Shown: one piece after another, positions 1 through 64,000 of the stretch
Layout of the letters: the number at the start of each line of letters is the position of its first letter
Numbering within the stretch: position 1 is the stretch's first letter
NCBI GenBank assembly: GCA_052139735.1
Contig: JBKQWB010000050.1
Coordinates: forward strand, 8,337 to 72,336
Direction: 5' to 3'
Origin: Smithella sp.
Lineage (GTDB): Bacteria; Desulfobacterota; Syntrophia; Syntrophales; Smithellaceae
Length of the DNA stretch: 64,000 bases
Position numbers and translations under genes: made by a program
The notes under the pieces: generated by a model
What the model was told of the DNA's origin: nothing
The model's database searches: none
The model's input: the letters and a program-made list of their open reading frames with translations, nothing else

Positions 1-437
1 CGTGGTTTTACATCCGCCCACATGATTAAGGCATCTTCACAAGTGTCTGTGTAATAAAGAGGCCGTACCCCTTTTACTACAAAACCGCATTTGCGGTAAA
101 GCTTTATTGCTTCGGTGTTTGATTCCCTGACTTCCAATGTCTGTGATGTAATCTTGTTAACACCTGCGATTTCTTTCATAGCTTCCATAAGCCCGAAAGC
201 AAGACCCTGGCTTCTATATTCTTTTTTCACCGCCAGATTGTGCAGATGAGCTTCATCGGCAACCAGCCAGAAGATAATGTACGCACCGACAACGCTTTTG
301 CTTCCAAAATTTATCCGCACGCAAAGACACATGGAATGAGCGCTGTCAATTTCTTTTGCAAACATGCCCGCCGTCCAGGGCGACGCAAATGATTCCCTCT
401 CGATTACCATTATTTCCGGCAGATCAGCTTTATTCAT
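1..437 (-). CDS. rimI: Ribosomal-protein-alanine N-acetyltransferase (RimI-type GNAT); 3' end runs off the window
   Basis: Absent from the ORF track because the window edge truncates it. The reverse complement from the ATG at 437 reads MNKADLPEIMVIERESFASPWTAGMF...AHLHNLAVKKEYRSQGLAFGLM...LEVRESNTEAIKLYRKCGFVVKGVRPLYY, a RimI/GNAT pattern with the acetyl-CoA loop R-x-x-G-x-A. Confidence 0.75.
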   Translation of the reverse strand, partial: MNKADLPEIMVIERESFASPWTAGMFAKEIDSAHSMCLCVRINFGSKSVVGAYIIFWLVADEAHLHNLAVKKEYRSQGLAFGLMEAMKEIAGVNKITSQTLEVRESNTEAIKLYRKCGFVVKGVRPLYYTDTCEDALIMWADVKP

Positions 438-468
438 CAGATCAATTGTCACCTGCGGGAAAACTTTT

Positions 469-1164
469 TTAGAAGACATGGAAAATTTCCAAAAATAAGG
501 CCAAAACTAAAAATATCGCGCAAAAAACAGGAATCGCTCTCCGGAGTTTTAGCATGCTGATGGCCACCGCAATCCCCAATAATGGCAGAAAATAATATGT
601 AAAAGAAAGAGCCTTCAGGATAGTCGCGTCAAATTTAGGATACGCCCAGATTACAGAAGGAATAAAGATCGCCTGAAAGGCTAAAAGAAAAACGAAATAA
701 AATAAAAATACTTTAATTAACCCTGAATAATTTTTTCGTTCTATGGCCCGGATGTTATTTTCTTTCGCGTCTTCCAAAGCTCTGTCGGAGACGACATCAT
801 TGGATTTAATAATGAAAATATCCATTTGCCTGGCGAAAACGCCGCAGGGAAGAGCCATGAGGACAGAAAGTGAAATTAATTCCGGCGACACGCCTCCTGA
901 TTTTGAGCCCGCGATGATGGCAGTCGAAGTCGCCAAAACAGCCGCCAGGGAATCGTTGGGAGGAATATAAGTTCCCAGCGGCAGGCGATCAATCCAAATG
1001 AGTTCAACAATTGCCCCGATGATCAATCCCGCATAAAGATTATGTAAAAGCAGCCCTATAATCGGAGCGATTACAACAGGTCTGGAGATCATGGCTTGAA
1101 TAAAGACACGATCCAGGCACAGCAGGCTGCCGAAAAAAGATACTAAAATAATGTCAGCAAACAA
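469..1164 (-). CDS. PTS mannose/fructose/sorbose-family EIIC-like membrane component
   Basis: 231-aa polytopic membrane ORF with a TTG start. The N-terminus LCLDRVFIQAMISRPVV...GLIIGAIVELIWIDRLPLG resembles ManY-type EIIC. It lies downstream of EIIA/EIIB-Man genes on the same strand. Confidence 0.65.
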   Translation of the reverse strand: MFADIILVSFFGSLLCLDRVFIQAMISRPVVIAPIIGLLLHNLYAGLIIGAIVELIWIDRLPLGTYIPPNDSLAAVLATSTAIIAGSKSGGVSPELISLSVLMALPCGVFARQMDIFIIKSNDVVSDRALEDAKENNIRAIERKNYSGLIKVFLFYFVFLLAFQAIFIPSVIWAYPKFDATILKALSFTYYFLPLLGIAVAISMLKLRRAIPVFCAIFLVLALFLEIFHVF

Positions 1165-1299
1165 TTTATAAACCTTGATGATTTAGGCAAAACGATTTGT
1201 TCTAAACTCACGCCGCAAAGCAATCCGCAGGGAATACATTTTGAAGGGACAAGACGCGCAGGATTTGACGATGAAATGTTCGCGGTCATATGAATTTCT

Positions 1300-1812
1300 C
1301 TATTTTTTTATCTTCCAGTAATTCTTAAGAGCTTCTTTAATGTTAACAGCCCTTTCTTTCGGCACCCTCTGCAGTTCAACAAAAACGCCTGTTTCTTTCA
1401 GCAGGTCTTCAAGATTTTTAAGTTCTTCATCACATAAAAAAACGGACGTGGAACAACAAATCTTGAATTCATTATTATAAATATTGCCTATATTTAATCT
1501 ATCAAAACGAAATCCCCGCGCAAAAGCATCGCACGCGTCGGCAACACAGCTAAACAACACTATCGTATTTTTTCCACTGCCGTGAGTGTAAGAATAATTC
1601 TGGACAAAATCCTCCACCGAACTGATAATTACTTCGATCTCGCTAGGCACGGCCATTCTGATTACTGTCTCAAAGAAAGAATCGGCGGCAACTTTGTCAT
1701 TAACAACAATAATGCATTTCGCCTTAATAAAGGGCACCCATGCTTCTAATATTTGACCATGGACAAGTCTGCTGTCAACTCGAACTAATGCTATATTTAA
1801 ATCTTTTGCCAA
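1300..1812 (-). CDS. PTS mannose/sorbose-family EIIB component
   Basis: 170 aa. VRVDSRLVHGQ matches the phospho-histidine loop of Man-family EIIB. Confidence 0.75.
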   Translation of the reverse strand: MAKDLNIALVRVDSRLVHGQILEAWVPFIKAKCIIVVNDKVAADSFFETVIRMAVPSEIEVIISSVEDFVQNYSYTHGSGKNTIVLFSCVADACDAFARGFRFDRLNIGNIYNNEFKICCSTSVFLCDEELKNLEDLLKETGVFVELQRVPKERAVNIKEALKNYWKIKK

Positions 1813-1820
1813 GTAATCGC

Positions 1821-2228
1821 CTATTTAGCTTTCTTGTTTAAAATTTCGCTGGCCAACAAAATATTTTTTTCGCCGTAATTTTTAATAAGGCTGGCAAATT
1901 CCTTCAAAGTCATATCTTGTTTAGCTTCCGACAATTTGAGCACCATGGGTAAATTAACTCCGGTAAGAACTTCAACTTTTCCTTCTTTTATAAAAGAAAG
2001 TGAAATGTTGGAAGGCGTCCCTCCAAAAAGATCCGTCAAAATCAAAACGCCTTTACCCTTATCCAGTTTTTTTATGGCCGTGCTGATTTCTTTTTTTACA
2101 TCTTCAACATCTTTCGTCTGGTCGATGCAAATATGCATCGTATCTTCCAAAGGTCCCTTAATCAGCTCTGCGGATTTTATTAATTCATCTCCCAGATTGC
2201 CATGCGTAGTAATAAGCGTACCTATCAT
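1821..2228 (-). CDS. PTS mannose-family EIIA component
   Basis: 135 aa. The N-terminus MIGTLITTHGNLG has the conserved His near residue 9, typical of EIIA-Man. Confidence 0.75.
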   Translation of the reverse strand: MIGTLITTHGNLGDELIKSAELIKGPLEDTMHICIDQTKDVEDVKKEISTAIKKLDKGKGVLILTDLFGGTPSNISLSFIKEGKVEVLTGVNLPMVLKLSEAKQDMTLKEFASLIKNYGEKNILLASEILNKKAK

Positions 2229-2541
2229 TATTCCCCCCCCCCTTTTAAACGCATTTGGGGCAATTATGCCGCCCTTGCCTCTGCCTTTAAATTTAAGTAG
2301 GTAAGCTAATGGATTGCACCATAATTGTCAAGATTTATGGAAAGATTAATTAAATTAATTTTTAAGCAGTTCATTCCTTTCAACCCGCTGTATTAAAACA
2401 GTTATCTCCTGGATTCACGTTCAAGCGGATACTTGAAATATTTGATGTCCGCTATTGACGGATGTATTCATGTGTACTTTACAATCGAAATCCCGGCAAC
2501 AGGCGTTAAATCCATCATGGGAGAGGAATTTTCTTCACGAA

Positions 2542-2574
2542 AGCATCCTGCCAGCATCCTGCCAGCATCCTACC
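2542..2574 (+). repeat. 11-bp tandem repeat, 3 copies (AGCATCCTGCC, AGCATCCTGCC, AGCATCCTACC), in the intergenic region between the PTS operon and recD
   Basis: Read directly from the sequence; no ORF of 60 aa or more covers it. Confidence 0.9.
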
Positions 2575-2663
2575 GGACAGGGTATAAATATTCATTTTGA
2601 CTGAAAAAAAAAGTTTCGTATCCGAAATATTTTTTTAATGCGTCTTTATTTGTCATACGTCTG

Positions 2664-4508
2664 TCATGCGTCGGCCGCAATCCGCAGAGCATCGGTGAGT
2701 CCCGATTGACGGGAAATGCGTCTGGAAATCGCCTTATTCAACAAATCTTCACCAGCCCATATATCCACATCTTCGCCGGCACGCGTAATTCCTGTATAAA
2801 TAAGTTCTCTCGTTATAAACGAGACATCGCGGCCGGATAAAACGAGCAGGACTTTTTTAAATTCCGATCCCTGACTTTTATGGACAGTCATAGCCCAGGC
2901 AGTTTCATATTGAGGCAAGCCTGACGGTAAATATTTTCTCACCGTATTTTGCTCGTCAAGGAAAAATACCCGCAACTGATTATTTTCTTCAGGGTCCTTC
3001 AGGACAATGCCTACATCGCCGTTAAATAAACGCAACCGGTAATCATTTTGCAAAATCATAACCGGCATTCCCTCATAAAAATTTTCCCGCGATTTAATGA
3101 GTCCGGCATCCCTGAGAACTTTCTCCACATAAAAATTTATTCTTTCCATACCCCAGCTTCCCACGCGCAAAGCGCATAGAATACGGAATTTATCGAAAAT
3201 ATTAAAAATATTTTCCGGAATAACTTCACCGGAAGTTGCCGCTTCCATGTACTGCCTGTAATTTTCAACAACGACTTCGCCAAAATGTTTCAATAATTTT
3301 ACGCTTTCGGTTATTTCTGTCCAATGAATATCTGTATATTTTCCCGAGCGCAGCAATTCCAGTGATTCCTGAGGCTTGCCGTTTTTAACATCCTGACTCA
3401 AAAGGCCAATGCCGCCATTCTCCGGGAAGCGGTAATTTTTTTGCAGGTAAATAATATTATCCTGAATTCCCGCGGATAATTTACCGGATTGAACCTCTTC
3501 ACCGGATAAAGAAGCAATCTGCCGGGCAAATTCAGGAGAAAAAATGCCGGGAGAGCCGTGAGAGCAAATATCACCTAAAACGACTCCGGCTTCAACCGAC
3601 GCTAACTGATCTTTATCTCCCAGTAAAATTAAACAGGCCCCCGAAGGCAAGGCGGTAATCAATTTTGCCAGAAGAGGCAAATCCACCATCGAGGCCTCAT
3701 CGATTACAACAAGGTCATAAGGCAAATGATTTTTTCTATTGAACCGGAAATAAGGCGAATTACTGATAGAACCCAAAAGCCGATGAATTGTTTGCGCCGT
3801 ACAGGGTATCATCTCTTTGACCGACGCTGGACAATTTAATTTTTCCTTCATTTTATTGACCGATTCCTGCAGGCGCGCGGCAGCCTTTCCGGTAGGCGCA
3901 GTCAGAGCAATCCGCAAAGGTCGGCCGCCGGCATCCAGAACCAAAGCCATAATTTTTGTAATTGCCGTTGTTTTTCCTGTCCCCGGACTGCCGCTGATCA
4001 CAAGAAAATTTTTCAACAGTGCGGCAACGGCGGCAACTTTCTGCCAGTTGGTCTTCCCTTCGGAATTTTCATTAAAATACAGTTGCAATTTTTTTTGAAG
4101 TTCGGATTTATCCGATTTTATTTCATGATTGCCGGAAATGCGAAGCGTAATATATTCAGCTACATCTTTTTCATATTGCCAGTAGCGCTGCAAATAAAGG
4201 CGTCCGTTTTCGTCCAGGATTAAAGGCTTAAAATCACCGGGCTCTCCCACGCAGGGCGATGATTTCAGAGAAGCAAGCCATGACTGCAATGGCGGACATT
4301 CTATGATGTTTTCCCCGTCTTCACTTCTAAATACAATTTTCCCGGCATGATCGTTTAGATCAAGAAAGATATGTCCTTCTCTTACGCATCTGCTGACCAG
4401 CGAAGCCGCCAGAAACAATTCTTCCCTGTTCGCCTGACTGAAAGATGAAATAAAATTTCCGAAATGATTATCTATCGGGGAAAAAAATTTATTAAAAGTA
4501 TTTTCCAT
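2664..4508 (-). CDS. recD: Exodeoxyribonuclease V alpha subunit (RecD-type SF1 helicase)
   Basis: 614 aa. Walker A GSPGTGKTT, Walker B VVIDEASMVD, and C-terminal TVHKSQGSE plus YTGITRA motifs of the RecD family. Confidence 0.85.
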   Translation of the reverse strand: MENTFNKFFSPIDNHFGNFISSFSQANREELFLAASLVSRCVREGHIFLDLNDHAGKIVFRSEDGENIIECPPLQSWLASLKSSPCVGEPGDFKPLILDENGRLYLQRYWQYEKDVAEYITLRISGNHEIKSDKSELQKKLQLYFNENSEGKTNWQKVAAVAALLKNFLVISGSPGTGKTTAITKIMALVLDAGGRPLRIALTAPTGKAAARLQESVNKMKEKLNCPASVKEMIPCTAQTIHRLLGSISNSPYFRFNRKNHLPYDLVVIDEASMVDLPLLAKLITALPSGACLILLGDKDQLASVEAGVVLGDICSHGSPGIFSPEFARQIASLSGEEVQSGKLSAGIQDNIIYLQKNYRFPENGGIGLLSQDVKNGKPQESLELLRSGKYTDIHWTEITESVKLLKHFGEVVVENYRQYMEAATSGEVIPENIFNIFDKFRILCALRVGSWGMERINFYVEKVLRDAGLIKSRENFYEGMPVMILQNDYRLRLFNGDVGIVLKDPEENNQLRVFFLDEQNTVRKYLPSGLPQYETAWAMTVHKSQGSEFKKVLLVLSGRDVSFITRELIYTGITRAGEDVDIWAGEDLLNKAISRRISRQSGLTDALRIAADA

Positions 4509-4605
4509 ATTCTTTTTAATGATGCCAGACAGCCTTTAAAGGATAATGCGACGGCGATGTGGAGGCTCCGCAGCCGTATATAAACAGATTATAACATTAC
4601 CGCCT

Positions 4606-5745
4606 TTATTTATTTTCTAAATCATTTAATTCCATTTTCAGGGACAGCAGCGCAAGCATGTCCTTCAAGGAAATAATGCCCTCTAACTGATCCCCACTAA
4701 CAACCAGCAAACGGCTATTACCTGTGCGATTCATGATCTCCAATGCTTTATTGGCATCTTCCTCCGGTCCAATTGTTGTTTCTTCATTACAGGGCAGAGC
4801 AACCGCTCCTACCGTGTTTCGCGTCCATTCTTCCCGGGGAATTGATGCTATCTGTTTCACAAAAATGCAGCCTGTTAACCTGCCAAAAGAAAGCACAGGG
4901 TACGCCTGGAAATGGTGCACATACACATAGTCTCTGATAAATTCTTCCAGTGATATAGAACGCGGCACGGTCACAGGATTTTTAACCATCAGATCTTTTA
5001 CTTTTTTTGTATCAAAAAGACTGTGAACTAAAAGCTTCTTATAGGAAATCTGCGCTGCCGAGCGGACAAACAGGCCTATTAAAAACCACCATAAACCATT
5101 CACATAATTTCCCCTGACTATATAAATGATTCCCATAATAATTAATAGAAGTCCAAAACCGGAACCCATCTGCGCGGATACATCAGTTGACCAGCGTAAA
5201 TCTTTTTTCCATTTCCACAGCGCCGACCGCAATATTCTTCCGCCATCCAGAGGAAAAGCCGGAATCAAATTAAAAGCCGCCAGAATAATGTTTGACCAGG
5301 TCAAATAATCTAAAACACCATTGACAGCCATCGGCCAGCCGCTTTTTTCTCCAAAATTGCGTAGTAAAAAAAAGAAAAAACTGAGGACACAACTGGCAAG
5401 CGGACCGACAATCGCAATCATAAATTCAGCTTTGGGATGAGGAGGCTCGTTTTCCATCTGAGCAACGCCGCCAAAAATAAAGAGCGTTATTCCTTTTATG
5501 GATAGCCCGTAATGTCTGGCCATCAGAGAATGAGTCAATTCATGAATAATAATTGATGCAAAAAGTCCGGCCGCGCCGGCCGCGCCCATCCACCAGTAAG
5601 CTTCAGGGGAAAGGCTTTTATAATATTCAGGAAAAAGGCCGCTGGCCAATGTCCAGGTTAGTAAAGCCGCCAGAAGCAACCAACTTATGTCAACTTTTAT
5701 TTCAAATCCAAATACTTTAAAAAGACTTGCCGTCCGGCCAAACAT
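4606..5745 (-). CDS. Site-2 protease family (M50) zinc metalloprotease with a C-terminal CBS pair
   Basis: 379 aa. HELTH (HExxH) lies in a TM helix, followed by NLIPAFPLDGGRI (LDG motif) and a CBS-like tail (VTVPRSISLEEF..., LEGIISLKDM). Confidence 0.8.
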   Translation of the reverse strand: MFGRTASLFKVFGFEIKVDISWLLLAALLTWTLASGLFPEYYKSLSPEAYWWMGAAGAAGLFASIIIHELTHSLMARHYGLSIKGITLFIFGGVAQMENEPPHPKAEFMIAIVGPLASCVLSFFFFLLRNFGEKSGWPMAVNGVLDYLTWSNIILAAFNLIPAFPLDGGRILRSALWKWKKDLRWSTDVSAQMGSGFGLLLIIMGIIYIVRGNYVNGLWWFLIGLFVRSAAQISYKKLLVHSLFDTKKVKDLMVKNPVTVPRSISLEEFIRDYVYVHHFQAYPVLSFGRLTGCIFVKQIASIPREEWTRNTVGAVALPCNEETTIGPEEDANKALEIMNRTGNSRLLVVSGDQLEGIISLKDMLALLSLKMELNDLENK

Positions 5746-6074
5746 AAATTCTCCTGATAACTGTTTTTTATTATATTATAAGTATTGCACAATGAAAATC
5801 AATAATTTCAATAACAAATTATGTAAAGAAAGTTTACTAAAATAAAAAGTGTGGCATATTGAGAAAATAATTGACGATCATTAAGGTTTCAAGTTATTTT
5901 TTATTTTATTTTTGATAAGTTTCTCAATGTCTCACCGGAAAAACTGTATATTCCTGATAGGGAAAGAATTTGATCATTTATATAATTCATGTTATTATAA
6001 TTTTGTAAAGGTTCTTGCACGAAAAACAAAGAAATATAAATATTTTTTTAAATATTTATTCTGAGGAGACAATC

Positions 6075-6548
6075 ATGAAAAAGGTTCTTGTATTATTTGT
6101 ATTGTTATCGGCCTTTCTTTGTCAAACGGCAATGGCCGATCTTTATAAGTGGACAGATGAAAAAGGAGAAGTCCAGATTACAGATTATCCGCCTCCTGAG
6201 AACAAAAATATAAAAAATGTCCAGATTTATAAAGCCCCGTCAGAAAATCTTATAAATTCACAAAATGATGCCGATCAGAAATCATCGTCGATAGATAAAG
6301 CCGGGAAAGAAAAAGATGTTGTTCTCTATACAAAGAACGATTGCATGGATTGCGATAAGGCACGGGAATATTTAAAATCCAAAAATGTCCCCTTTACTGA
6401 ATATAATATGGATACGGATAAAAACGCGGCCATCCAAAGAAAAAAAATAGATGATAGTGAAGATGTTCCTTTTGCTATCATCAATAAAAATCAAGTATTT
6501 GGATTCACGGAAAGTATTTATAACAAAGTATTGAAACAGAATCCCTGA
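6075..6548 (+). CDS. Secreted DUF4124-like / glutaredoxin-like fusion protein
   Basis: ATG at 6075 has a GAGGAG RBS 7 nt upstream. Signal peptide MKKVLVLFVLLSAFLCQTAMA, then DLYKWTDEKGEVQITDYPP (DUF4124-like), then VVLYTKNDCMDCDKAREYLKSKNVPFTEYN (glutaredoxin CxxC fold). Confidence 0.6.
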   Translation: MKKVLVLFVLLSAFLCQTAMADLYKWTDEKGEVQITDYPPPENKNIKNVQIYKAPSENLINSQNDADQKSSSIDKAGKEKDVVLYTKNDCMDCDKAREYLKSKNVPFTEYNMDTDKNAAIQRKKIDDSEDVPFAIINKNQVFGFTESIYNKVLKQNP

Positions 6549-6557
6549 TTGATATAA

Positions 6558-7355
6558 ATGGAAACTGCAATTTATTACTATACGGGAACGGGGAATTCTC
6601 TTTGGACGGCAAATAAACTATCCGAAGCCCTTAAAAATACCGAGCTCATACCGGTAACACTCGCCGGCAAGGACAGGATTAATCCTGATTCACAAAACGT
6701 TGGTTTTATCTTTCCTGTTCACATTTGGGGAGTACCTTCACGGGTTGTCGATTTTTTAAATCGATTGGAAGCCGACTCCACGAAATACTATTTCGCGGTT
6801 GCCGTTAACGCCGGTCAGGTTGCCGCTACTTTGATTCAATTGAAAAATCTGCTGCAGGAAAAGAACATAAAACTATCTTCAGGATTTTCTGTCAGTATGC
6901 CCAGCAACTATATCCCCTGGGGCGGCGCGATTGCACAAGAACAGCAACAGAAAAAATTCAATGAAGCGTTGGATAAAATCGGCCGTATCGCCTCCTCTAT
7001 CCGCGCTAAAGAAGAAAAAGCGCCTGAAAAAGGACCCGCCTGGCAGAATATTTTCTTTTCAGCGATGTATCGCGTATCCCGATCTCACGTTCCCCAAATG
7101 GATAAATCGTTTTCGGCAGACGAGAAATGCACGGGCTGCGGAATCTGCGAAAAAATCTGTCCCGCGCTCAATATATTGTTAATCGACGGGAAACCGGCAT
7201 GGCAGCATCATTGCGAACAATGTTTTGCCTGCCTCCAGTGGTGCCCTGAAGAGGCTATTCAATACGGCAGGAACACCGCAAAGAAAAAACGCTATCACCA
7301 TCCCGAAATAACATTAAAAGATATGCTGGCGTGCGTTTCCCAAAAGAAAAAATGA
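6558..7355 (+). CDS. Flavodoxin-like / 2x[4Fe-4S] ferredoxin-domain protein (EFR1-type)
   Basis: 265 aa. N-terminal YYYTGTGNSLW flavodoxin-like loop; C-terminal CTGCGICEKICP and CEQCFACLQWCP cluster motifs. Confidence 0.65.
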   Translation: METAIYYYTGTGNSLWTANKLSEALKNTELIPVTLAGKDRINPDSQNVGFIFPVHIWGVPSRVVDFLNRLEADSTKYYFAVAVNAGQVAATLIQLKNLLQEKNIKLSSGFSVSMPSNYIPWGGAIAQEQQQKKFNEALDKIGRIASSIRAKEEKAPEKGPAWQNIFFSAMYRVSRSHVPQMDKSFSADEKCTGCGICEKICPALNILLIDGKPAWQHHCEQCFACLQWCPEEAIQYGRNTAKKKRYHHPEITLKDMLACVSQKKK

Positions 7356-7453
7356 AATTTTAGTTTTTTCCCTGAAAAACTTTAAGAGCCTCGTCCCGCT
7401 TGCCCCGGCCTCGTCCCAATAGACAATTATGCCCATAGAAAGATTTCTGTATT

Positions 7454-8035
7454 TCACGCCTTGAGAATGTAATCAAAAAGAAACTGCTCATTCACTTCAA
7501 GCGGCCTGATGCTTTTCTCTACTTTCATACTCATAATTGCGCCTTCCCAACTGTTAAAGATATAGAGTGCAGTCTTATTTACATCCATGGACTTTGACAG
7601 ATGGCCCGATTCCTGAGCTTCGCGAAGAACATCGGAAAAATACTTGACTATAATGCCGGCGGTTTTTTTAAGTTTTGTCTGGAATACAGGACTCGTGTCG
7701 CCCATCTCCTGAGCGAAGTTGCCGATCGGACATCCCAAAGTATAATTATTAGACCGGAAAGCTTTATTGAAGGATTTGTTCAAGAGTCGTATCCTTTCAA
7801 GAGGGGGAACAGATTTATCACACAAATACTTGGCAAAAATTTTGTTATAGAACTCCATATAGTAATCGATGACAAGCAAGCCGAAGTCTTCCTTATTCTT
7901 AAAATAATTATAGAATGAACCTTTGGGCAGCCCTGCCTTATCGAGTATTTCCTGAACGCCTGTGTCATTGTAGCCCTTAAGATGCATAAGTTTAGCGCCT
8001 ACGGCAATAAGTTCCTGTTTCTTGTCTGTCTTCAT
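7454..8035 (-). CDS. TetR/AcrR-family transcriptional regulator
   Basis: N-terminal HTH TGVQEILDKAGLPKGSFYNYFKNKEDF. ATG at 8035 with a GGTGA RBS is preferred over the track TTG at 8044. Confidence 0.85.
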   Translation of the reverse strand: MKTDKKQELIAVGAKLMHLKGYNDTGVQEILDKAGLPKGSFYNYFKNKEDFGLLVIDYYMEFYNKIFAKYLCDKSVPPLERIRLLNKSFNKAFRSNNYTLGCPIGNFAQEMGDTSPVFQTKLKKTAGIIVKYFSDVLREAQESGHLSKSMDVNKTALYIFNSWEGAIMSMKVEKSIRPLEVNEQFLFDYILKA

Positions 8036-8202
8036 AAAAATCAATCACCTTTATACTTATGAGTAAATAGAACGGCCTGACGGGTCATGTCAAGCATTTT
8101 TACCTGTAACAATATTTTGGGGATTATAATTATCCTGTTATTTGCGATTCTAAAAATTTCCCGCGAGGCAAAAGTTCTACGCTGTACCGGAAGAAAAAAT
8201 GC

Positions 8203-8231
8203 TTGACAAAATAAATAGACCGGTCTATTTT
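8203..8231 (+). promoter_or_regulatory. Sigma70-like promoter (TTGACA-N17-TATTTT) overlapped by a perfect 18-bp palindrome AAATAGACCGGTCTATTT (8213-8230); candidate TetR operator
   Basis: Read directly. It lies in the divergent region between the TetR gene and the 8339 operon, with the palindrome covering the spacer and -10. Confidence 0.5.
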
Positions 8232-8338
8232 CTTCATCATGAAAAACAGAGTTTTGTTTTCGTTAAAAAAGAACAATGAACAGGCCACTGATTGAACAAA
8301 TTCAACCTTTGAACACCGGAAAAGAACGGAGATAAGCC

Positions 8339-9139
8339 ATGAATAATGAAGAGAAAGAAAAGATAAAGGAATTTGCGTTAAACCTTGGCGTAGAGGATGT
8401 TGGTTTCGGGGCAGTATCCGATTATACAAGTCCTTTGTCACCAAAGGTCGAGACCATCTTTCCCAGGGCAAAGAGTATGGTCGTCCTGGCCTTCAAAGAG
8501 TTATCCAACTGTGAATGTGAAAATCCGAGGATTGCCATGGATGGCAGAATCGATTCCATGGAATTCGCCAGATCATGCGTCTATAAGGTTTCGCGTTTTA
8601 TTGAAAAGAAGTTTGATACCAAAGCTATGTCCACACCATTGTCATATCCTTTGGACATGAAACCGGAAAAAAGGTTCGGCCTGGTGGCTGAATTCTCTCA
8701 ACGACACGCGGCAGTCGCGGCCGGGTTGGGAAATTTTGGACGGAACAATCTTGTAATCCATCCGCGATTAGGCCCACAGGTAATATTTTGCACAATTTTG
8801 ACCGAACTTGAAATGACTCCTGATCCCCCGATCACTGAAGAGCTATGTATTCATTGCAATATCTGTGTCGAAAATTGCCCCGGAAGAGCGCTCGACGAAG
8901 AGGGGAAAACTGACGAATTCAAGTGCCTGAAACATTCACAGCCATATTCTCTGGGACGCAACATCAGGTTTTGGACAAAATTCATAGACAGTAATCCCGC
9001 CGAGCAAAAAAAGTTGCTCTTCAGTCCGGAATATATGAACTTGTATCAGGCGGCGTTTATAGGTTTTGAATATCATTGTTTCAAGTGTTACGTGTCGTGC
9101 CCGGTCGGCAAAAAAAAGGATGAACGTGTCGCCTGCTAA
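8339..9139 (+). CDS. 4Fe-4S cluster protein, epoxyqueuosine-reductase (QueG)-like
   Basis: 266 aa. CIHCNICVENCP and CFKCYVSCP motifs; the overall layout resembles QueG/reductive-dehalogenase-related Fe-S proteins. The family assignment is tentative. Confidence 0.5.
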   Translation: MNNEEKEKIKEFALNLGVEDVGFGAVSDYTSPLSPKVETIFPRAKSMVVLAFKELSNCECENPRIAMDGRIDSMEFARSCVYKVSRFIEKKFDTKAMSTPLSYPLDMKPEKRFGLVAEFSQRHAAVAAGLGNFGRNNLVIHPRLGPQVIFCTILTELEMTPDPPITEELCIHCNICVENCPGRALDEEGKTDEFKCLKHSQPYSLGRNIRFWTKFIDSNPAEQKKLLFSPEYMNLYQAAFIGFEYHCFKCYVSCPVGKKKDERVAC

Positions 9140-9165
9140 AATAAAATATTTAAAAAGGAGCCTTT

Positions 9166-10305
9166 ATGAAAACAAAAATTACCGAATTATTCGGGATTGA
9201 ATATCCGGTTATTCTGCCCGGCATGAGCTGGATAAGCGTGCCGGAACTTGTTGCCGCGGTATGCAACGCCGGAGGAATCGGTTATCTGGCCACCGGCCCT
9301 CTAAGCCCGGATAAAACGAGACAATCGATCAGACGAATAAGAGAGCTTACCGATAGGCCTTTCGGAGTGGGAGCCACTCTTTTAATGCCGGGAGCTGTTG
9401 AAAACGCTCTGGCAGCCATTGAGGAAAAAGTTCCCGTTCTAAATATATCTCTTGGCAAGGGCGAGAATCTGATAAAAAAAGTACACGCGTACAACGGCAA
9501 AGTGATAAGCACAGTGACCACTGTAGCCCACGCGCTGGCGGCGGAAAAATCCGGGGCAGACGCTCTGCAGGTGACAGGTTATGAAGCTGCGGCTCATGGA
9601 AGTCAGGTTACGACCATGGTTTTGGTCCCCGCGATAGTGGACGCGGTAAAAATACCCATTGTAGCGATAGGTGGAATCGCTGACGGCAGAGGTATGGCCG
9701 CAGCTTTCGCTCTGGGAGCCGAAGGTGTGGGAATGGGCACAAGACTTTCCATCACAAAGGAAAGTCCTGTTCATCATTATACCAAGAAAAAGCAGTTGGA
9801 ATGCGGGGCGGAAGACACCATCTATTCCAATAGATTTGACGCTCTGTATTGCAGAATTTTAAAAACCCCTTCTGCCGAAAAGGCAATTAAGCAAGGCCGT
9901 AATATTCCCAAAGGACTTATTGCCTCGTTTGCCATTGCCAAATCATTAAATCTTTCCTGGATAAAACTGGCTACATCCATTTTATCCGGCCCTCAGGGCG
10001 AAAAAGCGGAAAAGCCTGATAATTTTGCGGCAAAAACAAATACCGGGTCAAAAGCAAAAAATAATAAATCATTGATCAGCGCAATGCTCAAAGGCTCGAA
10101 GATGGGAATGAATCTGGCGCATATGGCTCAGGCTTATGAAACCATAAAAGAAGCAACCGAGAATGGTAATCTTGAAAAAGGCGTATATCTTTCCGGTCAG
10201 GTTCAGGGAATCATCCGCGACATTCCGACCGTGGCGGAGGTCATTAATCGAACCGTTGAGGAATTCATTAAAATTCAAAAAGATATGGCGTGCAAAATAA
10301 CCTGA
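9166..10305 (+). CDS. Nitronate monooxygenase / FabK-like FMN oxidoreductase (NMO family)
   Basis: 379 aa. The N-terminus ITELFGIEYPVILPGMSWISVPELVAAVCNAGGIGYLA and the IPIVAIGGIADGRG motif are typical of the NMO family. Confidence 0.8.
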   Translation: MKTKITELFGIEYPVILPGMSWISVPELVAAVCNAGGIGYLATGPLSPDKTRQSIRRIRELTDRPFGVGATLLMPGAVENALAAIEEKVPVLNISLGKGENLIKKVHAYNGKVISTVTTVAHALAAEKSGADALQVTGYEAAAHGSQVTTMVLVPAIVDAVKIPIVAIGGIADGRGMAAAFALGAEGVGMGTRLSITKESPVHHYTKKKQLECGAEDTIYSNRFDALYCRILKTPSAEKAIKQGRNIPKGLIASFAIAKSLNLSWIKLATSILSGPQGEKAEKPDNFAAKTNTGSKAKNNKSLISAMLKGSKMGMNLAHMAQAYETIKEATENGNLEKGVYLSGQVQGIIRDIPTVAEVINRTVEEFIKIQKDMACKIT

Positions 10306-10346
10306 ACATATAGCGTGCTAATCTATACTTAAATAATTTTGTAATA

Positions 10347-10550
10347 ATGCCGTTGGATTTTAAAGGATAACGAGGCGGCAAGGAGGAGGAACCGCAGGCG
10401 TATTGTGATCCACGCCATTATGGCGCGGATCATCGGTAAGGAAATGATCTATTCATATTGTGTCCCCTTCGGGGATACACTCCCGTATCTAATACGTTGA
10501 GGAAGCCGACGACGATGCCAACAAAGTTAGCCTTTAAAATCCAACGGCAT
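10347..10550. repeat. 204-bp element with 20-bp perfect terminal inverted repeats (ATGCCGTTGGATTTTAAAGG) enclosing a hairpin-rich 164-nt core; function unknown (structured RNA or MITE-like)
   Basis: Arms at 10347-10366 and 10531-10550, extending to 24 nt with 1 mismatch. Internal hairpins at 10407-10431 and 10460-10480, the latter with a C(UUCG)G tetraloop. Confidence 0.8.
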
Positions 10551-11069
10551 GGAGGGCTTCATTGTGGCTATATACTTCCTGCAAAGATCACGATAAACGT
10601 CTATGCCTGATTTGGCCATTATCTTCTGGGCATCGGTAACATCATGAGTAATTTTTGCCGGATTGCCCGCAACGATTTTACCGGCGGGAATCAGCATTCC
10701 TTTGGATACAACCGAAGCGATGGAAACAAAAACATCTTCTTCACATACTACATTAAAAAATAAAATAGCGCCTATGCCGATCACGCATCTGGATTTGATG
10801 TGCACATCGTGAAGGATTACTCCATGAGCAATAGTAACGTCTTCTTCAACGATTACCCTGGAACCGGGATAAACATGAATAACGGCATTATCCTGAACAT
10901 TGGAGCGGTTGCCGATAACAACCGGCCCGAAATCGGCGCGAATGGAAACGCCAGGAGCAATCAGACATTCATGGCCGACTTCTATATCGCCGATTAACGA
11001 GGCCTGCGGATGGACGAAAGAATCATCCGGCACCCTCGGCCTTTTTCCATCAAATTCATAGAGCGCCAT
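10527..11069 (-). CDS. Gamma-carbonic-anhydrase-like / hexapeptide-repeat (LbH) protein
   Basis: 180 aa. The N-terminus MALYEFDGKRPRVPDDSFVHPQASLIGDIEVG plus hexapeptide repeats (IRADFGPVVIGNRSNVQDNAVIH) match the YrdA/PaaY family. Confidence 0.75.
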   Translation of the reverse strand: MALYEFDGKRPRVPDDSFVHPQASLIGDIEVGHECLIAPGVSIRADFGPVVIGNRSNVQDNAVIHVYPGSRVIVEEDVTIAHGVILHDVHIKSRCVIGIGAILFFNVVCEEDVFVSIASVVSKGMLIPAGKIVAGNPAKITHDVTDAQKIMAKSGIDVYRDLCRKYIATMKPSMPLDFKG

Positions 11070-11089
11070 AACTATTTCCTTCCGGACAT

Positions 11090-12085
11090 TTATTGATCCA
11101 CAGAAAAACTGACCGATCCGCCCCTGCCTAAAATATCATGCAGATGCACATATCCCTTGAGTTCCTTTTTCTCATTAACCACGGCAAAAGAGGTTATCTC
11201 GTCTTTTTGCATCAGTTCCATGGCTTGAGCCAGAAAAATATTTTCATTGATCGTCTTGGGATCGCGGGTCATTATATCGTTTATAATTTTCCCTTCAAAA
11301 GATATTCCCTTGCTGATCATGCGGCGCACATCGCCGTCAGTTAAAATTCCCAGCAATTTATTTTTCTTATCGGTGATTAAAACAAATCCGACATTTTTAC
11401 GATTAATTTCTTCAATCGCTTTTTGGGCTGAAGCTCCCGTGAGCACTTTGGGGATTTTTTTCCCGACAATCATGGCATCTCCCACCGTTTCTCTTAATCT
11501 AACGCCCAGATTTCCCCCCGGATGAAATTTGTAGAAATCTTTTTCTTTAAATTGTTTCTCGGCCAGCAGGGCAATAGCCAGAGCGTCGCCAATCGCCAAA
11601 GTAGCTGTGGAACTGGACGTAGGGACAAGATTAAAGGGACAGGCTTCTTTTTCCACGGAAACGTCAATGACAATGTCGCTTGTTCGGGCAAGAGTTGACG
11701 ATAATCCGCCTGTAAAAGCGATGATGGGAGCGCCAATATGACGAACAGAATTTATGACGGGTATAAGTTCTCTGGTTTCGCCGCTGTTGGAAATGGCCAG
11801 CAATATGTCTTCTTTAGTGACAATTCCCAAATCTCCATGAAGGCCTTCAACAGGATGGAGAAAAAGAGCCGGTGTACCCGTGCTGGTTAAAGTGGCTACT
11901 ATTTTTCGTCCAATCAAGCCGGATTTACCGATTCCCGTAATAATCACCCTGCCCTTGGATTTGCAGATCAAATTAACGGCTCGTGAAAAGTTATTGTCGA
12001 TTTTATCAATCAACTGCAAAATACTTTCCGCTTCTATTCTTAATACATCTTTGGCCCGCTTAATAATATTTTGTTTTTTTATCAT
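11090..12085 (-). CDS. kdsD: Arabinose-5-phosphate isomerase (KpsF/GutQ family; SIS + CBS pair)
   Basis: 331 aa. SIS motif GRVIITGIGKSG, then AISNSGET, then C-terminal tandem CBS domains. Confidence 0.85.
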   Translation of the reverse strand: MIKKQNIIKRAKDVLRIEAESILQLIDKIDNNFSRAVNLICKSKGRVIITGIGKSGLIGRKIVATLTSTGTPALFLHPVEGLHGDLGIVTKEDILLAISNSGETRELIPVINSVRHIGAPIIAFTGGLSSTLARTSDIVIDVSVEKEACPFNLVPTSSSTATLAIGDALAIALLAEKQFKEKDFYKFHPGGNLGVRLRETVGDAMIVGKKIPKVLTGASAQKAIEEINRKNVGFVLITDKKNKLLGILTDGDVRRMISKGISFEGKIINDIMTRDPKTINENIFLAQAMELMQKDEITSFAVVNEKKELKGYVHLHDILGRGGSVSFSVDQ

Positions 12086-12324
12086 TTATTTTGCCTTTTA
12101 CATATATTGTGACTTTTAATATTTTCCCAATCAGATAAATTGAAACTAGCAAAAAATATCAGACAAAACAAGAATCAATTATTTGCCCTTAGCAGGAACA
12201 AATGCCTGTCTATCGAAAAGATCACGTTAATAAGATACTATTTTCAGCCGCTTTGCAGGTGCTTATTGACCTGGCGTAACGTATCTGCTAAAGCATATTT
12301 GCAGTAAATCTATAGGATTAAAAT

Positions 12325-13098
12325 ATGAAGGCAATTTTCATTTCCGATGCTCATTTGAAGAAATCAAGCGATGAAAGATACGAAAAACTAATAGATTTCT
12401 TCAATATCATTAAAGAAGGAAATGTCCATACTCTGGTCAATCCTGATGGGACCGGCACAAAACCGGCTTATATTGATGATCTTTATTTTGCCGGCGATTT
12501 GTTTGATTTCTGGTTTTGCCGCAAAGAAGAAATTCATCCGGAATTTAAACCGGTAATCAATAAATTAATTGAATTGCAAAAAGCTGGAATCCGCATCCAT
12601 CTGGGCGAAGGAAACCATGATTTCTTCATGGGAGAATACTTTCACGATGTTTTGGGAATGGATGTGTTCGAAGAAATGGAGGATGCGAGGCTGGATAATT
12701 CGCGCATTCTGATCGCTCACGGCGACACCGCGGATGGAACTAATATTAGATACATTTTGCTTCGTAAGTTTTTACGCAGCCGGGCTTTTTATAATTTTCA
12801 ACGCTTTGTTCCGGCGTCAATCCGCTGGACATTAGCCGGACTTACTTCCACGGTAAGCAAAGAAATGACTATAGAGGACGGCGACGCGCTGGTAAAAAAA
12901 CTGGCCTCTTTCGCCTTCACAAAATTTCAGGAAGGTTACGACGCTGTTATTCTCGGACATAGTCATGTGCCCAGTTTAAATAATTATACTGTCGCGGGCA
13001 GGAAAAGAAGTTTTATTACACTGGGTGACTGGATCAATCATTATTCTTTTTTATACTATGAGGATGATCATTTTTTTCTCCGGTATTACCGGCAGTAA
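12325..13098 (+). CDS. lpxH: UDP-2,3-diacylglucosamine hydrolase-like metallophosphoesterase
   Basis: 257 aa. Calcineurin-like motifs ISDAHL, GDLFDFW, GNHD, HGD and GHSH in LpxH order; divergent from kdsD. Confidence 0.7.
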   Translation: MKAIFISDAHLKKSSDERYEKLIDFFNIIKEGNVHTLVNPDGTGTKPAYIDDLYFAGDLFDFWFCRKEEIHPEFKPVINKLIELQKAGIRIHLGEGNHDFFMGEYFHDVLGMDVFEEMEDARLDNSRILIAHGDTADGTNIRYILLRKFLRSRAFYNFQRFVPASIRWTLAGLTSTVSKEMTIEDGDALVKKLASFAFTKFQEGYDAVILGHSHVPSLNNYTVAGRKRSFITLGDWINHYSFLYYEDDHFFLRYYRQ

Positions 13099-13153
13099 TT
13101 TTTTAAAACCCTGTACAGATGTTTTAACATTAATTATTAGTGAGGATTTACTT

Positions 13154-13996
13154 ATGAACTTTGGAGGATTTTATCCGGCGCATTCACTGCGCGATGCTTT
13201 ATTCGCGGTCGTTCCCGTTCCGTACGACCTGACTTCCACGTATCAGTCCGGAAGCCGAAGAGGACCTATAGCCATCATCGAGGCCTCGACCAATATGGAA
13301 CTCTATGATGAAGAATTAAAGAAGGAAACCTATTTGGCTGGAATTCATACGACCCCGCCGGTCACCATTGATGCCCGCGGACCCAAAAACATGATTAACA
13401 TTGTGCGTAAAAAAATTTCCAAAATTGCCGCCGCGAATAAAATACCTGTCATGCTGGGCGGAGAACACAGTATAACCTTTGGCGCCGTGCAGGCGCTTAA
13501 AGAAAAATATCCCAAACTTTCCGTTTTGCAATTGGACGCCCACGCCGATTTACGGGTAAGCTATCAGGAAAGCGCTTACAGCCATGCTTCCGTGGCCAGA
13601 AGAATTTCGGAGATATGCCCGTTAACTCAGGTGGGTATCAGAAGCATGAGCAAAGAGGAGGCTGATTTTTTACCGCAAAGCAAGGTTAAATCCTATAGCG
13701 CCGATTTTGTTTTACAAAACAAAGACTGGTGTGAAAAAATTTGTAAAAATTTAAAAGGCGATCTATTTGTAACGATCGATCTTGATGTTTTTGATCCTTC
13801 CATAATGCCTTCAACCGGCACGCCGGAACCAGGGGGTCTGTATTGGAGGGATGTTTTACACTTACTGAAATCGGTTTCAAAGTCATGTAAAATTCGCGGT
13901 TTTGATGTGGTAGAACTGGCGCCAATTTCCGGCATCGTTGCTCCTGATTTCATGGCGGCTAAACTTATTTACCGTTTCATGGGATACATAACCTAA
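13154..13996 (+). CDS. speB: Agmatinase (arginase/ureohydrolase family)
   Basis: ATG at 13154 follows a GAGGA RBS. Mn-binding motifs GGEHSIT, LDAHADL and DLDVFDP are present. The track start at 13025 overlaps lpxH and is rejected. Confidence 0.85.
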   Translation: MNFGGFYPAHSLRDALFAVVPVPYDLTSTYQSGSRRGPIAIIEASTNMELYDEELKKETYLAGIHTTPPVTIDARGPKNMINIVRKKISKIAAANKIPVMLGGEHSITFGAVQALKEKYPKLSVLQLDAHADLRVSYQESAYSHASVARRISEICPLTQVGIRSMSKEEADFLPQSKVKSYSADFVLQNKDWCEKICKNLKGDLFVTIDLDVFDPSIMPSTGTPEPGGLYWRDVLHLLKSVSKSCKIRGFDVVELAPISGIVAPDFMAAKLIYRFMGYIT

Positions 13997-14067
13997 AGCA
14001 GGAATTTAGGGCCAAACCTTACCCGGAGTCGTAAAAATAAGTTTTGAATATTTGCAAAAAGAACTCC

Positions 14068-14098
14068 TTGACAAATACAGGAGATAATGTTGTAAAGT
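14068..14098 (+). promoter_or_regulatory. Putative sigma70-type promoter for tRNA-fMet (TTGACA at 14068; -10-like TGTAAA/TAAAGT 17-19 nt downstream)
   Basis: Consensus -35 hexamer about 40 nt upstream of the tRNA 5' end; the -10 is weak. Confidence 0.35.
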
Positions 14099-14113
14099 CA
14101 CCGGTTTCAATAT

Positions 14114-14190
<77 letters not shown>

Positions 14191-14200
14191 ATACAAAATC

Positions 14201-14233
14201 AATGGGTTAGGAGAAATCCTAACCCATTTTTTT
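14201..14233 (+). terminator. Rho-independent terminator after tRNA-fMet
   Basis: AATGGGTTAGGA-GAAA-TCCTAACCCATT hairpin followed by TTTTT. Confidence 0.8.
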
Positions 14234-14750
14234 GTGTGCTACCCAATGAACAATAAATATAGAACATTTCTTGTCAAACTATTTACAAATTTCTCCTACT
14301 TTGTTGTCATAACTTTACAACAAAGCTGACTTTATGTACTCCTATCATTAATAAGTAACTCCATCGTTTTTCATTACTTAATATTACATTATTACATTGT
14401 GAAAACAAACAGTTACTACCATTTATTTGCAACACATGGAACCTTGATTATAGTGCTACGGGTTTCTTTCTGCGCATGAAGGAACAGTTTCCGTGGAAAT
14501 TTGGAATTTTTAACCTGGAGTAAAGCCCAAATTTAAAGCGACCGTGTGACTTGAACAATGCAGAACTTCCATTGAGTAATCAGAAACCTTACAGTCCTTC
14601 TGTCTCCCCCTGTAGAGAAAATTCATAGCAACGCATTTTTCAAGGTGTATGGCAGCTTACAACCAGTAATAAGGCGGGACTACAATTTGTAATAAACACA
14701 ATTTACGCCCGACAACTATCCCCATCGGCAAAAATTTTATTAATATTTCA

Positions 14751-14779
14751 TTGACATACAAATCCGATTTTCTTATGCT
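14751..14779 (+). promoter_or_regulatory. Putative sigma70-like promoter upstream of the cas operon (TTGACA-N17-TATGCT)
   Basis: Read directly; it lies about 270 nt upstream of the cas3 ATG in an AT-rich non-coding stretch. Confidence 0.35.
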
Positions 14780-14937
14780 TCCTACGGCGAGAAGCAATAT
14801 CTTATAAAAAGTATAACATTGTGGGAAGCAGTAGCGCTGAAAAATCGTTTTTTAATGGTGCCACTGTCGTCACACCCAATCCAGTTTTATCATAAGTTAT
14901 TTTGATAATTAAACTATAGTGAACAGGAACCGTGTTC

Positions 14938-15039
14938 ATGATCGATCAATATTTCGCCCATACCTTTCCCGGAAAACCACCTGCCGATTGGCAGCCGCTG
15001 GAACAACATCTAAAAGAAACAGCAGAAAAGGTTAAATAG
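14938..15039 (+). pseudogene. Relic 5' end of a second cas3 (33 codons, then stop)
   Basis: It translates to MIDQYFAHTFPGKPPADWQPLEQHLKETAEKVK*. It shares the (Y/F)AH(S/T)...L..H.KETA pattern with the intact Cas3 N-terminus (MTFYAHSENNFKESHLLSNHSKETATIA) that starts 7 nt downstream. Confidence 0.6.
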
Positions 15040-15045
15040 TGCTCT

Positions 15046-17223
15046 ATGACTTTTTACGCGCATTCAGAAAACAATTTTAAAGAAAGTCATCTACTATCTA
15101 ATCATTCAAAAGAGACAGCAACGATTGCGAAGTCTTTTGCTTGTAACGAAATCTATAAAGCAATATTCTATCTGACAGGTCTATTACATGATCTTGGAAA
15201 ATATCAGATGCCGTTCCAAAACTACCTAAAAAATGGTGGTGTGCGTGGCAGCGTTCCACATGCTTCTTGGGGGGCAGGATATGCCCGCTGCAAAGGTATG
15301 CTGGAAACATCTATCGTGATTGATGGCCATCATAAGGGCATCCCTGACAATTCTGCATGGAAGGGTGACACGGAACCATTCAAGCGCAATGAAGTCGACG
15401 GATTTGAAAACGTGCTTGGCGCTTTTATCGAAGATAACAGCTTCGATGAAAACATCTTTAATAAAGACATAATATCAGAAATACCAAAAACATCATCACA
15501 ACGGGAAGTATTTATCAGATATTTATTCAGTGCCTTGACGGATAGTGATTGGCTTTCTACTGAAAAGCATTTCAACAAGGATGCTTCCGCCATGCGTGTC
15601 TGCGCGCAGCTTGCTATTGATGAAATGACATGCAAATTAGAGAAGGCCTTTTCCGAAAAATCCACAGATGGTGATATTAACCGTATGCGGAATGAAGCGC
15701 GCCAGCAGGTGCTCCAAAAAGCCGGTTTGAGTTGTGGATTTTATTCGTTGACCCTTCCAACCGGTATGGGAAAAACGCTTATATCTATGGCGTGGGCTTT
15801 AAAACACGCAAAGATAAATCATTTAAAACGAATAATAATTGTTCTTCCTTTCGTGAACATCATTGATCAGACAGCACAGGTATTGAAAGACATATTTGGT
15901 GAAGAATGGATATTAGAGCATCACTCCGGATTCAATGAGGATGAGGATGCAACCAAGGATACCGAAGAAAGATATTCTCTTTTGGAGCAAAGAAAGAAAC
16001 TGGCCTGCGAGAATTGGAACTATCCAGTCATCTTGACGACTACTGTCCAATTCTTTGAGTCACTCTTCAGCAATAGACCATCAAGATGCCGGAAGATTCA
16101 CAATATTGCCGAGTCTGTGGTCATATTTGATGAAGTTCAAACGCTACCAAAGGAAATAATCTTACCCACCCTTCAGATGCTGAAAGATGTTCAGACAGTA
16201 ATGAGAACATCTTTTCTGTTCTGCACAGCGACACAACCCGCATTTGAAAAAAGAAAGGGGTTTGATGGTATCGATACCATATATCCTTTAATGGACAACC
16301 CTACCGAGATATACAGGGAAACAAAGCGTGTTAAATACAATTTATTGAATAATCTGGAACCTATAAATTCCAGTGATCTTCTAAATGCAGTTGTGAATGA
16401 AGCAACTTCGACGCTCGTCATATTCAACACTAAAAAGGCCGCATTGGAATTCTATAATTCTGCCGAAAATAGTGTGCAATGGGAAAGCAAGTATCATTTA
16501 TCGACGGCTATGTGTCCTGCACACAGAAAGAATGTCATAAAGAATGTCCGGGCTGATTTGGAAGCAGGGCGTAAAATCATTGTGTCTTCTACACAGTTGA
16601 TTGAGGCAGGTGTGGATTTTGATTTTCCGGTAGTGTTTCGCGCTATGGCTCCTCTTGAATCGATTATCCAGTCGGCAGGGCGCTGCAATCGGGAAAACAA
16701 ATTAGGCAAATCCGGTGGCAGAGTATTTCTATTCAAGATTATCGATGGCGGCATGCCGGATAAGACTTATGCTGCATGCGCAAGTCATGCAGAAGAGTTT
16801 CTTAGAACAGACATTGAACAGCTTCACAATCATCAATCATTCAATAAATACTATGCCCAAGTAGTTCAACTTTACGTTGACCCAGACAAACACAATATAA
16901 ATGCAACACGAAAAGCCTTTAATTTTAAAACGGTCAACGACGGTTATAGAATAATCAAGAATGCTACCGAAGGATTGTATATGTATAACTACAGCGATGA
17001 AAGCAGACAATTACGTCGTACGCTCGAATACAAGGAATTTTTATCTAAGGATGATTACCGGAAGATGCAGCCTTTTATAGTGCCCGTTTATAAGTCTTTT
17101 ATTATTCAAAATGGTTCAATGTGTAAAACAATGCCGCAAGGATTTATGGTTTGGTATGGCAATTATGATCAGCAAACAGGTATTTCAGTTGCACCCATTG
17201 ATGCGGATAAATTAATCGTATAA
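15046..17223 (+). CDS. cas3: CRISPR-associated nuclease/helicase Cas3 (type I-C)
   Basis: 725 aa. HD domain (LLHDLGKY, IDGHHKG, LTDSDW) fused to an SF2 helicase (LPTGMGKT, IFDEVQ, SAGRCNRE); first gene of the cas operon. Confidence 0.95.
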   Translation: MTFYAHSENNFKESHLLSNHSKETATIAKSFACNEIYKAIFYLTGLLHDLGKYQMPFQNYLKNGGVRGSVPHASWGAGYARCKGMLETSIVIDGHHKGIPDNSAWKGDTEPFKRNEVDGFENVLGAFIEDNSFDENIFNKDIISEIPKTSSQREVFIRYLFSALTDSDWLSTEKHFNKDASAMRVCAQLAIDEMTCKLEKAFSEKSTDGDINRMRNEARQQVLQKAGLSCGFYSLTLPTGMGKTLISMAWALKHAKINHLKRIIIVLPFVNIIDQTAQVLKDIFGEEWILEHHSGFNEDEDATKDTEERYSLLEQRKKLACENWNYPVILTTTVQFFESLFSNRPSRCRKIHNIAESVVIFDEVQTLPKEIILPTLQMLKDVQTVMRTSFLFCTATQPAFEKRKGFDGIDTIYPLMDNPTEIYRETKRVKYNLLNNLEPINSSDLLNAVVNEATSTLVIFNTKKAALEFYNSAENSVQWESKYHLSTAMCPAHRKNVIKNVRADLEAGRKIIVSSTQLIEAGVDFDFPVVFRAMAPLESIIQSAGRCNRENKLGKSGGRVFLFKIIDGGMPDKTYAACASHAEEFLRTDIEQLHNHQSFNKYYAQVVQLYVDPDKHNINATRKAFNFKTVNDGYRIIKNATEGLYMYNYSDESRQLRRTLEYKEFLSKDDYRKMQPFIVPVYKSFIIQNGSMCKTMPQGFMVWYGNYDQQTGISVAPIDADKLIV

Positions 17224-17236
17224 TCAGGAGGTGAGT

Positions 17237-18004
17237 ATGCTTGATAGTCGAATCGTAAGCGTAAAAGTAACAGGGGGCTTTGCCTGTTTTACTAGGCCTG
17301 ACCTGAAAGTTGAACGTATGACTTACCCATGTATGACGCCGTCGGCAGCGCGCGGTATTCTTGATTCCATTTTGTGGAAGCCAGAGTTTCAGTGGTATGT
17401 CAGAAGAATAATTGTTTTAAATCCCATCAGGTTTGCTTCGATCAAGCGAAATGAAATTAATACTAAGCAAGGCAAAACACCAATTGTTGTCGATGAAGTC
17501 GATATCGCGGGTAAACCAAAGTATCGCGCGCAAAGAAATAGTGTCACTTTAAGGGATGTAGCTTACGTCATTGAAGCATCAATTTATCAGAAACAATTAT
17601 CGGATAGAAACAAACCTGAAAAATATATTGGCCAAAAAGGCATTGACGCGGATCATGACGGCATATTTATCCGCCGTGTTAAAAAAGGGCAATGCTGGCG
17701 AAGGCCATATTTAGGCACACGTGAATTTGCCGCAGAGTTCATGGAGCCTCATGGCAAGGAACAACCAATAAAAGAAACAATACCCATTGGAAGCATGTTG
17801 TTTGATATATTCTATGATGCGAATGGTAAGCCTGAACCAGTATTCTTTCATGATGTAGCAATCCGCAATGGCGTTTTGAACTGCGAAGTACCGGAGAATG
17901 ACAAAATGATGCAGTCAAGCCATATGCAGCCACCAATAGACAGCGAAACTTCTTCCTTAATCTATGCATTTAACCAACAGGAAGAAAAGGAGGCTGCCTT
18001 ATGA
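17237..18004 (+). CDS. cas5: Cas5c (Cas5d) pre-crRNA-processing subunit, type I-C
   Basis: VKVTGGFACFTRPDLKVERMTYPCMTPSAARGILDSILWKPEF is the Cas5 I-C signature. ATG at 17237 lies 5 nt after AGGAGG; the track GTG at 17231 overlaps the RBS. Confidence 0.9.
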   Translation: MLDSRIVSVKVTGGFACFTRPDLKVERMTYPCMTPSAARGILDSILWKPEFQWYVRRIIVLNPIRFASIKRNEINTKQGKTPIVVDEVDIAGKPKYRAQRNSVTLRDVAYVIEASIYQKQLSDRNKPEKYIGQKGIDADHDGIFIRRVKKGQCWRRPYLGTREFAAEFMEPHGKEQPIKETIPIGSMLFDIFYDANGKPEPVFFHDVAIRNGVLNCEVPENDKMMQSSHMQPPIDSETSSLIYAFNQQEEKEAAL

Positions 18005-19773
18005 TCAAGGAATTAAGCGAACTAGGTAAAACGCTTCGTGCGCAGAAGGGTGACAATGAATGGATACATGATGCATTAAAACCTGAACCAATTTCAATGG
18101 AACTAATTATTACTGAGGATGGCAGTTTTCAAAGTTTCAATCTGATTGAAAAGAAACAGACTACTGCTGAAGCCATAACTGCAAAGAAAGGGAAAGCTCG
18201 TCTGTTGCTTGATAAAGCCGAAGAAGTCCTTTGCTATGGAGGTGCAGCATCAAAGAGTAAACACGACCTCTTTTTGAAAAAACTTGATGAGTATCGGGAT
18301 TTATCCGAACTGTCACCGATTATGAATTTTTATAAGGACAACAAGACCAATGGGGTGGAAATGGCATTGCAGGCTTTTGAGATATCCATCCCTGATGAAA
18401 AGAACAGGAAAGGCAATATCGGGTTTCGTATTCAATCCGAAGGGTGTCGCATACATGAGAAACCTGAAGTATTAAGGCTAATCATAACAAAGTACGAAAC
18501 CATGCAGAAAGACCTATTGACGAGTAAAAAGAAGAAATGTGCCATTTGTGGACAGAGTAAATATCCTGTGGAAGATATTCCGCATGGGATGATCAAGAAA
18601 GTGCCTGATGGTCAATCTAGCGGCAGCGCACTCGTTTCCTATAATGAATCGGCTTTTGAATCATATGGATTAGCGGGTAATGAAAATTCAGCCATATGCA
18701 CAAACTGCGCAAAAACTTACGTAGAGGGATTGAATTGGCTTCTATCAGCAGGTAACGAAGTTATTATCAAAACCAAAAAAGGAAAAGAAAAAACCTCATA
18801 CCGTTATACAAATCGAAGAAATTTCGGTTCAGATACGGCGATGGTATTTTGGACACGCCAAAACAGTTATATTAATGAAATAGATCAACTTGAAGCGCCA
18901 AATCCCGATGATGTGAGCAGATTGATTGAATCAGTAAATGCAGGCAAAGAAAAAGACAGCCGGTATTTAGAACCCGATCAGTTCTATTCATGCACGTTAT
19001 CCGGCGCTGCTGCACGCATTGCTGTGAGGGATTGGATTGAAACCAGTTTGTATGATTTTAGAAAATCAATAGCACAATGGTTTAAAGATATTTCCGTCAT
19101 GGAATATGATAGTGATTTAAAAATGTTAAAAACGCGTTATGCCGGATTATACAATCTGGCAAGAAGCTCGCAAAATACTAAAAATGATAAAGACGTGTCG
19201 CTGTCACGTACCGCTGCATATTTATGGAATTCGGCAATCAAAAACACACCACTACCTTTGTGGTTGCTAACGAAGGTTCTTCAGCGTGCGCGTTTAGATG
19301 AATATGGTGTTACTGCTGAACGTGCATCTTTGATTAAACTAATTTTAAATCGAAATAATAAAGGAGGTGATTTTATGGTTACAGAAAAAATGGAAGAAGG
19401 TCATAAACCAATTGCCTATGTTTGTGGGCAAATTTTCGCAAAATTGGAAAGTATCCAGTACGCTGCATTGGGGGATAGAAACGCAGGAATTCGGGAAAGA
19501 TATTTTACATATGCCATGACATCACCCGCTGCTGCATTTGGCCGTTTGTTTAATTTGCATTCAAAGCATTTTACTAAGCTTAGAAATGAAAAACCTGGGT
19601 TGGCAATTAATCTCGACAAAGAGCTTCAGCTATTATGCAAAGAGGTTGACATAAATAGTTTCCCGACCACTTTCATATTGGAGGAACAAGGCCAGTTTGC
19701 TATCGGCTATTATCATCAAAAACAGATGCAATTTAGCGGAGCTAAATCAAAAGAAAATAAGGAGGAAGAGTAA
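18001..19773 (+). CDS. cas8c: Cas8c (Csd1) large subunit, type I-C
   Basis: 590 aa. ATGA overlap with cas5, a position between cas5 and cas7, and the Cys pairs CAICGQ...CTNCAK are typical of Csd1. Confidence 0.9.
   Translation: MIKELSELGKTLRAQKGDNEWIHDALKPEPISMELIITEDGSFQSFNLIEKKQTTAEAITAKKGKARLLLDKAEEVLCYGGAASKSKHDLFLKKLDEYRDLSELSPIMNFYKDNKTNGVEMALQAFEISIPDEKNRKGNIGFRIQSEGCRIHEKPEVLRLIITKYETMQKDLLTSKKKKCAICGQSKYPVEDIPHGMIKKVPDGQSSGSALVSYNESAFESYGLAGNENSAICTNCAKTYVEGLNWLLSAGNEVIIKTKKGKEKTSYRYTNRRNFGSDTAMVFWTRQNSYINEIDQLEAPNPDDVSRLIESVNAGKEKDSRYLEPDQFYSCTLSGAAARIAVRDWIETSLYDFRKSIAQWFKDISVMEYDSDLKMLKTRYAGLYNLARSSQNTKNDKDVSLSRTAAYLWNSAIKNTPLPLWLLTKVLQRARLDEYGVTAERASLIKLILNRNNKGGDFMVTEKMEEGHKPIAYVCGQIFAKLESIQYAALGDRNAGIRERYFTYAMTSPAAAFGRLFNLHSKHFTKLRNEKPGLAINLDKELQLLCKEVDINSFPTTFILEEQGQFAIGYYHQKQMQFSGAKSKENKEEE
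19375..19773 (+). CDS. cas11: Cas11c small subunit from an internal in-frame start within cas8c
   Basis: AAAGGAGGTGA lies 4 nt (TTTT) upstream of the in-frame ATG at 19375 (codon 459), giving a 132-aa product MVTEKMEEGHKPIAYVCGQIF.... Type I-C systems are known to translate Cas11 internally from cas8c. Confidence 0.6.
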   Translation: MVTEKMEEGHKPIAYVCGQIFAKLESIQYAALGDRNAGIRERYFTYAMTSPAAAFGRLFNLHSKHFTKLRNEKPGLAINLDKELQLLCKEVDINSFPTTFILEEQGQFAIGYYHQKQMQFSGAKSKENKEEE

Positions 19774-19774
19774 A

Positions 19775-20644
19775 ATGAGGGAGCCAATAAAAAATCGGTA
19801 TGACTTTGTGTTTCTATTTGATGTTAAGGACGGCAATCCTAACGGTGATCCTGATCAGATAAATTTACCACGCGCTGATGCTGAAGACCAGCATGGCTTG
19901 GTAACGGATGTTTGTATTAAAAGGAAGGTAAGAAATTATGTAATGCTGGAAAGGGAACTAAAGACACCCTATGACATATTTATCAGACAGGAACAGATTC
20001 TAAACAAAATTATTGATTCAGCGGAAGGTAAAAACATAACACAACGACAAGATAGTTTATGTGAAAATTATTTTGATATAAGAACCTTTGGCGCTGTGCT
20101 CTCGACTGGTGATAAAGGTGCGGGAACAATTCGAGGGCCCGTGCAATTTACATTTTCACGTTCAGAAGATCGTATATATCAGGCCGAACACTCTATCACG
20201 CGTTGTGCAGTTACAACGGAGGAAGATGCCAAGAAACAAGAAAAAAGAGAGTTTGCATCTACGTTTGGCAGGAAATCAACAGTGCCATATGCGCTTTATA
20301 GGATGCACGGCTTTATTTCCGCTATTGATGCTAAGAAAACAAAGTTCTCTGAAGACGACCTTAAGTTACTTTGGAAATCGCTAATAAATGCTTTTGAAAA
20401 CGATCGTGCTGCCGCAAGAGGCGAGATGAACCCCATAAAGTTGGTTATATTTAAACACGACAGTCATTTGGGGAATGAATTATCAGGAAGATTATTTGAC
20501 CGTGTGACGGTTAAAAAAAATTCAGCCCTGCCCAGAGGAAAAGAAGATTATACGATCACTGTTAATAAGGACAATCTTCCATCTGATGATAAGAAAAAAC
20601 CATTGATTGAAATTAAAGAATGGCCGGAAGAAAAGATATTCTAA
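19775..20644 (+). CDS. cas7: Cas7c (Csd2) backbone subunit, type I-C
   Basis: ATG at 19775 follows an AAGGAGGA RBS. MREPIKNRYDFVFLFDVKDGNPNGDPD and IRTFGAV motifs are Csd2-like. The track start at 19697 overlaps cas8c. Confidence 0.9.
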   Translation: MREPIKNRYDFVFLFDVKDGNPNGDPDQINLPRADAEDQHGLVTDVCIKRKVRNYVMLERELKTPYDIFIRQEQILNKIIDSAEGKNITQRQDSLCENYFDIRTFGAVLSTGDKGAGTIRGPVQFTFSRSEDRIYQAEHSITRCAVTTEEDAKKQEKREFASTFGRKSTVPYALYRMHGFISAIDAKKTKFSEDDLKLLWKSLINAFENDRAAARGEMNPIKLVIFKHDSHLGNELSGRLFDRVTVKKNSALPRGKEDYTITVNKDNLPSDDKKKPLIEIKEWPEEKIF

Positions 20645-20678
20645 AACTTGTCGAACCGCCAAATGGCGCAAAACCGTC

Positions 20679-20720
20679 AATTAGGTAATAACTATTCAAT
20701 TAGGTAATAAATTAGGTAAT
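20679..20720 (+). repeat. Direct repeat copy A (42 bp) made of three (A)ATTAGGTAAT(AA) cores; its last core overlaps the cas4 ATG
   Basis: AATTAGGTAATAACTATTCAATTAGGTAATAAATTAGGTAAT; 39/42 identical to 22453-22494. Confidence 0.95.
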
Positions 20721-21369
20721 GACTGACGAACAGTATAACATCGACGACCTGATTCAGCTTTCCGCTTTGCAGCACTATGCTTTTTGTCCAAGGCAGTGCG
20801 CCTTGATTCATGTCGAGCAGGTCTGGGCGGAAAATCGTCTGACTGCCGAAGGACGCATCATGCATGAGCATGTGCATGAGGAAGGCGATGAATCGCGTGG
20901 TGATGTACACATCGAACGCGGCGCGTCATTGCGATCTTTGCGGTTGGGGCTAATCGGCAAATCGGATGTAGTTGAATATCACCGTCAGGCCGATGGAAGC
21001 TGGCAGGCTTTTCCGGTTGAATACAAACGAGGCAAGCCTAAGATTGATGAAAGCGATAAAATTCAGCTCTGCGCTCAGGCTCTTTGCCTGGAGGAAATGC
21101 TCAATGCCTCTATTCCCGCTGGCGCGCTTTTCTATGGCAAAACCAGGCGGCGTCTTGACGTTGACTTTAATGAAACGCTAAGACAGGAAATGGAAGCTGC
21201 GGCAATTAAAACGCATGAATTGATTGATGCTGGTATTACACCTGCGCCGGTCTATGCCAAACGTTGTGAAAGCTGTTCGCTGATAGCCGAATGTATGCCG
21301 AAGACTATGCAGAAAAAAAGATCAGTTGAAAGTTACCTGAAACGAATGTTGGATGAAATAGAAAATTAA
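20719..21369 (+). CDS. cas4: Cas4 (RecB-like nuclease with a 4Fe-4S cluster)
   Basis: 216 aa. N-terminal Cys (HYAFCPRQCAL) plus C-terminal CESCSLIAEC ligands; DVVEY...VEYKRGK nuclease motif. Confidence 0.9.
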   Translation: MTDEQYNIDDLIQLSALQHYAFCPRQCALIHVEQVWAENRLTAEGRIMHEHVHEEGDESRGDVHIERGASLRSLRLGLIGKSDVVEYHRQADGSWQAFPVEYKRGKPKIDESDKIQLCAQALCLEEMLNASIPAGALFYGKTRRRLDVDFNETLRQEMEAAAIKTHELIDAGITPAPVYAKRCESCSLIAECMPKTMQKKRSVESYLKRMLDEIEN

Positions 21370-21411
21370 CGCAGAGAGCGTAAAAAAAAACGAAGGAGTG
21401 ATTCTACAAAT

Positions 21412-22458
21412 ATGATGACATTAAAAAAGTTTTGCTTGGAACTTGACGCGGTTCCAATCACAACGTCATGGTATCTCACGGAGATAAGTGAGGCAAAAGG
21501 AAGGCAACAGCTTTATACAAAACAATCGCCGCAGAGATTGAAGTCTCTAAAAGAACATGCCCTCATTGAGAGTGCGGTTTCGTCCAATCGTATTGAGGGC
21601 GTGGAGGTTGATAACAAGCGTGTGGGCACTGTTGTTTTCGGCAAATCACTTCTTCATGATCGCTCCGAGGAGGAGATCAGAGGCTATAGAAATGCGTTAA
21701 AACTTATTCATGATAATGGGGCAAAGTTATCCATAACGCAGGAAACAATCAAGAAATTGCATGGGCTGACACGCGGCGAAATTTGGGATGCCGGAAAATA
21801 TAAAGAAAAGAATAGCGATATCATTGAAAAACATCGGAACGGCAAATCTACTGTAAGATTCAAAACTATTACGGCAGACAGGACTACTGCGTGTATGAGG
21901 CAGTTGGTTGATTCCTGGCAGGCGTCCCTAAAATCATCGAAGATTTCTCCGCTGATAGTTCTGGCGGCATTCAATCTTGATTTCTTGTGCATTCATCCTT
22001 TCCGTGATGGAAACGGCAGGGTGTCCCGTCTTTTGCTGTTGTTGCAATGTTATCATTTGGGATTTGAGGTCGGCAGATTTATAAGCCTTGAACGAATAAT
22101 CGAACAGAACAAAGAAAGATACTATGAGACATTGAAACTAAGTTCAGAAAGATGGCATGAGGGGAAACATGATCCCTGGCACTATATCAACTATATTTGT
22201 TTTGTTCTCCGAAGCGCCTATAAGGAATTTGAAGAAAGACTGGATATGTTGCCGCAGCCGCGGGGCGAAAAAACGGCAATGATTCACGATGCGATAAAAG
22301 GATATGCAGGCGCATTCAGTGTCGCTGATATACTGCAAAAATATCCCGGAATTAGCATTGATCTGGTTCGTAAAACTTTGAAGGATATGCAGGCTGAAAG
22401 TATTGTTGAATGTATTGGACGTGGCCGTAGCGCAAAATGGCGGAAAAAATTAAATTAG
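21412..22458 (+). CDS. Fic-family protein (class II, with an N-terminal inhibitory helix) and a C-terminal winged-helix domain, embedded between cas4 and cas1
   Basis: 348 aa. Fic motif HPFRDGNGRVSR; SNRIEG matches the (S/T)xxxE(G/N) alpha-inh motif about 140 aa upstream; the tail ESIVECIGRGRSAKWRKK is wHTH-like. It has its own AAGGAG RBS at 21393. Confidence 0.9.
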   Translation: MMTLKKFCLELDAVPITTSWYLTEISEAKGRQQLYTKQSPQRLKSLKEHALIESAVSSNRIEGVEVDNKRVGTVVFGKSLLHDRSEEEIRGYRNALKLIHDNGAKLSITQETIKKLHGLTRGEIWDAGKYKEKNSDIIEKHRNGKSTVRFKTITADRTTACMRQLVDSWQASLKSSKISPLIVLAAFNLDFLCIHPFRDGNGRVSRLLLLLQCYHLGFEVGRFISLERIIEQNKERYYETLKLSSERWHEGKHDPWHYINYICFVLRSAYKEFEERLDMLPQPRGEKTAMIHDAIKGYAGAFSVADILQKYPGISIDLVRKTLKDMQAESIVECIGRGRSAKWRKKLN

Positions 22459-22494
22459 GTAATAACGATTATATTAGGTAATAAATTAGGTAAT
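22453..22494 (+). repeat. Direct repeat copy B (42 bp); it contains the fic stop codon and is followed by one more ATAGGTAAT core (22506-22514) abutting the cas1 ATG
   Basis: AATTAGGTAATAACGATTATATTAGGTAATAAATTAGGTAAT; 39/42 identical to 20679-20720. Confidence 0.95.
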
Positions 22495-22515
22495 AGGCCG
22501 TCGGTATAGGTAATT

Positions 22516-23547
22516 ATGAAAAAACTTCTTAATACTTTGTATGTAACGACACAGGGCGCGTATCTTGCCAAGGAAGGCGAAACTGTTGTGGTCAAGGTTA
22601 ATCAGGAAATCCGATTGCGTGTGCCAGTGCACACTATCGGCGGTATTGTCTGTTTTGGCAACGTATCTTGCAGTCCGTTTTTGATGGGATTTTGCGGTGA
22701 AAACGGAGTCGGCATCAGCTTTTTATCCGAGTATGGCCGTTTTCTGGCGCGTGTGCAGGGACCTGTGTCCGGCAATGTCCTATTGCGCCGCGAACAATAC
22801 CGAAAAGCGGATGATCGGGAATATTCTGCGCAGATGGCTAAATCGTTCGTTACCGGCAAGATTGCCAACTGCCGGACAGTGCTCCAGCGGGTGCTAAGAG
22901 ATCATGCCCAAAAACTGGATGAAGATACGCTTCGCCGAAGCATTTCTGACCTGAGCCATTCGCTTGCATCACTTGATTTGAATCAGTCACTCGATACCGT
23001 ACGCGGCTTGGAAGGCGACGCTGCGCACACCTATTTCAGCGTCTTTGATCATTTGATTATCGCGCAAAAAGAAAGTTTTAATTTTCAGGAGCGCAATCGT
23101 CGCCCGCCGTTGGATAATGTTAATTGCCTGCTTTCTTTTATTTACATGCTGCTCATGCACGATATTCGTTCCGCGCTGGAATCAGTCGGCCTTGACCCGG
23201 CAGTCGGTTTTCTTCATCGGGATAGACCCGGCAGACCCAGCCTGGCATTGGACATGATGGAAGAATTCCGGCCATTTCTAGCGGATCGCCTGACACTTTC
23301 TCTGATCAATCTGCGGCAGGTGCAGGATAAAGGTTTTAATAAAACGGCAGCGGGTGCGGTTGCGATGAACGATGAAACAAGAAGAACACTGCTTGTGGCC
23401 TATCAGGAAAGAAAGCAGGAAGAAATTTATCATCCTTTTTTGGATGAAAAAGTAACAATCGGATTGTTGTTTCATGTGCAGGCATCGCTTATGGCGCGCT
23501 GTCTGCGCGGTGATCTGGATGGCTATCCACCGTTTATCTGGAAATAA
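22516..23547 (+). CDS. cas1: Cas1 integrase (type I-C)
   Basis: 343 aa. LNTLYVTTQGAYL N-terminus, GLEGDAAHTYF, and HRDRPGRPSLALDMMEEFRP catalytic-region motifs. Confidence 0.95.
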   Translation: MKKLLNTLYVTTQGAYLAKEGETVVVKVNQEIRLRVPVHTIGGIVCFGNVSCSPFLMGFCGENGVGISFLSEYGRFLARVQGPVSGNVLLRREQYRKADDREYSAQMAKSFVTGKIANCRTVLQRVLRDHAQKLDEDTLRRSISDLSHSLASLDLNQSLDTVRGLEGDAAHTYFSVFDHLIIAQKESFNFQERNRRPPLDNVNCLLSFIYMLLMHDIRSALESVGLDPAVGFLHRDRPGRPSLALDMMEEFRPFLADRLTLSLINLRQVQDKGFNKTAAGAVAMNDETRRTLLVAYQERKQEEIYHPFLDEKVTIGLLFHVQASLMARCLRGDLDGYPPFIWK

Positions 23548-23559
23548 GGAGGAATAAAA

Positions 23560-23850
23560 TTGCTTGTTCTGGTCAGTTACGATGTCGCCATGCAGGACGA
23601 AAGAGGGCCGAAGCGTTTGCGTAAGGTAGCCAAGACCTGTCAGAATTACGGTCAGCGGGTTCAGTATTCTGTTTTTGAATGTATTGTTGATCCCGCGCAA
23701 TGGACTGTTTTAAGAGAACGGCTGATTGATGCAATAAATCCTGAAGAAGATAGTCTGCGATTTTATTTTCTTGGTTCTAATTGGCGCAAGCGTGTGGAAC
23801 ATATTGGCGCGAAAAAGTCAATTGATCAGGAAGGTCCGTTGATCGTGTAA
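23560..23850 (+). CDS. cas2: Cas2
   Basis: 96 aa. MLVLVSYDV start (TTG, 6 nt after AAGGAGG), YGQRVQYSVFEC core, immediately upstream of the leader and array. Confidence 0.9.
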   Translation: MLVLVSYDVAMQDERGPKRLRKVAKTCQNYGQRVQYSVFECIVDPAQWTVLRERLIDAINPEEDSLRFYFLGSNWRKRVEHIGAKKSIDQEGPLIV

Positions 23851-24034
23851 AAGCTATCCGCGAACCTGAAGCTGACAAGAGTCAGTAAATAGCTTCGCGG
23901 ACTAAGTAATCTATTTGAATTATTGATATTTTTTAAATGATCTTTGAAAACTGAAGATAAATGATTTTTTAAAATCAGCGATTCGCGAAATATGAAGATA
24001 TTAAATAGTATTAACAATTAATTAGAAGTAAACA
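23851..24034 (+). promoter_or_regulatory. CRISPR leader (AT-rich, 184 bp)
   Basis: AT-rich stretch between the cas2 stop and the first repeat. It contains three TTCGCG(A/G)A-like motifs. Confidence 0.7.
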
Positions 24035-25592
<1,558 letters not shown>

Positions 25593-25751
25593 TATATCCA
25601 CCCCTAGAAATTAATTTCTCTGGCGTTCCCCCTGAATATTGAAATAGTTGCAGATGTCTTCATAAGCCTACTGTGTTAGTCTTTTCTCGGTTCGTATGGT
25701 TCGTATGATGTTGCTACAATAAAACGTCAGGACATAGGAAGTGCATTAAAA

Positions 25752-26597
25752 TCAATCCAGCGATGCGCCAATGACCATTTTAGTCCTGTCCATAAGTATG
25801 TTCATGTTTTCTTCGTTGTAACCGTTTACGGAAATCGGCTTATGAATAGTCATGGTCACGCCGCCGGGCATTAAATCGAGGCTTCCTTTCGGCAGTATAT
25901 TTCTGCTGCCGTTAATTGTTACAGGAAGAATAGGTTTCCCGAAATCGATCGCAAATTTGAAAGCTCCTTTCTTGAACTGCCTCATTTCTCCATCACTGCT
26001 TCGTGTGCCTTCCGGGAAGAAAAGAACGCAAGTGCCGTTGACAATTTTTGTTTTGGCGGCATTGATGGTTTCAACGGCGCTTTTCGTATCGGATCTGTCG
26101 ATAAAAATATGTCCGAGGATTTTGCAGGCCAGACCAAGCACTGGAACATTTCCCAGTTCCTTCTTCATAACCCACTTGAAATCCACGCCCAGCCAGCCGT
26201 AAAGAACATAGATGTCATACATACTCTGGTGATTGGATACAATGACATAGGAAGTGGCGGGGTCTATATTTTTAGCTCCGGCAACATTAACGGTCATCGG
26301 GGTGAAAAAACTGTTAACCCTTGCCCAAATCACGCCGAAAATACCGCCTGTGCGCGGTGTAAACAGCAGCGACGTGATGATGGCAAGACTGCCGAATATG
26401 ACAGTGGTTGTGATTAATAAAGGTAAAATAAAAAGCCATTTATAAGGCTGGTAACCTGTACGGGATATCCAGTCTTCATTTTTTTCAACAAAGGATTTGA
26501 CATTGTTGGAAAACCTTTGCCGGTCATTTTGGTATCTCTGCCAGTATTTTTCAAAAATTTCTTTAGGCGCGTTTCCTAACTCCATATCATCCCTCAC
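25752..26597 (-). CDS. plsC: 1-acyl-sn-glycerol-3-phosphate acyltransferase (PlsC family)
   Basis: 281 aa. NHQSMYD (HX4D) and FPEGTRS motifs, with an N-terminal TM anchor. Confidence 0.85.
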   Translation of the reverse strand: MRDDMELGNAPKEIFEKYWQRYQNDRQRFSNNVKSFVEKNEDWISRTGYQPYKWLFILPLLITTTVIFGSLAIITSLLFTPRTGGIFGVIWARVNSFFTPMTVNVAGAKNIDPATSYVIVSNHQSMYDIYVLYGWLGVDFKWVMKKELGNVPVLGLACKILGHIFIDRSDTKSAVETINAAKTKIVNGTCVLFFPEGTRSSDGEMRQFKKGAFKFAIDFGKPILPVTINGSRNILPKGSLDLMPGGVTMTIHKPISVNGYNEENMNILMDRTKMVIGASLD

Positions 26598-26632
26598 GTA
26601 AATGGCTATTTAGTTTAATCCCGGTATTGGGG

Positions 26633-27127
26633 TTAAAGTTTGTCTTTCACTTCGTTCCAGAACATTTCGACCCCTTCTTTCCATCCTTTGAGGTATTTTT
26701 CAGAAAAACCATTCAAGGCATCCTGTGCTTTTTTACCCGTTACCGCTATCCGCTTTTTATATTTTTCGAACATATCGGAAAAATAATCGCCCAGTTCTTC
26801 ATCCTGGTCAGGGTCTTTACAAGGAGCCACCCTCAAGGCGAGGGCATACTGAAGTTCATCGTAATGGGCGGTTTTACACCATTCAACCCCGTCTTTTTTC
26901 CCCCATTCCATGATATTAAATTCATAATCGATTTTCTCTTTCTTGAGGCGATCCACGATGGAGGAGAAATCGATTTCTTTTCTGATTTTGAATGTTAACT
27001 CTTCTTTTCTCCGGATCATTCCGGAAATGGTGTTTTGAAATACTTTCGAAAAATTGAAGGATGATTTCCATTCTGTCATTTTTTCATAAAGCTCATCCGG
27101 AACGCTTATTGTTATCTTCTTTGCCAT
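26633..27127 (-). CDS. Hypothetical protein with an N-terminal ribbon-helix-helix-like segment
   Basis: 164 aa. MAKKITISVPDELYEKM resembles CopG/RHH beta-strand-helix starts; the remainder is charged and helical with no motif I recognise. Confidence 0.4.
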   Translation of the reverse strand: MAKKITISVPDELYEKMTEWKSSFNFSKVFQNTISGMIRRKEELTFKIRKEIDFSSIVDRLKKEKIDYEFNIMEWGKKDGVEWCKTAHYDELQYALALRVAPCKDPDQDEELGDYFSDMFEKYKKRIAVTGKKAQDALNGFSEKYLKGWKEGVEMFWNEVKDKL

Positions 27128-27484
27128 ACCAATACATACTCCTGAAAATAATACATACTTTTAAAAGATTACATACACTATATTAGATACGGTGTCAAAC
27201 TATTATTCAGTGTCTTTCCTCCCCATTCGTCCGCTTATCTGAAAGTTCACTTGCGAATTCTAATTTAATATGCAGTAAATGTTTCGGGCAAGTCAGTGAA
27301 ATAAACTATGATTTGGTGAAAAACCCCACTACTTTTGTGAATGATGTTTTCATTCATTTTATTTAACAGGTGTTTAACAAGTATTTGTCGTTGATTTTAT
27401 AAGATAAATTCAATATGTTCAAAAAATTAATGATATGATTATTATATATGGCGTATATATTGCGTTATAATAAGGATATAAAGA

Positions 27485-27598
27485 TTCACGTTGATCGAGT
27501 GAATGATTTTTAGTGCGATTATGGTTATATTGGTCTCCATCGCTATTCCGCAATTTATCACTTATAGACAAACAGGATATTATACTCAAGCGATGTAA
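27485..27598 (+). pseudogene. Type IV pilin / pseudopilin N-terminal relic (in-frame TGA, no start, truncated)
   Basis: Reads (R)FTLIE*MIFSAIMVILVSIAIPQFITYRQTGYYTQAM*. It matches the prepilin consensus G-FTLIELMIV.AI.GIL.AIAIPQF..YR, but with R for G at the cleavage site, TGA at the Leu codon, a stop upstream and an end after about 37 codons. Confidence 0.65.
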
Positions 27599-27748
27599 AA
27601 ACATTTTTAGATATTTTTTTCCAAATTTTGGTATGGCCTATGCTGGATTCCTTTTTATCATACAACAATTGCCGCCATCGACGAATATCCGGCATCTCAA
27701 TCCATCGTAAACGCAATTCGCGCCTTTGGTCTTGCGGCCATGATTTTC

Positions 27749-27777
27749 TTGACAGACAGGATCGTATTTCCTATACT
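27749..27777 (+). promoter_or_regulatory. Near-consensus sigma70 promoter (TTGACA-N17-TATACT) upstream of the HEAT/HD-GYP genes
   Basis: Read directly; about 95 nt upstream of the 27867/27873 start. Confidence 0.5.
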
Positions 27778-27866
27778 TTTTTGCACAAAATGAATTTCTT
27801 ATCAATCAAATCCGGCAAATCCGGTGCTATAGATTATAGAAGAATAAGCTATTCCCAAAAAGCGGT

Positions 27867-29600
27867 GTGGTAATGAAAGTCCGTGACAGTATTTCAGATG
27901 ACACTAAGAAATTGTTCGCCTATCTTTTGCTGGCGGCCAAAAATGTGTCTTTGTATCCTAAAGGCCACAGCATTAGTATTAATTCCATGAGGCAGTTTCA
28001 CGAAACGCTGGAAACTTTCATTCGTCAATATGGCGATGTAAAAATTGAATTTGAAAGGGATCGCGTAACTTGTCAGGGCGTGGAGGTTCATGCCGGACCA
28101 TCCGAAGAAGGAACGCTGCCTTTCACACTCTTTCGCGACGGTATACGATGGCTGGAATTCGTTGAGGGAATAGAACTGGAAGAAATCAGGGAAGTATTAT
28201 CCCTCATCAACAGATATTCGGTATTGACAACGGAACCGGAAGGAGACATCGTAACAGCCTTCTGGGAATCCCATTTTGATCATGTGCTGTATAAAGCCGA
28301 CGATTTTGTTTCAGGGCAAGCGGGGGATGCGGATGATTTTTTTTCAGAACATACGGCGGATAAGATCGATACCCTGTCCAAACCGGATACAATGCCCCGC
28401 TCAACGGAAACTATAACCGTAACCGACGACAAACCTGAGTCGCCGGGCGGCCTTGCCATTGATACGGCGCCATCCGGCGCCATTATTCTTGACCGGGCAT
28501 CTTTTGTGCTGACTCCCAGGGAACAACTCGAATTGCAGGAAATGGTCTTCCGCGAGGAGGGCTCGTCTGCCACAGAACATCTGAATATGTTGCTGGACAT
28601 GTTCCTGCAGCATCAGGAAAAGAAAGACTTTAATATTGTCCTTGAAGTCCTGCTGGAAGAATTTGAAGTCACCTTTGCACGCAATGATTTCGATGCCGCC
28701 CTTATCATTCTCGACGGGGTGCGCAAGATTCTGGATAGCGGACGGATGCGCGAGCCCTGGGAAAAACCGTTGATCGAGTCCTTCTATAAGGACATCTCTT
28801 CCGATTCAAAATGCCTGAAACCTCTGAAGAATATTTGGAGCAGTCTAAACGCACAGCAGATGGAAACAATAGAACGGATTTTGCAGCACCTTAGTCCGGA
28901 ATCCGTCGAAACCCTCATGCATCTCCTGCTCTTTGGGCAGCCGTCTCAATTGGAACAAATAACGGAGGATACAATTGTTTCCCTCATCAATAAGGACATG
29001 TCCTGCCTGGATGACCTGATCAAAAATCCGGATAATAGAATATCCGAGAAGCTTGTTCATATCCTGTCCAGGCTGGAGGGGGATAAGCCATTAAAATATA
29101 TGATGAAGCTGGCCAGGCATTCGTCAGTATCCGTGCGGCGTCTGGCGCTCAGGGCGATTGGAAAAGCGCACGGCGATCAGATATCGACAATATTTGAGTT
29201 CATCGAAGACCCGGATATCTCGGTGCGCCGGCTGATCCTGACACAAATGAGCCAATCCAGAAATGAGATCACGGAAGATCTTCTGATGCAATATCTTCAG
29301 AGCAAGAAATTCGGCGCTACACAAACAGAATATATTAAGGAGTGTTTCCTGACGCTGGGAAAATGCGGATCACTGAGGTCAGTGCCTTTCTTGAGTAAGA
29401 TTCTGCTGCACCGCAAGTGGCTTGCCGGATTTAAAAAATCGGCGCATCGTGAAGGCGCCGCTTTGGCGCTGGTTGCTTTAAAAATACCGGAAGCGCAGCA
29501 AATTATCGAGACGGCGGGCCGAAGCTTTCATCCCGGCCTGCGTATGATCGCGCACAGAGCAGGAAAAGAATTTTTCCAAAAATATAAAGGAGACCAATAA
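27867..29600 (+). CDS. HEAT-repeat protein whose N-terminal domain is paralogous to that of the downstream HD-GYP protein
   Basis: 577 aa (GTG 27867 or ATG 27873). C-terminal HEAT/PBS-lyase-like repeats (HSSVSVRRLALRAIGKAHG, DPDISVRRLILTQM). The stop lies 2 nt before the next ATG. Confidence 0.6.
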   Translation: MVMKVRDSISDDTKKLFAYLLLAAKNVSLYPKGHSISINSMRQFHETLETFIRQYGDVKIEFERDRVTCQGVEVHAGPSEEGTLPFTLFRDGIRWLEFVEGIELEEIREVLSLINRYSVLTTEPEGDIVTAFWESHFDHVLYKADDFVSGQAGDADDFFSEHTADKIDTLSKPDTMPRSTETITVTDDKPESPGGLAIDTAPSGAIILDRASFVLTPREQLELQEMVFREEGSSATEHLNMLLDMFLQHQEKKDFNIVLEVLLEEFEVTFARNDFDAALIILDGVRKILDSGRMREPWEKPLIESFYKDISSDSKCLKPLKNIWSSLNAQQMETIERILQHLSPESVETLMHLLLFGQPSQLEQITEDTIVSLINKDMSCLDDLIKNPDNRISEKLVHILSRLEGDKPLKYMMKLARHSSVSVRRLALRAIGKAHGDQISTIFEFIEDPDISVRRLILTQMSQSRNEITEDLLMQYLQSKKFGATQTEYIKECFLTLGKCGSLRSVPFLSKILLHRKWLAGFKKSAHREGAALALVALKIPEAQQIIETAGRSFHPGLRMIAHRAGKEFFQKYKGDQ

Positions 29601-29602
29601 TC

Positions 29603-31042
29603 ATGTCTGAAAAACAGTCGATTGCGGAGCGATTCGGGCATGATTTTTTAAGAGCCCTGTATCTCATGATCAATACTGTCCGTATGTACGATGATAACAA
29701 TCAACTCGTCCAAACGTGTGTCAGCTCATTTCAGAACATACTCAACGAACTGACTGTCAGTGGAGACATCACCCTCCTCCTTTACCGGAGCCGTTTTCAT
29801 CTTGGAGGAGAAAAAATTCGATATCGCAGAGACGCGGCAGTTATAACTTACAACATGGTGGAGTTTTTTTCGAATCGAGGCATCGGCAGTGTAACTTTTT
29901 TAAAGTCGTCGCGTGATGTTGCTCCCGAAAATATCATAACATTTTCACGTCTGTTCAATGATGCGATAAGGCATGATGATCCCTATCGTTGGCTGGAACA
30001 AAAGCTGCTGGAGAAGAATTGTTCGTGGGTAGAGTGCGAACGGGTGACACCGGACGCGATAGCCGGGGGCGAAAGTCCGGAAGAAAAACGTTATGAAAAC
30101 GCACGGAAAAATTATTTTCTTGCGATCGAAGCGGTAAGAGAGGTAGCAAATAAAGTGTCCCAGGGTATGGTAGGAATACGCAAGAGCAGACGCGTTGCCC
30201 AAAATATCGTGGACATGGTCAGGGACGATCCGACCTTGATGATAGGGTTGGCAACCCTCGAGGAATATGATGATTATATATATGCCCATTCAGTCAATGT
30301 TGCTCTTTTGGCGGCCTGCCTGGGAAGGCATATAGAATTATCGGATACTTCCCTTGAGCAATTGACCATTTGCGGTCTTTTTCACGATCTGGGAAAAGTA
30401 GACGTGCCCAAGGAGATTATCTTCAAGCATGGAGATCTGAGCGACGGAGAATGGGATTTGTTGAAGGCGCACCCCGTCATGGGTGTCAGAAAAATTCTCA
30501 TGCTCAAAGCCACTCCATCCTTGAGATCGAGAATTATCCTCGGTCCGTTTGAGCACCATCTGAATATGGATTTGACCGGCTACCCGCGAACCATGTTTAC
30601 CGGCCATTTAAGCCTTACGGGAAAGATTATTCATATAGCCGACGTCTATGAAGCGATGACTCATGAGAGGGTTTACCGGCCAAAGCCTTTCACGTCTGAT
30701 GAAGTGTTGAGAAAGATGTGGGAGGAAGCGGGAAAACGTTTTGATAAGATTCTTTTGAAGCGATTTATTCACATGATGGGGATTTATCCAATCGGTTCCG
30801 TCGTAGAACTTAGCAACGGCGCTATCGGCCTGGTAATGGATTATCCCGAAGAAACCGAACGCAGCCTGCCGCTTGTTTTGCTTCTTAAGGATGACGGCAA
30901 CGGCGTTTTGCAACGCGGGGAAATGCTTTATCTGGCGGACCAGAATATAAAGGACGGCTCGGACCGTTTAAATATTGTCCGGGGAATTCCGTCGGCTCAA
31001 CTCAATATCCGTCCCGCGCAGTATTTCCTGCATTTGAAGTAA
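29603..31042 (+). CDS. HD-GYP domain protein (putative cyclic-dinucleotide phosphodiesterase)
   Basis: 479 aa. HSVNVA...HDLGKVDVP...HH...GYPRTM motifs of HD-GYP. Confidence 0.85.
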   Translation: MSEKQSIAERFGHDFLRALYLMINTVRMYDDNNQLVQTCVSSFQNILNELTVSGDITLLLYRSRFHLGGEKIRYRRDAAVITYNMVEFFSNRGIGSVTFLKSSRDVAPENIITFSRLFNDAIRHDDPYRWLEQKLLEKNCSWVECERVTPDAIAGGESPEEKRYENARKNYFLAIEAVREVANKVSQGMVGIRKSRRVAQNIVDMVRDDPTLMIGLATLEEYDDYIYAHSVNVALLAACLGRHIELSDTSLEQLTICGLFHDLGKVDVPKEIIFKHGDLSDGEWDLLKAHPVMGVRKILMLKATPSLRSRIILGPFEHHLNMDLTGYPRTMFTGHLSLTGKIIHIADVYEAMTHERVYRPKPFTSDEVLRKMWEEAGKRFDKILLKRFIHMMGIYPIGSVVELSNGAIGLVMDYPEETERSLPLVLLLKDDGNGVLQRGEMLYLADQNIKDGSDRLNIVRGIPSAQLNIRPAQYFLHLK

Positions 31043-31234
31043 AATGACTGATTAAATATTTCAAATGCGAATTTTCAAAAACACTTTATTGATCATGACC
31101 GTTTACGCGCAGCAGACTTTAATAAGTTCTAATTCAGAACTTTCGCCGGACAAATTAAGAGCAAATTTTTATTAAATTTTCTCAATAATTATGATAGTAA
31201 AGTGTAAATATAAAAATTATACACGGAGGGTGTT

Positions 31235-31864
31235 ATGCAAAAAGCCATTATTTCCATTCTTATAATCTTAGCATTTATTTGTTCCTGTTCAAAAATGAAT
31301 GAAAAACCGGAGGATTTGATTAACGAGGCAAACCTTTTATGGGATGGAAAACAATATACGGATCCCCAGAAGGCAATTGAATATCTGAGCAAAGCTATTA
31401 AAGTGCAGCCGAATAATGCGGAAACATACAACCAGCGGGGCGCCGCCTACAAAAATCTTGGACAGAATCAGCCGGCCATTGATGATTTTAGCACAGCCAT
31501 TCGTCTTAAGCCGGATTTCGTTTTAGCCTATAATAATCGTGGAAATATTTACGGCAACATTGGCCAGTATAAGCAAGCTATTGATGATTTTAGCACAGCC
31601 ATTCGTCTTAAGCCGGATTTCGTCGAAGCATACGACAGCAGGGGAAATAATTACAACAATCTGAAGAATTATCAGCTGGCTATCGAAGACTTTAACAAGG
31701 CAATCCAGCTGGCGCCCAATAATGCTAATGCCTATAACAATCGGGGGCTTGCTTATTTCATGCATGGCAACAACAAACAAGGCTGCAGCGACGTGCAAAA
31801 AGCTTGCTCATTGGGATTCTGCAAAGCTTTAGAATTAACTAAAAGTCGTGGAGTGTGCCGCTGA
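31235..31864 (+). CDS. TPR-repeat lipoprotein
   Basis: 209 aa. Signal/lipobox-like ILIILAFICSCS and at least 4 TPR units (AIEYLSKAIKVQPNNAETYNQRGAAY...). Confidence 0.75.
   Translation: MQKAIISILIILAFICSCSKMNEKPEDLINEANLLWDGKQYTDPQKAIEYLSKAIKVQPNNAETYNQRGAAYKNLGQNQPAIDDFSTAIRLKPDFVLAYNNRGNIYGNIGQYKQAIDDFSTAIRLKPDFVEAYDSRGNNYNNLKNYQLAIEDFNKAIQLAPNNANAYNNRGLAYFMHGNNKQGCSDVQKACSLGFCKALELTKSRGVCR
31478..31623 (+). repeat. Perfect 44-bp direct duplication (31478-31521 and 31580-31623), spaced 102 bp (one TPR unit) apart inside the TPR gene
   Basis: ATTGATGATTTTAGCACAGCCATTCGTCTTAAGCCGGATTTCGT occurs twice, encoding IDDFSTAIRLKPDFV both times. Confidence 0.95.
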
Positions 31865-31975
31865 TCCGGGGTTGTACTGATTGCCGGAAACAATTAACGT
31901 ATTTTTTATCCGTATTATATTGATGAGCGAAATCCTTACGCATATAGAGCGTTTATCAAAATAATAAAGGACACC

Positions 31976-34261
31976 ATGCTAAGTACTTTTAAACAACCGC
32001 CAAGTATTAAAAATCTGGGCGTCAAGCACTACAGGGCTTATTGTTCCCTGAATAGACTCGCTTTAGGCGTGGACAATATTCATTTGGATGTCCATATCAG
32101 CCCTCAGGCATACAGTTCTTTAAAAAAGACAACGTTTCTTTTAATGGTAAAAAACAGCGGAACGGAATTTTTTTTTAAAGACTATAAAAGAGAGTTTTGT
32201 GAAATTGAAAAAGATGCTTTGAAACGCATTTTAAATGATGTTCTGCTTGACGGGATCAACAAGGCCAAAGCCGCCTCTGAGGTTCAGATTGATTTTCTGG
32301 CGCAAATATCCATTGTAAAATTGTTTTTGGAGGAAATCAAATCCCAATACAAAATTATGGTGGCGCAAATCGAACCTCTGATCAAATTTTATCAACTATC
32401 CGCGAAACACGATCAAAATGATGTTTTCTTAATTAAAGACAAACTATCAGAAGTAAAGCTTCATTATGCTCAAATCGTTCGTCTTGTGTGGAAGGAACTG
32501 TTTGAATTACTGGCTGACGTTAATACAAGAAAATTAAGGGAGATGAGAGAGACTCATTTTGTCCCCCATGATATTCTGCCGAGTCATTATCTTTCAAACC
32601 CTGTGTTCCATACAAATAATCCCAATGATGATTTTTTTCTTATTGAAGAATACGTGCTCATGGGACAGAGATCCGAAGATATTGATAACTACCAGAGCAT
32701 CAGACTGATCATATATGAATTGCTTAGCCAAATTGATTTAAAAAGCGAATGTTCCATGGATGATCATGAGGACGCGGGTGAAAGAAAGCTTCAGGAAGTT
32801 AATGGTATTTTTAATGCTGAAAATTACGTGTTCGATTCATTAATAATGAATCCTGATAACATTGACCGGATGTTCGACTATTTCGATTCGCAAGAACAAT
32901 ACGAAAAAGCAAAAAAGCAGAAAGAAGCAAAAGATGTTCTGGAAAAGATAAAAAAACGAATAGAAGCTCAGAAATATTTACTTGATCTTTTTTACCGTAA
33001 ATTTAAAAAATCCCATCTTATTCGACTGGTCGTAGCCGATTTTGAAATGAAACCTGTATACGAAAATTACTGCCCGCCAATGCCGCCAAGGCAGGTAAGG
33101 GAATTTCTGGTTGATTTCTGGGAAAGAATATCTATGAGAAATCATCAAAAACGTTTAAAATCTCTTTATGGTAATGAATTCTCTCTTGAACCCCTTCTGC
33201 AAATCGTCAAGCGGATCAACGGCGCCAGCACTAAAGAAAAGAAACAATATTTGATTATGTTTCTCAAAATATTTTCTAAATATCATAGAGATATGTATAG
33301 TTTTCGTATTATCAAGGATGCGATGGACTCCATCAATCTCATTACGGAAGAAAAAATTATTTTATTGTCGCGGGAAAATCACTCGCTTTTTGAGTTTCTG
33401 CTGCCGGATGAACGGGTCAAAGAAGAAAAACCCATTGCCAATCACGTCATCATTAAGGCGGATATACGCGGTTCCATGATCATAAATCACATGATGAGAA
33501 AAATGGGACTTAATCCCGCATCGTATTTCAGTCTGAATTTTTTTGATCCTATTTCTGCTGTTCTTTCCGAATATGGAGCGTCCAAAGTGTTCATTGAAGG
33601 AGATGCGATTATTTTATCAATTTTTGAAACTGAAGACACCATACAGGGAAATTATAGCGTCGCGCGAGCATGCGGATTGGCGATTAGAATTTTGCAAATT
33701 GTTCACAGCTACAACGAGAAAAACAAGGACAATAATCTTCCCGTGCTGGAACTGGGAATTGGAATCTGCTACAGCCAGGGCCCGCCGGCCTTTTTATTCG
33801 ACGGCGATTCCAGAATCATGATTTCTCCGGCTATTAATCTGGCAGACCGTTTATCCAGCTGCGATAAATTACTTCGCAAAATATTTAAAAGTCAAAATGA
33901 TGTGTTTAATTTATTTGTTTTTGAAAATGAATCGGAAGAAATCACTGAAACCGGGGTAGATGATTCTACTTATCGCTACAATGTCAACGGAATTGAGCTC
34001 AACGAAGACGGATTCAACAAGATTACCGGTGAAATTAACCTGCAAATATTCATATATCCTTCAGAAACTGATGATGGCGTAAAATTCTATACGGGCAAAG
34101 TTCCCATGGCAAACGGCAATTATCAACGCATTGTCATTCGGGAAGCGGTAATTCATAAAGTAAAACCGGACGTGCTGAATGTTACCGGGAAAATATCAAA
34201 AAAATACTATGAAGTCTGCACACATCCTACAATTTACAAGTCTATAGACAGTCAATATTAA
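31976..34261 (+). CDS. Large cytoplasmic protein with a divergent class III nucleotidyl cyclase-like domain
   Basis: 761 aa. Residues about 485-640 read VIIKADIRGS...FIEGDAIILSIF...LELGIGICYSQGP...SPAINLADRLSS, in the order of the class III cyclase metal-Asp, metal-Asp, and Asn/Arg motifs. The roughly 480-aa N-terminal region has no motif I recognise. Confidence 0.55.
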   Translation: MLSTFKQPPSIKNLGVKHYRAYCSLNRLALGVDNIHLDVHISPQAYSSLKKTTFLLMVKNSGTEFFFKDYKREFCEIEKDALKRILNDVLLDGINKAKAASEVQIDFLAQISIVKLFLEEIKSQYKIMVAQIEPLIKFYQLSAKHDQNDVFLIKDKLSEVKLHYAQIVRLVWKELFELLADVNTRKLREMRETHFVPHDILPSHYLSNPVFHTNNPNDDFFLIEEYVLMGQRSEDIDNYQSIRLIIYELLSQIDLKSECSMDDHEDAGERKLQEVNGIFNAENYVFDSLIMNPDNIDRMFDYFDSQEQYEKAKKQKEAKDVLEKIKKRIEAQKYLLDLFYRKFKKSHLIRLVVADFEMKPVYENYCPPMPPRQVREFLVDFWERISMRNHQKRLKSLYGNEFSLEPLLQIVKRINGASTKEKKQYLIMFLKIFSKYHRDMYSFRIIKDAMDSINLITEEKIILLSRENHSLFEFLLPDERVKEEKPIANHVIIKADIRGSMIINHMMRKMGLNPASYFSLNFFDPISAVLSEYGASKVFIEGDAIILSIFETEDTIQGNYSVARACGLAIRILQIVHSYNEKNKDNNLPVLELGIGICYSQGPPAFLFDGDSRIMISPAINLADRLSSCDKLLRKIFKSQNDVFNLFVFENESEEITETGVDDSTYRYNVNGIELNEDGFNKITGEINLQIFIYPSETDDGVKFYTGKVPMANGNYQRIVIREAVIHKVKPDVLNVTGKISKKYYEVCTHPTIYKSIDSQY

Positions 34262-34293
34262 ATTAAAAATAATAATCGGTTAAATTTATACAT

Positions 34294-34331
34294 AAAAAAA
34301 GGCGCTCCGTTTCGGGAGCGCCTTTTAGTTT
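34294..34331. terminator. Bidirectional rho-independent terminator between convergent genes
   Basis: AAAAAAA-GGCGCTCC-GTTTCG-GGAGCGCC-TTTTAGTTTT. Confidence 0.8.
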
Positions 34332-34352
34332 TAGGGTTAAACTTCCTTATTA

Positions 34353-36809
34353 TTAATCGCCCAGTTTATCAGAGGAGATTCTCATACCGTAGAATGAACG
34401 GTAAACGAAAATCAAGGCGATGATGAAAAAGGCTGTTGCAAGACCATACTTTAAGTTGGTATTGGTCATGGTAACCGCGATTTCCGTTGCCAGCAATCCG
34501 AACAGAGTCGTGAACTTGATGACCGGATTCAGAGAAACCGAAGAGGTATCTTTGAAGGGGTCGCCGACGGTGTCGCCGACAACGCTTGCTTCATGCAGCG
34601 GAGTGTTTTTCATCTTCAGATCGACTTCAACAATCTTCTTGCCGTTATCCCAGCAACCGCCGGCATTGGCCATGAAGATTGCCTGATAAAGACCGAAGAA
34701 GGCGATACCAATCAGATAACCGATGAAGAAGTAGGGGTTAAAGAATGACAGCGCCAGACACATAAAGAAGATCACGATGAAGATGTTGATCATACCCTTC
34801 TGAGCATACTGGGTACAAATCTGAACGACTTTCTTGGAATCTTCAATCGACGCTTCTTTTTTATCCAGATTGATATTCTTCTTAATAAACACAACGGCCT
34901 GATAGGAACCGGTGGTAACTGCCTGTATGGAAGCCCCGGTAAACCAGTAAATTACCGCGCCGCCCATGAGCAAGCCCAGAATAATTTCCGGCTGAACAAG
35001 GCTCAGCTTCTCGGTAATTCTGAATAGCGGATCTGCCGCTTGGCCAATACCCTGAAGCATGATGATGATACCAAAAACCATGGTAGTCGCGCCGACAACG
35101 GCGGTTCCAATCAACACGGGTTTGGCTGTTGCTTTGAATGTATTGCCCGCGCCGTCAGCAGATTCCAGGAAGTGCTTGGCCAATTCAAAATCAGGTGTAA
35201 TTCCGTATTCTTTTTTCACAACGTCTTTTGCGTCTGGACGTGATTCAATCATGGACAGTTCATAAATGGACTGAGCGTTATCCGAAACAGGTCCAAAGCT
35301 GTCCACCGCGATGGTCACAGGGCCCATGCCCAGGAAACCGAAAGCGACCAGACCGAAGGCAAACACCGGAGCGGCAAAAGTAAATGCCGGGGGCATTAAA
35401 GCCATAACAGCCGGATTTTTGGATACCAGGTAGGCAATCAACATCAGAACCATGATCGTCAGACCTTCCCAGAAAGCAGAGAAGTTACCGGCAACCAGAC
35501 CGGAAAGAATGTTCAAAGAAGGACCGCCCTGACGGGAAGCGTTGACAACTTCTTCGCAGTGACGTGAAGAAGTGCTGGTGAATACTTTTGTAAATTCCGG
35601 AATCAAAGCGCCGGCGATGGTTCCGCAACTGATGATGATGGAAAGAGGCAGCCACAAACCTGCGTAAGCATCCGTTAAGTCGCCGAGTAGATAATGACTG
35701 GCAACGAAGGTCACCCCGATGGAAATAAGAGAGGTAATCCAAACCAGATAGGTTAAGGGATGTTCAAAGTTAAATTCTTTCTTTCCGGCAAAAGCAGCTT
35801 TGCTGATAATGTCATTGACAAAATAAGAAACCAGAGAGGTCATGATCATGAGGATTCTCATAGCAAAAATCCAGACAATCAACTTGCCGCCCATTGCAGG
35901 ATTACTCGCCAAAGCCAAAGCCAGGAAAGCGATCAGGGCAACGCCTGTGACACCATAAGTTTCAAAACCGTCTGCCGTGGGGCCAACGCTGTCACCAGCA
36001 TTGTCACCGGTACAGTCGGCAATAACACCGGGGTTTTTGGGATCGTCTTCCGGAAGATGGAAAACGATTTTCATCAAGTCTGAACCGATGTCGGCAATCT
36101 TGGTGAAGATACCGCCGCAGATACGCAGAGCGGATGCGCCCAGAGATTCACCGATCGCAAAACCGATGAAGCAGGGACCGGCCAATTCTTTGGGAATGTA
36201 GGCCAGAATGATAATCATGAAGAAAAGTTCGATGCTGACCAGCAGCAGTCCAACGCTCATACCGGAACGCAGACAAATGTTGACGATGTTCAAAGGCTTG
36301 CCGCTCAGTGATGCGAAAGCAGCACGGGAATTAGCCACTGTATTGATACGGATACCGAACCAGGCAACTGTATAAGAACCCAGAATACCTACAACAGAAC
36401 ATACCAGAATAATAATGACGTCTGAAACTGCTTTGGCCTCAAGCACCCCAAAATAATAACTTATACAAATAGCGATCAGAACCCACAACGCGATGAGGAA
36501 TTTGCCCTGTTGGAACAAATAGGTTTTGCAGGTTTCCCAAATGGTCTGAGAAACATCCAGCATCGCCTTATGCGCGGGCAGATTCTTTGTTTGCACATAT
36601 TGCATGATACCAAAAATCATCCCAATGGCGCAGACGATCAATCCGAAATTCAGAATGGTTGCCCCTGTAAGGGTGCCACCTAAAAAGCTGACTGACAACA
36701 CATCCGGCAATTTAATGTCCGCCTCACCGGCAAATGCTGCGCCAGCCATGAGCAGAAACATCAAAAAGCTCAGTAAAAATGTCCAGATACTTCTTTTGTT
36801 TTGTAACAT
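34353..36809 (-). CDS. hppA: Membrane-bound H+/Na+-translocating pyrophosphatase
   Basis: 818 aa, polytopic. Motifs GDNAGDSVGP, DNAGG-like CWDNGKK and GDTVGDPFKDT. Confidence 0.95.
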   Translation of the reverse strand: MLQNKRSIWTFLLSFLMFLLMAGAAFAGEADIKLPDVLSVSFLGGTLTGATILNFGLIVCAIGMIFGIMQYVQTKNLPAHKAMLDVSQTIWETCKTYLFQQGKFLIALWVLIAICISYYFGVLEAKAVSDVIIILVCSVVGILGSYTVAWFGIRINTVANSRAAFASLSGKPLNIVNICLRSGMSVGLLLVSIELFFMIIILAYIPKELAGPCFIGFAIGESLGASALRICGGIFTKIADIGSDLMKIVFHLPEDDPKNPGVIADCTGDNAGDSVGPTADGFETYGVTGVALIAFLALALASNPAMGGKLIVWIFAMRILMIMTSLVSYFVNDIISKAAFAGKKEFNFEHPLTYLVWITSLISIGVTFVASHYLLGDLTDAYAGLWLPLSIIISCGTIAGALIPEFTKVFTSTSSRHCEEVVNASRQGGPSLNILSGLVAGNFSAFWEGLTIMVLMLIAYLVSKNPAVMALMPPAFTFAAPVFAFGLVAFGFLGMGPVTIAVDSFGPVSDNAQSIYELSMIESRPDAKDVVKKEYGITPDFELAKHFLESADGAGNTFKATAKPVLIGTAVVGATTMVFGIIIMLQGIGQAADPLFRITEKLSLVQPEIILGLLMGGAVIYWFTGASIQAVTTGSYQAVVFIKKNINLDKKEASIEDSKKVVQICTQYAQKGMINIFIVIFFMCLALSFFNPYFFIGYLIGIAFFGLYQAIFMANAGGCWDNGKKIVEVDLKMKNTPLHEASVVGDTVGDPFKDTSSVSLNPVIKFTTLFGLLATEIAVTMTNTNLKYGLATAFFIIALIFVYRSFYGMRISSDKLGD

Positions 36810-36833
36810 TATCCATCCTCCTTTTTAAAATTC

Positions 36834-37403
36834 TTAATTATTTTTTGTATGGTATTTAGCCATAGCTTGTTGCATACCTGATTCAATAATATCTGCAGCG
36901 GCTTGAGCCGCAATTTCAATGACTTCCTCAAGCAAAGCGGATTGATCCTGTCCAAACCGTTCCAAAACATAATCTTCAACGCGGAATTTATCGGAAGGTT
37001 TGCCGATACCCATTCTTATTCGCATAAAATCAGCGGACCCGAGGCATGCCGTAATGGATTTCAGACCCTTATGCCCGGCGTCTCCTCCACCGGTTTTAAG
37101 GCGAACTGAACCGAAAGGTAAATCAAGATCATCGTGTATTACGATCAAATTATTTATACCCACTTTAAAGTAGGCAAGTAATTTTCTTACCGCATTACCA
37201 CTTAAATTCATGTATGTCTGAGGCATCGCTAAAAGCACATTTTGGCCTACGATTTTACCTCTATTCCAAAGAGCGTCAAAACTTTTTTGCTTTAAGTCCA
37301 CTTCCCACCGGGCGGCAATTTTTTCCAGAACCATAAACCCGATGTTGTGTCTCGTATATTGATAGCGGCTTCCCGGATTTCCCAATCCAATGATCAGATA
37401 CAC
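36834..37403 (-). CDS. pth: Peptidyl-tRNA hydrolase
   Basis: LIIGLGNPGSRYQYTRHNIGF signature. GTG at 37403, 6 nt after GGAG, gives a typical 189-aa protein; the track ORF extends to 37463. Confidence 0.9.
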   Translation of the reverse strand: MYLIIGLGNPGSRYQYTRHNIGFMVLEKIAARWEVDLKQKSFDALWNRGKIVGQNVLLAMPQTYMNLSGNAVRKLLAYFKVGINNLIVIHDDLDLPFGSVRLKTGGGDAGHKGLKSITACLGSADFMRIRMGIGKPSDKFRVEDYVLERFGQDQSALLEEVIEIAAQAAADIIESGMQQAMAKYHTKNN

Positions 37404-37498
37404 AATTTGCTCCTTCTCATCAACGCGCCGGAAAAATATTTTTGTTAATTTCGAGAGAAGCAACTGCCATCACCCAGTTATTGAAGCCTTCTATAAAA

Positions 37499-38218
37499 TT
37501 ATTTCCCCTTTTCTGCCGGAGCAGCTGTTGCACCGGTTTTTGCTGTTGCACCGGTTTTTGCCGAAGCACCGGTTTTTGCCGAAGCATCGGCTTCCGTTGC
37601 AGCGCCTTCTTCAGCAGCAGCTTCTTCTTTTACAGGTTCCTCAACTTTAGCAACTTTAATTACAGCAACCGCTGCAACCGAAGTATCCGGCCTGTCTAAA
37701 AGTGTTATTTCTTCGGCGACTTTCAAATCTCTGATTCTTATAGAATCACCGATTTGGAGACTGGCTACGTCCACATCAATATGATCCGGAAGATTTAAGG
37801 GCAGACAGGAAATTTTTACTTCTCGTCTTAAATGCTGCAATTCACCTCCGAATTCCACACCAACAGCCTTACCGACAAAACGCAGGGGCACATCAATGGT
37901 GAGCTTACGCTTCACGTCCACTTCATAAAAATCAGCATGGTAAAGCATGCCTGTTAAAGGCTGGACCTGCAACTCTCTAATTAACGAGAGCTTTTCCATC
38001 TTTTTATCGCCGCCATCATCAATAATCAATTTAATAAAGGCATGATCTTTTTTATCTTTGCGCAGTTTGACCAGCGCATCATTTTTTACTGCCAATAAAA
38101 TATTTTCGGCAGAGCGGCCATAAAAAATCGCCGGAACAAATCCCTTTTGCCGCAAACGGCGAGATGGTCCTTTCTTTTGTTCTTTACGGACTTGAGCCGT
38201 TAAATCTGTTACCTCCAT
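37499..38218 (-). CDS. rplY: 50S ribosomal protein L25 / general stress protein Ctc, with a low-complexity C-terminal tail
   Basis: 239 aa. GFVPAIFYG and the Ctc fold order; conserved pth-rplY-prs neighbourhood. Confidence 0.9.
   Translation of the reverse strand: MEVTDLTAQVRKEQKKGPSRRLRQKGFVPAIFYGRSAENILLAVKNDALVKLRKDKKDHAFIKLIIDDGGDKKMEKLSLIRELQVQPLTGMLYHADFYEVDVKRKLTIDVPLRFVGKAVGVEFGGELQHLRREVKISCLPLNLPDHIDVDVASLQIGDSIRIRDLKVAEEITLLDRPDTSVAAVAVIKVAKVEEPVKEEAAAEEGAATEADASAKTGASAKTGATAKTGATAAPAEKGK
37525..37596. repeat. 18-bp tandem repeat, about 4 copies, encoding the (A/S)AKTGA(T/S) tail of L25
   Basis: The repeat units are CTGTTGCACCGGTTTTTG (two copies), CCGAAGCACCGGTTTTTG, and the degenerate CCGAAGCATCGGCTTCCG. 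Confidence 0.9.
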
Positions 38219-38227
38219 TTGTTCCTC

Positions 38228-39169
38228 CTATATAAATAATGAGCTTACGGAATCGTCGTAATAAATTCGGCGCACGGCTTCGCTTAAAATTCCGGACACC
38301 GACAAAACCTTTATTTTTCCACAATTCTTTGCCCGATCGTTAAGCGGTATGGTATCGGTCACAAGGACTTCTTTAATCTCGGACTTTTCAATGCGCTCGA
38401 GGGCCGGCCCGGATAAGACGGGATGCGTGCAGCAGACAGCCACTTCCAAAGCGCCGGCTGCCTTCATGGCGCTGGCAGCCTGCACAACTGTGCCGGCTGT
38501 ATCAACCATGTCATCCAGAATAATAACTTTCTTGCCTTCCACGTTGCCGATGATATTCATCACTTCAGCTTCGTTCGGCCCTTCCCTTCTTTTATCAATA
38601 ATAGCCAGAGACGCTCCCAGCCTTTTTCCGAAGGCTCTGGCGCGCTCCACACCACCGGTATCTGGCGATACAACCACCGTATTGTCCTGATAATTTTTTT
38701 TCATGTAATCAATCAAAACCGGCGTGGCAAAGAGATTATCCACAGGGATGTTGAAGAAACCCTGAATCTGACCGGCATGCAAATCCATGGATAAAAGACG
38801 TTGGGCGCCGGCGGTGGTAATAAGATCAGCCACTAATTTTGCCGAAATAGGCGCGCGGGGAGCAACTTTCCGATCTTGTCTGGCATATCCGTAATAAGGA
38901 ACAACCGCCGTGATACGGTATGCCGAAGCCCTTTTCATGGCATCAATCATAATGAGCAATTCCATCAACGTCACATTCACAGGCGGACAAGTAGACTGTA
39001 TGATGAAAACATCCATTCCCCGGACATTTTCATTAATTTCGACACGTGTTTCTCCGTCACTGAAGGTGGTGACGCTCGCCTTTCCTATCGAAACGCCCAG
39101 TTTGTCACATATTTTCTTAGCCAGTGCGATGTTGGCATTACCGGAAAAAACCCTGATTCTTTCTAACAT
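38228..39169 (-). CDS. prs: Ribose-phosphate pyrophosphokinase
   Basis: 313 aa. [12 protein letters not shown] and [13 protein letters not shown]-binding motifs. Confidence 0.95.
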
Positions 39170-39194
39170 TTAAGCAATTCTCCACAATCTATTC

Positions 39195-39269
39195 TGGCTG
39201 GGGCGGGAGGGTTCGAACCTCCGAATGCAGGAATCAAAGTCCTGTGTCTTACCACTTGACGACGCCCCA
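39195..39269 (-). tRNA. tRNA-Gln (anticodon UUG)
   Basis: The reverse complement TGGGGCGTCGTCAAGTGGTAAGACACAGGACTTTGATTCCTGCATTCGGAGGTTCGAACCCTCCCGCCCCAGCCA folds as a cloverleaf with anticodon loop CTTTGAT. Confidence 0.95.
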
Positions 39270-39327
39270 ATAAACATATTTAATGAAGGGTATCATTCAC
39301 AATCTTAGTAGTCGGAAGATTCAATAA

Positions 39328-40176
39328 TTACAAAGAGTTGGCGAGAAAGACCTTGCATTGACCGGAAACTTCTTTCCGTATAACTTCCAGGTTTTTTTCC
39401 GCCTCTTTTCCGTTGCCAAATATACCAAAGACTGTTGGTCCGCTACCCGACATCAATGCGCCAAGCGCACCTTGTCTGAGCAACATTTTCTTTAGATCAG
39501 CCAATTCGGGGTGAATTTCCAACGAAACTGACTCCAAGTCATTATGCAATCCCTGAACTATGTCGCCCAGTACCAAAAACCGCGGAATGCTATAATTATT
39601 TTTCACCCTTGTCAATCTTAAATTGAGGTTTTCATAAACCATTTTTGTCGAAAGTTCAAAGTTTGGCTTAACTAAGATTAAATTTAATGGAGGTAAATTT
39701 CGTAAGTGTTTGAGTTTATCGCCTATTCCTGAAGCCAGGGCCGTATTTCCAAAAATAAAAAAGGGGACATCCGCCCCTATTTTTGCTCCGAGATTAATCA
39801 GTTCATCTTTTTTTAATTTCAGAGCGCATATTTTATTTAAAGCCATTAAAGTTGTCGCCGCGTTGGAACTTCCCCCTCCCAGACCGGCGGTCATTGGTAT
39901 TTTTTTAATAAGGTTGATTTCCATTCCATAAGGATAATTACAGTAAGAAAAAATGGCCTTAGCGGCGCGCACTACCAGATTATCATCGTTTGTTGGCAAA
40001 TTAGTCCCGGAACAATTAAGAACAATGCCCTTCGGGCGGGGATAAAAAATCAACTCATCATAAAGCGTGATTTTTTGCATGAGGGAAAAAATGTCGTGGT
40101 AGCCGTCGGCACGTTTCCGCAATACACGCAAGAAAAGATTTATTTTAGCCGGCGCCATCCAGAGCATTTTATGCAT
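39328..40176 (-). CDS. ispE: 4-diphosphocytidyl-2-C-methyl-D-erythritol kinase
   Basis: 282 aa. APAKINLFLRVLRKRADGYHDI and GLGGGSSNAA (GHMP kinase) motifs. Confidence 0.9.
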   Translation of the reverse strand: MHKMLWMAPAKINLFLRVLRKRADGYHDIFSLMQKITLYDELIFYPRPKGIVLNCSGTNLPTNDDNLVVRAAKAIFSYCNYPYGMEINLIKKIPMTAGLGGGSSNAATTLMALNKICALKLKKDELINLGAKIGADVPFFIFGNTALASGIGDKLKHLRNLPPLNLILVKPNFELSTKMVYENLNLRLTRVKNNYSIPRFLVLGDIVQGLHNDLESVSLEIHPELADLKKMLLRQGALGALMSGSGPTVFGIFGNGKEAEKNLEVIRKEVSGQCKVFLANSL

Positions 40177-40576
40177 TTTCTTTAACGTAACGCATTTTCA
40201 GTTCGTAGAGAACTCCTTGAATTAAATTATTTTCATTCTTGTCGAGGTTTCCTTTGGTCTTTTCATTGAGCATATCAAGAATATCGATAGTCTGCTTCGC
40301 CGCGGGTAAATTTTTTTGTGTTTCTCCACCTTCGGAATCCGGAAAATCTCCGAAATGAAAAAGAGCGGATGTGCTCAAAGACAAAACAAAATTAGTAAAA
40401 TTTACAGGAGGATAATCATTTGCGCGATCCTGTGTTTGCCCGGGCTTTTCCGGATTTTCTCTTTTTTCTTCCGCAGCGGCGCTTTTAGGTTCCTCTTGCG
40501 GCCGGTCTTCAGCCGAATCTCCAAAAAGACGCTTGTCTTTAACGACAAATCCAGAGTCTTTTTTCTTTTCTTCCAT
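40169..40576 (-). CDS. DUF1844-like small acidic protein
   Basis: 135 aa. FTNFVLSLSTSALFHFGDFPD...AKQTIDILDMLNEKTKGNL resembles DUF1844. It overlaps the ispE start by 8 nt. Confidence 0.55.
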   Translation of the reverse strand: MEEKKKDSGFVVKDKRLFGDSAEDRPQEEPKSAAAEEKRENPEKPGQTQDRANDYPPVNFTNFVLSLSTSALFHFGDFPDSEGGETQKNLPAAKQTIDILDMLNEKTKGNLDKNENNLIQGVLYELKMRYVKENA

Positions 40577-40668
40577 TTATGTTTTCCTCCCCTTACTACG
40601 TTAAAGTAAGATCCGTAAGTGTAAAATTTATGATGATGGGGGTATTTCAACAACCCCATGATGACTAT

Positions 40669-43260
40669 TTACGATTTTTTAGTTAAACTTATTTCGCCTT
40701 TTTTGGACAGATCAATTAAGATTTTATCTCCTTCAGCAAAAACACCTTCCAGAATTTCCATTGCCAGAGGATCCAGAATAAGTTTCTGCAGTGTGCGCTT
40801 GAGCGGCCGCGCTCCGTAAACCGGGCTGTAACCCTGTTCGGCTATATATTTTTTCGCCTTATCTGTCAATTCGATGCTAAGTTTACGCTCACCGAGCCGT
40901 TTATCAATCAGACGCATCTGAATATCAACGATCTCATGGATATCTTCCAACTTCAGCGCAGAGAACATAATAATGTCATCTATTCTGTTTAAAAATTCCG
41001 GTTTGAATGTCGCCCGCAGCGCTTCCATCGAACGGTTCTTTTTATCCTCATCATCGAGCGACTGATCCTGAATCCACTGACTGCCCACGTTGGACGTCAT
41101 GATTGCCACGGTATTCTTGAAATCCACGGTCCGGCCATGTCCGTCGGTCAAGCGCCCGTCATCAAGTATCTGCAATAAAATATTGAATACATCGGGATGA
41201 GCTTTTTCAATTTCATCGAAAAGCAATACACTATATGGCTTGCGCCGGACGGATTCGGTAAGGTAACCGCCTTCGTCATAGCCGACATAGCCGGGCGGAG
41301 CGCCGATCAGACGCGCCACCGCGTGTTTCTCCATGTATTCCGACATATCGATGCGGATCATGGCCTGCTCACTGTCAAACATGAATTCCGCCAAAGCTCT
41401 GGCCAGTTCGGTCTTGCCCACGCCTGTCGGCCCTAAGAAAATAAACGATCCAATGGGACGATTCGGGTCCTGTAAGCCGGAGCGCGCCCGGCGCAAGGCG
41501 GCGGAAACCGCTCCAATACCTTCCTCCTGGCCGATAACACGCATTTTGAGCCTTTCTTCCATATGAATCAGCTTCTGCACGTCACTTTCCATCATCCGGG
41601 AAAGCGGTATTCCTGTCCAGTTGGAAACAACTTCGGCCACGTCTTCGGCGTCCACTTCTTCCTTGAGCATTTGTTTGTTCTTCTGGATTTCCAGAAGCTT
41701 TGATTGATCTTCTTGTAACTTTTTATCTAAAGCCACAATTTTCCCATAGCGAATCTCTGCGACCTTCGCGAGATTTCCCTCGCGCTGGGCGCTTGCCTCT
41801 TCTGTTTTTAAAGCGTCAACCTGACTTTTAATGTTTTGAATTTTTTTGATGATATCTTTTTCAGCTGACCAGTGCACCTTCATCTGATCCATACTGGATT
41901 TCAACTCTGTCAGTTCCTTTTCAATTTTGTCGCGCCTTTCCTTGGCGGTTTTATCCGTTTCTTTTTTTAACGACTGCCGCTCTATTTCCAGTTGAATGAT
42001 TTTCCGGTCAATAACATCAATTTCCGAAGGCATGCTGTCCAGTTCTATTCTTAAACGGGATGCCGCCTCGTCAATAAGATCTATGGCTTTATCCGGCAGG
42101 AAACGATCGGCTATATACCGGTGTGAAAGCGTCGCTGCGGCTATGATGGCCGAATCCTTGATTCGCACCCCGTGATGCACTTCGTAACGTTCTTTTAGCC
42201 CGCGAAGTATCGCAATAGTATCTTCCACCGTCGGTTCTTTTACAAAAACAGGCTGGAAACGCCGCTCCAGCGCCGCGTCTTTTTCTATGTATTTACGATA
42301 TTCGTTGAGCGTTGTCGCGCCCACACAGCGCAATTCGCCACGCGCCAGAGCAGGCTTGAGCATGTTGGAGGCGTCCATCGACCCTTCCGCCGCGCCCGCT
42401 CCGACAACGGTATGAATTTCATCGATGAAGAGAATGATTTCGCCTGCGGAACTGATGACTTCTTTTAAAACAGCTTTCAGGCGCTCTTCAAATTCACCGC
42501 GGTATTTCGCCCCCGCGATCAAAGCGCCGACATCCAGACCAATCACGCGTTTATTTTTGAGACTTTCCGGCACGTCACCGTTGACGATGCGCTGCGCCAG
42601 ACCTTCTACAATGGCCGTTTTACCAACGCCAGGTTCGCCGATGAGCACCGGATTGTTCTTTGTGCGTCTTGACAGCACCTGCATGATGCGGCGGATTTCT
42701 TCGTCCCGTCCTATGACAGGATCAAAGGAGCCTTTCTTGGCCAGTTCATTGAAATTTCTGGCATAGCGTTCGAGGGCCTGGTATTTGCCTTCCGGATTCG
42801 GATCGGTCACACGCTGATTTCCGCGGATATCCACCAGCACCTTAAAAATATTTTCTTTGGTGATGCCCGCCTGGCGCAGGATTTTACCCGCATGACCTTC
42901 TTTTTCCTCCGCAATGGCAATAAGCACATGCTCGGCGCTGACGTATTCGTCTTTGAGCTGCGCCGCTTCAGTTTGCGCCTTATCGAATATCTTATTCAAA
43001 CGCGCGGACATATACGTCTGGTCAACGCCCGCGCCGTGAACGCTGGGCTGCTTTTTCAGATGATTAGAGAGTTCCTGTTCAATCTTCTGGGGCGAAGCGT
43101 TCAATTTATTGATGATGGCGCTGGCGATGCTCTCTTCCTGCCTCAAGAAACAAACAAGAAGATGTTCCGGTTCGATGGATTGATGACCAAGAGAACCGCA
43201 AAGCGACTGCGCTTCCTGGATCGCTTCCTGGACTTTCAAAGTAAATTTGTCAAAACGCAT
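40669..43260 (-). CDS. clpB: ATP-dependent chaperone ClpB
   Basis: 863 aa. Two AAA+ modules ([16 protein letters not shown]) and a long middle coiled coil. Confidence 0.97.
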
Positions 43261-43272
43261 ATTCTATTTCCT

Positions 43273-44154
43273 TTATTCCACCGGTTTTTCAATGGTCACA
43301 AACAGTTTACCGTTTTTAAAAACAGTCACATTGCCTGAAGATTCGGAAACGACTATGGCGACAGCTTTCGTTACGCTGGTGATACCGGCAGCGGCAATAT
43401 GGCGGCTCCCCAGACCGGGAGGAAAATCACGGCTGCCGAGGGCTGCGCTAAGATGTCTTCCGGCGGTTACCAGCACACCGTTTTCTTTGATGATAAAGGC
43501 GCCGTCGATAGCGGAGAACTCTTTTATGGTTTCTTCCAGTTCCGGATTTAGAATATTGAGCTTATCTTCCGTATATCCTAAAAACGGGTTGATAATCATT
43601 TGCCGGGAAAGTTGCATGACTTTCTCATCATCTCCCAGAACAAATATAGTGCCAATTTTTTTGTTTTCCCTCCCCTGAGCAGCCAGTTCGCAGGCAATAT
43701 TTAAAGCCGCGTTGAAAACTTCCGGCCGGACATTTTCAATGACATCATTGATGAAATCAGATGTTAAAATTTCAAATTCTTTTCCTACATCAATAACAAT
43801 AATGCTGTCGGCGTAACCAAATCTGGGCACTCCGCTTAAGCATACGACCTTATCCCCTCTTTTAAAAGTGCCCAAAACTATTCCCTGGGCAATAGCAATT
43901 TTAATCTTTCCCACCCTGGTTAAATTTACATTGGGAATGTATAATATTTGAGCATCTTTCTTTATCTCGTCAGGGATGTTTTCATTCTCGCGGCAAACAA
44001 CTATTAAGTTGATATCTTTTTTTATTTCATTCGACGCAACGGTCATATCGTTTATTACATCTATTACATCAACGCAGACAAGCAGCGCGTCGGCTTTTAT
44101 GTCATGAGCAATTTTGACAGCATGTTCAATCATCGTTTTATTTATTGATTTCAT
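43273..44154 (-). CDS. Diadenylate cyclase (DAC/DisA_N domain) with an N-terminal pyruvate-kinase-C-terminal-like domain
   Basis: 293 aa. DAC motifs IDGAFII and GSRHIAAAGITSVTKAVAIVVSESSGNVTVF. The N-terminal half (AVKIAHDIKADALLVCV...) looks PK_C-like (tentative). It ends 12 nt before clpB. Confidence 0.75.
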   Translation of the reverse strand: MKSINKTMIEHAVKIAHDIKADALLVCVDVIDVINDMTVASNEIKKDINLIVVCRENENIPDEIKKDAQILYIPNVNLTRVGKIKIAIAQGIVLGTFKRGDKVVCLSGVPRFGYADSIIVIDVGKEFEILTSDFINDVIENVRPEVFNAALNIACELAAQGRENKKIGTIFVLGDDEKVMQLSRQMIINPFLGYTEDKLNILNPELEETIKEFSAIDGAFIIKENGVLVTAGRHLSAALGSRDFPPGLGSRHIAAAGITSVTKAVAIVVSESSGNVTVFKNGKLFVTIEKPVE

Positions 44155-44296
44155 TTAATTGCCTTAAATCTTATTTTATTGTACTTTAAACATCAAAACT
44201 TTCCATGTCAAGGATTGGTAATAATAAATTATCTTGACCGGAAAATTATTGTTGGATAAAAGTTAAAGCGTACAAATCAATAGAGAGGCCTGATCT

Positions 44297-45142
44297 TTGG
44301 AACTACCCGTAATAACCGGTACCCTTAATTTATATATAGCTGAAATTAATCGCTTTTCTCTCTTGACGGCGGAAGAGGAATTCAAGCTGGCGGTGCGTTT
44401 AAAAAAGTATAACGATGTGGCGGCAGCCGAAAAGCTGATAGTTTCCAATTTGCGTTTTGTAGTCAAGATTGCTCATGAATACCGCAACTATGGCTTTAAA
44501 CTGTCTGATTTAATTCAAGAAGGTAATATTGGTCTTATTCACGCCGTAAAAAAATTTGATCCTTACAAAGGTTACAGATTAATTTCTTACGCGGTCTGGT
44601 GGATTCGAGCTTACATTCAAAATTATCTCATGAAGTCATGGAGTATTGTCAAAATAGGCACGACACAAGCTCAGCGAAAACTATTTTTCAAATTAAATCA
44701 GACCAGAAAAGAACTGGAAAGCATGTCAAAGAAAAACCCGGAATTCAGCGAAATCGCCACCTCTCTGGGGGTTAAGAATTCCGAGGTAGAAGAAATGGAT
44801 TTGCGCATGGGTTCGCGGGATGTTTCTCTGAATGAAATTATCAATGACGAAAGCAGTGACTCGCATATAGATTTTCTGGCTTACGAAGGTGATGATCAAG
44901 AGGTGTCTTTAATTAAAGAAGAAGAAAAGAGTCTGGTCCAGCGTGACATAGCCGGAGCGCTGGCTAATCTCAATGAAAGGGAAAGTTACATTATTCTTAA
45001 TCGCGTAATGGCGGATGATCCCAAAACGCTGCAGGAGATAGGAAGTAAATATAACATTTCGCGGGAACGAGCCCGTCAAATTGAAAAACAGGCCTTGAAA
45101 AAAATGCAACTGGCCCTGCCGTATTTTAAATCCGATAAATAA
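44297..45142 (+). CDS. rpoH: RNA polymerase sigma-32 (heat-shock sigma factor)
   Basis: 281 aa. RpoH box QAQRKLFFKLNQ, plus region 2 (LIQEGNIGLIHAVKKFD) and region 4.2 (ISRERARQIE). Confidence 0.9.
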   Translation: MELPVITGTLNLYIAEINRFSLLTAEEEFKLAVRLKKYNDVAAAEKLIVSNLRFVVKIAHEYRNYGFKLSDLIQEGNIGLIHAVKKFDPYKGYRLISYAVWWIRAYIQNYLMKSWSIVKIGTTQAQRKLFFKLNQTRKELESMSKKNPEFSEIATSLGVKNSEVEEMDLRMGSRDVSLNEIINDESSDSHIDFLAYEGDDQEVSLIKEEEKSLVQRDIAGALANLNERESYIILNRVMADDPKTLQEIGSKYNISRERARQIEKQALKKMQLALPYFKSDK

Positions 45143-45218
45143 CCAATCATTCCTTAAGTGAAAACAGGGGGAGAAGCACCTGCCCCGAATTTCTAAATAT
45201 TTATTATTATTTAATCTA

Positions 45219-45247
45219 TTGAAATTTTTACATAAAACTGGTAAAAT
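45219..45247 (+). promoter_or_regulatory. Putative sigma70-like promoter (TTGAAA-N17-TAAAAT) upstream of the glucan synthase gene
   Basis: Read directly; about 145 nt upstream of the TTG start. Confidence 0.4.
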
Positions 45248-45391
45248 TCTAACTTAAATTCGACAGATGTGTTTTCCGTGAAAATTAGTGATGTTCACCA
45301 ATTAATGCTTGCCTTTCATTGCTAAAGAAACTTTTTCGCAAAACGAAAATATTTAATAGCCCTTCAATCATCGTCATATGGAGCATGAAAT

Positions 45392-48300
45392 TTGAAAGCG
45401 AGCAGGATCATTTTCAATTATCTAAATAATTTAAAGACGCAACTTCCGGACGTAAATTTGCCGAAAAAATTAACGGAAGACAAATTGCTGCGATCGGAAT
45501 TGTTCAGTTCCAAGCAGATGCGGCAGCACGGCAGGACTATAGCAGGCGCGCACAAGCTGGGCAGCGGCCGCACCTCAAACCAACTGCTGAAAAGATTAAC
45601 GGATAATGAAGATGTCCTGTTTCAGGTCCGGAACATCCAGACGAATGCCATTAAGGACAATCTCAGTATCACACCGGCGGAAGAATGGTTTCTGGATAAT
45701 TTTTACCTGATCGAAGAACAGATTCGCATAGCCAGAAAGCATTTGCCCAAAGTTTACAGCAGGGAACTGCCTCATCTGGCTAACGGCCCATCTGAGAATC
45801 TCCCTCGGGTATATGACATAGCACTGGAAATGATATCCCACGGTGACGGCCGTGTCGATTCAAAGACAATCAGTTTGTTTGTCTCCTCTTACCAGACGGT
45901 TAATATGCTTAAAATGGGCGAATTATGGGCCATTCCCATTATGTTGCGTCTGGCGTTGATAGAAAATATCAGACGCATAGCAGTCCGGATATCCAAAGAC
46001 AGAGCCAGTCGCAATCTTGCCGATTACTGGGCAGGCAAAATGACAGCTACCGCCCATAAGGATCCCAAAAACCTGTTTTTGGAAATCGCGGATATGGTGA
46101 GATCAGACCCGCCGATAGTGGGAGCTTTTGTCGCGGAAATTTCACGTCAATTGCAGGGACAGGGGCCGGCTCTGGTATTGCCCCTCACGTGGATTGAACA
46201 GCGTCTCTCCGAATACGGTCAGACAATCAAGACATTTGTAAATCTGGAAAGTCAACAACAGGCCTCCGATCAGGTTTCCATAAGCAATAGTATTACCAGC
46301 CTTCGTTTCCTGGGAACGATGAACTGGCGCGAATTCGTCGAGACCATGAGCGAGGCGGATCAAATCCTGCGCGGGGATCCCGGCGATATTTATGTCAAAA
46401 TGGATTTTTCCACCCGCGACCGTTACCGCCACGTAATAGAAAAGATCGCCAGGAAAAGTAATTTATCCGAAAGTGAAGTAGCGCGCATGGCGATTGACCT
46501 CGCCAAAAATGGCGTTAATAACCGGACGGCGCATGTGGGTTATTACCTTATTGACGAGGGATTATCCGAACTGGAGAGTCTGTCTAAAGTGCGCTTATCG
46601 CCATTTGAAATTATACAACGGTTAAGTCACAGAATCCCTTTATTGCTGTATATCGGCTCTATCACCCTATTGACGGTTATATTTACAATTATTTTACTGG
46701 CCAAGGCACATACCGATGGTCTGCACAGTTGGCCATTGGTCATTATCGGATTTCTTTTCCTTCTGGGCACGAGCCATCTGGCGGTAGCTCTGGTTAATTG
46801 GATATCAACTTTGCTCGTTTCACCGCATCCCTTGCCCAGAATGGATTTTTCCCGCGGCATCCCGCCTGAATGCCGCACCCTTGTCGCGATTCCGACAATG
46901 CTCACAAGCCCGCAAGGCATCGCCAACCTGATCGAATCTGTGGAAATTCAATTTCTGGGCAATCAGGACACTAATCTGCGTTTCGCCATACTGACAGATT
47001 TTAGCGACGCGAGGGCACAAACGATGCCGGATGATGAACAACTGTTGAATCTGGCTAATAAAGGAATCGATACATTAAATGAAAAATACAGAAGTTCGAA
47101 AGGCGACATTTTTTTCTTGTTTCATCGCCCGCGCCTCTTCAACCCGGAAGAAAATATCTGGATGGGTTATGAGCGCAAAAGGGGGAAACTGGCGGACCTG
47201 AATGCATTTTTGCGCGGCAGAACCAAAGATTCTTCGGGAAATCTCTTTTTGCGAGTTGCAGGTGATACGGCAGAATTAAGAAATGTGAAATATGTGATCA
47301 CTCTGGATACAGACACAAAAATGCCGCGTGATGCGGCATGGCAATTTGTGGGAACTATAGCACACCCGCTGAACCGCGCGCAATATGATGAAAAAAATAA
47401 ATGCGTCAGCCAAGGATACGGCATCCTGCAGCCAAGGGTTTCCGTAAGTCTTCCCAATATGAATCGTTCGTTCTATTCGGCCATGTATGAAAACAATTCA
47501 GGAATTGATCCATATACTAAAGCAGTTTCCGATGTTTATCAGGACATATTCGGTGAAGGATCTTTTATCGGCAAAGGCATATATGATATCGACGCATTCG
47601 AGGCTGCTCTTAACGGATATCTTCCCGAAAATAAAATACTAAGCCATGATCTTATTGAAGGATGTCACGCCCGTTCGGGATTGATAAGCGATGCGCATCT
47701 CTATGAGGAATATCCGCTAAACTATAGAGCCGACGTAAGCCGAAGACATCGCTGGATTCGCGGAGACTGGCAGATCGCAACATGGATCAGGCAGACGGTG
47801 CCCACTTTTGACGGAAGCACCAGAAATAACCCCTTGTCAATGCTCTCCCAATGGAAGATCTTTGACAATCTGCGTAGAAGCCTTACATCGCCGGCTTTGA
47901 CTCTTATGATTTTACTGGGATGGACATTATTTCCTTCGGCCTGGTTCTGGACTCTGGCTGTACTGGGAATCATTCTTCTTCCCGTTCTTATTATGTCCGC
48001 CATTAGCTTTTTTCAGAAACCGCGCAACGTCATATGGTCACGTCATCTGACTTCTGCCGCGAATAAAGCCGGCAACAATATTATTCAAACCGTATTTGCG
48101 CTTATCTGTCTGCCGCATGAAGCCTTTTTCCATACTGATGCGATTGCCCGCACGCTCTGGCGGATGCTGATCACGCATAAACGGCTTCTCGAATGGAATC
48201 CATCGGAAAACACGAATAATCATCAACGCAATGAAATTACAGTGTACTGCAAAATCATGTGGTTTGCCCCGTTTTTTGCTATTGCCGCTTCAATGGCCAT

Positions 48301-51300
48301 ATTGTTTTCCCGTCCGTTAAATATAATATTGGCAGGTCCGCTTCTCTTTATCTGGCTGATTTCCCCCGTAATCGCCTATTGGATCAGCAAACCAATACGA
48401 CGCCGTGAAGCACGGCTTACTTCTGATCAGATTATTTTTCTTAGAAAAATTTCCCGAAAAACCTGGGCTTTTTTCGAAACATTTGCCGGACATGAAGATA
48501 ATTGGCTGCCGCCGGATAATTATCAGGAGCAACCTGTTGGTGTAGTCGCCCATCGCACATCGCCGACTAATATGGGCCTATCGCTTATGGCTAATCTCAG
48601 TGCCTGCGATTTCGGCTACATAACAACAAGACAATTCATCAAACGCACAGCAAATACACTCAACACGATGGAAACAATGGAACGGCACAGAGGTCATTTC
48701 TATAACTGGTACGACACGCAATCACTGGATCCTTTGTTTCCTCTCTATATTTCATCGGTGGACAGCGGAAATCTTACCGGCTATCTGCTGATATTAAGAT
48801 CAGGATTACATACGCTTCCCGATCAGAAAATCATAGGGCGGCAGATATTCGTTGGACTCAGAGACACTCTGGAAATTTTCGCGGGCGCTGCGGGCAAATC
48901 CGCTCCGGCGCAACTCATTCAGATCAAGAATGATCTGGCATCGGCAATTTCATCCGAACCGGATACTCTCACGGAATTAAGACTATGCATCGAACGGCTG
49001 TCAATGGCCGCAGAAGAGATGAATGCCGGAGTTAATGCCATCGACAACGATCCTGACAGCCAATTAAGATACTGGGTGCAGGCATTCGTTAATCAATGTC
49101 TTGCAGCCCTGGATGAACTGCGTTTTTTCGCATCATGGATATTCGACCCACGATTTTCCGGAATAATCAATAAAATACCAGAACTTAATGAAGTATTGAC
49201 TTTGAGAAATTTAACCCATCTTGAAGAAGAATTGTCGTCTGCCATCGAAGAGCGGATGGGAGATGATCTGACTGCCAATGAACTTGCGCAGTTGGATGAT
49301 CTTAAAAAAATAATATCAGACACAAGCCCGCGCGCCGGAAATATTATGACGGACATAGAATCACTGGCAAATAAATGCGGCGATTTCAGCCGGATAGAAT
49401 ATGATTTTCTGTTTGATAAAGCGAGTAATCTGCTCAGCATAGGATACAATGTCAGCAACTTGCGTAGAGATACCAGTTTCTATGATTTGCTGGCAGCGGA
49501 AGCGAGATTCACTAATTTTGTCGGTATAGCCCAGGGGAAACTGCCCCAGGAAAGCTGGTTCTCTCTGGGAAGACTGCTTACTACCGCCGGAGGGAAGCCT
49601 GTTCTCGTATCGTGGAGCGGTTCCATGTTCGAATACCTGATGCCTCTTTTGGTTATGCCTACCTACGAGAACTCTCTTCTCGACCAGACCTATAAGGCGG
49701 CGGTAGCCATGCATATCAAATACGGGAAAAAGCATGCGGTTCCATGGGGCATTTCGGAATCAGGCTACAACGCCTTTGACAGCCATCTCAATTATCAGTA
49801 TCGCGCCTTCGGCGTGCCCGGCCTTGGTCTCAAACGAGGATTGGCGGAAGATATGGTTATAGCTCCCTACGCTTCGGCGCTGGCTTTGATGGTTGAACCT
49901 CAAGAGGCGTGCCTGAATCTGGAAAGACTTGCGCAAGCGGGCTTTGAAGGCAGATTCGGTTTCTATGAAGCCATTGATTATACGCCATCGCGTCTGACGC
50001 GAGGCCAATCAAACGCTGTGGTTAATTCCTTCATGGCGCATCACCAGGGCATGACTCTGCTGGCACTGGCCTATTTACTGCTGGACAAACCGATGCAAAA
50101 ACTATTCGAATCGGAACCATTATTCCAGTCGGCGATGTTGCTGCTCCAGGAGATGGTCCCCAAAGCTGTCACTTTTTACACTTCTCCGCCGGAACTTGCC
50201 AGTTCACACAAGGAACCGGTTGGCATGGAATCCCCTGTGCGTATTTTCAATACACCCGATACAACCATTCCGGAAATACAACTGCTTTCAAACGGCAGAT
50301 ATCATATCATGCTGACGAATGCCGGCGGCGGTTACAGCCGTTGGAAGGATATCGCCTTAACCCGTTTTCGCGAAGACAGCACCTGCGACGACTACGGAAT
50401 ATTCTGTTATCTCCGTGATGCAAAAAGCGGGGAAGTCTGGTCAACAACCTATCAGCCGACTCTAAAGCAACCTCTTCGTTACGAGGCTGTTTTCTCGGAT
50501 GGCCGGGTGGAATTCCACCGCCGGGACAATGATTTTGACGTGCATACGGAAATCGTTGTTTCGCCGGAAGACGATATTGAACTTCGCCGCATGACGATAA
50601 CAAATCACTCGCGCGTGCGCAGGACCATAGACATAGCAAGTTACGCCGAGGTCGTCATCGCCAACCCAGCCGCGGACAAAATTCATCCGGCGTTTTCCAA
50701 TCTTTTTGTTGAGACCGAAATCATCGAACAGCGCCGGGCAATCCTTTGCACCCGCAGGCCGCGTTCCGAAGGCGAAAAGACTTACTGGATGTTTCACTTG
50801 ATGGCCGTGCATGGGACGGACATCGAGCAGGTTTCCTATGAAACCGACCGGACGCGTTTTATCGGCAGGGGAAATACTGTTAATGATCCACAGGCCATGG
50901 GTTCTCCTACCGATCTTTTTGGAACGCTCTCCGACAGCCAGGGTTCGGTGCTTGATCCGATTGTCTCCATCATGTCCAGAATCACGCTTGACCCGGAACA
51001 ATCGGCTACGGTTGATATGGTTTTTGGAATTAATGAAACCAGAGATGCCGCCTTAATCATGGTTGATAAATATCAGGACAGGCGTATCGCGGATCGTGTT
51101 TTTGATATGGCATGGACACAGAGTCAGGTATTGCTGCGGCAGATCAATGCCACGGAGGCCGATGCACAGCTTTACTGCCACATTGCCAGCTCGCTGATTT
51201 ATCCAAATGACTCCATGCGCGCCGATGCCAATATTATAACCGAGAATCGCCAGGGGCAATCAGGTCTCTGGGGCTATGCCATATCCGGCGATTTACCGAT

Positions 51301-54109
51301 TGTGCTGTTAAAGATTGCCGAATTATCACATATCGAACTGGTACGCCAGCTTATTCATGCCCACGTATACTGGCGATTAAAAGGTTTAGCCGTGGATCTT
51401 GTAATCTGGAACGAAGATCATGCCGGATACAGGCAGATTCTGCATGATCAGATTATGGGACTCATTGCCTCAGGCATCGTCGTGGACCTGAAAGATCAGC
51501 CCGGTGGAATTTTTGTCAGATCCACGGATCAGATATCAGAAGAAGACCGCATCCTGATTCAAACTGTAGCCCATGTTATTGTCTCCGGCGACGGGGGAAA
51601 ACTGGACAATCAGGCCAAACAGCGCGTCGGCTTAAAAATAGCTGTTCCACGCCTGATACCAAGCCGCACCCACCGCCCGGCGCTTACGCCAACAGCCGCT
51701 GTGCCGCGTAACGACCTGTTGTTCTTTAATGGTCTTGGCGGATTCACCCCCGATGGACGCGAGTATGTTATTTCGACTTCCCAGACTCAGATAACGCCGG
51801 CGCCATGGGCAAATGTACTGGCAAACCATATGTTCGGCACAGTAATTTCCGAAAGCGGCATGGCTTACACCTGGGCGGAAAATGCCCATGAATTTCGTCT
51901 TACTCCCTGGCACAATGATCCGGTAAGCGATAAGAGTGGAGAAGCCTTTTACATCCGCGATGATGAGCGCGGCCACTTCTGGTCGCCTATGCCGCTGCCC
52001 AAACGAGGGGCTACCCCTTACGTCACCCGGCACGGCTTTGGCTACAGCGTCTTTGAGCATGAAGAACGCGGCATCTATTCAGAAGTTTTGGTTTACGTGG
52101 CTCTGGATGCGGCTGTTAAGTTTATAGTACTGAATATAAAAAATAAAACAGGACAATCGCGCCGTCTTTCCGTCACGGGATACGCCCAGTGGGTTCTGGG
52201 CGACCTCCAGGCAAAAACTGCCATGCATGTCGTCACAGACATTGATCTCCAAAGCGGCGCTATCTTTGCGCGTAACTCCTACAACACAGAATTTCCCAAC
52301 CGGATTGCCTTCTTCAATACCGACGCTCTGATGCGGACTTGCAGCGGCAATCGCACGGATTTTCTTGGACGGAATGGAACACTCAAAGATCCGGCTGCGA
52401 TGAAGCGTTTGCATCTTTCCGGCAAAGTCGGCGCGGGAATGGATCCCTGCGCCGCGATCCAGGTTCCCTTTGATCTGGTTGACGGAGAAGAAAAAAAAAT
52501 CGTCTTCACTCTGGGAGTGGGACGAAATCCAAGTGAAGCCGGAAAACTCGCGCAACTCTTCAGCGATTCACAAGCAGCCGACAACGCCATCAACGCGGTG
52601 CGGCAATACTGGGATCATACCCTTAATACCGTACAGATAAAAACACCTGATCCGTCTCTTAACGTGCTGGCAAACGGCTGGCTTTTATACCAGACACTGG
52701 CTTGCCGGATATGGGCGCGATCAGGGTATTATCAGTCGGGCGGCGCCTTCGGCTTCCGCGATCAGTTGCAGGACGTCATGGCGCTTATTCATGCCGGACC
52801 TGACTTTGCCCGCGAACAACTGCTTCTTTGCGCATCACACCAATTCGAGGTTGGAGATGTTCAGCACTGGTGGCATCATCCTCTTGGCCGCGGTGTACGC
52901 ACAAAATGTTCCGACGATTATCTCTGGCTGCCGCTGACAACCTGTTACTACATATCGGCAACCGGTGATAACAAAATACTGGATGAATCTATTTCCTTTA
53001 TTAATGGCCGTCCGGTAAACATGGAAGAGGATTCATATTACGATCTGCCAGCCCGGTCTCTCGAAACGGCCAGCTTATATGAACACTGCGTGAGATCTAT
53101 CAACAGAGGTCTCCGTTTCGGCGAGCACGGACTTCCGCTTATGGGCTCAGGGGACTGGAACGACAGCATGAACATGGTCGGTATTAAAGGAAAGGGTGAA
53201 AGCGTCTGGCTGGGATTTTTCCTTTATGAGGTCCTCACACAATTCGCAAAAATCGCCGATCTGCGTGGAGACACGTCTTTTGGCGAACATTGTCAGAAAG
53301 AAGCGTCACAATTACGTCTAAATATCGAGCAGCACGGGTGGGACGGCTCGTGGTACCGGCGCGCCTACTTCGATAACGGCACAGTACTCGGCTCTGCTAA
53401 AAATCAGGAATGCCGTATTGATTCTATTGTCCAGAGCTGGGCCGTTTTATCCGGAGCGGCAAACGACAATCATTGCCGTATGGCCATGGAAGCATTGAGT
53501 AAATACCTTATTCGTAGCGATATCGGAATCGTCCAGCTTCTGGACCCGCCATTCGACAAGTCCGGTTTGAATCCCGGTTATATCAAGGGATACGTCCCCG
53601 GCGTAAGAGAGAACGGCGGACAATATACCCACGGAGCCATCTGGGCGGCGATGGCGTTCGCGGCGCTGCGAGATAATCGGCGTGCATGGGAAATTATGAC
53701 GATGATCAACCCGATAAACCATACGAGTTCTTCTGAGGCGATGGCAACCTATAAAGTTGAGCCGTATGTTGTCGCGGCCGATATATACGCGCTGGTGCCG
53801 CATGCCGGCCGAGGTGGATGGACATGGTACACCGGCTCTGCCGGCTGGATGTACCGGTTGATCGTAGAATCTCTTCTGGGACTAAAGCGAGAGGGGAATA
53901 AACTGAGATTGATGCCGTGCCTGCCTGCGGACTGGAATGGATTTGGACTCCGTTACCGGTATGGAAAAACAATCTATCACATTGCCGTCTCACGCGCAGA
54001 CGAAAGAAAAATTGAAATGGAAGTAACCATTGACGGGGAAGAACAAATAGATAAAATGATTCCGCTTGAGGATGATGGGAGGGAACATATGGTCGAGGTG
54101 ATAATCTGA
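45392..54109 (+). CDS. ndvB: Cyclic beta-1,2-glucan synthase (Cgs/NdvB/ChvB-like; GT84 glycosyltransferase + GH94 phosphorylase modules)
   Basis: 2905 aa in a single ORF, with a TTG start 8 nt after GGAG. N-terminal EWFLDNFYLIEEQIR, TM segments, the GT DxD region ITLDTDTKMPRD, and the C-terminal GH94-like FRDQLQDVMAL. Size and order match known Cgs proteins of about 2.8-2.9 kaa. Confidence 0.85.
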   Translation: MKASRIIFNYLNNLKTQLPDVNLPKKLTEDKLLRSELFSSKQMRQHGRTIAGAHKLGSGRTSNQLLKRLTDNEDVLFQVRNIQTNAIKDNLSITPAEEWFLDNFYLIEEQIRIARKHLPKVYSRELPHLANGPSENLPRVYDIALEMISHGDGRVDSKTISLFVSSYQTVNMLKMGELWAIPIMLRLALIENIRRIAVRISKDRASRNLADYWAGKMTATAHKDPKNLFLEIADMVRSDPPIVGAFVAEISRQLQGQGPALVLPLTWIEQRLSEYGQTIKTFVNLESQQQASDQVSISNSITSLRFLGTMNWREFVETMSEADQILRGDPGDIYVKMDFSTRDRYRHVIEKIARKSNLSESEVARMAIDLAKNGVNNRTAHVGYYLIDEGLSELESLSKVRLSPFEIIQRLSHRIPLLLYIGSITLLTVIFTIILLAKAHTDGLHSWPLVIIGFLFLLGTSHLAVALVNWISTLLVSPHPLPRMDFSRGIPPECRTLVAIPTMLTSPQGIANLIESVEIQFLGNQDTNLRFAILTDFSDARAQTMPDDEQLLNLANKGIDTLNEKYRSSKGDIFFLFHRPRLFNPEENIWMGYERKRGKLADLNAFLRGRTKDSSGNLFLRVAGDTAELRNVKYVITLDTDTKMPRDAAWQFVGTIAHPLNRAQYDEKNKCVSQGYGILQPRVSVSLPNMNRSFYSAMYENNSGIDPYTKAVSDVYQDIFGEGSFIGKGIYDIDAFEAALNGYLPENKILSHDLIEGCHARSGLISDAHLYEEYPLNYRADVSRRHRWIRGDWQIATWIRQTVPTFDGSTRNNPLSMLSQWKIFDNLRRSLTSPALTLMILLGWTLFPSAWFWTLAVLGIILLPVLIMSAISFFQKPRNVIWSRHLTSAANKAGNNIIQTVFALICLPHEAFFHTDAIARTLWRMLITHKRLLEWNPSENTNNHQRNEITVYCKIMWFAPFFAIAASMAILFSRPLNIILAGPLLFIWLISPVIAYWISKPIRRREARLTSDQIIFLRKISRKTWAFFETFAGHEDNWLPPDNYQEQPVGVVAHRTSPTNMGLSLMANLSACDFGYITTRQFIKRTANTLNTMETMERHRGHFYNWYDTQSLDPLFPLYISSVDSGNLTGYLLILRSGLHTLPDQKIIGRQIFVGLRDTLEIFAGAAGKSAPAQLIQIKNDLASAISSEPDTLTELRLCIERLSMAAEEMNAGVNAIDNDPDSQLRYWVQAFVNQCLAALDELRFFASWIFDPRFSGIINKIPELNEVLTLRNLTHLEEELSSAIEERMGDDLTANELAQLDDLKKIISDTSPRAGNIMTDIESLANKCGDFSRIEYDFLFDKASNLLSIGYNVSNLRRDTSFYDLLAAEARFTNFVGIAQGKLPQESWFSLGRLLTTAGGKPVLVSWSGSMFEYLMPLLVMPTYENSLLDQTYKAAVAMHIKYGKKHAVPWGISESGYNAFDSHLNYQYRAFGVPGLGLKRGLAEDMVIAPYASALALMVEPQEACLNLERLAQAGFEGRFGFYEAIDYTPSRLTRGQSNAVVNSFMAHHQGMTLLALAYLLLDKPMQKLFESEPLFQSAMLLLQEMVPKAVTFYTSPPELASSHKEPVGMESPVRIFNTPDTTIPEIQLLSNGRYHIMLTNAGGGYSRWKDIALTRFREDSTCDDYGIFCYLRDAKSGEVWSTTYQPTLKQPLRYEAVFSDGRVEFHRRDNDFDVHTEIVVSPEDDIELRRMTITNHSRVRRTIDIASYAEVVIANPAADKIHPAFSNLFVETEIIEQRRAILCTRRPRSEGEKTYWMFHLMAVHGTDIEQVSYETDRTRFIGRGNTVNDPQAMGSPTDLFGTLSDSQGSVLDPIVSIMSRITLDPEQSATVDMVFGINETRDAALIMVDKYQDRRIADRVFDMAWTQSQVLLRQINATEADAQLYCHIASSLIYPNDSMRADANIITENRQGQSGLWGYAISGDLPIVLLKIAELSHIELVRQLIHAHVYWRLKGLAVDLVIWNEDHAGYRQILHDQIMGLIASGIVVDLKDQPGGIFVRSTDQISEEDRILIQTVAHVIVSGDGGKLDNQAKQRVGLKIAVPRLIPSRTHRPALTPTAAVPRNDLLFFNGLGGFTPDGREYVISTSQTQITPAPWANVLANHMFGTVISESGMAYTWAENAHEFRLTPWHNDPVSDKSGEAFYIRDDERGHFWSPMPLPKRGATPYVTRHGFGYSVFEHEERGIYSEVLVYVALDAAVKFIVLNIKNKTGQSRRLSVTGYAQWVLGDLQAKTAMHVVTDIDLQSGAIFARNSYNTEFPNRIAFFNTDALMRTCSGNRTDFLGRNGTLKDPAAMKRLHLSGKVGAGMDPCAAIQVPFDLVDGEEKKIVFTLGVGRNPSEAGKLAQLFSDSQAADNAINAVRQYWDHTLNTVQIKTPDPSLNVLANGWLLYQTLACRIWARSGYYQSGGAFGFRDQLQDVMALIHAGPDFAREQLLLCASHQFEVGDVQHWWHHPLGRGVRTKCSDDYLWLPLTTCYYISATGDNKILDESISFINGRPVNMEEDSYYDLPARSLETASLYEHCVRSINRGLRFGEHGLPLMGSGDWNDSMNMVGIKGKGESVWLGFFLYEVLTQFAKIADLRGDTSFGEHCQKEASQLRLNIEQHGWDGSWYRRAYFDNGTVLGSAKNQECRIDSIVQSWAVLSGAANDNHCRMAMEALSKYLIRSDIGIVQLLDPPFDKSGLNPGYIKGYVPGVRENGGQYTHGAIWAAMAFAALRDNRRAWEIMTMINPINHTSSSEAMATYKVEPYVVAADIYALVPHAGRGGWTWYTGSAGWMYRLIVESLLGLKREGNKLRLMPCLPADWNGFGLRYRYGKTIYHIAVSRADERKIEMEVTIDGEEQIDKMIPLEDDGREHMVEVII

Positions 54110-54113
54110 TCTT

Positions 54114-54239
54114 TGGGGCTGTTCAAAAACGCTCATCTGCTGCGTTGCGCTGCAAACCGCACCGCTCAACGTATATCCATATACGCCTCGCAGTTCGGTT
54201 TTTGCGCGCCTTGCATCTGAACATTTTTGAACAGCCCCA
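54114..54239. repeat. 126-bp imperfect palindromic element with 16-bp perfect terminal arms (TGGGGCTGTTCAAAAA / TTTTTGAACAGCCCCA) between convergent cgs and dnaB
   Basis: Arms at 54114-54129 and 54224-54239. The apex palindrome GTATATCCATATAC is at 54171-54184. The interior pairs only partly. Confidence 0.85.
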
Positions 54240-54327
54240 CGCTGTCAATGATAAATCTTGGGTGTCATTTCCCGGCGAGACTGGAAAATCCAGAAATTAT
54301 CAGAAAGAGGCGGCTTGGCATCTTATG

Positions 54328-55683
54328 CTAGCCTTCAGGAGTCTCCACACGGGACAGATTCTGGAAACTCGTATATTTATCCACAAAAGCAAGTTTAACT
54401 GTGTCGATAGGACCGTTTCTTTGTTTCGCGATAATAATTTCCGCGATGCCTTTTTCCGAATTTTCTTCCGATTTGTTATACACTTCGTCACGATAAATAA
54501 AAGCAATGACGTCGGCATCCTGTTCGATAGCGCCCGATTCCCTCAAATCAGCCATTTGCGGGCGCCGGTTAGTACGGGTTTCCACTTGGCGGTTGAGCTG
54601 TGAGAGGGCGACAACCGGCACATTGAGTTCTTTAGCCAGAGCCTTCAAGGAACGGCTTATTTCGGATATTTCCTGTTCGCGGGAATCGCGATTATTTCCT
54701 GAACGCATCAGTTGAATGTAGTCTACAACAACCAATCCGAGTCCTGTATCGGCTTTGAGTCTGCGTGACTTGGCCTTCATTTCCAAAACGGTAATAGCGG
54801 CAGTATCATCAATGAAAAGAGGCGCGTCGGAAAGACGGCCGGCAGCGGTCGTCAGTTTCGGCCAATCGGTTTCGCCCAGAAAACCTTTTCTTAAACGCTG
54901 CGAGTCCACCCTGGCTTCGGAGGCCAGTAGACGAAAAGCAAGCTGTTGCTTGGACATTTCCAGAGAAAAAACAGCGACAGGGATCTGACCCTCCATTGCC
55001 GCATGCAGGGCGATGTTCAGGGCAAAAGCCGTCTTACCCATGCTGGGACGGCCGGCAATAATTATCAGTTCGGATTTCTGCAGGCCGGAAGTTAAATCAT
55101 CAATTTTTTCAAAACCCGTCGGCACTCCGGTAATCAGTTCTTTGCGGGCATAGAGATCTTCAATTGACCGGAAACTGTCTTTGACAATCTCCCTTATCGG
55201 GGAAAAGGCCGGGCGCACTTTATTCTCGGAAATTTCGAAAATACTGTGCTCGGCTTTATCCAGAATATCATCAACATCGGAACCCGTTTCATAGCAACTG
55301 CCTATAATTTCGGTTGCCGAAGTGATTAGCCCGCGGAGAATCGCTTTTTCCTTTACAATCTTGGCATAGTTAGCGACGTTGGCGGCAGAGGGGACATTAT
55401 CCACCAAAGAAGAAATATATAACTGTCCGCCGACCGAATCCAGCATATTTTTGCCTTTGAGGGCATTGCTTAAAGTAATAAGATCAACCGGCTCGTTTCT
55501 TTCGGAGAGCTCGATGATGATGCTGAAAATTTTCCGGTGAGCTTCACTGTAAAAATCACCGGGAGATAGAATTTCGAGCACGCTGTTAATAGCGTTATTT
55601 TCCAGCAGGATACTGCCCAGTATCGACTGTTCAGCTTCTATATTCTGCGGTGGAAGCTTATGTATTGACGGGTCCATGCTCAT
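54328..55683 (-). CDS. dnaB: Replicative DNA helicase DnaB
   Basis: 451 aa. PPQNIEAEQSILGSILL N-terminus, Walker A GRPSMGKT, and SQLNR motif. Confidence 0.97.
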   Translation of the reverse strand: MSMDPSIHKLPPQNIEAEQSILGSILLENNAINSVLEILSPGDFYSEAHRKIFSIIIELSERNEPVDLITLSNALKGKNMLDSVGGQLYISSLVDNVPSAANVANYAKIVKEKAILRGLITSATEIIGSCYETGSDVDDILDKAEHSIFEISENKVRPAFSPIREIVKDSFRSIEDLYARKELITGVPTGFEKIDDLTSGLQKSELIIIAGRPSMGKTAFALNIALHAAMEGQIPVAVFSLEMSKQQLAFRLLASEARVDSQRLRKGFLGETDWPKLTTAAGRLSDAPLFIDDTAAITVLEMKAKSRRLKADTGLGLVVVDYIQLMRSGNNRDSREQEISEISRSLKALAKELNVPVVALSQLNRQVETRTNRRPQMADLRESGAIEQDADVIAFIYRDEVYNKSEENSEKGIAEIIIAKQRNGPIDTVKLAFVDKYTSFQNLSRVETPEG

Positions 55684-55685
55684 TA

Positions 55686-56135
55686 CTATTCGCCGACAAC
55701 CTTTAAATTGATTTCCGTTTCCACATCATGTGTCAACTTGATTTTAATTTTAAATTCGCCTAACGATTTTATATGTTCGCCATGTTCATGCACAATCATT
55801 TTTCTATTAATGTCATAGCCTTTTTCTTTAAGCGCCGTTTCTATGTCCTTGACCGACACGGAACCGAAAATCTTATCCTGATCGCCGACTTTACGGGCCA
55901 TTGTAATAGTTACTTTAGACAAAACATTCGCCAGTTCCTGAGCGGACTTGTGCTCTTTTTCCGCCTTGCGCAGAATATTTCTTTTTTCATGTTCAAAAAC
56001 TTTTATGTTTTTCTCGTCAGCTTCAGCAGCCAATCCTTTCGGTATCAAAAAATTGCGGGCGTACCCGTCATTAGCTTTAACTAAATCTCCGGCCTTACCC
56101 AAAGAAGGCACGTTCTGCTTCAGAATTACTTTCAT
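55686..56135 (-). CDS. rplI: 50S ribosomal protein L9
   Basis: 149 aa; MKVILKQNVPSLGKAGDLVKANDGYARNFLIPKGLA. Confidence 0.95.
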   Translation of the reverse strand: MKVILKQNVPSLGKAGDLVKANDGYARNFLIPKGLAAEADEKNIKVFEHEKRNILRKAEKEHKSAQELANVLSKVTITMARKVGDQDKIFGSVSVKDIETALKEKGYDINRKMIVHEHGEHIKSLGEFKIKIKLTHDVETEINLKVVGE

Positions 56136-56170
56136 GAAAATCCTCCGTTTGTAAAAAAATGATGAAATAA

Positions 56171-57154
56171 TTAATCTGTTGTCTGATCTTTTTGCAAAAA
56201 CTTCCTGAAATCAATCCAAATATCAAATAACCCGACTGTTGCTATAGGTATCATAAGAATTTGTTGGACTGCAATTAAAAAATAGAAAAGATATCGAAAA
56301 AATAGGGGGACTTTTTTAGTCTGAAAAAAGAAGCTAACAATAGCAAGGCCTTGCAGCAAATATATAAAACACGCAACCAAAAATACATTATTACTGAAGA
56401 AATTTAAGTCTTTATTCGGTATAAAGAAGAGCGCGCCGGAGGCGATAAAAATCCAGATCATTAAATCAGGAGCCTTCCAACGGGTAAGCGCTGTAAACTT
56501 CGGAAAGATTATTCCGGCTTTACCCAAATAATTTTTCCCCAGAAGAAAATTTATCCAAATGATCATTGTTGACGATATGATAACGATTGACGGAAATATT
56601 TGAGTAATGCCGCTTACCATGTTCTTTTCATTATCTTTCATAAAGTTAATATCTTCCGCTTTTAAAGGAAACTGGCTGTAGAGTTTCACATTTTCCGCAA
56701 TGGTCGCGGCGATATACTTTTTTACAAGCAGCCATGGATCGGCAGAAAGAACGAACCCATCGTAAATGAAATAGAAACAAATCACGGCAACAATAAAAAT
56801 GGCCGGATAAACAATTGTTTTTTCAACGGAAACATTTTGAATAGCACATTGTGCCATAAATAGTCCGGCTACGCCCATTGTAAAAACGGCGATAGCGGGC
56901 ACATTCAGACCCCAAAACATTGCCGGGAATAAAAGCAGTGAAAAAGAGATTAAGAATGCCGCGGCGGTTTTATTTGTGCCATTAACAATGCCGTTAAAAA
57001 ATAAAATCAAAGGCAGAACAAGAAGAAAAAGCGGCCCGATTACCGGAATAAAAAACGTTGCGAAAATAAAACAGGAAATTACCAGCAGGAGTTTTAGAAA
57101 AGGATTATTGGGAAATGGTATGCTGAATTTTTTCAAAGACGATAACCTGCTCAA
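56171..57154 (-). CDS. DUF2232 (YybS-like) integral membrane protein
   Basis: 327 aa, polytopic. Its position between rpsR and rplI is as in many genomes. The family call rests on context and topology. Confidence 0.55.
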   Translation of the reverse strand: MSRLSSLKKFSIPFPNNPFLKLLLVISCFIFATFFIPVIGPLFLLVLPLILFFNGIVNGTNKTAAAFLISFSLLLFPAMFWGLNVPAIAVFTMGVAGLFMAQCAIQNVSVEKTIVYPAIFIVAVICFYFIYDGFVLSADPWLLVKKYIAATIAENVKLYSQFPLKAEDINFMKDNEKNMVSGITQIFPSIVIISSTMIIWINFLLGKNYLGKAGIIFPKFTALTRWKAPDLMIWIFIASGALFFIPNKDLNFFSNNVFLVACFIYLLQGLAIVSFFFQTKKVPLFFRYLFYFLIAVQQILMIPIATVGLFDIWIDFRKFLQKDQTTD

Positions 57155-57364
57155 AGCCTGATATCTTTATACAACTACATTTGACTGATTGCAATCCAAT
57201 AAAAAATGGTAACGCCATATAAATAGACGTTACCTTATCGATCATTTACTTAAAGACTAATTTTGAACCAATGCAAATTGTATAAAATAACCGTTTTGGG
57301 AAAACTAATAAATTTAACCGGCTTTTAATTCGTTGAAAGAAACGGACAAGCCGGTTTATATACT

Positions 57365-57634
57365 TTATTTCCCGTCAGCGGTAATAAAAGGCATAATCGC
57401 GATCATCCGGGCGCGTTTTATTGCTACGGCCAATTCCCTCTGGTGAGAAGCGCAATTGCCTGTTATCCTGCGCGGCATAATCTTGCCGCGTTCGGTCACA
57501 AAATTATTCAGAATCGCACTATTTTTATAATCAATTTTTATATTGGAATCCGTGCAAAAACGGCAAAATTTCTTTCTATGAAAAAACTTTTTCTGGGGAT
57601 ACCGATTTGGCCTGTCTCCGTTTTGTGCTTCCAT
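57365..57634 (-). CDS. rpsR: 30S ribosomal protein S18
   Basis: 89 aa; KKFCRFC...ID YKN...[15 protein letters not shown]...[13 protein letters not shown]. Confidence 0.95.
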
Positions 57635-57637
57635 TGT

Positions 57638-58117
57638 TTATTCCCCTTTCGTTGAGATTTCTTCTTTGTTATAAATTTTCTTAGGTGCGGAAAAGGAAGG
57701 CTTTGCTCCGCTTACTACTGCCTGACTAATAGTCTTTGCTTCAGAACCGGCGGATTCAATTTCCACACGCGCCTGGGTGCGCTTTGCCTCCGCCTCCGCG
57801 GCTTCCTGTTCAATACCTTCTTGCGTGGACGCTCCCTCCTTTTTTACGGTCATGAATTTAAGGATGCGGTCGTCAATTTTATAAGTTCTTTCAATTTCCG
57901 CGACGATAGCGCCATCGCCGGCAAAATCTATAAGAAAATAATACCCGTCTTTTTGTTTTTTGATTTCATAGGCAAGATGTCTTTTACCCCATCTTTCTAT
58001 TTTGGCAATAACACCTTTGCGGTCGGTAATAATTGTCTGGCTGCGGTCTATTAACGCGGTCATGTCGTCATCGTTTAAATTAGCGATAACGATAGCTACA
58101 ACTTCGTATCTTTGCAA
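57638..58117 (-). CDS. rpsF: 30S ribosomal protein S6 (with an extended acidic/Ala-rich C-terminus)
   Basis: 159 aa. MQRYEVVAIV...WGKRHLAYEIKKQKDGYY. TTG start 6 nt after AAGGAG. Confidence 0.9.
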   Translation of the reverse strand: MQRYEVVAIVIANLNDDDMTALIDRSQTIITDRKGVIAKIERWGKRHLAYEIKKQKDGYYFLIDFAGDGAIVAEIERTYKIDDRILKFMTVKKEGASTQEGIEQEAAEAEAKRTQARVEIESAGSEAKTISQAVVSGAKPSFSAPKKIYNKEEISTKGE

Positions 58118-58455
58118 AATGTTCTCCTTTCGGCTCTAAAGCCCATGATATTTACAGACGTTCACAGGCAAGGAGTCTTAAATTAGTAGTGGTGGCTTCT
58201 ATCTCAAACTCAAACAGAAATCAAGGACTTTTATTATTGACGGAATAATATTAAAATCCGGCAAAACTATGCCCCGGAATAAAACAAATCAACGGCAATA
58301 ACTCGTTTGAATTAAACGGTTTTTGTCAAAATCTGCGTTAAATTAGCAACAGATGCCATTTCGTTTTACGGGAAATCCGACTAAGACACGCCTAAGGCTA
58401 AGCGAAGAAAAACAAACAGGCGTCAGGATCGGCGCCAGGCAAAAGACAGGCGGCA

Positions 58456-59391
58456 TTACATACCTTTTTTCCCTCTTTTAATAAATTGTCCGGCAAAGCG
58501 GGCGATGCGCCGGTAAAGCGGAAGAGAAGAACTTATTTTTCCGAGAGACTCACGGGCAGCCGCCTCCCCCATTTTGACTAAATCACCGGTCCGGCTGAAG
58601 TCCATCCAGTGAAGATCTCCAACCACAGGGCGGATAATGACGTCCGCTTCCCTGAGTTCAGAATCTTCGAGCGCATTGGCTGTAATTTCTCCCGCCCGGT
58701 ATAAAACATCTTTAGCTGTTTCGATATCGACAGATGCCGACGGAGCGCGATCGACTATCACAGCAATGACAACGCCGGCTCCGGCCTCACGCGTCGCGCG
58801 AATGGGAACGATACTCGTAATACCGCCGTCAGCCAGAAGCCAATCTCCATGACGCACAGGAGCTACAGCTCCCGGAACCGAGCAACTCGCCAGCACAGCC
58901 TCACGAAGTGATCCTTCGGAAAAGACAATTTTTTCACCGGTTATCAGATCTGTGGATACGGCGCGAAAAGGAATTTTTGTTTCACGAATATCAATTTCCG
59001 GAAGAAAATAATTAATCAAAGATTGAAAATCATTGACGGGAAGTATGGATGGCCTGAAAAAGGCTTGAGCAAACCAGTAGCGATTCATGACATATGTTTT
59101 CGCCTTATTAAAGAAACTTTTGTTCTCCCGCGAAAACGCCATGCCGATTGACTTGATTGTTGAAGTGTTAAATTCGGGACTCAGGAGATAGGCTTCAATT
59201 TTATCCTGAATTTCCCGGGGTGACTGGCCGCTGGCGTAAGCGCCGCCTATCAATGCTCCGGCGCTTGTTCCCACAATCACGTCAATATCAATACCTTCCT
59301 CTTCCAGAACATTGAGGACACCAATATGGGAAAAGCCGCGGACACCGCCGCCGCCCAGGGCGAGACCAACTTTTTCCCCTGTCCATTTCAT
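58456..59391 (-). CDS. Patatin-like phospholipase
   Basis: 311 aa. GGGGVRG oxyanion loop, GTSAGA nucleophile elbow and DGG catalytic Asp motif. Confidence 0.85.
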   Translation of the reverse strand: MKWTGEKVGLALGGGGVRGFSHIGVLNVLEEEGIDIDVIVGTSAGALIGGAYASGQSPREIQDKIEAYLLSPEFNTSTIKSIGMAFSRENKSFFNKAKTYVMNRYWFAQAFFRPSILPVNDFQSLINYFLPEIDIRETKIPFRAVSTDLITGEKIVFSEGSLREAVLASCSVPGAVAPVRHGDWLLADGGITSIVPIRATREAGAGVVIAVIVDRAPSASVDIETAKDVLYRAGEITANALEDSELREADVIIRPVVGDLHWMDFSRTGDLVKMGEAAARESLGKISSSLPLYRRIARFAGQFIKRGKKGM

Positions 59392-59419
59392 AATATGCCT
59401 GCTATCATAACTGGTATAA

Positions 59420-60145
59420 CTATCCCATTATGCCCTCTTCGGCAAAACTGTAAAAAGTATCATCACCGATAATTATGTGGTCCAGCACTTTAATGTCCAT
59501 GAGTTTGCACGCAGCGGTAAGTTCTTGCGTAAATTTTTTATCCTCGTGGCTGGGCAATATGTTCGCGCTGGGATGATTGTGAACGCAGATAATCGCCGCC
59601 GCGAATTTTTGCAACGCTGCATGAACGATTTCCCGCACAATCGGCATGGCATGGTTGACCGTGCCTACAGCCGCATCACTGATCTCCATTATTTTATTGT
59701 TGCTGTTGAGACAGATAACTTTAAAAACTTCCGTTTTAAGATCGCGCATTTGCGGCATGATGATATTGACGATATCCCGGGCGGAAATAATCTTTGGCTT
59801 GCTTACGAGAATTTCAACTTCACGAAAACGCCGCCCTATTTCGAGAGCGGCGTGAATTTGCGCGATTTTAGCCGGTCCTAATCCCTTCAATTCTTTCCAC
59901 TGGCGCGTATCGGTATGGTTCATATTGCGGAAGGTGCCAAACTTATCCATAATCTGGCGCGCCAGATCAATGGCGCTTGCGCCCTTCACTCCGGTACGCA
60001 AAAGGATTGCCAGAAGCTCAGAATTGCTCAACGTTCCCGCGCCTTTCTTAAGAAGCTTTTCCCTGGGACGGTCGTCAGCGGGCCAGGCTTTTATTCCGGA
60101 TTTTTTATTTTCTTCGGTCATCATCACTTCATTCCCTTCGATCAC
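59420..60145 (-). CDS. radC: RadC-family (JAB/MPN domain) protein
   Basis: 241 aa. N-terminal HhH region (RPREKLLKKGAGTLSNSELLAILLRTG) and HNHPSA JAMM-like motif. The exact start is uncertain because there are several Met codons near the N-terminus. Confidence 0.85.
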   Translation of the reverse strand: MIEGNEVMMTEENKKSGIKAWPADDRPREKLLKKGAGTLSNSELLAILLRTGVKGASAIDLARQIMDKFGTFRNMNHTDTRQWKELKGLGPAKIAQIHAALEIGRRFREVEILVSKPKIISARDIVNIIMPQMRDLKTEVFKVICLNSNNKIMEISDAAVGTVNHAMPIVREIVHAALQKFAAAIICVHNHPSANILPSHEDKKFTQELTAACKLMDIKVLDHIIIGDDTFYSFAEEGIMG

Positions 60146-60418
60146 TCATTTGCCGGAATCCCGCCTTTGAAACTGTTTTTAAGGAATAACACAGCCTCAG
60201 ATCATCCGTCCCAAATTTTTTTTGTCAATGGAGTAAACCGATAAGACTTTATTTCCCGGTTAAAATGGCTATCTCCCAACGGAAACCAGGCAGTCTTTCA
60301 TTACTTATTTCTGCTAATGGCAGCCAACCTGGTCTGCAGATTGTTTATGCGTCAATGATTGTCATCAGAACCTGTATGGAAAGTCCCAGAAACTGGGCTT
60401 CCATAATTTATATGATCC

Positions 60419-62884
60419 TTATGCGGTCATTTCTTTTTTCTTAATTGTTTTGTCAATATGGACTATTTTTTTCTTTTTCATCATACTAACAGGATTACTC
60501 TTTTTAAACGGTGATTTGACTAATTTTTTCTTCTTGGCCGGCTCAAGGGCCAACCTTCCCACATCCATCATATCCGTAAGGAATTTAAACGAAATGCTTT
60601 TTTGCACATTTGACGGAAGATCTTCAATATCCTTTCGGTTCCATGCGGGCAGCAGGATGGTTGTGATTCCCGCCCGGTAAGCCGCCAGGACTTTTTCCTT
60701 GATGCCGCCAACCGGAAGCACAGCGCCGCGCAGTGTGATTTCTCCGGTCATAGCCAGATGCTTTTTAACCTTGCGGTTGGTCAGAAGCGACACAATCGCC
60801 GTTAACATCGTGACCCCGGCCGACGGACCATCCTTTGGAATCGCGCCCGCCGGTATATGGATATGAATATCCATCTCATCAAAGAATTCCGGTTTCACGC
60901 CAAGATCTCTGGCATTGGTGCGGATGAAACTCAGCGCCGCCGACGCCGACTCTTTCATGACATCGCCCAGTTGTCCGGTGAGCGTGAGCCCTCTCCTGCC
61001 CTTCATGGCTGTGGCTTCAATAAAAAGCATGTCGCCGCCAACCGGCGTCCAGGCCAGGCCGATGGCAATGCCGGGTTTGGTAATGCGCGCGTCAATATCG
61101 GTCGGAACGCGCTCCGTCCCCAGGTACCTGGGAATATCTTTATCCGTCAGTGTTTTGGATTTTATGATATTCTCGGCAATCTGAGCCGCCACGCCACGGC
61201 ATGCGCTGGCAATTTCTCTCTCCAAATTGCGCACGCCCGCTTCACGCGTGTAACCGGCGATAACTTTACTGAGCGCTTTGGCGGTCAATTTAAACTGCGC
61301 GGCAGTCAGTCCGTTTTCCGTCAATTGCCGCGGGATTAAATACCGTTCGGCGATTTTAACTTTTTCTTCCTGTGTGTAACCGGTCAACTCAATAACTTCC
61401 AGTCTGTCGAGCAGCGCGGGAGGAATGGAGTCTGTTATATTGGCCGTAGTGATAAACATGACATTGGAAAGATCAAACGGCACATCCAGATAATGATCGG
61501 AAAATGTATTATTCTGTTGAGGGTCTAAAACCTCCAGCAGAGCCGATGAGGGATCGCCACGAAAATCACTGCCGACCTTATCTATTTCATCAAGCATGAA
61601 CACGGGATTGTTCGATTCCGCGCGCCGCAGACTCTGAATAATCCGTCCGGGCAAAGCACCGATGTATGTTCGGCGATGACCGCGAATTTCGGCTTCATCA
61701 CGCACTCCGCCCAGTGATATGCGCGCAAATTTACGTCCAAGGGCGCGAGCTATGGAATGCCCCAGCGATGTTTTCCCCGTGCCCGGAGGTCCCACAAAGC
61801 AGAGAATCGGACCCTTCGAATCCGGTTTGAGTTTGCGCACGGATAGATATTCGATAATGCGTTTCTTTGGTTTGTTCAGCCCATAATGATCTTCATCCAG
61901 AATCTGGCGCGCTTTAGCAATATCCAGATTATCCGTGGTGGATTCATTCCAGGGGAGCGCCGTTATCCAATCCAGATAAGTTGAAGAGACCGTGTATTCC
62001 GCCGAAGAGGGACTCATATGGGACAAACGCTGCAGTTCTCTTAATGCTTCTTTCTGGGCTTCTTCGGGCAGATTTTTCTCCTCGATTTTTTTCCGGTATT
62101 CTTCTGTCTCCACGACGTTTTCTTCCGTTTCGCCCAGTTCCTGCCGGATAGCTTTCATTTGCTGGCGCAAATAGTAATCACGCTGGCTTTTATCAATATC
62201 GTCCTTCACTTTGCTCTCTATTTTATTGCCCAGTTCCAGAACATCCATCTGGTGATTGAGCAGACGGGTCAGCTCTTTAAGGCGCTCTTTCACATCGGTA
62301 ATGTCCAGCACTTTTTGTTTTTCTTCCAATGGAGCATTGATAATTGAAGCGATCAAATCGGCCAGAGTGCCCGCTTCGGCGATGGATTTGGCCATAGGGC
62401 CAAACTCCGGCGGCAAAAAAGGCGAGAGTTTTAATATGCGGTCAAACAACGACAGCAGGTTGGACATCAACGCTTCCGTTTCCAGATCCTTGACGTCTTG
62501 CTCCTGGATCAATTTAATGCGCGCCTGCTGATAGGGTTTGCCTTCGATAATTTCTTCTATAGAAAAACGGCTGACGCCCTGTAAAAGCATCTGCGTGTGG
62601 TTTTCCGCTGTTTTAGCCATCTTCATAATCACAGCACAGGTACCCACCTGATGCAGATCATCTATCGTATACTGTTTCGGTTTGTCCGGTTCTCTTTTAG
62701 ACATGATGAGACCAACCAGGCGGTCTCCTGTCATGGCTTCATCCACCAGCATTGAGGCTCCGCCTGTTACCTCAAGCGGAATCATGGTTTTGGGAAACAC
62801 GATCACATTATGTAATGGAAGAATGGGAATCACTTCCGGGATATTATAAGTATTTTTATTTTCTGGGACGTCTTGTTCCGTCAT
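60419..62884 (-). CDS. lon: ATP-dependent Lon protease
   Basis: 821 aa. LON N-domain, GPPGTGKTS Walker A and the proteolytic DGPSAG Ser motif. Confidence 0.97.
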
Positions 62885-62930
62885 GATTACCTCCGGGTAT
62901 AGTCGTTAGAAATGAATCCGCCGCAATTTG

Positions 62931-63371
62931 CTACTTTTTTGAACCGATTGAGACGCGATGCGATGTGCTGGCCGGCAGTTTATTCATCCTCACCATTAAT
63001 ATGCCGTCGGCGTAAGAAGCCACCGCTGATTTTGCGTCCACCGGCGCGGGCAGCAAAACGTTCCTCTCGAAATGTCCGTGAAGAATTTCCGCCTGACAGT
63101 AACGCGCGTTATGTAAAAGATGAATCGCTTTACGAATACCGGCGATTCTAATTTGTTTTCTGTCCGCCTCGATATGCAAATCTTCCATTTTGAGTCCCGC
63201 CATATCAGCCAGCACTATAACTTCATCGACCGATTCGTAAACATCAACATTGGGACGCCAGATGCATTCGTAATTCTTGAAGGCCGGCCGCACCAGATGA
63301 AAAATCTCATCCGCAACTTTCTGAAATTCATCCTCAAAATTACTGCTGAAATTAATTTTTATGTAAGTCAT
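62931..63371 (-). CDS. Hsp20/alpha-crystallin small heat-shock protein
   Basis: 146 aa. WRPNVDVYESVDEVIVLADMAGLKMEDLHIE and DGILMVRMNK ACD motifs. It lies 46 nt upstream of lon. Confidence 0.85.
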   Translation of the reverse strand: MTYIKINFSSNFEDEFQKVADEIFHLVRPAFKNYECIWRPNVDVYESVDEVIVLADMAGLKMEDLHIEADRKQIRIAGIRKAIHLLHNARYCQAEILHGHFERNVLLPAPVDAKSAVASYADGILMVRMNKLPASTSHRVSIGSKK

Positions 63372-63408
63372 TTCCCACGCCTCTTGAATCAGTTCTTATG
63401 TTTGTTTC

Positions 63409-63437
63409 ATTATAATAACTCTATGACAACTTGTAAA
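63409..63437 (-). promoter_or_regulatory. Sigma70 consensus-like promoter (TTTACA-N17-TATAAT) for the hsp20-lon unit
   Basis: On the minus strand: TTTACAAGTTGTCATAGAGTTATTATAAT, about 38 nt upstream of the hsp20 ATG. Confidence 0.45.
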
Positions 63438-64000
63438 TACCTCTTTAAAAAATATTTATATTTTGAATAAATTTTATACTTCGGGTTGTATCTATCACAA
63501 ATAACCCGTATGAACATCTCATTTTAACATTTTTCTCTACGCAAAGCATTCTTAAACAATAAACCGGCTTTTGTGCATCCGGCTTATCGCGTCCCATGAG
63601 ACATGAAAAACAACCGCGGTCAAAACCACTATCGGAATATTTTTTTTGGTCATAACCATTGCACCTCTGGATTATTTCTTGATATCGTTTTCGCATGATA
63701 ATAAGCGGGATATCCTATCGCCAATGTGGCGTAAACCCGCCTGTTTTACGGAACACCAAGTTTTCTTTGCAACTTGCCGCTTTTGACAGGAATTTCTTTA
63801 TTGACGATGGATATACAAAGAAGTATGCCGCATGTCAATGAAATATCAATTATAAAATGCGGGACTTAATGAAGGGATTATTAAATATTGCGGCGGCGTG
63901 AATTCGTAGGCGGGCAAACCTCTTCACGAGCTATCGGGCAAGCCGGCGATTAAGGAATGATATAGTTCTGAAGAATCTTCAATAATCAGCCGCCGCAGTT

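Follow-up and report, generated by a model that had tools for sequence, protein, structure and literature searches.

The type I-C CRISPR-Cas locus of this Smithella contig raises the question of why its cas4 and fic genes are enclosed by two nearly identical direct repeats, which touch the start codons of both cas4 and cas1. In the window, by which we mean the whole 64,000-nucleotide stretch of DNA that was analyzed, cas3, cas5c, cas8c (Csd1), cas7, cas4, cas1, and cas2 lie in one operon followed by a CRISPR array, the composition of a type I-C system. All seven cas genes are supported by Pfam matches, and the assignments of a preliminary description made from the sequence (cas3, cas5, cas8c, cas7, cas4, fic, cas1, cas2, and array) hold. 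On the + strand, cas7 (19697 to 20644; Pfam Cas_Cas7, 2.6e-92) is followed by cas4 (20719 to 21369; Cas_Cas4), fic (21412 to 22458), cas1 (22516 to 23547; Cas_Cas1, 7.8e-109), and cas2 (23560 to 23850; CRISPR_Cas2). Direct-repeat analysis of the window gave an array of 24 repeats of GTCGCGCCCCGCGCGGGCGCGTGGATTGAAAC at 24035 to 25592 (+ strand), with a 32-nt unit ending in ATTGAAAC. Gene callers placed the cas7 start at window position 19775 on identical contigs.

The two 42-mers, copy A at 20679 to 20720 and copy B at 22453 to 22494, both on the + strand, proved to be just as first described: they match at 39/42 positions, the 3 mismatches are confined to the 6-nt spacer, copy A terminates in the cas4 ATG (20719, within its third core), and the fic stop codon TAG (22456 to 22458) lies inside copy B. 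Each copy holds three cores, at 20681 to 20689, 20700 to 20708, and 20712 to 20720 in copy A (start-to-start distances of 19 and 12 bp) and at 22455 to 22463, 22474 to 22482, and 22486 to 22494 in copy B. The exact core TTAGGTAAT occurs 6 times in the window, always on the + strand and always within the two copies, against 0.31 matches expected and a maximum of 2 in any of 100 shuffles. A further core had been reported in the linker to cas1 (22495 to 22515, + strand; also present in L104 and L013), and ATAGGTAAT indeed lies there at 22506 to 22514, 1 nt ahead of the cas1 ATG; it is a one-mismatch match, and this class is not enriched in the window (18 found versus 14.9 expected). This degenerate fourth core travels with the resident fic lineage.

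The repeat is in fact 69 nt long (20652 to 20720 versus 22426 to 22494, 84% identity). In copy B, the extra 27 nt are the last fic codons (ending in GRGRSAKWRKKLN and the stop), so that the full unit at 22426 to 22494 comprises the last 11 codons of fic plus the triple-core element. Read in the same register, copy A gives ..CRTAKWRKTVN*, directly after the cas7 stop codon, and therefore carries a relic of a fic 3' end (20652 to 20684, + strand, R-T-A-K-W-R-K-T-V-N-stop), which is now noncoding and is also found in L097/L098 and L182. Over the 69 nt, the copies differ at 0/27 core positions and at 11/42 non-core positions (Fisher p = 0.005). Promoter prediction gave no sigma-70-like site on the + strand within or close to the two copies.

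The resident fic gene (Pfam Fic, 1e-13) encodes a class II Fic protein. This class is defined by HxFx(D/E)GNGRxxR and an inhibitory helix motif, (S/T)xxxE(G/N), N-terminal to it; here H195-P-F-R-D-G-N-G-R-V-S-R206 and S58-N-R-I-E62-G63 occur in the same chain, at columns that are invariant in 23 family members. The AlphaFold2 model predicts a C-terminal winged-helix domain (wHTH; pLDDT 81 to 90) with helices at residues 286 to 296 and 304 to 310, a recognition helix at 316 to 328, and a wing formed by a beta-hairpin at 332 to 345. Foldseek aligned the model over its full length with CbFic2, SoFic, and CccR (8cil, 3zcn/3eqx, and 7xux), which places the protein in the Fic-wHTH architecture. It is not a SoFic orthologue, as it scored 44.6 bits against the NCBIfam SoFic equivalog NF046030, whose cutoff is 550; the PADLOC SoFic model, from a library without a curated cutoff, matched it at 5e-32.

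By comparing the locus with its relatives, we could follow the two copies separately. The layout cas7-fic-cores-cas4-cas1 occurs in at least 25 contigs of close type I-C relatives. One of these loci, L124, shares the effector genes of the window (cas3 90%, cas8c 97%) and has an intact fic with its cores before cas4. Window positions 15058 to 20649 align with L124 positions 4608 to 10175 at 91.7% identity, and 20658 to 21361 with 11445 to 12148 at 84.2%; relative to L124, the window shows a clean 1,269-nt deletion, with its junction at 20645 to 20657 (+ strand), in which a small ORF and fic minus its last ~33 nt are missing and copy A is left. Because about 25 loci including L124 have an intact fic at the position of copy A, copy A reads as a deletion remnant. 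L097/L098 and L182 lack fic but still carry the relic with three intact cores ahead of cas4, while L104 is arranged as cas4-fic (96%)-cores-cas1 without copy A; its fic has the same 5' leader as the resident one (21370 to 21411, + strand, with a GAAGGAG ribosome-binding site), which is also shared with L013. L100 has neither copy, and cas4 abuts cas1 in L100 and L102. Taken together, these comparisons make it highly probable that copy B belongs to the resident fic as its native 3' element and that copy A is the remnant of an older, deleted one. The older fic lay between cas7 and cas4, the usual layout in Smithella-type I-C loci, and was lost except for its last ~33 nt and the element, and the resident fic of this lineage is the one placed between cas4 and cas1, as in L104.

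This origin bears directly on the proposal that the copies are attL/attR-like scars of cas4-fic capture, or live ends of an excisable 1.77-kb segment. Their arrangement as same-orientation direct repeats flanking exactly cas4 and fic would suit such a reading; however, single copies occur in close relatives (A only in L097, B only in L104), fic and its cores directly precede cas4 in the 25 or more related loci, copy A arose by deletion when judged against L124, and L100 does without either. Since L124, L097, and L104 each show the copies apart, separate origins are indicated and an attL/attR pair is not. Nor was recombinational loss of cas4-fic seen: both copies are retained in all 21 contigs encoding the identical Fic (21/21), and none of the 80 stretches read, among 116 metagenome stretches carrying the 21-mer, had a cas7-DR-cas1 junction. 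We therefore regard capture scars and excision ends as extremely unlikely. Whether fic-less relatives already carry the copies, a point also raised in the preliminary description, is answered with yes for copy A (L097/L098) and with no for copy B, which removes the link of copy A to the present fic's capture but not its link to fic generally. The situation resembles the duplicated gene 3' ends left at integrated elements, in that a relic of the last codons plus downstream sequence lies away from the intact copy, but here the relic is upstream of the intact gene, stems from a deletion, and no integrase-defined element separates the copies.

The relic with copy A is strongly conserved. Between the window and L097 it is identical at 65/69 positions (4/69 mismatches), whereas 4-fold sites of cas4 and cas1 are 61 to 66% identical in the same pair (~39% mismatch; P = 2e-10). 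The retained relic is thus probably under purifying selection as part of the cas4 leader, although recent recombination instead of selection could also produce such conservation. Alignment of the cores-cas4 junctions places the ancestral cas4 start 12 nt further downstream, at a codon that is now CAG in the window lineage. Among the I-C-embedded copies, Fic identity tracks the identity of Cas4, Cas1, and Cas2 (rho 0.63 to 0.72) and not that of Cas7 (−0.23), and the fic-cas4-cas1-cas2 module is freely recombined with effector modules unrelated to each other, the breakpoint lying exactly at the fic/cores boundary. As far as these correlations indicate, the four genes co-diverge as one module in Smithella-type I-C loci. 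The cas7|cas4 and cas4|cas1 junctions are also hot spots at which fic and Bro-N genes come and go and duplicated gene ends remain.

The tie between the repeats and fic, which had been suspected from the window, extends across the family. A triple core lies within −45 to +75 of the fic stop codon in 64/83 nonredundant Fic-wHTH loci from many phyla and in 3/1580 control windows. Its architecture is constant, with three direct 9-bp cores at start-to-start distances of 19 or 20 and 12 bp and the stop codon in or beside them; many clades add an inverted core that overlaps core 1, and whole clades without it still keep the direct cores and their spacing. The exact position of the stop codon slides relative to the element across the family. 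When fic pairs with 80 to 92% nucleotide identity are found in unrelated contexts, their homology is lost no more than ~3 nt from where core 3 ends, as between L011 and the resident fic, where it stops at 22495. Every readable ORF ending in the element encodes a Fic-family protein, intact or truncated. The element is absent from more distant Fic-wHTH genes (at most 44% identity), and the only relatives found on viral contigs were such distant ones (at most 44% identity), all without it.

The idea of a generic repeat scattered over the genome was rejected, because the 64 kb hold no exact cores beyond the six and the 21-mer in metagenomes stands mostly behind fic, the remainder being about ten stretches of unrelated AT-rich tandem repeats and a few solo elements with uninformative neighbors (HigBA, PIN, and ORF6N genes). 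The 300 nt that precede fic show no excess of locus-specific cores (0.24 versus 0.20 per kb). In about a third of the loci, the downstream gene is convergent or distant, which means that the element cannot serve throughout the family to control a downstream gene. From this distribution, we conclude that the three TTAGGTAAT cores are a family-specific cis element of a large and widely transferred group of class II Fic-wHTH genes and not a cas feature. A literature search for the core strings and for a link between Fic and CRISPR adaptation returned nothing, and we found no published description of the triple-core element in this family.

The core sequence co-varies with the wHTH. A-type arrays consist of TTAGGTAAT and accompany an A-type wHTH, as in the window protein, while B-type arrays consist of AGGGTAAT, as with the Nitrosomonas protein of L080. 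In one of two independent domain swaps, L031 and L028 are 90% identical over residues 1 to 285 and carry A-type versus B-type wHTH domains, each with matching cores; in the other, L041 combines a B-like N terminus with an A-like wHTH, and its cores are CTAGGTATT. Mutual information with core type is highest for three columns, two in the predicted recognition helix (324 and 316) and one at the wing tip (339). When residue 324 is K, R, N, Q, or H, GGTAAT outnumbers GGTATT by 42:2, and when it is A, G, V, F, or S, GGTATT outnumbers GGTAAT by 11:1, the exceptions being L050, L051, and L065 (R with TATT) and L181 (N with TAAT). Specific cores at a fixed spacing, whose sequence changes with a DNA-binding domain, are what is expected of an operator or iteron, although the wHTH and the cores are physically linked, so that some co-variation is expected from DNA adjacency alone, and independent events are few, as core types largely follow the Fic tree. 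With slightly better than even odds, the cores would be binding sites of the wHTH of Fic itself. Binding of an operator by this wHTH, which had been one of several early suggestions, is the best mechanistic reading and is strengthened by the comparative data; that such binding regulates cas4 or cas1 is a possibility we hold as tentative and rather doubtful.

Three studied proteins provide the closest comparisons. CccR of Yersinia pseudotuberculosis, a class II Fic protein with a C-terminal HTH and an autorepressor, has the same domain architecture (about 360 columns aligned with 7xux by Foldseek), although its sequence similarity to the window Fic is marginal (E = 1.8e-4, Fic domain only). This Fic-HTH protein binds DNA sequence specifically as a dimer via its C-terminal domain and recognizes AGATAATCAT half-sites (PMC9755527). 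The half-site resembles the core AGGTAAT(A/G)A, sharing 6 of 7 bases in AGxTAAT; the CccR operator, however, lies in the promoter of the CccR gene itself and pairs two inverted half-sites at a distance of 26 bp, whereas the window has three direct cores at the gene's 3' end. SoFic of Shewanella oneidensis, which also belongs to a single-gene antiphage defense family, is likewise a class II Fic with a wHTH, yet no orthologue; as a dimer it binds specific DNA close to the gene that encodes it (bioRxiv 10.64898/2026.07.09.737422), in the 100 bp ahead of the start codon, and it is not known to have a 3' element. An autoregulatory promoter operator of the CccR or SoFic type was rejected for the present element, given the lack of core enrichment upstream of fic and of a + strand sigma-70-like promoter in the copies. 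Operators known for Fic-wHTH proteins sit in the promoter of the gene itself, and no rationale has been established for a 3' position.

The third protein, CbFic2 of Coxiella burnetii, also combines Fic and wHTH domains; DNA binding drives its dimerization and switches it between AMPylase and deAMPylase (PMC10628234), which sets a precedent for DNA as a regulator of Fic activity. Its DNA binding is largely without sequence specificity, and it is a secreted effector targeting histones with no cognate site known beside its gene. Outside the Fic proteins, OmpR/PhoB-type boxes and plasmid Rep iterons are likewise short head-to-tail cores about one helical turn apart that co-vary with a binding domain. 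They sit in promoters or origins, whereas the window array starts in or just after the coding end of its presumed binder, and its 12-bp period is longer than the usual 10 to 11 bp of direct-repeat operators.

The cores might instead serve, independently of Fic, mainly as leader or translation-initiation sequence of the following gene, that is, of cas4 and, with the fourth core, of cas1. At the relic there is no adjacent fic, and three intact cores have nevertheless been kept before a functional cas4 in the window, L097/L098, and L182, while the truncated cas4 of L099 is preceded by just two cores, one of them degenerate. Moreover, the cores contain a Shine-Dalgarno-like AGGT, a fourth core stands 1 to 4 nt ahead of the ATG of cas1 (window and L104) or cas4 (L018), and Bro-N inserts at cas4|cas1 likewise keep a duplicated cas4 3' end before cas1. 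The spacing, however, is poor, with AGGT 1 nt (core 3) or 13 nt (core 2) from the cas4 ATG; across the family, the element is present also where no co-directional gene follows; the core variants GGTATT, GTGCATT, and GCGTA are not Shine-Dalgarno-like; and a ribosome-binding site needs no three precisely spaced copies. As the main role of the cores, initiation of the following gene thus appears rather unlikely to us. Slightly less credit goes to an integron-like scheme, in which a single fic gene would form a mobile cassette with the triple core as its recombination site, and the two copies would mark successive insertions at a preferred spot. Near-identical fic genes in different contexts share homology from 1 to 17 nt before the ATG to within ~3 nt of core 3, fic occurs within many different operons, often with an ATGA overlap with the upstream gene, stacked or duplicated elements exist (L051, L054, L076, and L095), and solo elements without fic lie in toxin-antitoxin and defense islands (L121, L168, L172, and L175). 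Yet the 5' boundary has no core or half-core, no target-site duplication was seen, and no recombinase is consistently close by. The rearrangements, among them duplicated 3' ends of upstream genes (L011 and L097), a duplicated partial cas4 (L099), and domain swaps inside fic, resemble homologous or homology-facilitated illegitimate recombination, and selection on a minimal functional unit would leave an equally tight boundary.

Integron cassettes (ORF plus attC) do share the promoterless single ORF, the tight 5' boundary, the 3' repeat element, and the many contexts. An attC has imperfect inverted repeats in an R''/L''-L'/R' architecture, a GTTRRRY core, and an IntI integrase to go with it, whereas here the repeats are direct, the core is GGTAAT in most clades, no IntI gene was noticed, and no 5' core remnant exists; although TTAGGT fits TTRRRY, the B, C, D, and E core types contain no GTT, and the assignment to attC was rejected. 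Much less probable still is an element acting as RNA, whether as a 3'-UTR hairpin, a stabilizer, a terminator, or an antitoxin-like repeat RNA. Stems of 6 to 9 bp are possible in many clades between the inverted core and either core 1 or core 2, and the inverted core changes along with the core variant; but whole clades have no inverted core, a U-tract is missing, and a stable fold is absent from the copies of the window (z = −0.63 and +1.62), with three other clades (z = −1.76 to +0.15) folding no better than shuffled sequence. Rfam gave no match at E ≤ 5, and Fic is no RNase, unlike type III toxins; a type III toxin-antitoxin repeat RNA or another structured RNA family was rejected on the grounds of these Rfam and folding results and of the protein being a Fic enzyme.

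Overall, the best explanation, to which we give a probability of roughly 0.6, joins the relic and the native element with cores that form a putative wHTH docking array. The C-terminal winged helix of Fic would recognize the cores as its cognate DNA sites, and a Fic dimer or oligomer would dock on the array beside its own gene. In the ancestral module, docked Fic would have been placed directly before cas4; in the window, arrays would stand before both cas4 and cas1, so that a single resident Fic could act on both. Through docking, Fic might act on the adaptation genes as a roadblock or regulator, or its own activity might come under DNA-dependent control, as in CbFic2. More speculatively, the whole Fic clade might consist of a catalytic Fic and a swappable wHTH/array unit in which docking gates the enzyme, with DNA as tether or antitoxin; in Syntrophales I-C loci, the docked Fic would also control or guard the spacer-acquisition operon, and alternatively or additionally the array would be a recombination site of an undescribed single-gene defense cassette. 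We consider this wider scheme unlikely.

For the locus itself, the bracket around cas4 and fic has an ordinary evolutionary explanation, a deletion relic and a native 3' element, and attL/attR sites, excision, and cassette capture become a low priority for follow-up. The duplicated gene ends at cas7|cas4 and cas4|cas1 should be useful to annotators of I-C loci. For the family, the triple-core element gives a concrete and cheap test of what Fic DNA-binding domains recognize and raises the puzzle of why such a site lies at the 3' end of a gene. In Smithella-type I-C systems, fic is a long-standing member of the adaptation module, co-diverging with cas4, cas1, and cas2; this co-divergence and the recombination of the module as a unit make Fic a candidate accessory factor or regulator of spacer acquisition.

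[quoted passage not shown] It comprises cas3 (15046-17223), cas5 (17231-18004), cas8c (18001-19773), cas7 (ending at 20644), cas4 (20719-21369), fic (21412-22458), cas1 (22516-23547), cas2 (23560-23850), and a CRISPR array of 24 repeats (24035-25592), and Cas4 homologues assign it to Smithella/Smithellaceae. As the preliminary description reported, AATTAGGTAATAAC-N6-ATTAGGTAATAAATTAGGTAAT occurs at 20679-20720 (within copy A, upstream of cas4) and at 22453-22494 (within copy B, at the fic stop codon upstream of cas1), with 39/42 identity and all three mismatches within the N6. An identical Fic was found on 21 metagenome contigs, and the layout and both copies are kept in 21/21, including GCA_049587795.1 JBAVEP010000160.1, which is 100% identical to window 14142-24067. 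Two comparison loci from other genomes or metagenome contigs (such loci carry L numbers here), L001 and L003, share a region whose left edge lies at window ~14143; their CRISPR-Cas locus is 96% identical and the upstream DNA differs, with housekeeping-type genes (SIS/CBS protein, metallophosphoesterase, arginase-family protein) in the window and a tyrosine integrase and an AbiEi/AbiEii pair in L001/L003.

Six occurrences of the core TTAGGTAAT were counted in the window, all on the + strand and all inside copies A and B, against a chance expectation of 0.31 and a maximum of 2 in any of 100 shuffles of the window. The proposed seventh core is present at 22506-22514 (ATAGGTAAT), but it is a one-mismatch match, a class that is not enriched (18 found versus 14.9 expected). 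The repeat finder extended the pair (family D5) to 69 nt (20652-20720 versus 22426-22494, 84% identity). The extra 27 nt of copy B are the final fic codons (..GRGRSAKWRKKLN), and copy A in the fic-tail register gives ..CRTAKWRKTVN*, starting a few bases past the cas7 stop codon; therefore, copy A is more than a bare repeat and consists of the remains of a fic tail together with the cores. Across the 69 nt, mismatches fall on 0 of 27 core positions and 11 of 42 others (Fisher p = 0.005). The last 11 nt of the CRISPR repeat, TGGATTGAAAC, also lie within cas8c (window 19033-19059), and the bases after them are 78% similar to one repeat-spacer junction; this match is probably chance.

This Fic belongs to a very large, highly conserved family, with 7,786 proteins found at E <= 1e-20, many of them ~70% identical. 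From a one-genome-per-species scan with 593 relatives, we examined the best 80 (54-72% identity), which belong to Desulfobacterota, Nitrospirota, Acidobacteriota, Planctomycetota, Verrucomicrobiota, Nitrosomonadales, and other groups. A set of three direct cores contains or adjoins the fic stop codon in 64 of 83 non-redundant loci, with start-to-start distances of 19/20 + 12 bp as in the window, while only 3/1580 control windows from the same loci hold a triple core; the cores go with fic and not with the cas genes. Each locus has one core variant, and the variants differ by clade: TTAGGTAAT, TTGGGTAAT, (A/G)AGGGTAAT, CTAGGTATT, GT(G/A)AGGGTATT, and GGTGGTAAT. In many clades an inverted core overlaps core 1 (e.g., AAGGGTAATACCCTT, AAGGGTAATTACCCTT, ATTGGGTAATACCCAAT); the window's clade is without it. 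The stop codon position within the element shifts among clades, and in some of them the last codons (..KGNTLKKG*) are core-encoded; therefore, the conserved entity is the DNA and not the peptide.

The unit also has sharp limits. In L011/L012, which carry an 82% identical Fic in an unrelated context, homology covers window 21408-22495, starting 4 nt ahead of the ATG and finishing with core 3, and in fic pairs with 80-92% nucleotide identity and different neighbourhoods it begins 1-17 nt before the ATG and stops no more than ~3 nt from the core 3 end. The element is absent from more distant Fic-wHTH genes of viral contigs (<=44% identity). Irregular arrangements were seen as well: L051 has a second element of a different core type directly after its own, in L054 a solo triple precedes fic by 270-290 nt, L076 has a repeated unit of core 1 and inverted core, and L095 a repeat of the entire 32-nt element. 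L115, L125, L132, and L139 have only a fic fragment (~first 125 residues), then cores, and after these a distant cas4-cas1-cas2 that shares 29-37% identity with that of the window; thus, the element also precedes a different adaptation module.

By comparing close relatives of the window locus, we found every intermediate state. L100/L101 have cas7-cas4-cas1 with overlapping cas4 and cas1 (ATGA) and neither fic nor cores. The layout cas7-fic-cores-cas4-cas1 occurs in L102/L103, L099 (Smithella sp. SCADC), L018, and 23 of the 80 metagenome stretches read bearing the exact 21-mer TTAGGTAATRAATTAGGTAAT. The most informative relative is L124: its cas3, cas5, cas8c, and cas7 are 90-97% identical to the window's, and intact fic and cores precede its cas4. 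Window 15058-20649 matches L124 4608-10175 at 91.7% and window 20658-21361 matches L124 11445-12148 at 84.2%; therefore, the window lacks 1269 nt through a clean deletion, in which a small ORF was lost together with all but the last ~33 nt of fic. That small basic ORF (~50-76 aa, ..MAQQVKKSEHSGSKKGRGAYWGRKKDAKTESNRLRRETDKNEEKPVSEKDER; L124 ~10190-10430, L099 ~2747-2903) terminates within the ATGA at the fic start, gave no Pfam hit, and is missing from both L018 and the window. In L097/L098 the relic and three intact cores precede cas4 in a locus with no fic and with a Bro-N gene between cas4 and cas1; L182 is a third relic-bearing locus. L104 is arranged cas7-cas4-fic(96%)-cores-cas1, with nothing like copy A upstream of cas4. 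Thus, each copy occurs without the other in close relatives. Copy A is what a deletion left of an older fic that was ~70% identical to the resident gene, and copy B came with the present fic into the cas4|cas1 junction, which a Bro-N gene fills in other lineages. The repeat pair by itself is ordinary, a relic and a native copy, and the earlier suggestion of attL/attR-like cassette scars is rejected because each copy stands alone in close relatives and copy A is what a deletion left.

Pieces of this region are found elsewhere. L013-L016 carry, in a mobile-element-like context, a segment running from the cas4 3' end through fic and the cores into the first ~62 nt of cas1; over window 21290-22577 it is 92.9% identical. 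Since cas4 and cas1 ends are retained around fic, a piece of a CRISPR locus moved out. The fic of these loci (e.g., L013 4338-5618) is 95% identical, ~80 nt of the cas4 3' end are retained, and AAA_25 and HTH_17 genes lie upstream; the ORF after the segment may be RhuM-like at its start. The Bro-N domain gene (276 aa), which occupies in several relatives the junction that fic fills in the window (L097 4634-5578; L099 4646-5503, disrupted; L124), is flanked by a duplicated cas4 3' end (..GATGAAACATGA), so cas1 retains its original upstream sequence. The same kind of duplicated gene end flanks fic in L011 (1160-1234 and 2335-2418) and L169, where the cassette sits between two diverged copies of the upstream gene's 3' end (..DKLVYELYGLTE[DE]EIAIV.GK*, a methyltransferase-like C-terminus).

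Cas4, Cas1, and Cas2 of the window are 84-94% identical to those of L097, L099, L100, and L102, Cas7 only 40-56%. In 13 loci with fic preceding cas4, pairs with more similar Fic proteins also have more similar Cas4, Cas1, and Cas2 (Spearman of pairwise identities 0.63-0.72), a relation that is missing for Cas7 (-0.23). Therefore, fic-cores-cas4-cas1-cas2 behaves as one long-lived module recombining with unrelated effector modules, with the break point at the left edge of fic or of the fic relic. In the window, effector genes (15046-20644) and adaptation genes (20652-23850) have separate histories, with the break at the cas7 stop codon/fic relic boundary.

Conservation of the relic is unusually high, at 65/69 identical positions between the window and L097, compared with 61-66% at 4-fold degenerate cas4/cas1 sites (binomial P = 2e-10). 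L099 has a second remnant upstream, with two cores left, one degenerate, before a cas4 fragment truncated after codon 92. In this small sample, the relic seems to be retained if a functional cas4 comes after it; alternatively, its conservation could be the outcome of recent recombination. In L099 (JQDQ01000121.1, 2298-2599), two cores and the first 92 cas4 codons are duplicated upstream of small ORF-fic-cores-cas4, and the 2.3 kb upstream of the duplication showed no effector cas genes. The window cas4 starts at an ATG within core 3 (20719-20736 region), four codons upstream of the relatives' ATG, and the nearest AGGT is only 1 nt away. The ancestral ATG is now CAG, and copy A may have been additionally co-opted as a cas4 leader.

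The protein is a class II Fic enzyme with an intact HPFRDGNGR motif and an intact N-terminal inhibitory SxxxEG motif, both invariant across the family. Its AlphaFold2 model has a C-terminal winged helix (helices 286-296 and 304-310, recognition helix 316-328, wing hairpin 332-345), and the entire model aligns with CbFic2, SoFic, and CccR. The closest solved relative is 8UQU from Bordetella bronchiseptica, a structural-genomics entry on which a literature search found no paper. Published work shows that the Fic plus C-terminal wHTH architecture binds DNA: CccR represses its own promoter via AGATAATCAT half-sites (PMC9755527), SoFic dimers bind specific DNA upstream of the SoFic gene (bioRxiv 10.64898/2026.07.09.737422), and CbFic2 changes between AMPylase and deAMPylase activity upon DNA binding (PMC10628234). 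The CccR half-site resembles the core AGGTAAT of this family.

Comparison of recombinant genes indicates that core type tracks the wHTH and not the catalytic domain. L031 and L028, which share 90% identity across residues 1-285, have different wHTHs, nearest to relatives of the clade variants called A-type and B-type, respectively, and their cores are A-type and B-type to match. The N-terminus of L041 is 86% identical to B-type L034, its wHTH is A-like, and its cores are CTAGGTATT. The best alignment columns for predicting core type are 324 (recognition helix), 339 (wing tip), and 316 (recognition helix start). With K/R/N/Q/H at 324, GGTAAT outnumbers GGTATT 42:2, and with A/G/V/F/S, GGTATT outnumbers GGTAAT 11:1, a rule with exceptions. 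The earlier proposal of core binding by the Fic wHTH is thus kept as a candidate reading and gains strength from the comparative evidence; because core type follows the wHTH and this architecture is known to bind DNA, we lean slightly (probability about 0.55) toward the cores being its cognate sites. The wHTH and cores are adjacent, so they tend to be co-inherited whatever the function, and independent wHTH-core change events are few.

As wHTH sites, the cores would be unusually placed. No cores are enriched upstream of fic in the family loci, no sigma-70-like promoter is predicted on the + strand in copy A or copy B, and in about one-third of family loci the downstream gene is convergent or distant, so control of that gene is not the general purpose. 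One possibility, by analogy, is that Fic would dock beside the 3' end of its own gene, perhaps gating the enzyme as in CbFic2. The element is unlikely to act as RNA: predicted folds of the window's two copies and of three other clades were not significantly more stable than shuffled sequence, and an Rfam search gave no match. That the element is instead a recombination site is kept alive by the very tight fic cassette boundaries by solo elements, and by the stacked or duplicated elements of L051, L054, L076, and L095. Against this, neither a recombinase nor a 5' half-site or target duplication was found, and the documented rearrangements, namely upstream-gene 3' ends duplicated around fic (L011) and Bro-N (L097), the partial cas4 duplication (L099), and domain swaps inside fic, resemble homologous or homology-facilitated illegitimate recombination.

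Literature searches on the core strings and on a link between Fic and adaptation found nothing. The conserved, co-varying triple-core array at the stop codon of this widespread Fic-wHTH family and the place of fic as a stable member of a type I-C adaptation module both appear to be previously undescribed, and both are accessible to simple biochemistry.

What the first reader, a model, noticed from the sequence alone, without database searches (positions are those of the whole stretch)
21412..22458. Auto-inhibited Fic (AMPylase-type) gene with a wHTH tail wedged between cas4 and cas1 of a type I-C system
The canonical I-C order cas3-cas5-cas8c-cas7-cas4-cas1-cas2 is otherwise intact and compact. 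A 348-aa co-oriented ORF splits the adaptation module. It carries a complete Fic active site (HPFRDGNGRVSR), an upstream SNRIEG that fits the (S/T)xxxE(G/N) intramolecular inhibitory helix of class II Fic proteins, and a basic winged-helix-like C-terminus. It has its own AAGGAG RBS and looks compositionally different from cas4 and cas1. Fic is not part of any I-C definition I know. Possible roles (inference): a regulator or post-translational modifier of adaptation proteins, an abortive-infection back-up released when CRISPR fails, or an addiction module that stabilises the locus.
Basis: partly seen in the sequence, partly recalled or inferred. Interest (0 to 1): 0.75.

Follow-up and report, generated by a model that had tools for sequence, protein, structure and literature searches.

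The report
Fic toxin gene recurrently embedded in CRISPR operons
A self-inhibited Fic (AMP-transferring) enzyme gene sits between cas4 and cas1 here, and close relatives sit at the same end of many other type I CRISPR operons, each followed by its own short DNA repeats, so it is a recurring CRISPR passenger whose role is still untested.

Summary
ORF 21412-22458 (+) encodes a 348-aa class II Fic protein with HPFRDGNGRVSR, an upstream SNRIEG inhibitory motif and a C-terminal winged-helix. It lies between cas4 and cas1 of a complete type I-C system.

It is not a one-off. In a tree of 163 homologues, every cas-linked gene falls in one clade (at least 67% identical to this Fic). Of 21 lineages in that clade, 19 lie inside or beside cas loci. 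The layouts are I-C cas7-Fic-cas4, I-C cas4-Fic-cas1, I-E cas6e-BroN-Fic-cas1e, and a divergent type I. Among about 93 outgroup lineages only one is within 10 kb of cas genes.

Fic travels with cas4-cas1-cas2 when effector modules are swapped. It is under purifying selection (dN/dS about 0.09). It is optional, because 4 of 6 sister Cas1c lineages lack it. It stays intact after the cas genes are lost.

One unreported feature emerged. Arrays of 2-4 direct repeats (here TAGGTAAT) begin at the Fic stop codon, and their sequence co-varies with winged-helix residues across the family.

Most likely this is a SoFic-like, DNA-binding AMPylase toxin carried as a second-layer defence by the adaptation end of cas operons. 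A direct role in adaptation is not excluded. The addiction-module and crlRNA-supervised readings are disfavoured.

The parts
21412..22458 (+). Fic gene (348 aa): class II Fic AMPylase-type protein with a C-terminal winged helix
   Evidence: ORF; Pfam Fic 52.3 bits, PADLOC SoFic E 5e-32; closest solved structure 8uqu at E 3e-86
21583..21600 (+). Codons for S58-N-R-I-E62-G63, the (S/T)xxxE(G/N) inhibitory motif
   Evidence: Sequence. SSNRIEG(V/I) is kept in 45/45 clade members and 117/118 outgroup members
21994..22029 (+). Codons for the Fic active-site motif HPFRDGNGRVSR (H195-R206)
   Evidence: Sequence. Identical in 44/45 clade members
22267..22446 (+). C-terminal winged-helix region (about residues 286-345)
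   Evidence: AF2 secondary structure H286-296, H304-310, H316-328, E332-334, E342-345; full-length Foldseek alignments to the Fic+wHTH structures 8cil, 4rgl, 7xux and 3zcn; weak Pfam DIP2311-like_C hit
21393..21398 (+). AAGGAG Shine-Dalgarno-like hexamer, 13 nt upstream of the Fic ATG
   Evidence: Sequence
22456..22514 (+). Array of four direct TAGGTAAT repeats (22456, 22475, 22487, 22507). The first contains the Fic stop codon TAG. The last supplies AGGT just before the cas1 ATG
   Evidence: 7 copies in the window against 1.25 expected, all in two clusters. Conserved at the same offsets across the clade
20656..20684 (+). Relic of the 3' end of a second, deleted Fic gene (..AKWRKTVN*)
   Evidence: Aligns with the Fic 3' coding ends of L102 and others. 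blastn links window 20658-20720 to the L102 Fic-cas4 junction
20680..20720 (+). Second array of three TAGGTAAT repeats (20682, 20701, 20713), immediately upstream of and overlapping the cas4 start codon
20719..21369 (+). cas4
   Evidence: Pfam Cas_Cas4 85 bits; TIGR00372 140.8 bits
22516..23547 (+). cas1 (type I-C)
   Evidence: TIGR03640 cas1_DVULG 536 bits against a cut-off of 385
23560..23850 (+). cas2
   Evidence: Pfam CRISPR_Cas2 97 bits
15046..20644 (+). Type I-C effector module cas3-cas5c-cas8c-cas7. It is a swapped cassette relative to strain L001
   Evidence: There is no nucleotide similarity to L001 across this stretch although both flanks match at about 95%. It is 92% identical to L102
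24035..25592 (+). CRISPR array with 24 identical 32-nt repeats GTCGCGCCCCGCGCGGGCGCGTGGATTGAAAC

Best explanation
Shown. The gene encodes a class II Fic enzyme. The inhibitory glutamate helix lies N-terminal to the catalytic core in the same chain, and a winged-helix domain follows the core. It belongs to a large, very conserved family related to the SoFic anti-phage toxin. One clade of that family is a recurrent passenger of the adaptation end of type I CRISPR operons. Fic sits directly upstream of cas4 or cas1, is co-oriented with them, and is usually only 32-64 nt from the next cas gene. It is exchanged together with cas4-cas1-cas2 when effector modules are swapped, and it is under purifying selection. 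Each copy carries 2-4 direct repeats that start at its stop codon. The repeat sequence co-varies with residues of the winged helix.

Inferred. The protein is a normally auto-inhibited AMPylase (possibly also a deAMPylase) toxin that is transcribed with the cas genes. It acts as a second-layer, abortive-infection-type defence alongside CRISPR immunity. Its winged helix binds the cognate repeats as DNA, or possibly as RNA. By analogy with the DNA-regulated Fic enzymes CbFic2 and CccR, that binding would tune its activity, and perhaps also the expression of the cas4/cas1 genes that start right after the repeats.

Fic is not needed for basic I-C function and does not need Cas proteins. The window's own locus is a recombinant. 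It combines an L102-like effector cassette that once carried a Fic upstream of cas4 (now a 29-nt relic) with an L001-like cas4-Fic-cas1-cas2 module.
For: Identity. Pfam Fic is above cut-off and the PADLOC SoFic model matches at E 5e-32. PDB 8uqu matches at E 3e-86, and Foldseek hits include the Fic+wHTH structures 8cil (CbFic2), 7xux, 4rgl and 3zcn (SoFic). The catalytic and inhibitory motifs are invariant.

Recurrence. Thirty of the first 164 loci had I-C cas hits around Fic. Eight more proved to be type I-E. All of them fall in one clade of the tree. In that clade 19 of 21 lineages clustered at 90% identity are cas-linked, against 1 of 93 outgroup lineages. On raw locus counts the Fisher test gives p = 7e-33.

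Several independent placements exist:
- cas7-Fic-cas4 in I-C
- cas4-Fic-cas1 in the window group, and separately in L105
- cas3-Fic-cas4 in a divergent type I system (L114, L118)
- cas6e-BroN-Fic-cas1e in I-E

Linkage to the adaptation module. Fic dN correlates with Cas1 and Cas2 dN (rho 0.41 and 0.40) but not with Cas7 or Cas3 dN (0.09 and 0.15). L001 keeps cas4-Fic-cas1-cas2 at 91% nucleotide identity while its effector cassette is unrelated.

Selection. Median pairwise dN/dS is 0.09, the same as Cas4.

Operon context. No sigma-70-like promoter or terminator is predicted on the + strand between cas7 and cas2. The gap downstream of Fic has a median of 51 nt.

Independence from Cas. Fic is intact in L085, L087 and L088, where only stubs of cas4 and cas1 and one CRISPR repeat remain. 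In L089, L003 and L004 Fic follows a type IIG restriction-modification gene.

Repeats. In the clade 44/44 loci have at least 2 copies just downstream of Fic, and 0/41 have any in the 92 nt upstream. Sister I-C loci without Fic have none. Three or more copies of a 9-mer occur downstream in 74/160 loci, upstream in 7/156, and inside the ORF in 0/160. Residue 339 is R with TAGGTA (46/53), Q with TGGGTA (15/21) and P with [AG]GGGTA (29/30). Residue 316 is I/V/L with T[AG]GGTA and R/K with the G-rich units.

Precedents. SoFic is toxic, dimeric and dependent on its C-terminal domain (PMC12249575). CbFic2 is activated by DNA binding, and CccR binds specific DNA (PMC10628234).
Against: No experiment exists for this clade. 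Toxicity, AMPylation, anti-phage activity and DNA binding are all inferred.

Similarity to SoFic itself is limited. The NCBIfam SoFic equivalog scores 44.6 bits against a cut-off of 550, and phmmer aligns only the core to 3eqx/3zcn at E 1e-8.

The strict placement beside cas4/cas1 in two unrelated adaptation modules (I-C and I-E) is not predicted by a purely autonomous defence gene. It fits a functional tie to adaptation at least as well.

Many cas-linked loci may descend from a few insertion events, so the counts are not independent. The co-variation between repeats and the winged helix is confounded by shared ancestry.

The repeats lie downstream of the gene. Autoregulated toxins such as CccR have their sites in their own promoter.

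The AF2 model has low confidence over the inhibitory-helix region, residues 59-83.
Confidence: 0.5

Rival explanations
1. Fic is a dedicated accessory factor of spacer acquisition. It would AMPylate or deAMPylate Cas1, Cas2, Cas4 or a host factor used in adaptation. Alternatively, by binding the repeats just before cas4/cas1, it would gate expression of the adaptation genes so that acquisition happens only in certain states.
For: Every embedded copy lies immediately upstream of cas4 or cas1 and never elsewhere in the operon. This holds in I-C, in I-E (which has no cas4 and an unrelated Cas1 lineage) and in a divergent type I system. Fic is inherited with the adaptation module rather than the effector module. 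The repeat arrays abut the start codons of cas4 and cas1. In many loci a long gap upstream of Fic (median 189 nt) makes it the first gene of a possible Fic-cas4-cas1-cas2 unit.
Against: Members of the same clade stay intact without any cas gene (L085, L087, L088) or sit beside a restriction-modification gene (L089, L003). The repeats accompany Fic in non-cas contexts across the whole family, so they are a Fic feature and not a cas feature. Four of six closely related Cas1c lineages work without Fic. The wider family of 93 outgroup lineages is not cas-linked.
Confidence: 0.2
2. Fic is a selfish or neutral hitchhiking cassette consisting of the ORF plus a 3' junction element. It inserts into operons of defence genes without disrupting them. 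The effector/adaptation boundary is simply a permissive recombination hot spot, and Fic contributes nothing to CRISPR immunity.
For: The cassette boundaries are sharp: the start codon at one end and about 45 nt of repeats at the other. It occurs after a type IIG restriction-modification gene, in I-C at two positions, and in I-E. Other passenger genes (Bro-N, RhuM) pile up at the same junction. The window shows turnover, with one Fic deleted and another present. Its presence among sister loci is patchy.
Against: dN/dS of 0.09 with invariant catalytic and inhibitory residues at about 30% protein divergence shows that the protein's own activity is selected. No recombinase or transposase travels with it. 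No close relative occurs in viral or plasmid collections, where identity is at most 44%. A neutral passenger would be expected at varied positions and orientations rather than always co-oriented just upstream of cas4/cas1.
Confidence: 0.2
3. Fic is an addiction (toxin) module that stabilises the CRISPR locus because Cas proteins or crRNA-like RNAs keep it in check. This would resemble CreTA, or the crlRNA-supervised 'CRISIS' systems described inside I-C operons.
For: It is a toxin-type gene inside a cas operon. A preprint reports defence genes embedded in I-C operons that are repressed by Cascade guided by crRNA-like RNAs, and it mentions Fic genes probably controlled by I-F systems (10.1101/2024.12.27.630466).
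Against: No solitary or degenerate CRISPR repeat exists outside the array in the 64-kb window, allowing up to 3 mismatches in 18 nt. The intergenic spaces of 42 and 57 nt leave no room for such a unit or for a separate promoter. The position differs from the cas3-cas5c site of CRISIS systems. In L085, L087 and L088 the cas genes are gone yet Fic is intact, so loss of the cas genes is tolerated.
Confidence: 0.05

Closest known systems
SoFic (Shewanella oneidensis / E. coli class II Fic AMPylase; single-gene anti-phage defence system)
   Same: The architecture is the same: an N-terminal helical region carrying the inhibitory (S/T)xxxE(G/N) motif, a Fic core with HxFx(D/E)GNGRxxR, and a C-terminal wHTH. 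The PADLOC SoFic model matches residues 34-323 at E 5e-32. Foldseek aligns the model to 3zcn/3eqx over about 360 columns.
   Different: The sequence relationship is distant. The NCBIfam SoFic equivalog scores 44.6 against a cut-off of 550, and phmmer aligns only the core at E 1e-8. There is no AS1-like small ORF downstream, because only 57 nt separate Fic from cas1. This Fic is embedded in cas operons and carries a co-varying 3' repeat array, which is not reported for SoFic. No defence phenotype has been tested.
PDB 8uqu, Fic family protein of Bordetella bronchiseptica (N-terminal domain)
   Same: It is the closest solved relative, at E 3e-86 over residues 22-346, and has the same motifs SSNRLEGV and HPFPDGNGRMSR. 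It is the top Foldseek hit.
   Different: Its function is uncharacterised and no paper was found. Its genomic context was not examined.
CbFic2 (Coxiella, PDB 8cil) and CccR (Yersinia pseudotuberculosis): DNA-binding class II Fic enzymes with wHTH
   Same: Both have the Fic + wHTH architecture and appear among the structural hits. They set the precedent that DNA binding through the wHTH controls (de)AMPylation (CbFic2) and that such a protein can bind specific sequences (CccR) (PMC10628234).
   Different: CccR's sites are palindromes in its own promoter. Here the candidate sites are direct repeats at the 3' end, with none upstream. The targets (histone H3, FtsZ) and the biology (secreted effectors) are unrelated to CRISPR.
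CRISIS, CRISPR-supervised immune systems embedded in type I-C cas operons (bioRxiv 10.1101/2024.12.27.630466)
   Same: They are defence-type genes located inside type I cas operons. The preprint also mentions Fic genes linked to I-F systems.
   Different: Those systems sit between cas3 and cas5c, have their own promoter, and are repressed by a crRNA-like RNA from a solitary repeat unit. Here the site is the cas7/cas4/cas1 junction, no solitary repeat unit is present and no separate promoter is predicted.
Suicide effectors embedded in restriction-modification operons, such as the PrrC anticodon nuclease in the EcoprrI locus (from general knowledge, not tested here)
   Same: The concept is a latent toxin carried inside the operon of a primary defence system as a back-up. 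Members of this Fic clade also sit directly after a type IIG restriction-modification gene.
   Different: There is no evidence that Cas proteins hold Fic inactive or that phage anti-CRISPRs release it. The enzyme class is different.

Membership tests
Fic/DOC (Fido) superfamily, PF02661 | Profile match above the curated cut-off | tested here: met
   52.3 bits against a cut-off of 24, residues 108-211
Fic/DOC (Fido) superfamily, PF02661 | Active-site motif HxFx(D/E)GNGRxxR | tested here: met
   HPFRDGNGRVSR at residues 195-206; conserved in 44/45 clade members and 103/118 outgroup members exactly
Class II Fic (intramolecular inhibition) | (S/T)xxxE(G/N) motif in the same chain, N-terminal to the Fic core | tested here: met
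   S58-N-R-I-E62-G63 lies 133 residues before H195. It is invariant in the family. The protein is collinear with the PADLOC SoFic model (34-323 against 41-317)
Class II Fic (intramolecular inhibition) | The motif lies on a helix that places the glutamate in the ATP gamma-phosphate site | tested here: inconclusive
   The AF2 model has pLDDT below 50 over residues 59-83 and does not model a helix there
SoFic anti-phage defence system | Match to the defence-system profile | tested here: met
   PADLOC PDLC03963 SoFic, E 5e-32, 109.7 bits
SoFic anti-phage defence system | Orthology to SoFic (NCBIfam equivalog NF046030) | tested here: not met
   44.6 bits against a cut-off of 550
SoFic anti-phage defence system | Protects cells from phage; toxic when de-repressed | not testable with these tools
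   Requires phage plaque assays and toxicity assays
Type I-C CRISPR-Cas (the host system) | cas3, cas5c, cas8c, cas7c, cas4, cas1c and cas2 plus a CRISPR array | tested here: met
   NCBIfam subtype models for Cas5c, Cas8c, Cas7/Csd2 and Cas1c all score above their cut-offs. The array has 24 repeats
CRISIS (crlRNA-supervised systems in cas operons) | Non-cas defence gene inside a type I cas operon | tested here: met
CRISIS (crlRNA-supervised systems in cas operons) | Solitary repeat unit giving a crRNA-like RNA that targets the gene's promoter | tested here: not met
   No repeat-like sequence occurs outside the array at up to 3 mismatches in 18 nt. The intergenic spaces are 42 and 57 nt
Locus-addiction toxin-antitoxin (CreTA-like) | Loss of the cas genes is not tolerated while the toxin is present | tested here: not met
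   L085, L087 and L088 keep an intact Fic with only cas4 and cas1 stubs and one repeat
Sequence-specific DNA-binding Fic regulators (CccR-like) | Fic domain plus C-terminal wHTH | tested here: met
Sequence-specific DNA-binding Fic regulators (CccR-like) | Binding sites in its own promoter (autorepression) | tested here: not met
   No motif copy lies in the 92 nt upstream in 41/41 clade loci and 113/116 outgroup loci. The sites lie downstream
Sequence-specific DNA-binding Fic regulators (CccR-like) | Specific binding of the wHTH to the repeats | not testable with these tools
   Only covariation is available. This needs EMSA, footprinting or ChIP
Type III toxin-antitoxin (RNA-repeat antitoxin) | Tandem RNA repeats next to an endoribonuclease toxin that processes them | tested here: not met
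   The repeats are 8-12 nt units downstream of the gene, and the toxin is a Fic enzyme, not an RNase. No Rfam family matches

The most novel reading that the evidence does not exclude
A clade of Fic AMPylases has been recruited as a genuine ancillary component of type I CRISPR adaptation modules (I-C and I-E). It would be a sequence-specific nucleic-acid-binding enzyme that recognises its own co-evolving repeat array placed directly in front of cas4/cas1. That would couple AMPylation, of Cas or host factors, to expression or activity of the spacer-acquisition machinery. This would be a previously undescribed regulatory layer of CRISPR adaptation.
Probability: 0.15. Interest if true: 0.85.

Novelty: new variant of a known kind. 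Interest (0 to 1): 0.62.

Why it matters
Accessory genes are well documented for type III CRISPR systems. They are rarely reported for the adaptation end of type I systems, and how adaptation is controlled is poorly understood.

This finding gives a well-defined clade of a toxin-type enzyme that is conserved and under purifying selection. It has repeatedly settled directly upstream of cas4/cas1 in two unrelated adaptation modules. That makes two ideas directly testable. One is that CRISPR operons carry their own abortive-infection back-up. The other is that AMPylation regulates spacer acquisition.

Separately, the repeat array that co-varies with the winged helix suggests a cognate nucleic-acid ligand for a whole family of SoFic-like Fic proteins, whose trigger and regulation are unknown.

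Tried and rejected
- I searched for a solitary CRISPR repeat or crRNA-like unit near Fic and found none.
- The sigma-70 promoter and intrinsic-terminator scan around Fic found nothing on the + strand between cas7 and cas2, and the overall counts match the shuffled controls.
- An Rfam scan of 20000-24200 returned only CRISPR repeats below threshold.
- Plasmid, phage and IMG/VR collections hold only relatives at or below 44% identity, so there is no sign that the clade is phage- or plasmid-borne. Two distant plasmid homologues lack the 3' repeats.
- Literature: no Fic is mentioned in the main text of the CRISPR-linked-gene survey (10.1101/270033) or of the rare-CRISPR survey (PMC10910872). No paper was found for 8uqu. 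The terms CRISPRicity plus Fic returned nothing.
- The upstream neighbours of 96 outgroup Fic genes show no conserved partner. The commonest families each occur 5 times in 96: the type I restriction-modification S subunit, SNF2/helicase domains and NOV_C.
- A first translation of the stretch upstream of the L102 Fic used the wrong frame. It was corrected.
- The AF2 model is only moderately confident (pLDDT 72) and is poor at the inhibitory helix, so it was not used for fine structural claims.
- The idea that the repeats form a conserved hairpin was dropped. An inverted copy exists in some subfamilies but not in the window clade.
Full report
**1.

The window has an ATG-started ORF at 21412..22458 (+) of 348 aa. 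It contains HPFRDGNGRVSR (residues 195-206) and SNRIEG (residues 58-63). Pfam Fic/DOC scores 52.3 bits against a cut-off of 24. A weak, sub-threshold wHTH hit (DIP2311-like_C) covers residues 310-345.

The PADLOC model of the SoFic defence system matches residues 34-323 at E 5e-32. The NCBIfam SoFic equivalog is far below its cut-off, at 44.6 against 550. The protein is therefore SoFic-like, not a SoFic orthologue.

The neighbouring genes are, in order and all on the + strand, cas3, cas5c, cas8c, cas7, cas4, [fic], cas1c and cas2. The subtype-specific NCBIfam models score above their cut-offs. An array of 24 identical repeats lies at 24035-25592.

The AAGGAG hexamer is real but lies 13 nt from the ATG. 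The compositional contrast is modest: GC is 0.426 for fic, 0.48 for cas4 and cas1, and 0.439 for the window.

**2. The protein**

The family is very large, with more than 7,788 database proteins at E below 1e-10. It is unusually conserved, with about 70% identity among many 348-aa proteins labelled Deltaproteobacteria, Syntrophus, Desulfobacterium and so on. A GTDB scan found relatives at 54-72% identity in at least 588 stretches from many phyla.

The closest solved structure is 8uqu (Bordetella bronchiseptica Fic family protein, E 3e-86). The SoFic structures align only over the catalytic core by sequence.

An AlphaFold model (pLDDT 72) has a C-terminal helix-helix-helix-strand-strand unit, which is typical of a winged helix. 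It is unreliable over residues 59-83, the inhibitory-helix region. Foldseek's best hits are 8uqu, followed by the full-length Fic+wHTH proteins 8cil (CbFic2), 4rgl, 7xux and 3zcn (SoFic), and then FICD.

The catalytic and inhibitory motifs are essentially invariant in 163 homologues.

**3. It is not a one-off insertion**

I fetched 80 loci from species genomes and 80 from metagenomes, ranked by similarity to this Fic. I then searched their ORFs with the window's Cas proteins.

- Thirty loci had I-C cas genes around Fic.
- A further subgroup that these queries missed turned out to be type I-E. Its order is Cse1-Cse2-Cas7e-Cas5e-Cas6e, a Bro-N protein, Fic, Cas1e and Cas2e, confirmed by Pfam.
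- In a neighbour-joining tree, all cas-linked genes fall in a single clade defined by at least 67% identity to the window Fic. About 118 loci at or below 64% identity have none, apart from one (L163) with an I-E locus 4 kb away.
- After clustering the clade at 90% identity, 19 of 21 lineages are in cas loci or in decayed cas loci. The other 2 directly follow a type IIG restriction-modification gene. Only 1 of 93 outgroup lineages is near cas genes. On raw locus counts the Fisher test gives p = 7e-33, although the loci are not independent.

**4. Position and linkage**

The commonest order is cas3-cas5-cas8c-cas7-Fic-cas4-cas1-cas2. The window's order, cas4-Fic-cas1, recurs in L001, L002 and L086, and in a different Fic sub-branch in L105. 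L114 and L118 have a divergent type I effector layout (cas5, an unrecognised large subunit, cas7, cas3) followed by Fic-cas4-cas1-cas2.

The gap from the Fic stop to the next cas gene is short (median 51 nt). The upstream gap is variable (10-623 nt, median 189), so in many loci Fic may head a Fic-cas4-cas1-cas2 unit.

Fic follows the adaptation module in evolution.
- L001 is the same chromosomal locus as the window, with flanks about 95% identical. Its cas4-Fic-cas1-cas2 is 91% identical, yet its cas3-cas7 cassette shows no nucleotide similarity.
- L102 has an effector cassette 92% identical to the window's, but a Fic only 70% identical, placed upstream of cas4.
- Pairwise dN of Fic correlates with that of Cas1 and Cas2 (rho 0.41 and 0.40) and not with Cas7 or Cas3 (0.09 and 0.15).

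The correlation is imperfect because there were several captures. The window's Fic is closest (82%) to the Fic genes linked to the restriction-modification gene. Its cas4 and cas1 are 90% identical to those of L102, whose Fic is only 70% identical.

**5. A relic in the window**

The 75 nt between cas7 and cas4 contain the last 29 nt of a Fic ORF (..AKWRKTVN*), followed by three TAGGTAAT repeats. This aligns with the Fic-cas4 junction of L102.

The window locus is thus a recombinant. It has an L102-like effector cassette whose Fic was deleted, joined to an L001-like cas4-Fic-cas1-cas2 module. Only one intact Fic copy is left.

**6. Selection, dispensability and independence**

Median pairwise dN/dS is 0.09 for Fic, 0.09 for Cas4, 0.06 for Cas1 and 0.05 for Cas2.

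I also sampled from the Cas1 side, which is unbiased with respect to Fic. Of six Cas1c relatives at 81-91% identity, two carry Fic: P0134 (cas7-orf-Fic-cas4-BroN-cas1) and P0215 (cas7-Fic-cas4-cas1). Four have the plain compact operon. Fic is therefore an optional accessory. Source names for these Cas1 proteins suggest Smithellaceae/Syntrophaceae.

In L085, L087 and L088 (Fic 95-96% identical) only about 120 bp of the cas4 3' end, 60-180 bp of the cas1 5' end and a CRISPR repeat remain around an intact Fic. This argues against an addiction role and shows that Fic does not need Cas proteins.

**7. An unexpected conserved element**

TAGGTAAT occurs 7 times in the window against 1.25 expected. 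All copies are on the + strand, in two clusters: 20682-20720 before cas4 and 22456-22514 after Fic. The first copy of the second cluster contains the Fic stop codon, and the last provides AGGT before the cas1 ATG.

In the clade, 44/44 loci have at least 2 copies at fixed offsets (-2, +17, +29) just after Fic. This includes the I-E loci and the non-cas loci. None have copies upstream of Fic, and I-C sister loci without Fic have none. The element is almost invariant between genes whose synonymous sites are saturated.

Across the whole family a repeat array is always there, but the unit changes with the subfamily. Examples are TGGGTAAT, GAGGGTAAT, CTAGGTATT and GGTGGTAAT, and all copies within a locus change together. 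Three or more copies of a 9-mer occur downstream in 74/160 loci, upstream in 7/156 and inside the ORF in 0/160.

The unit type tracks winged-helix residues.
- Residue 316 is I/V/L with T[AG]GGTA and R/K with the G-rich units.
- Residue 339 is R with TAGGTA (46/53), Q with TGGGTA (15/21), P with [AG]GGGTA (29/30) and A with GTGGTA (3/3).

This is confounded by phylogeny, but it is the pattern expected for a cognate protein-nucleic acid pair. There are precedents. CbFic2's wHTH binds DNA and this switches its (de)AMPylation activity, and CccR binds specific sequences (PMC10628234). SoFic's C-terminal domain is required for toxicity (PMC12249575). No Rfam family matches the element. Homologues at about 42% identity lack it.

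**8. Readings considered**

The best-supported reading is a SoFic-like, normally auto-inhibited AMPylase toxin carried and probably co-transcribed by the adaptation end of cas operons as a second-layer defence. No promoter or terminator is predicted around it. Its winged helix would bind its own 3' repeats.

A dedicated role in adaptation is the main rival. It is favoured by the strict placement next to cas4/cas1 in two unrelated adaptation modules. It is weakened by the cas-free and restriction-modification-linked members and by the Fic-less sister loci.

A selfish-cassette reading explains the sharp boundaries and the turnover. It does not explain the strong purifying selection or the constant position and orientation.

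The CRISIS model (defence genes in I-C operons repressed by crRNA-like RNAs; 10.1101/2024.12.27.630466) is the nearest published concept, and that preprint mentions Fic genes near I-F systems. Its defining solitary repeat unit is absent here and the insertion site differs.

**9. Novelty**

The protein type is known (class II Fic, SoFic-like), and so is the idea of defence genes nested in cas operons. I could not find any description of three things:
- a Fic clade tied to the adaptation module of I-C and I-E systems;
- its co-inheritance with cas4-cas1-cas2;
- the repeat array that co-varies with the winged helix.

The library does not cover all journals. I therefore rate this as a new variant of a known kind.

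Noticed in passing
window 22456-22514 and 20680-20720; all Fic loci L001-L164: Arrays of 2-4 short direct repeats begin at the Fic stop codon in essentially every family member. The repeat unit differs between subfamilies and tracks winged-helix residues 316 and 339. No Rfam match.
   Followed up: yes
window 20656-20684: A 29-nt relic of the 3' end of a second Fic gene (..AKWRKTVN*) lies between cas7 and cas4. It shows that an upstream Fic copy was deleted.
   Followed up: yes
window 15046-20650 compared with L001 3937-9332: Two strains share the same chromosomal locus (flanks about 95% identical) and the same cas4-Fic-cas1-cas2 (91%). Their type I-C effector cassettes are completely different. 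The window's cassette is 92% identical to that of L102.
   Followed up: partly
L093 8990-9811; L102 11723-12622; L169 3155-3979; L097 859-1893: A 273-aa Bro-N domain gene, and in places a RhuM-family gene, repeatedly accompany Fic at the effector/adaptation junction. In I-E the order is cas6e-BroN-Fic-cas1e. In I-C it is Fic-cas4-BroN-cas1.
   Followed up: partly
L085 1505-2908; L087 266-1546; L088 841-2121: An intact Fic (95-96% identical) is flanked only by stubs of cas4 and cas1 and a single CRISPR repeat, in an unrelated genomic context. The cas locus has been lost while Fic was kept.
   Followed up: partly
L102 9837-9995 (also L169, L114, L105, L119; fragments in L100, L101): A conserved 52-aa very basic ORF (MAQQVKKSEHSGSKKGRGAYWGRKK...) has a stop codon that overlaps the Fic start codon. 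It occurs in a subset of loci and is absent from the window. It may be a small partner or regulator.
   Followed up: partly
L089 6965-9853; L003 2-1234; L004 3-1346: The nearest non-CRISPR relatives of the window's Fic (82% identical) sit directly after a roughly 960-aa Eco57I/MmeI-type (type IIG) restriction-modification gene. This is another defence gene.
   Followed up: partly
L118 378-6731; L114 207-3516; L174 1-3357: A divergent type I effector layout (cas5, an unrecognised large subunit of about 730 aa, cas7, cas3) is joined to a typical I-C cas4-cas1-cas2 module. The subtype models score below their cut-offs. Only the cas7 and cas3 part is seen in L114 and L174.
   Followed up: no
L001 1-2837: In strain L001 a phage-type integrase, an HTH_17 (excisionase-like) gene and a ParA/CbiA-like gene lie just upstream of the cas3 leader region. 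The window has housekeeping-looking genes there instead.
   Followed up: no
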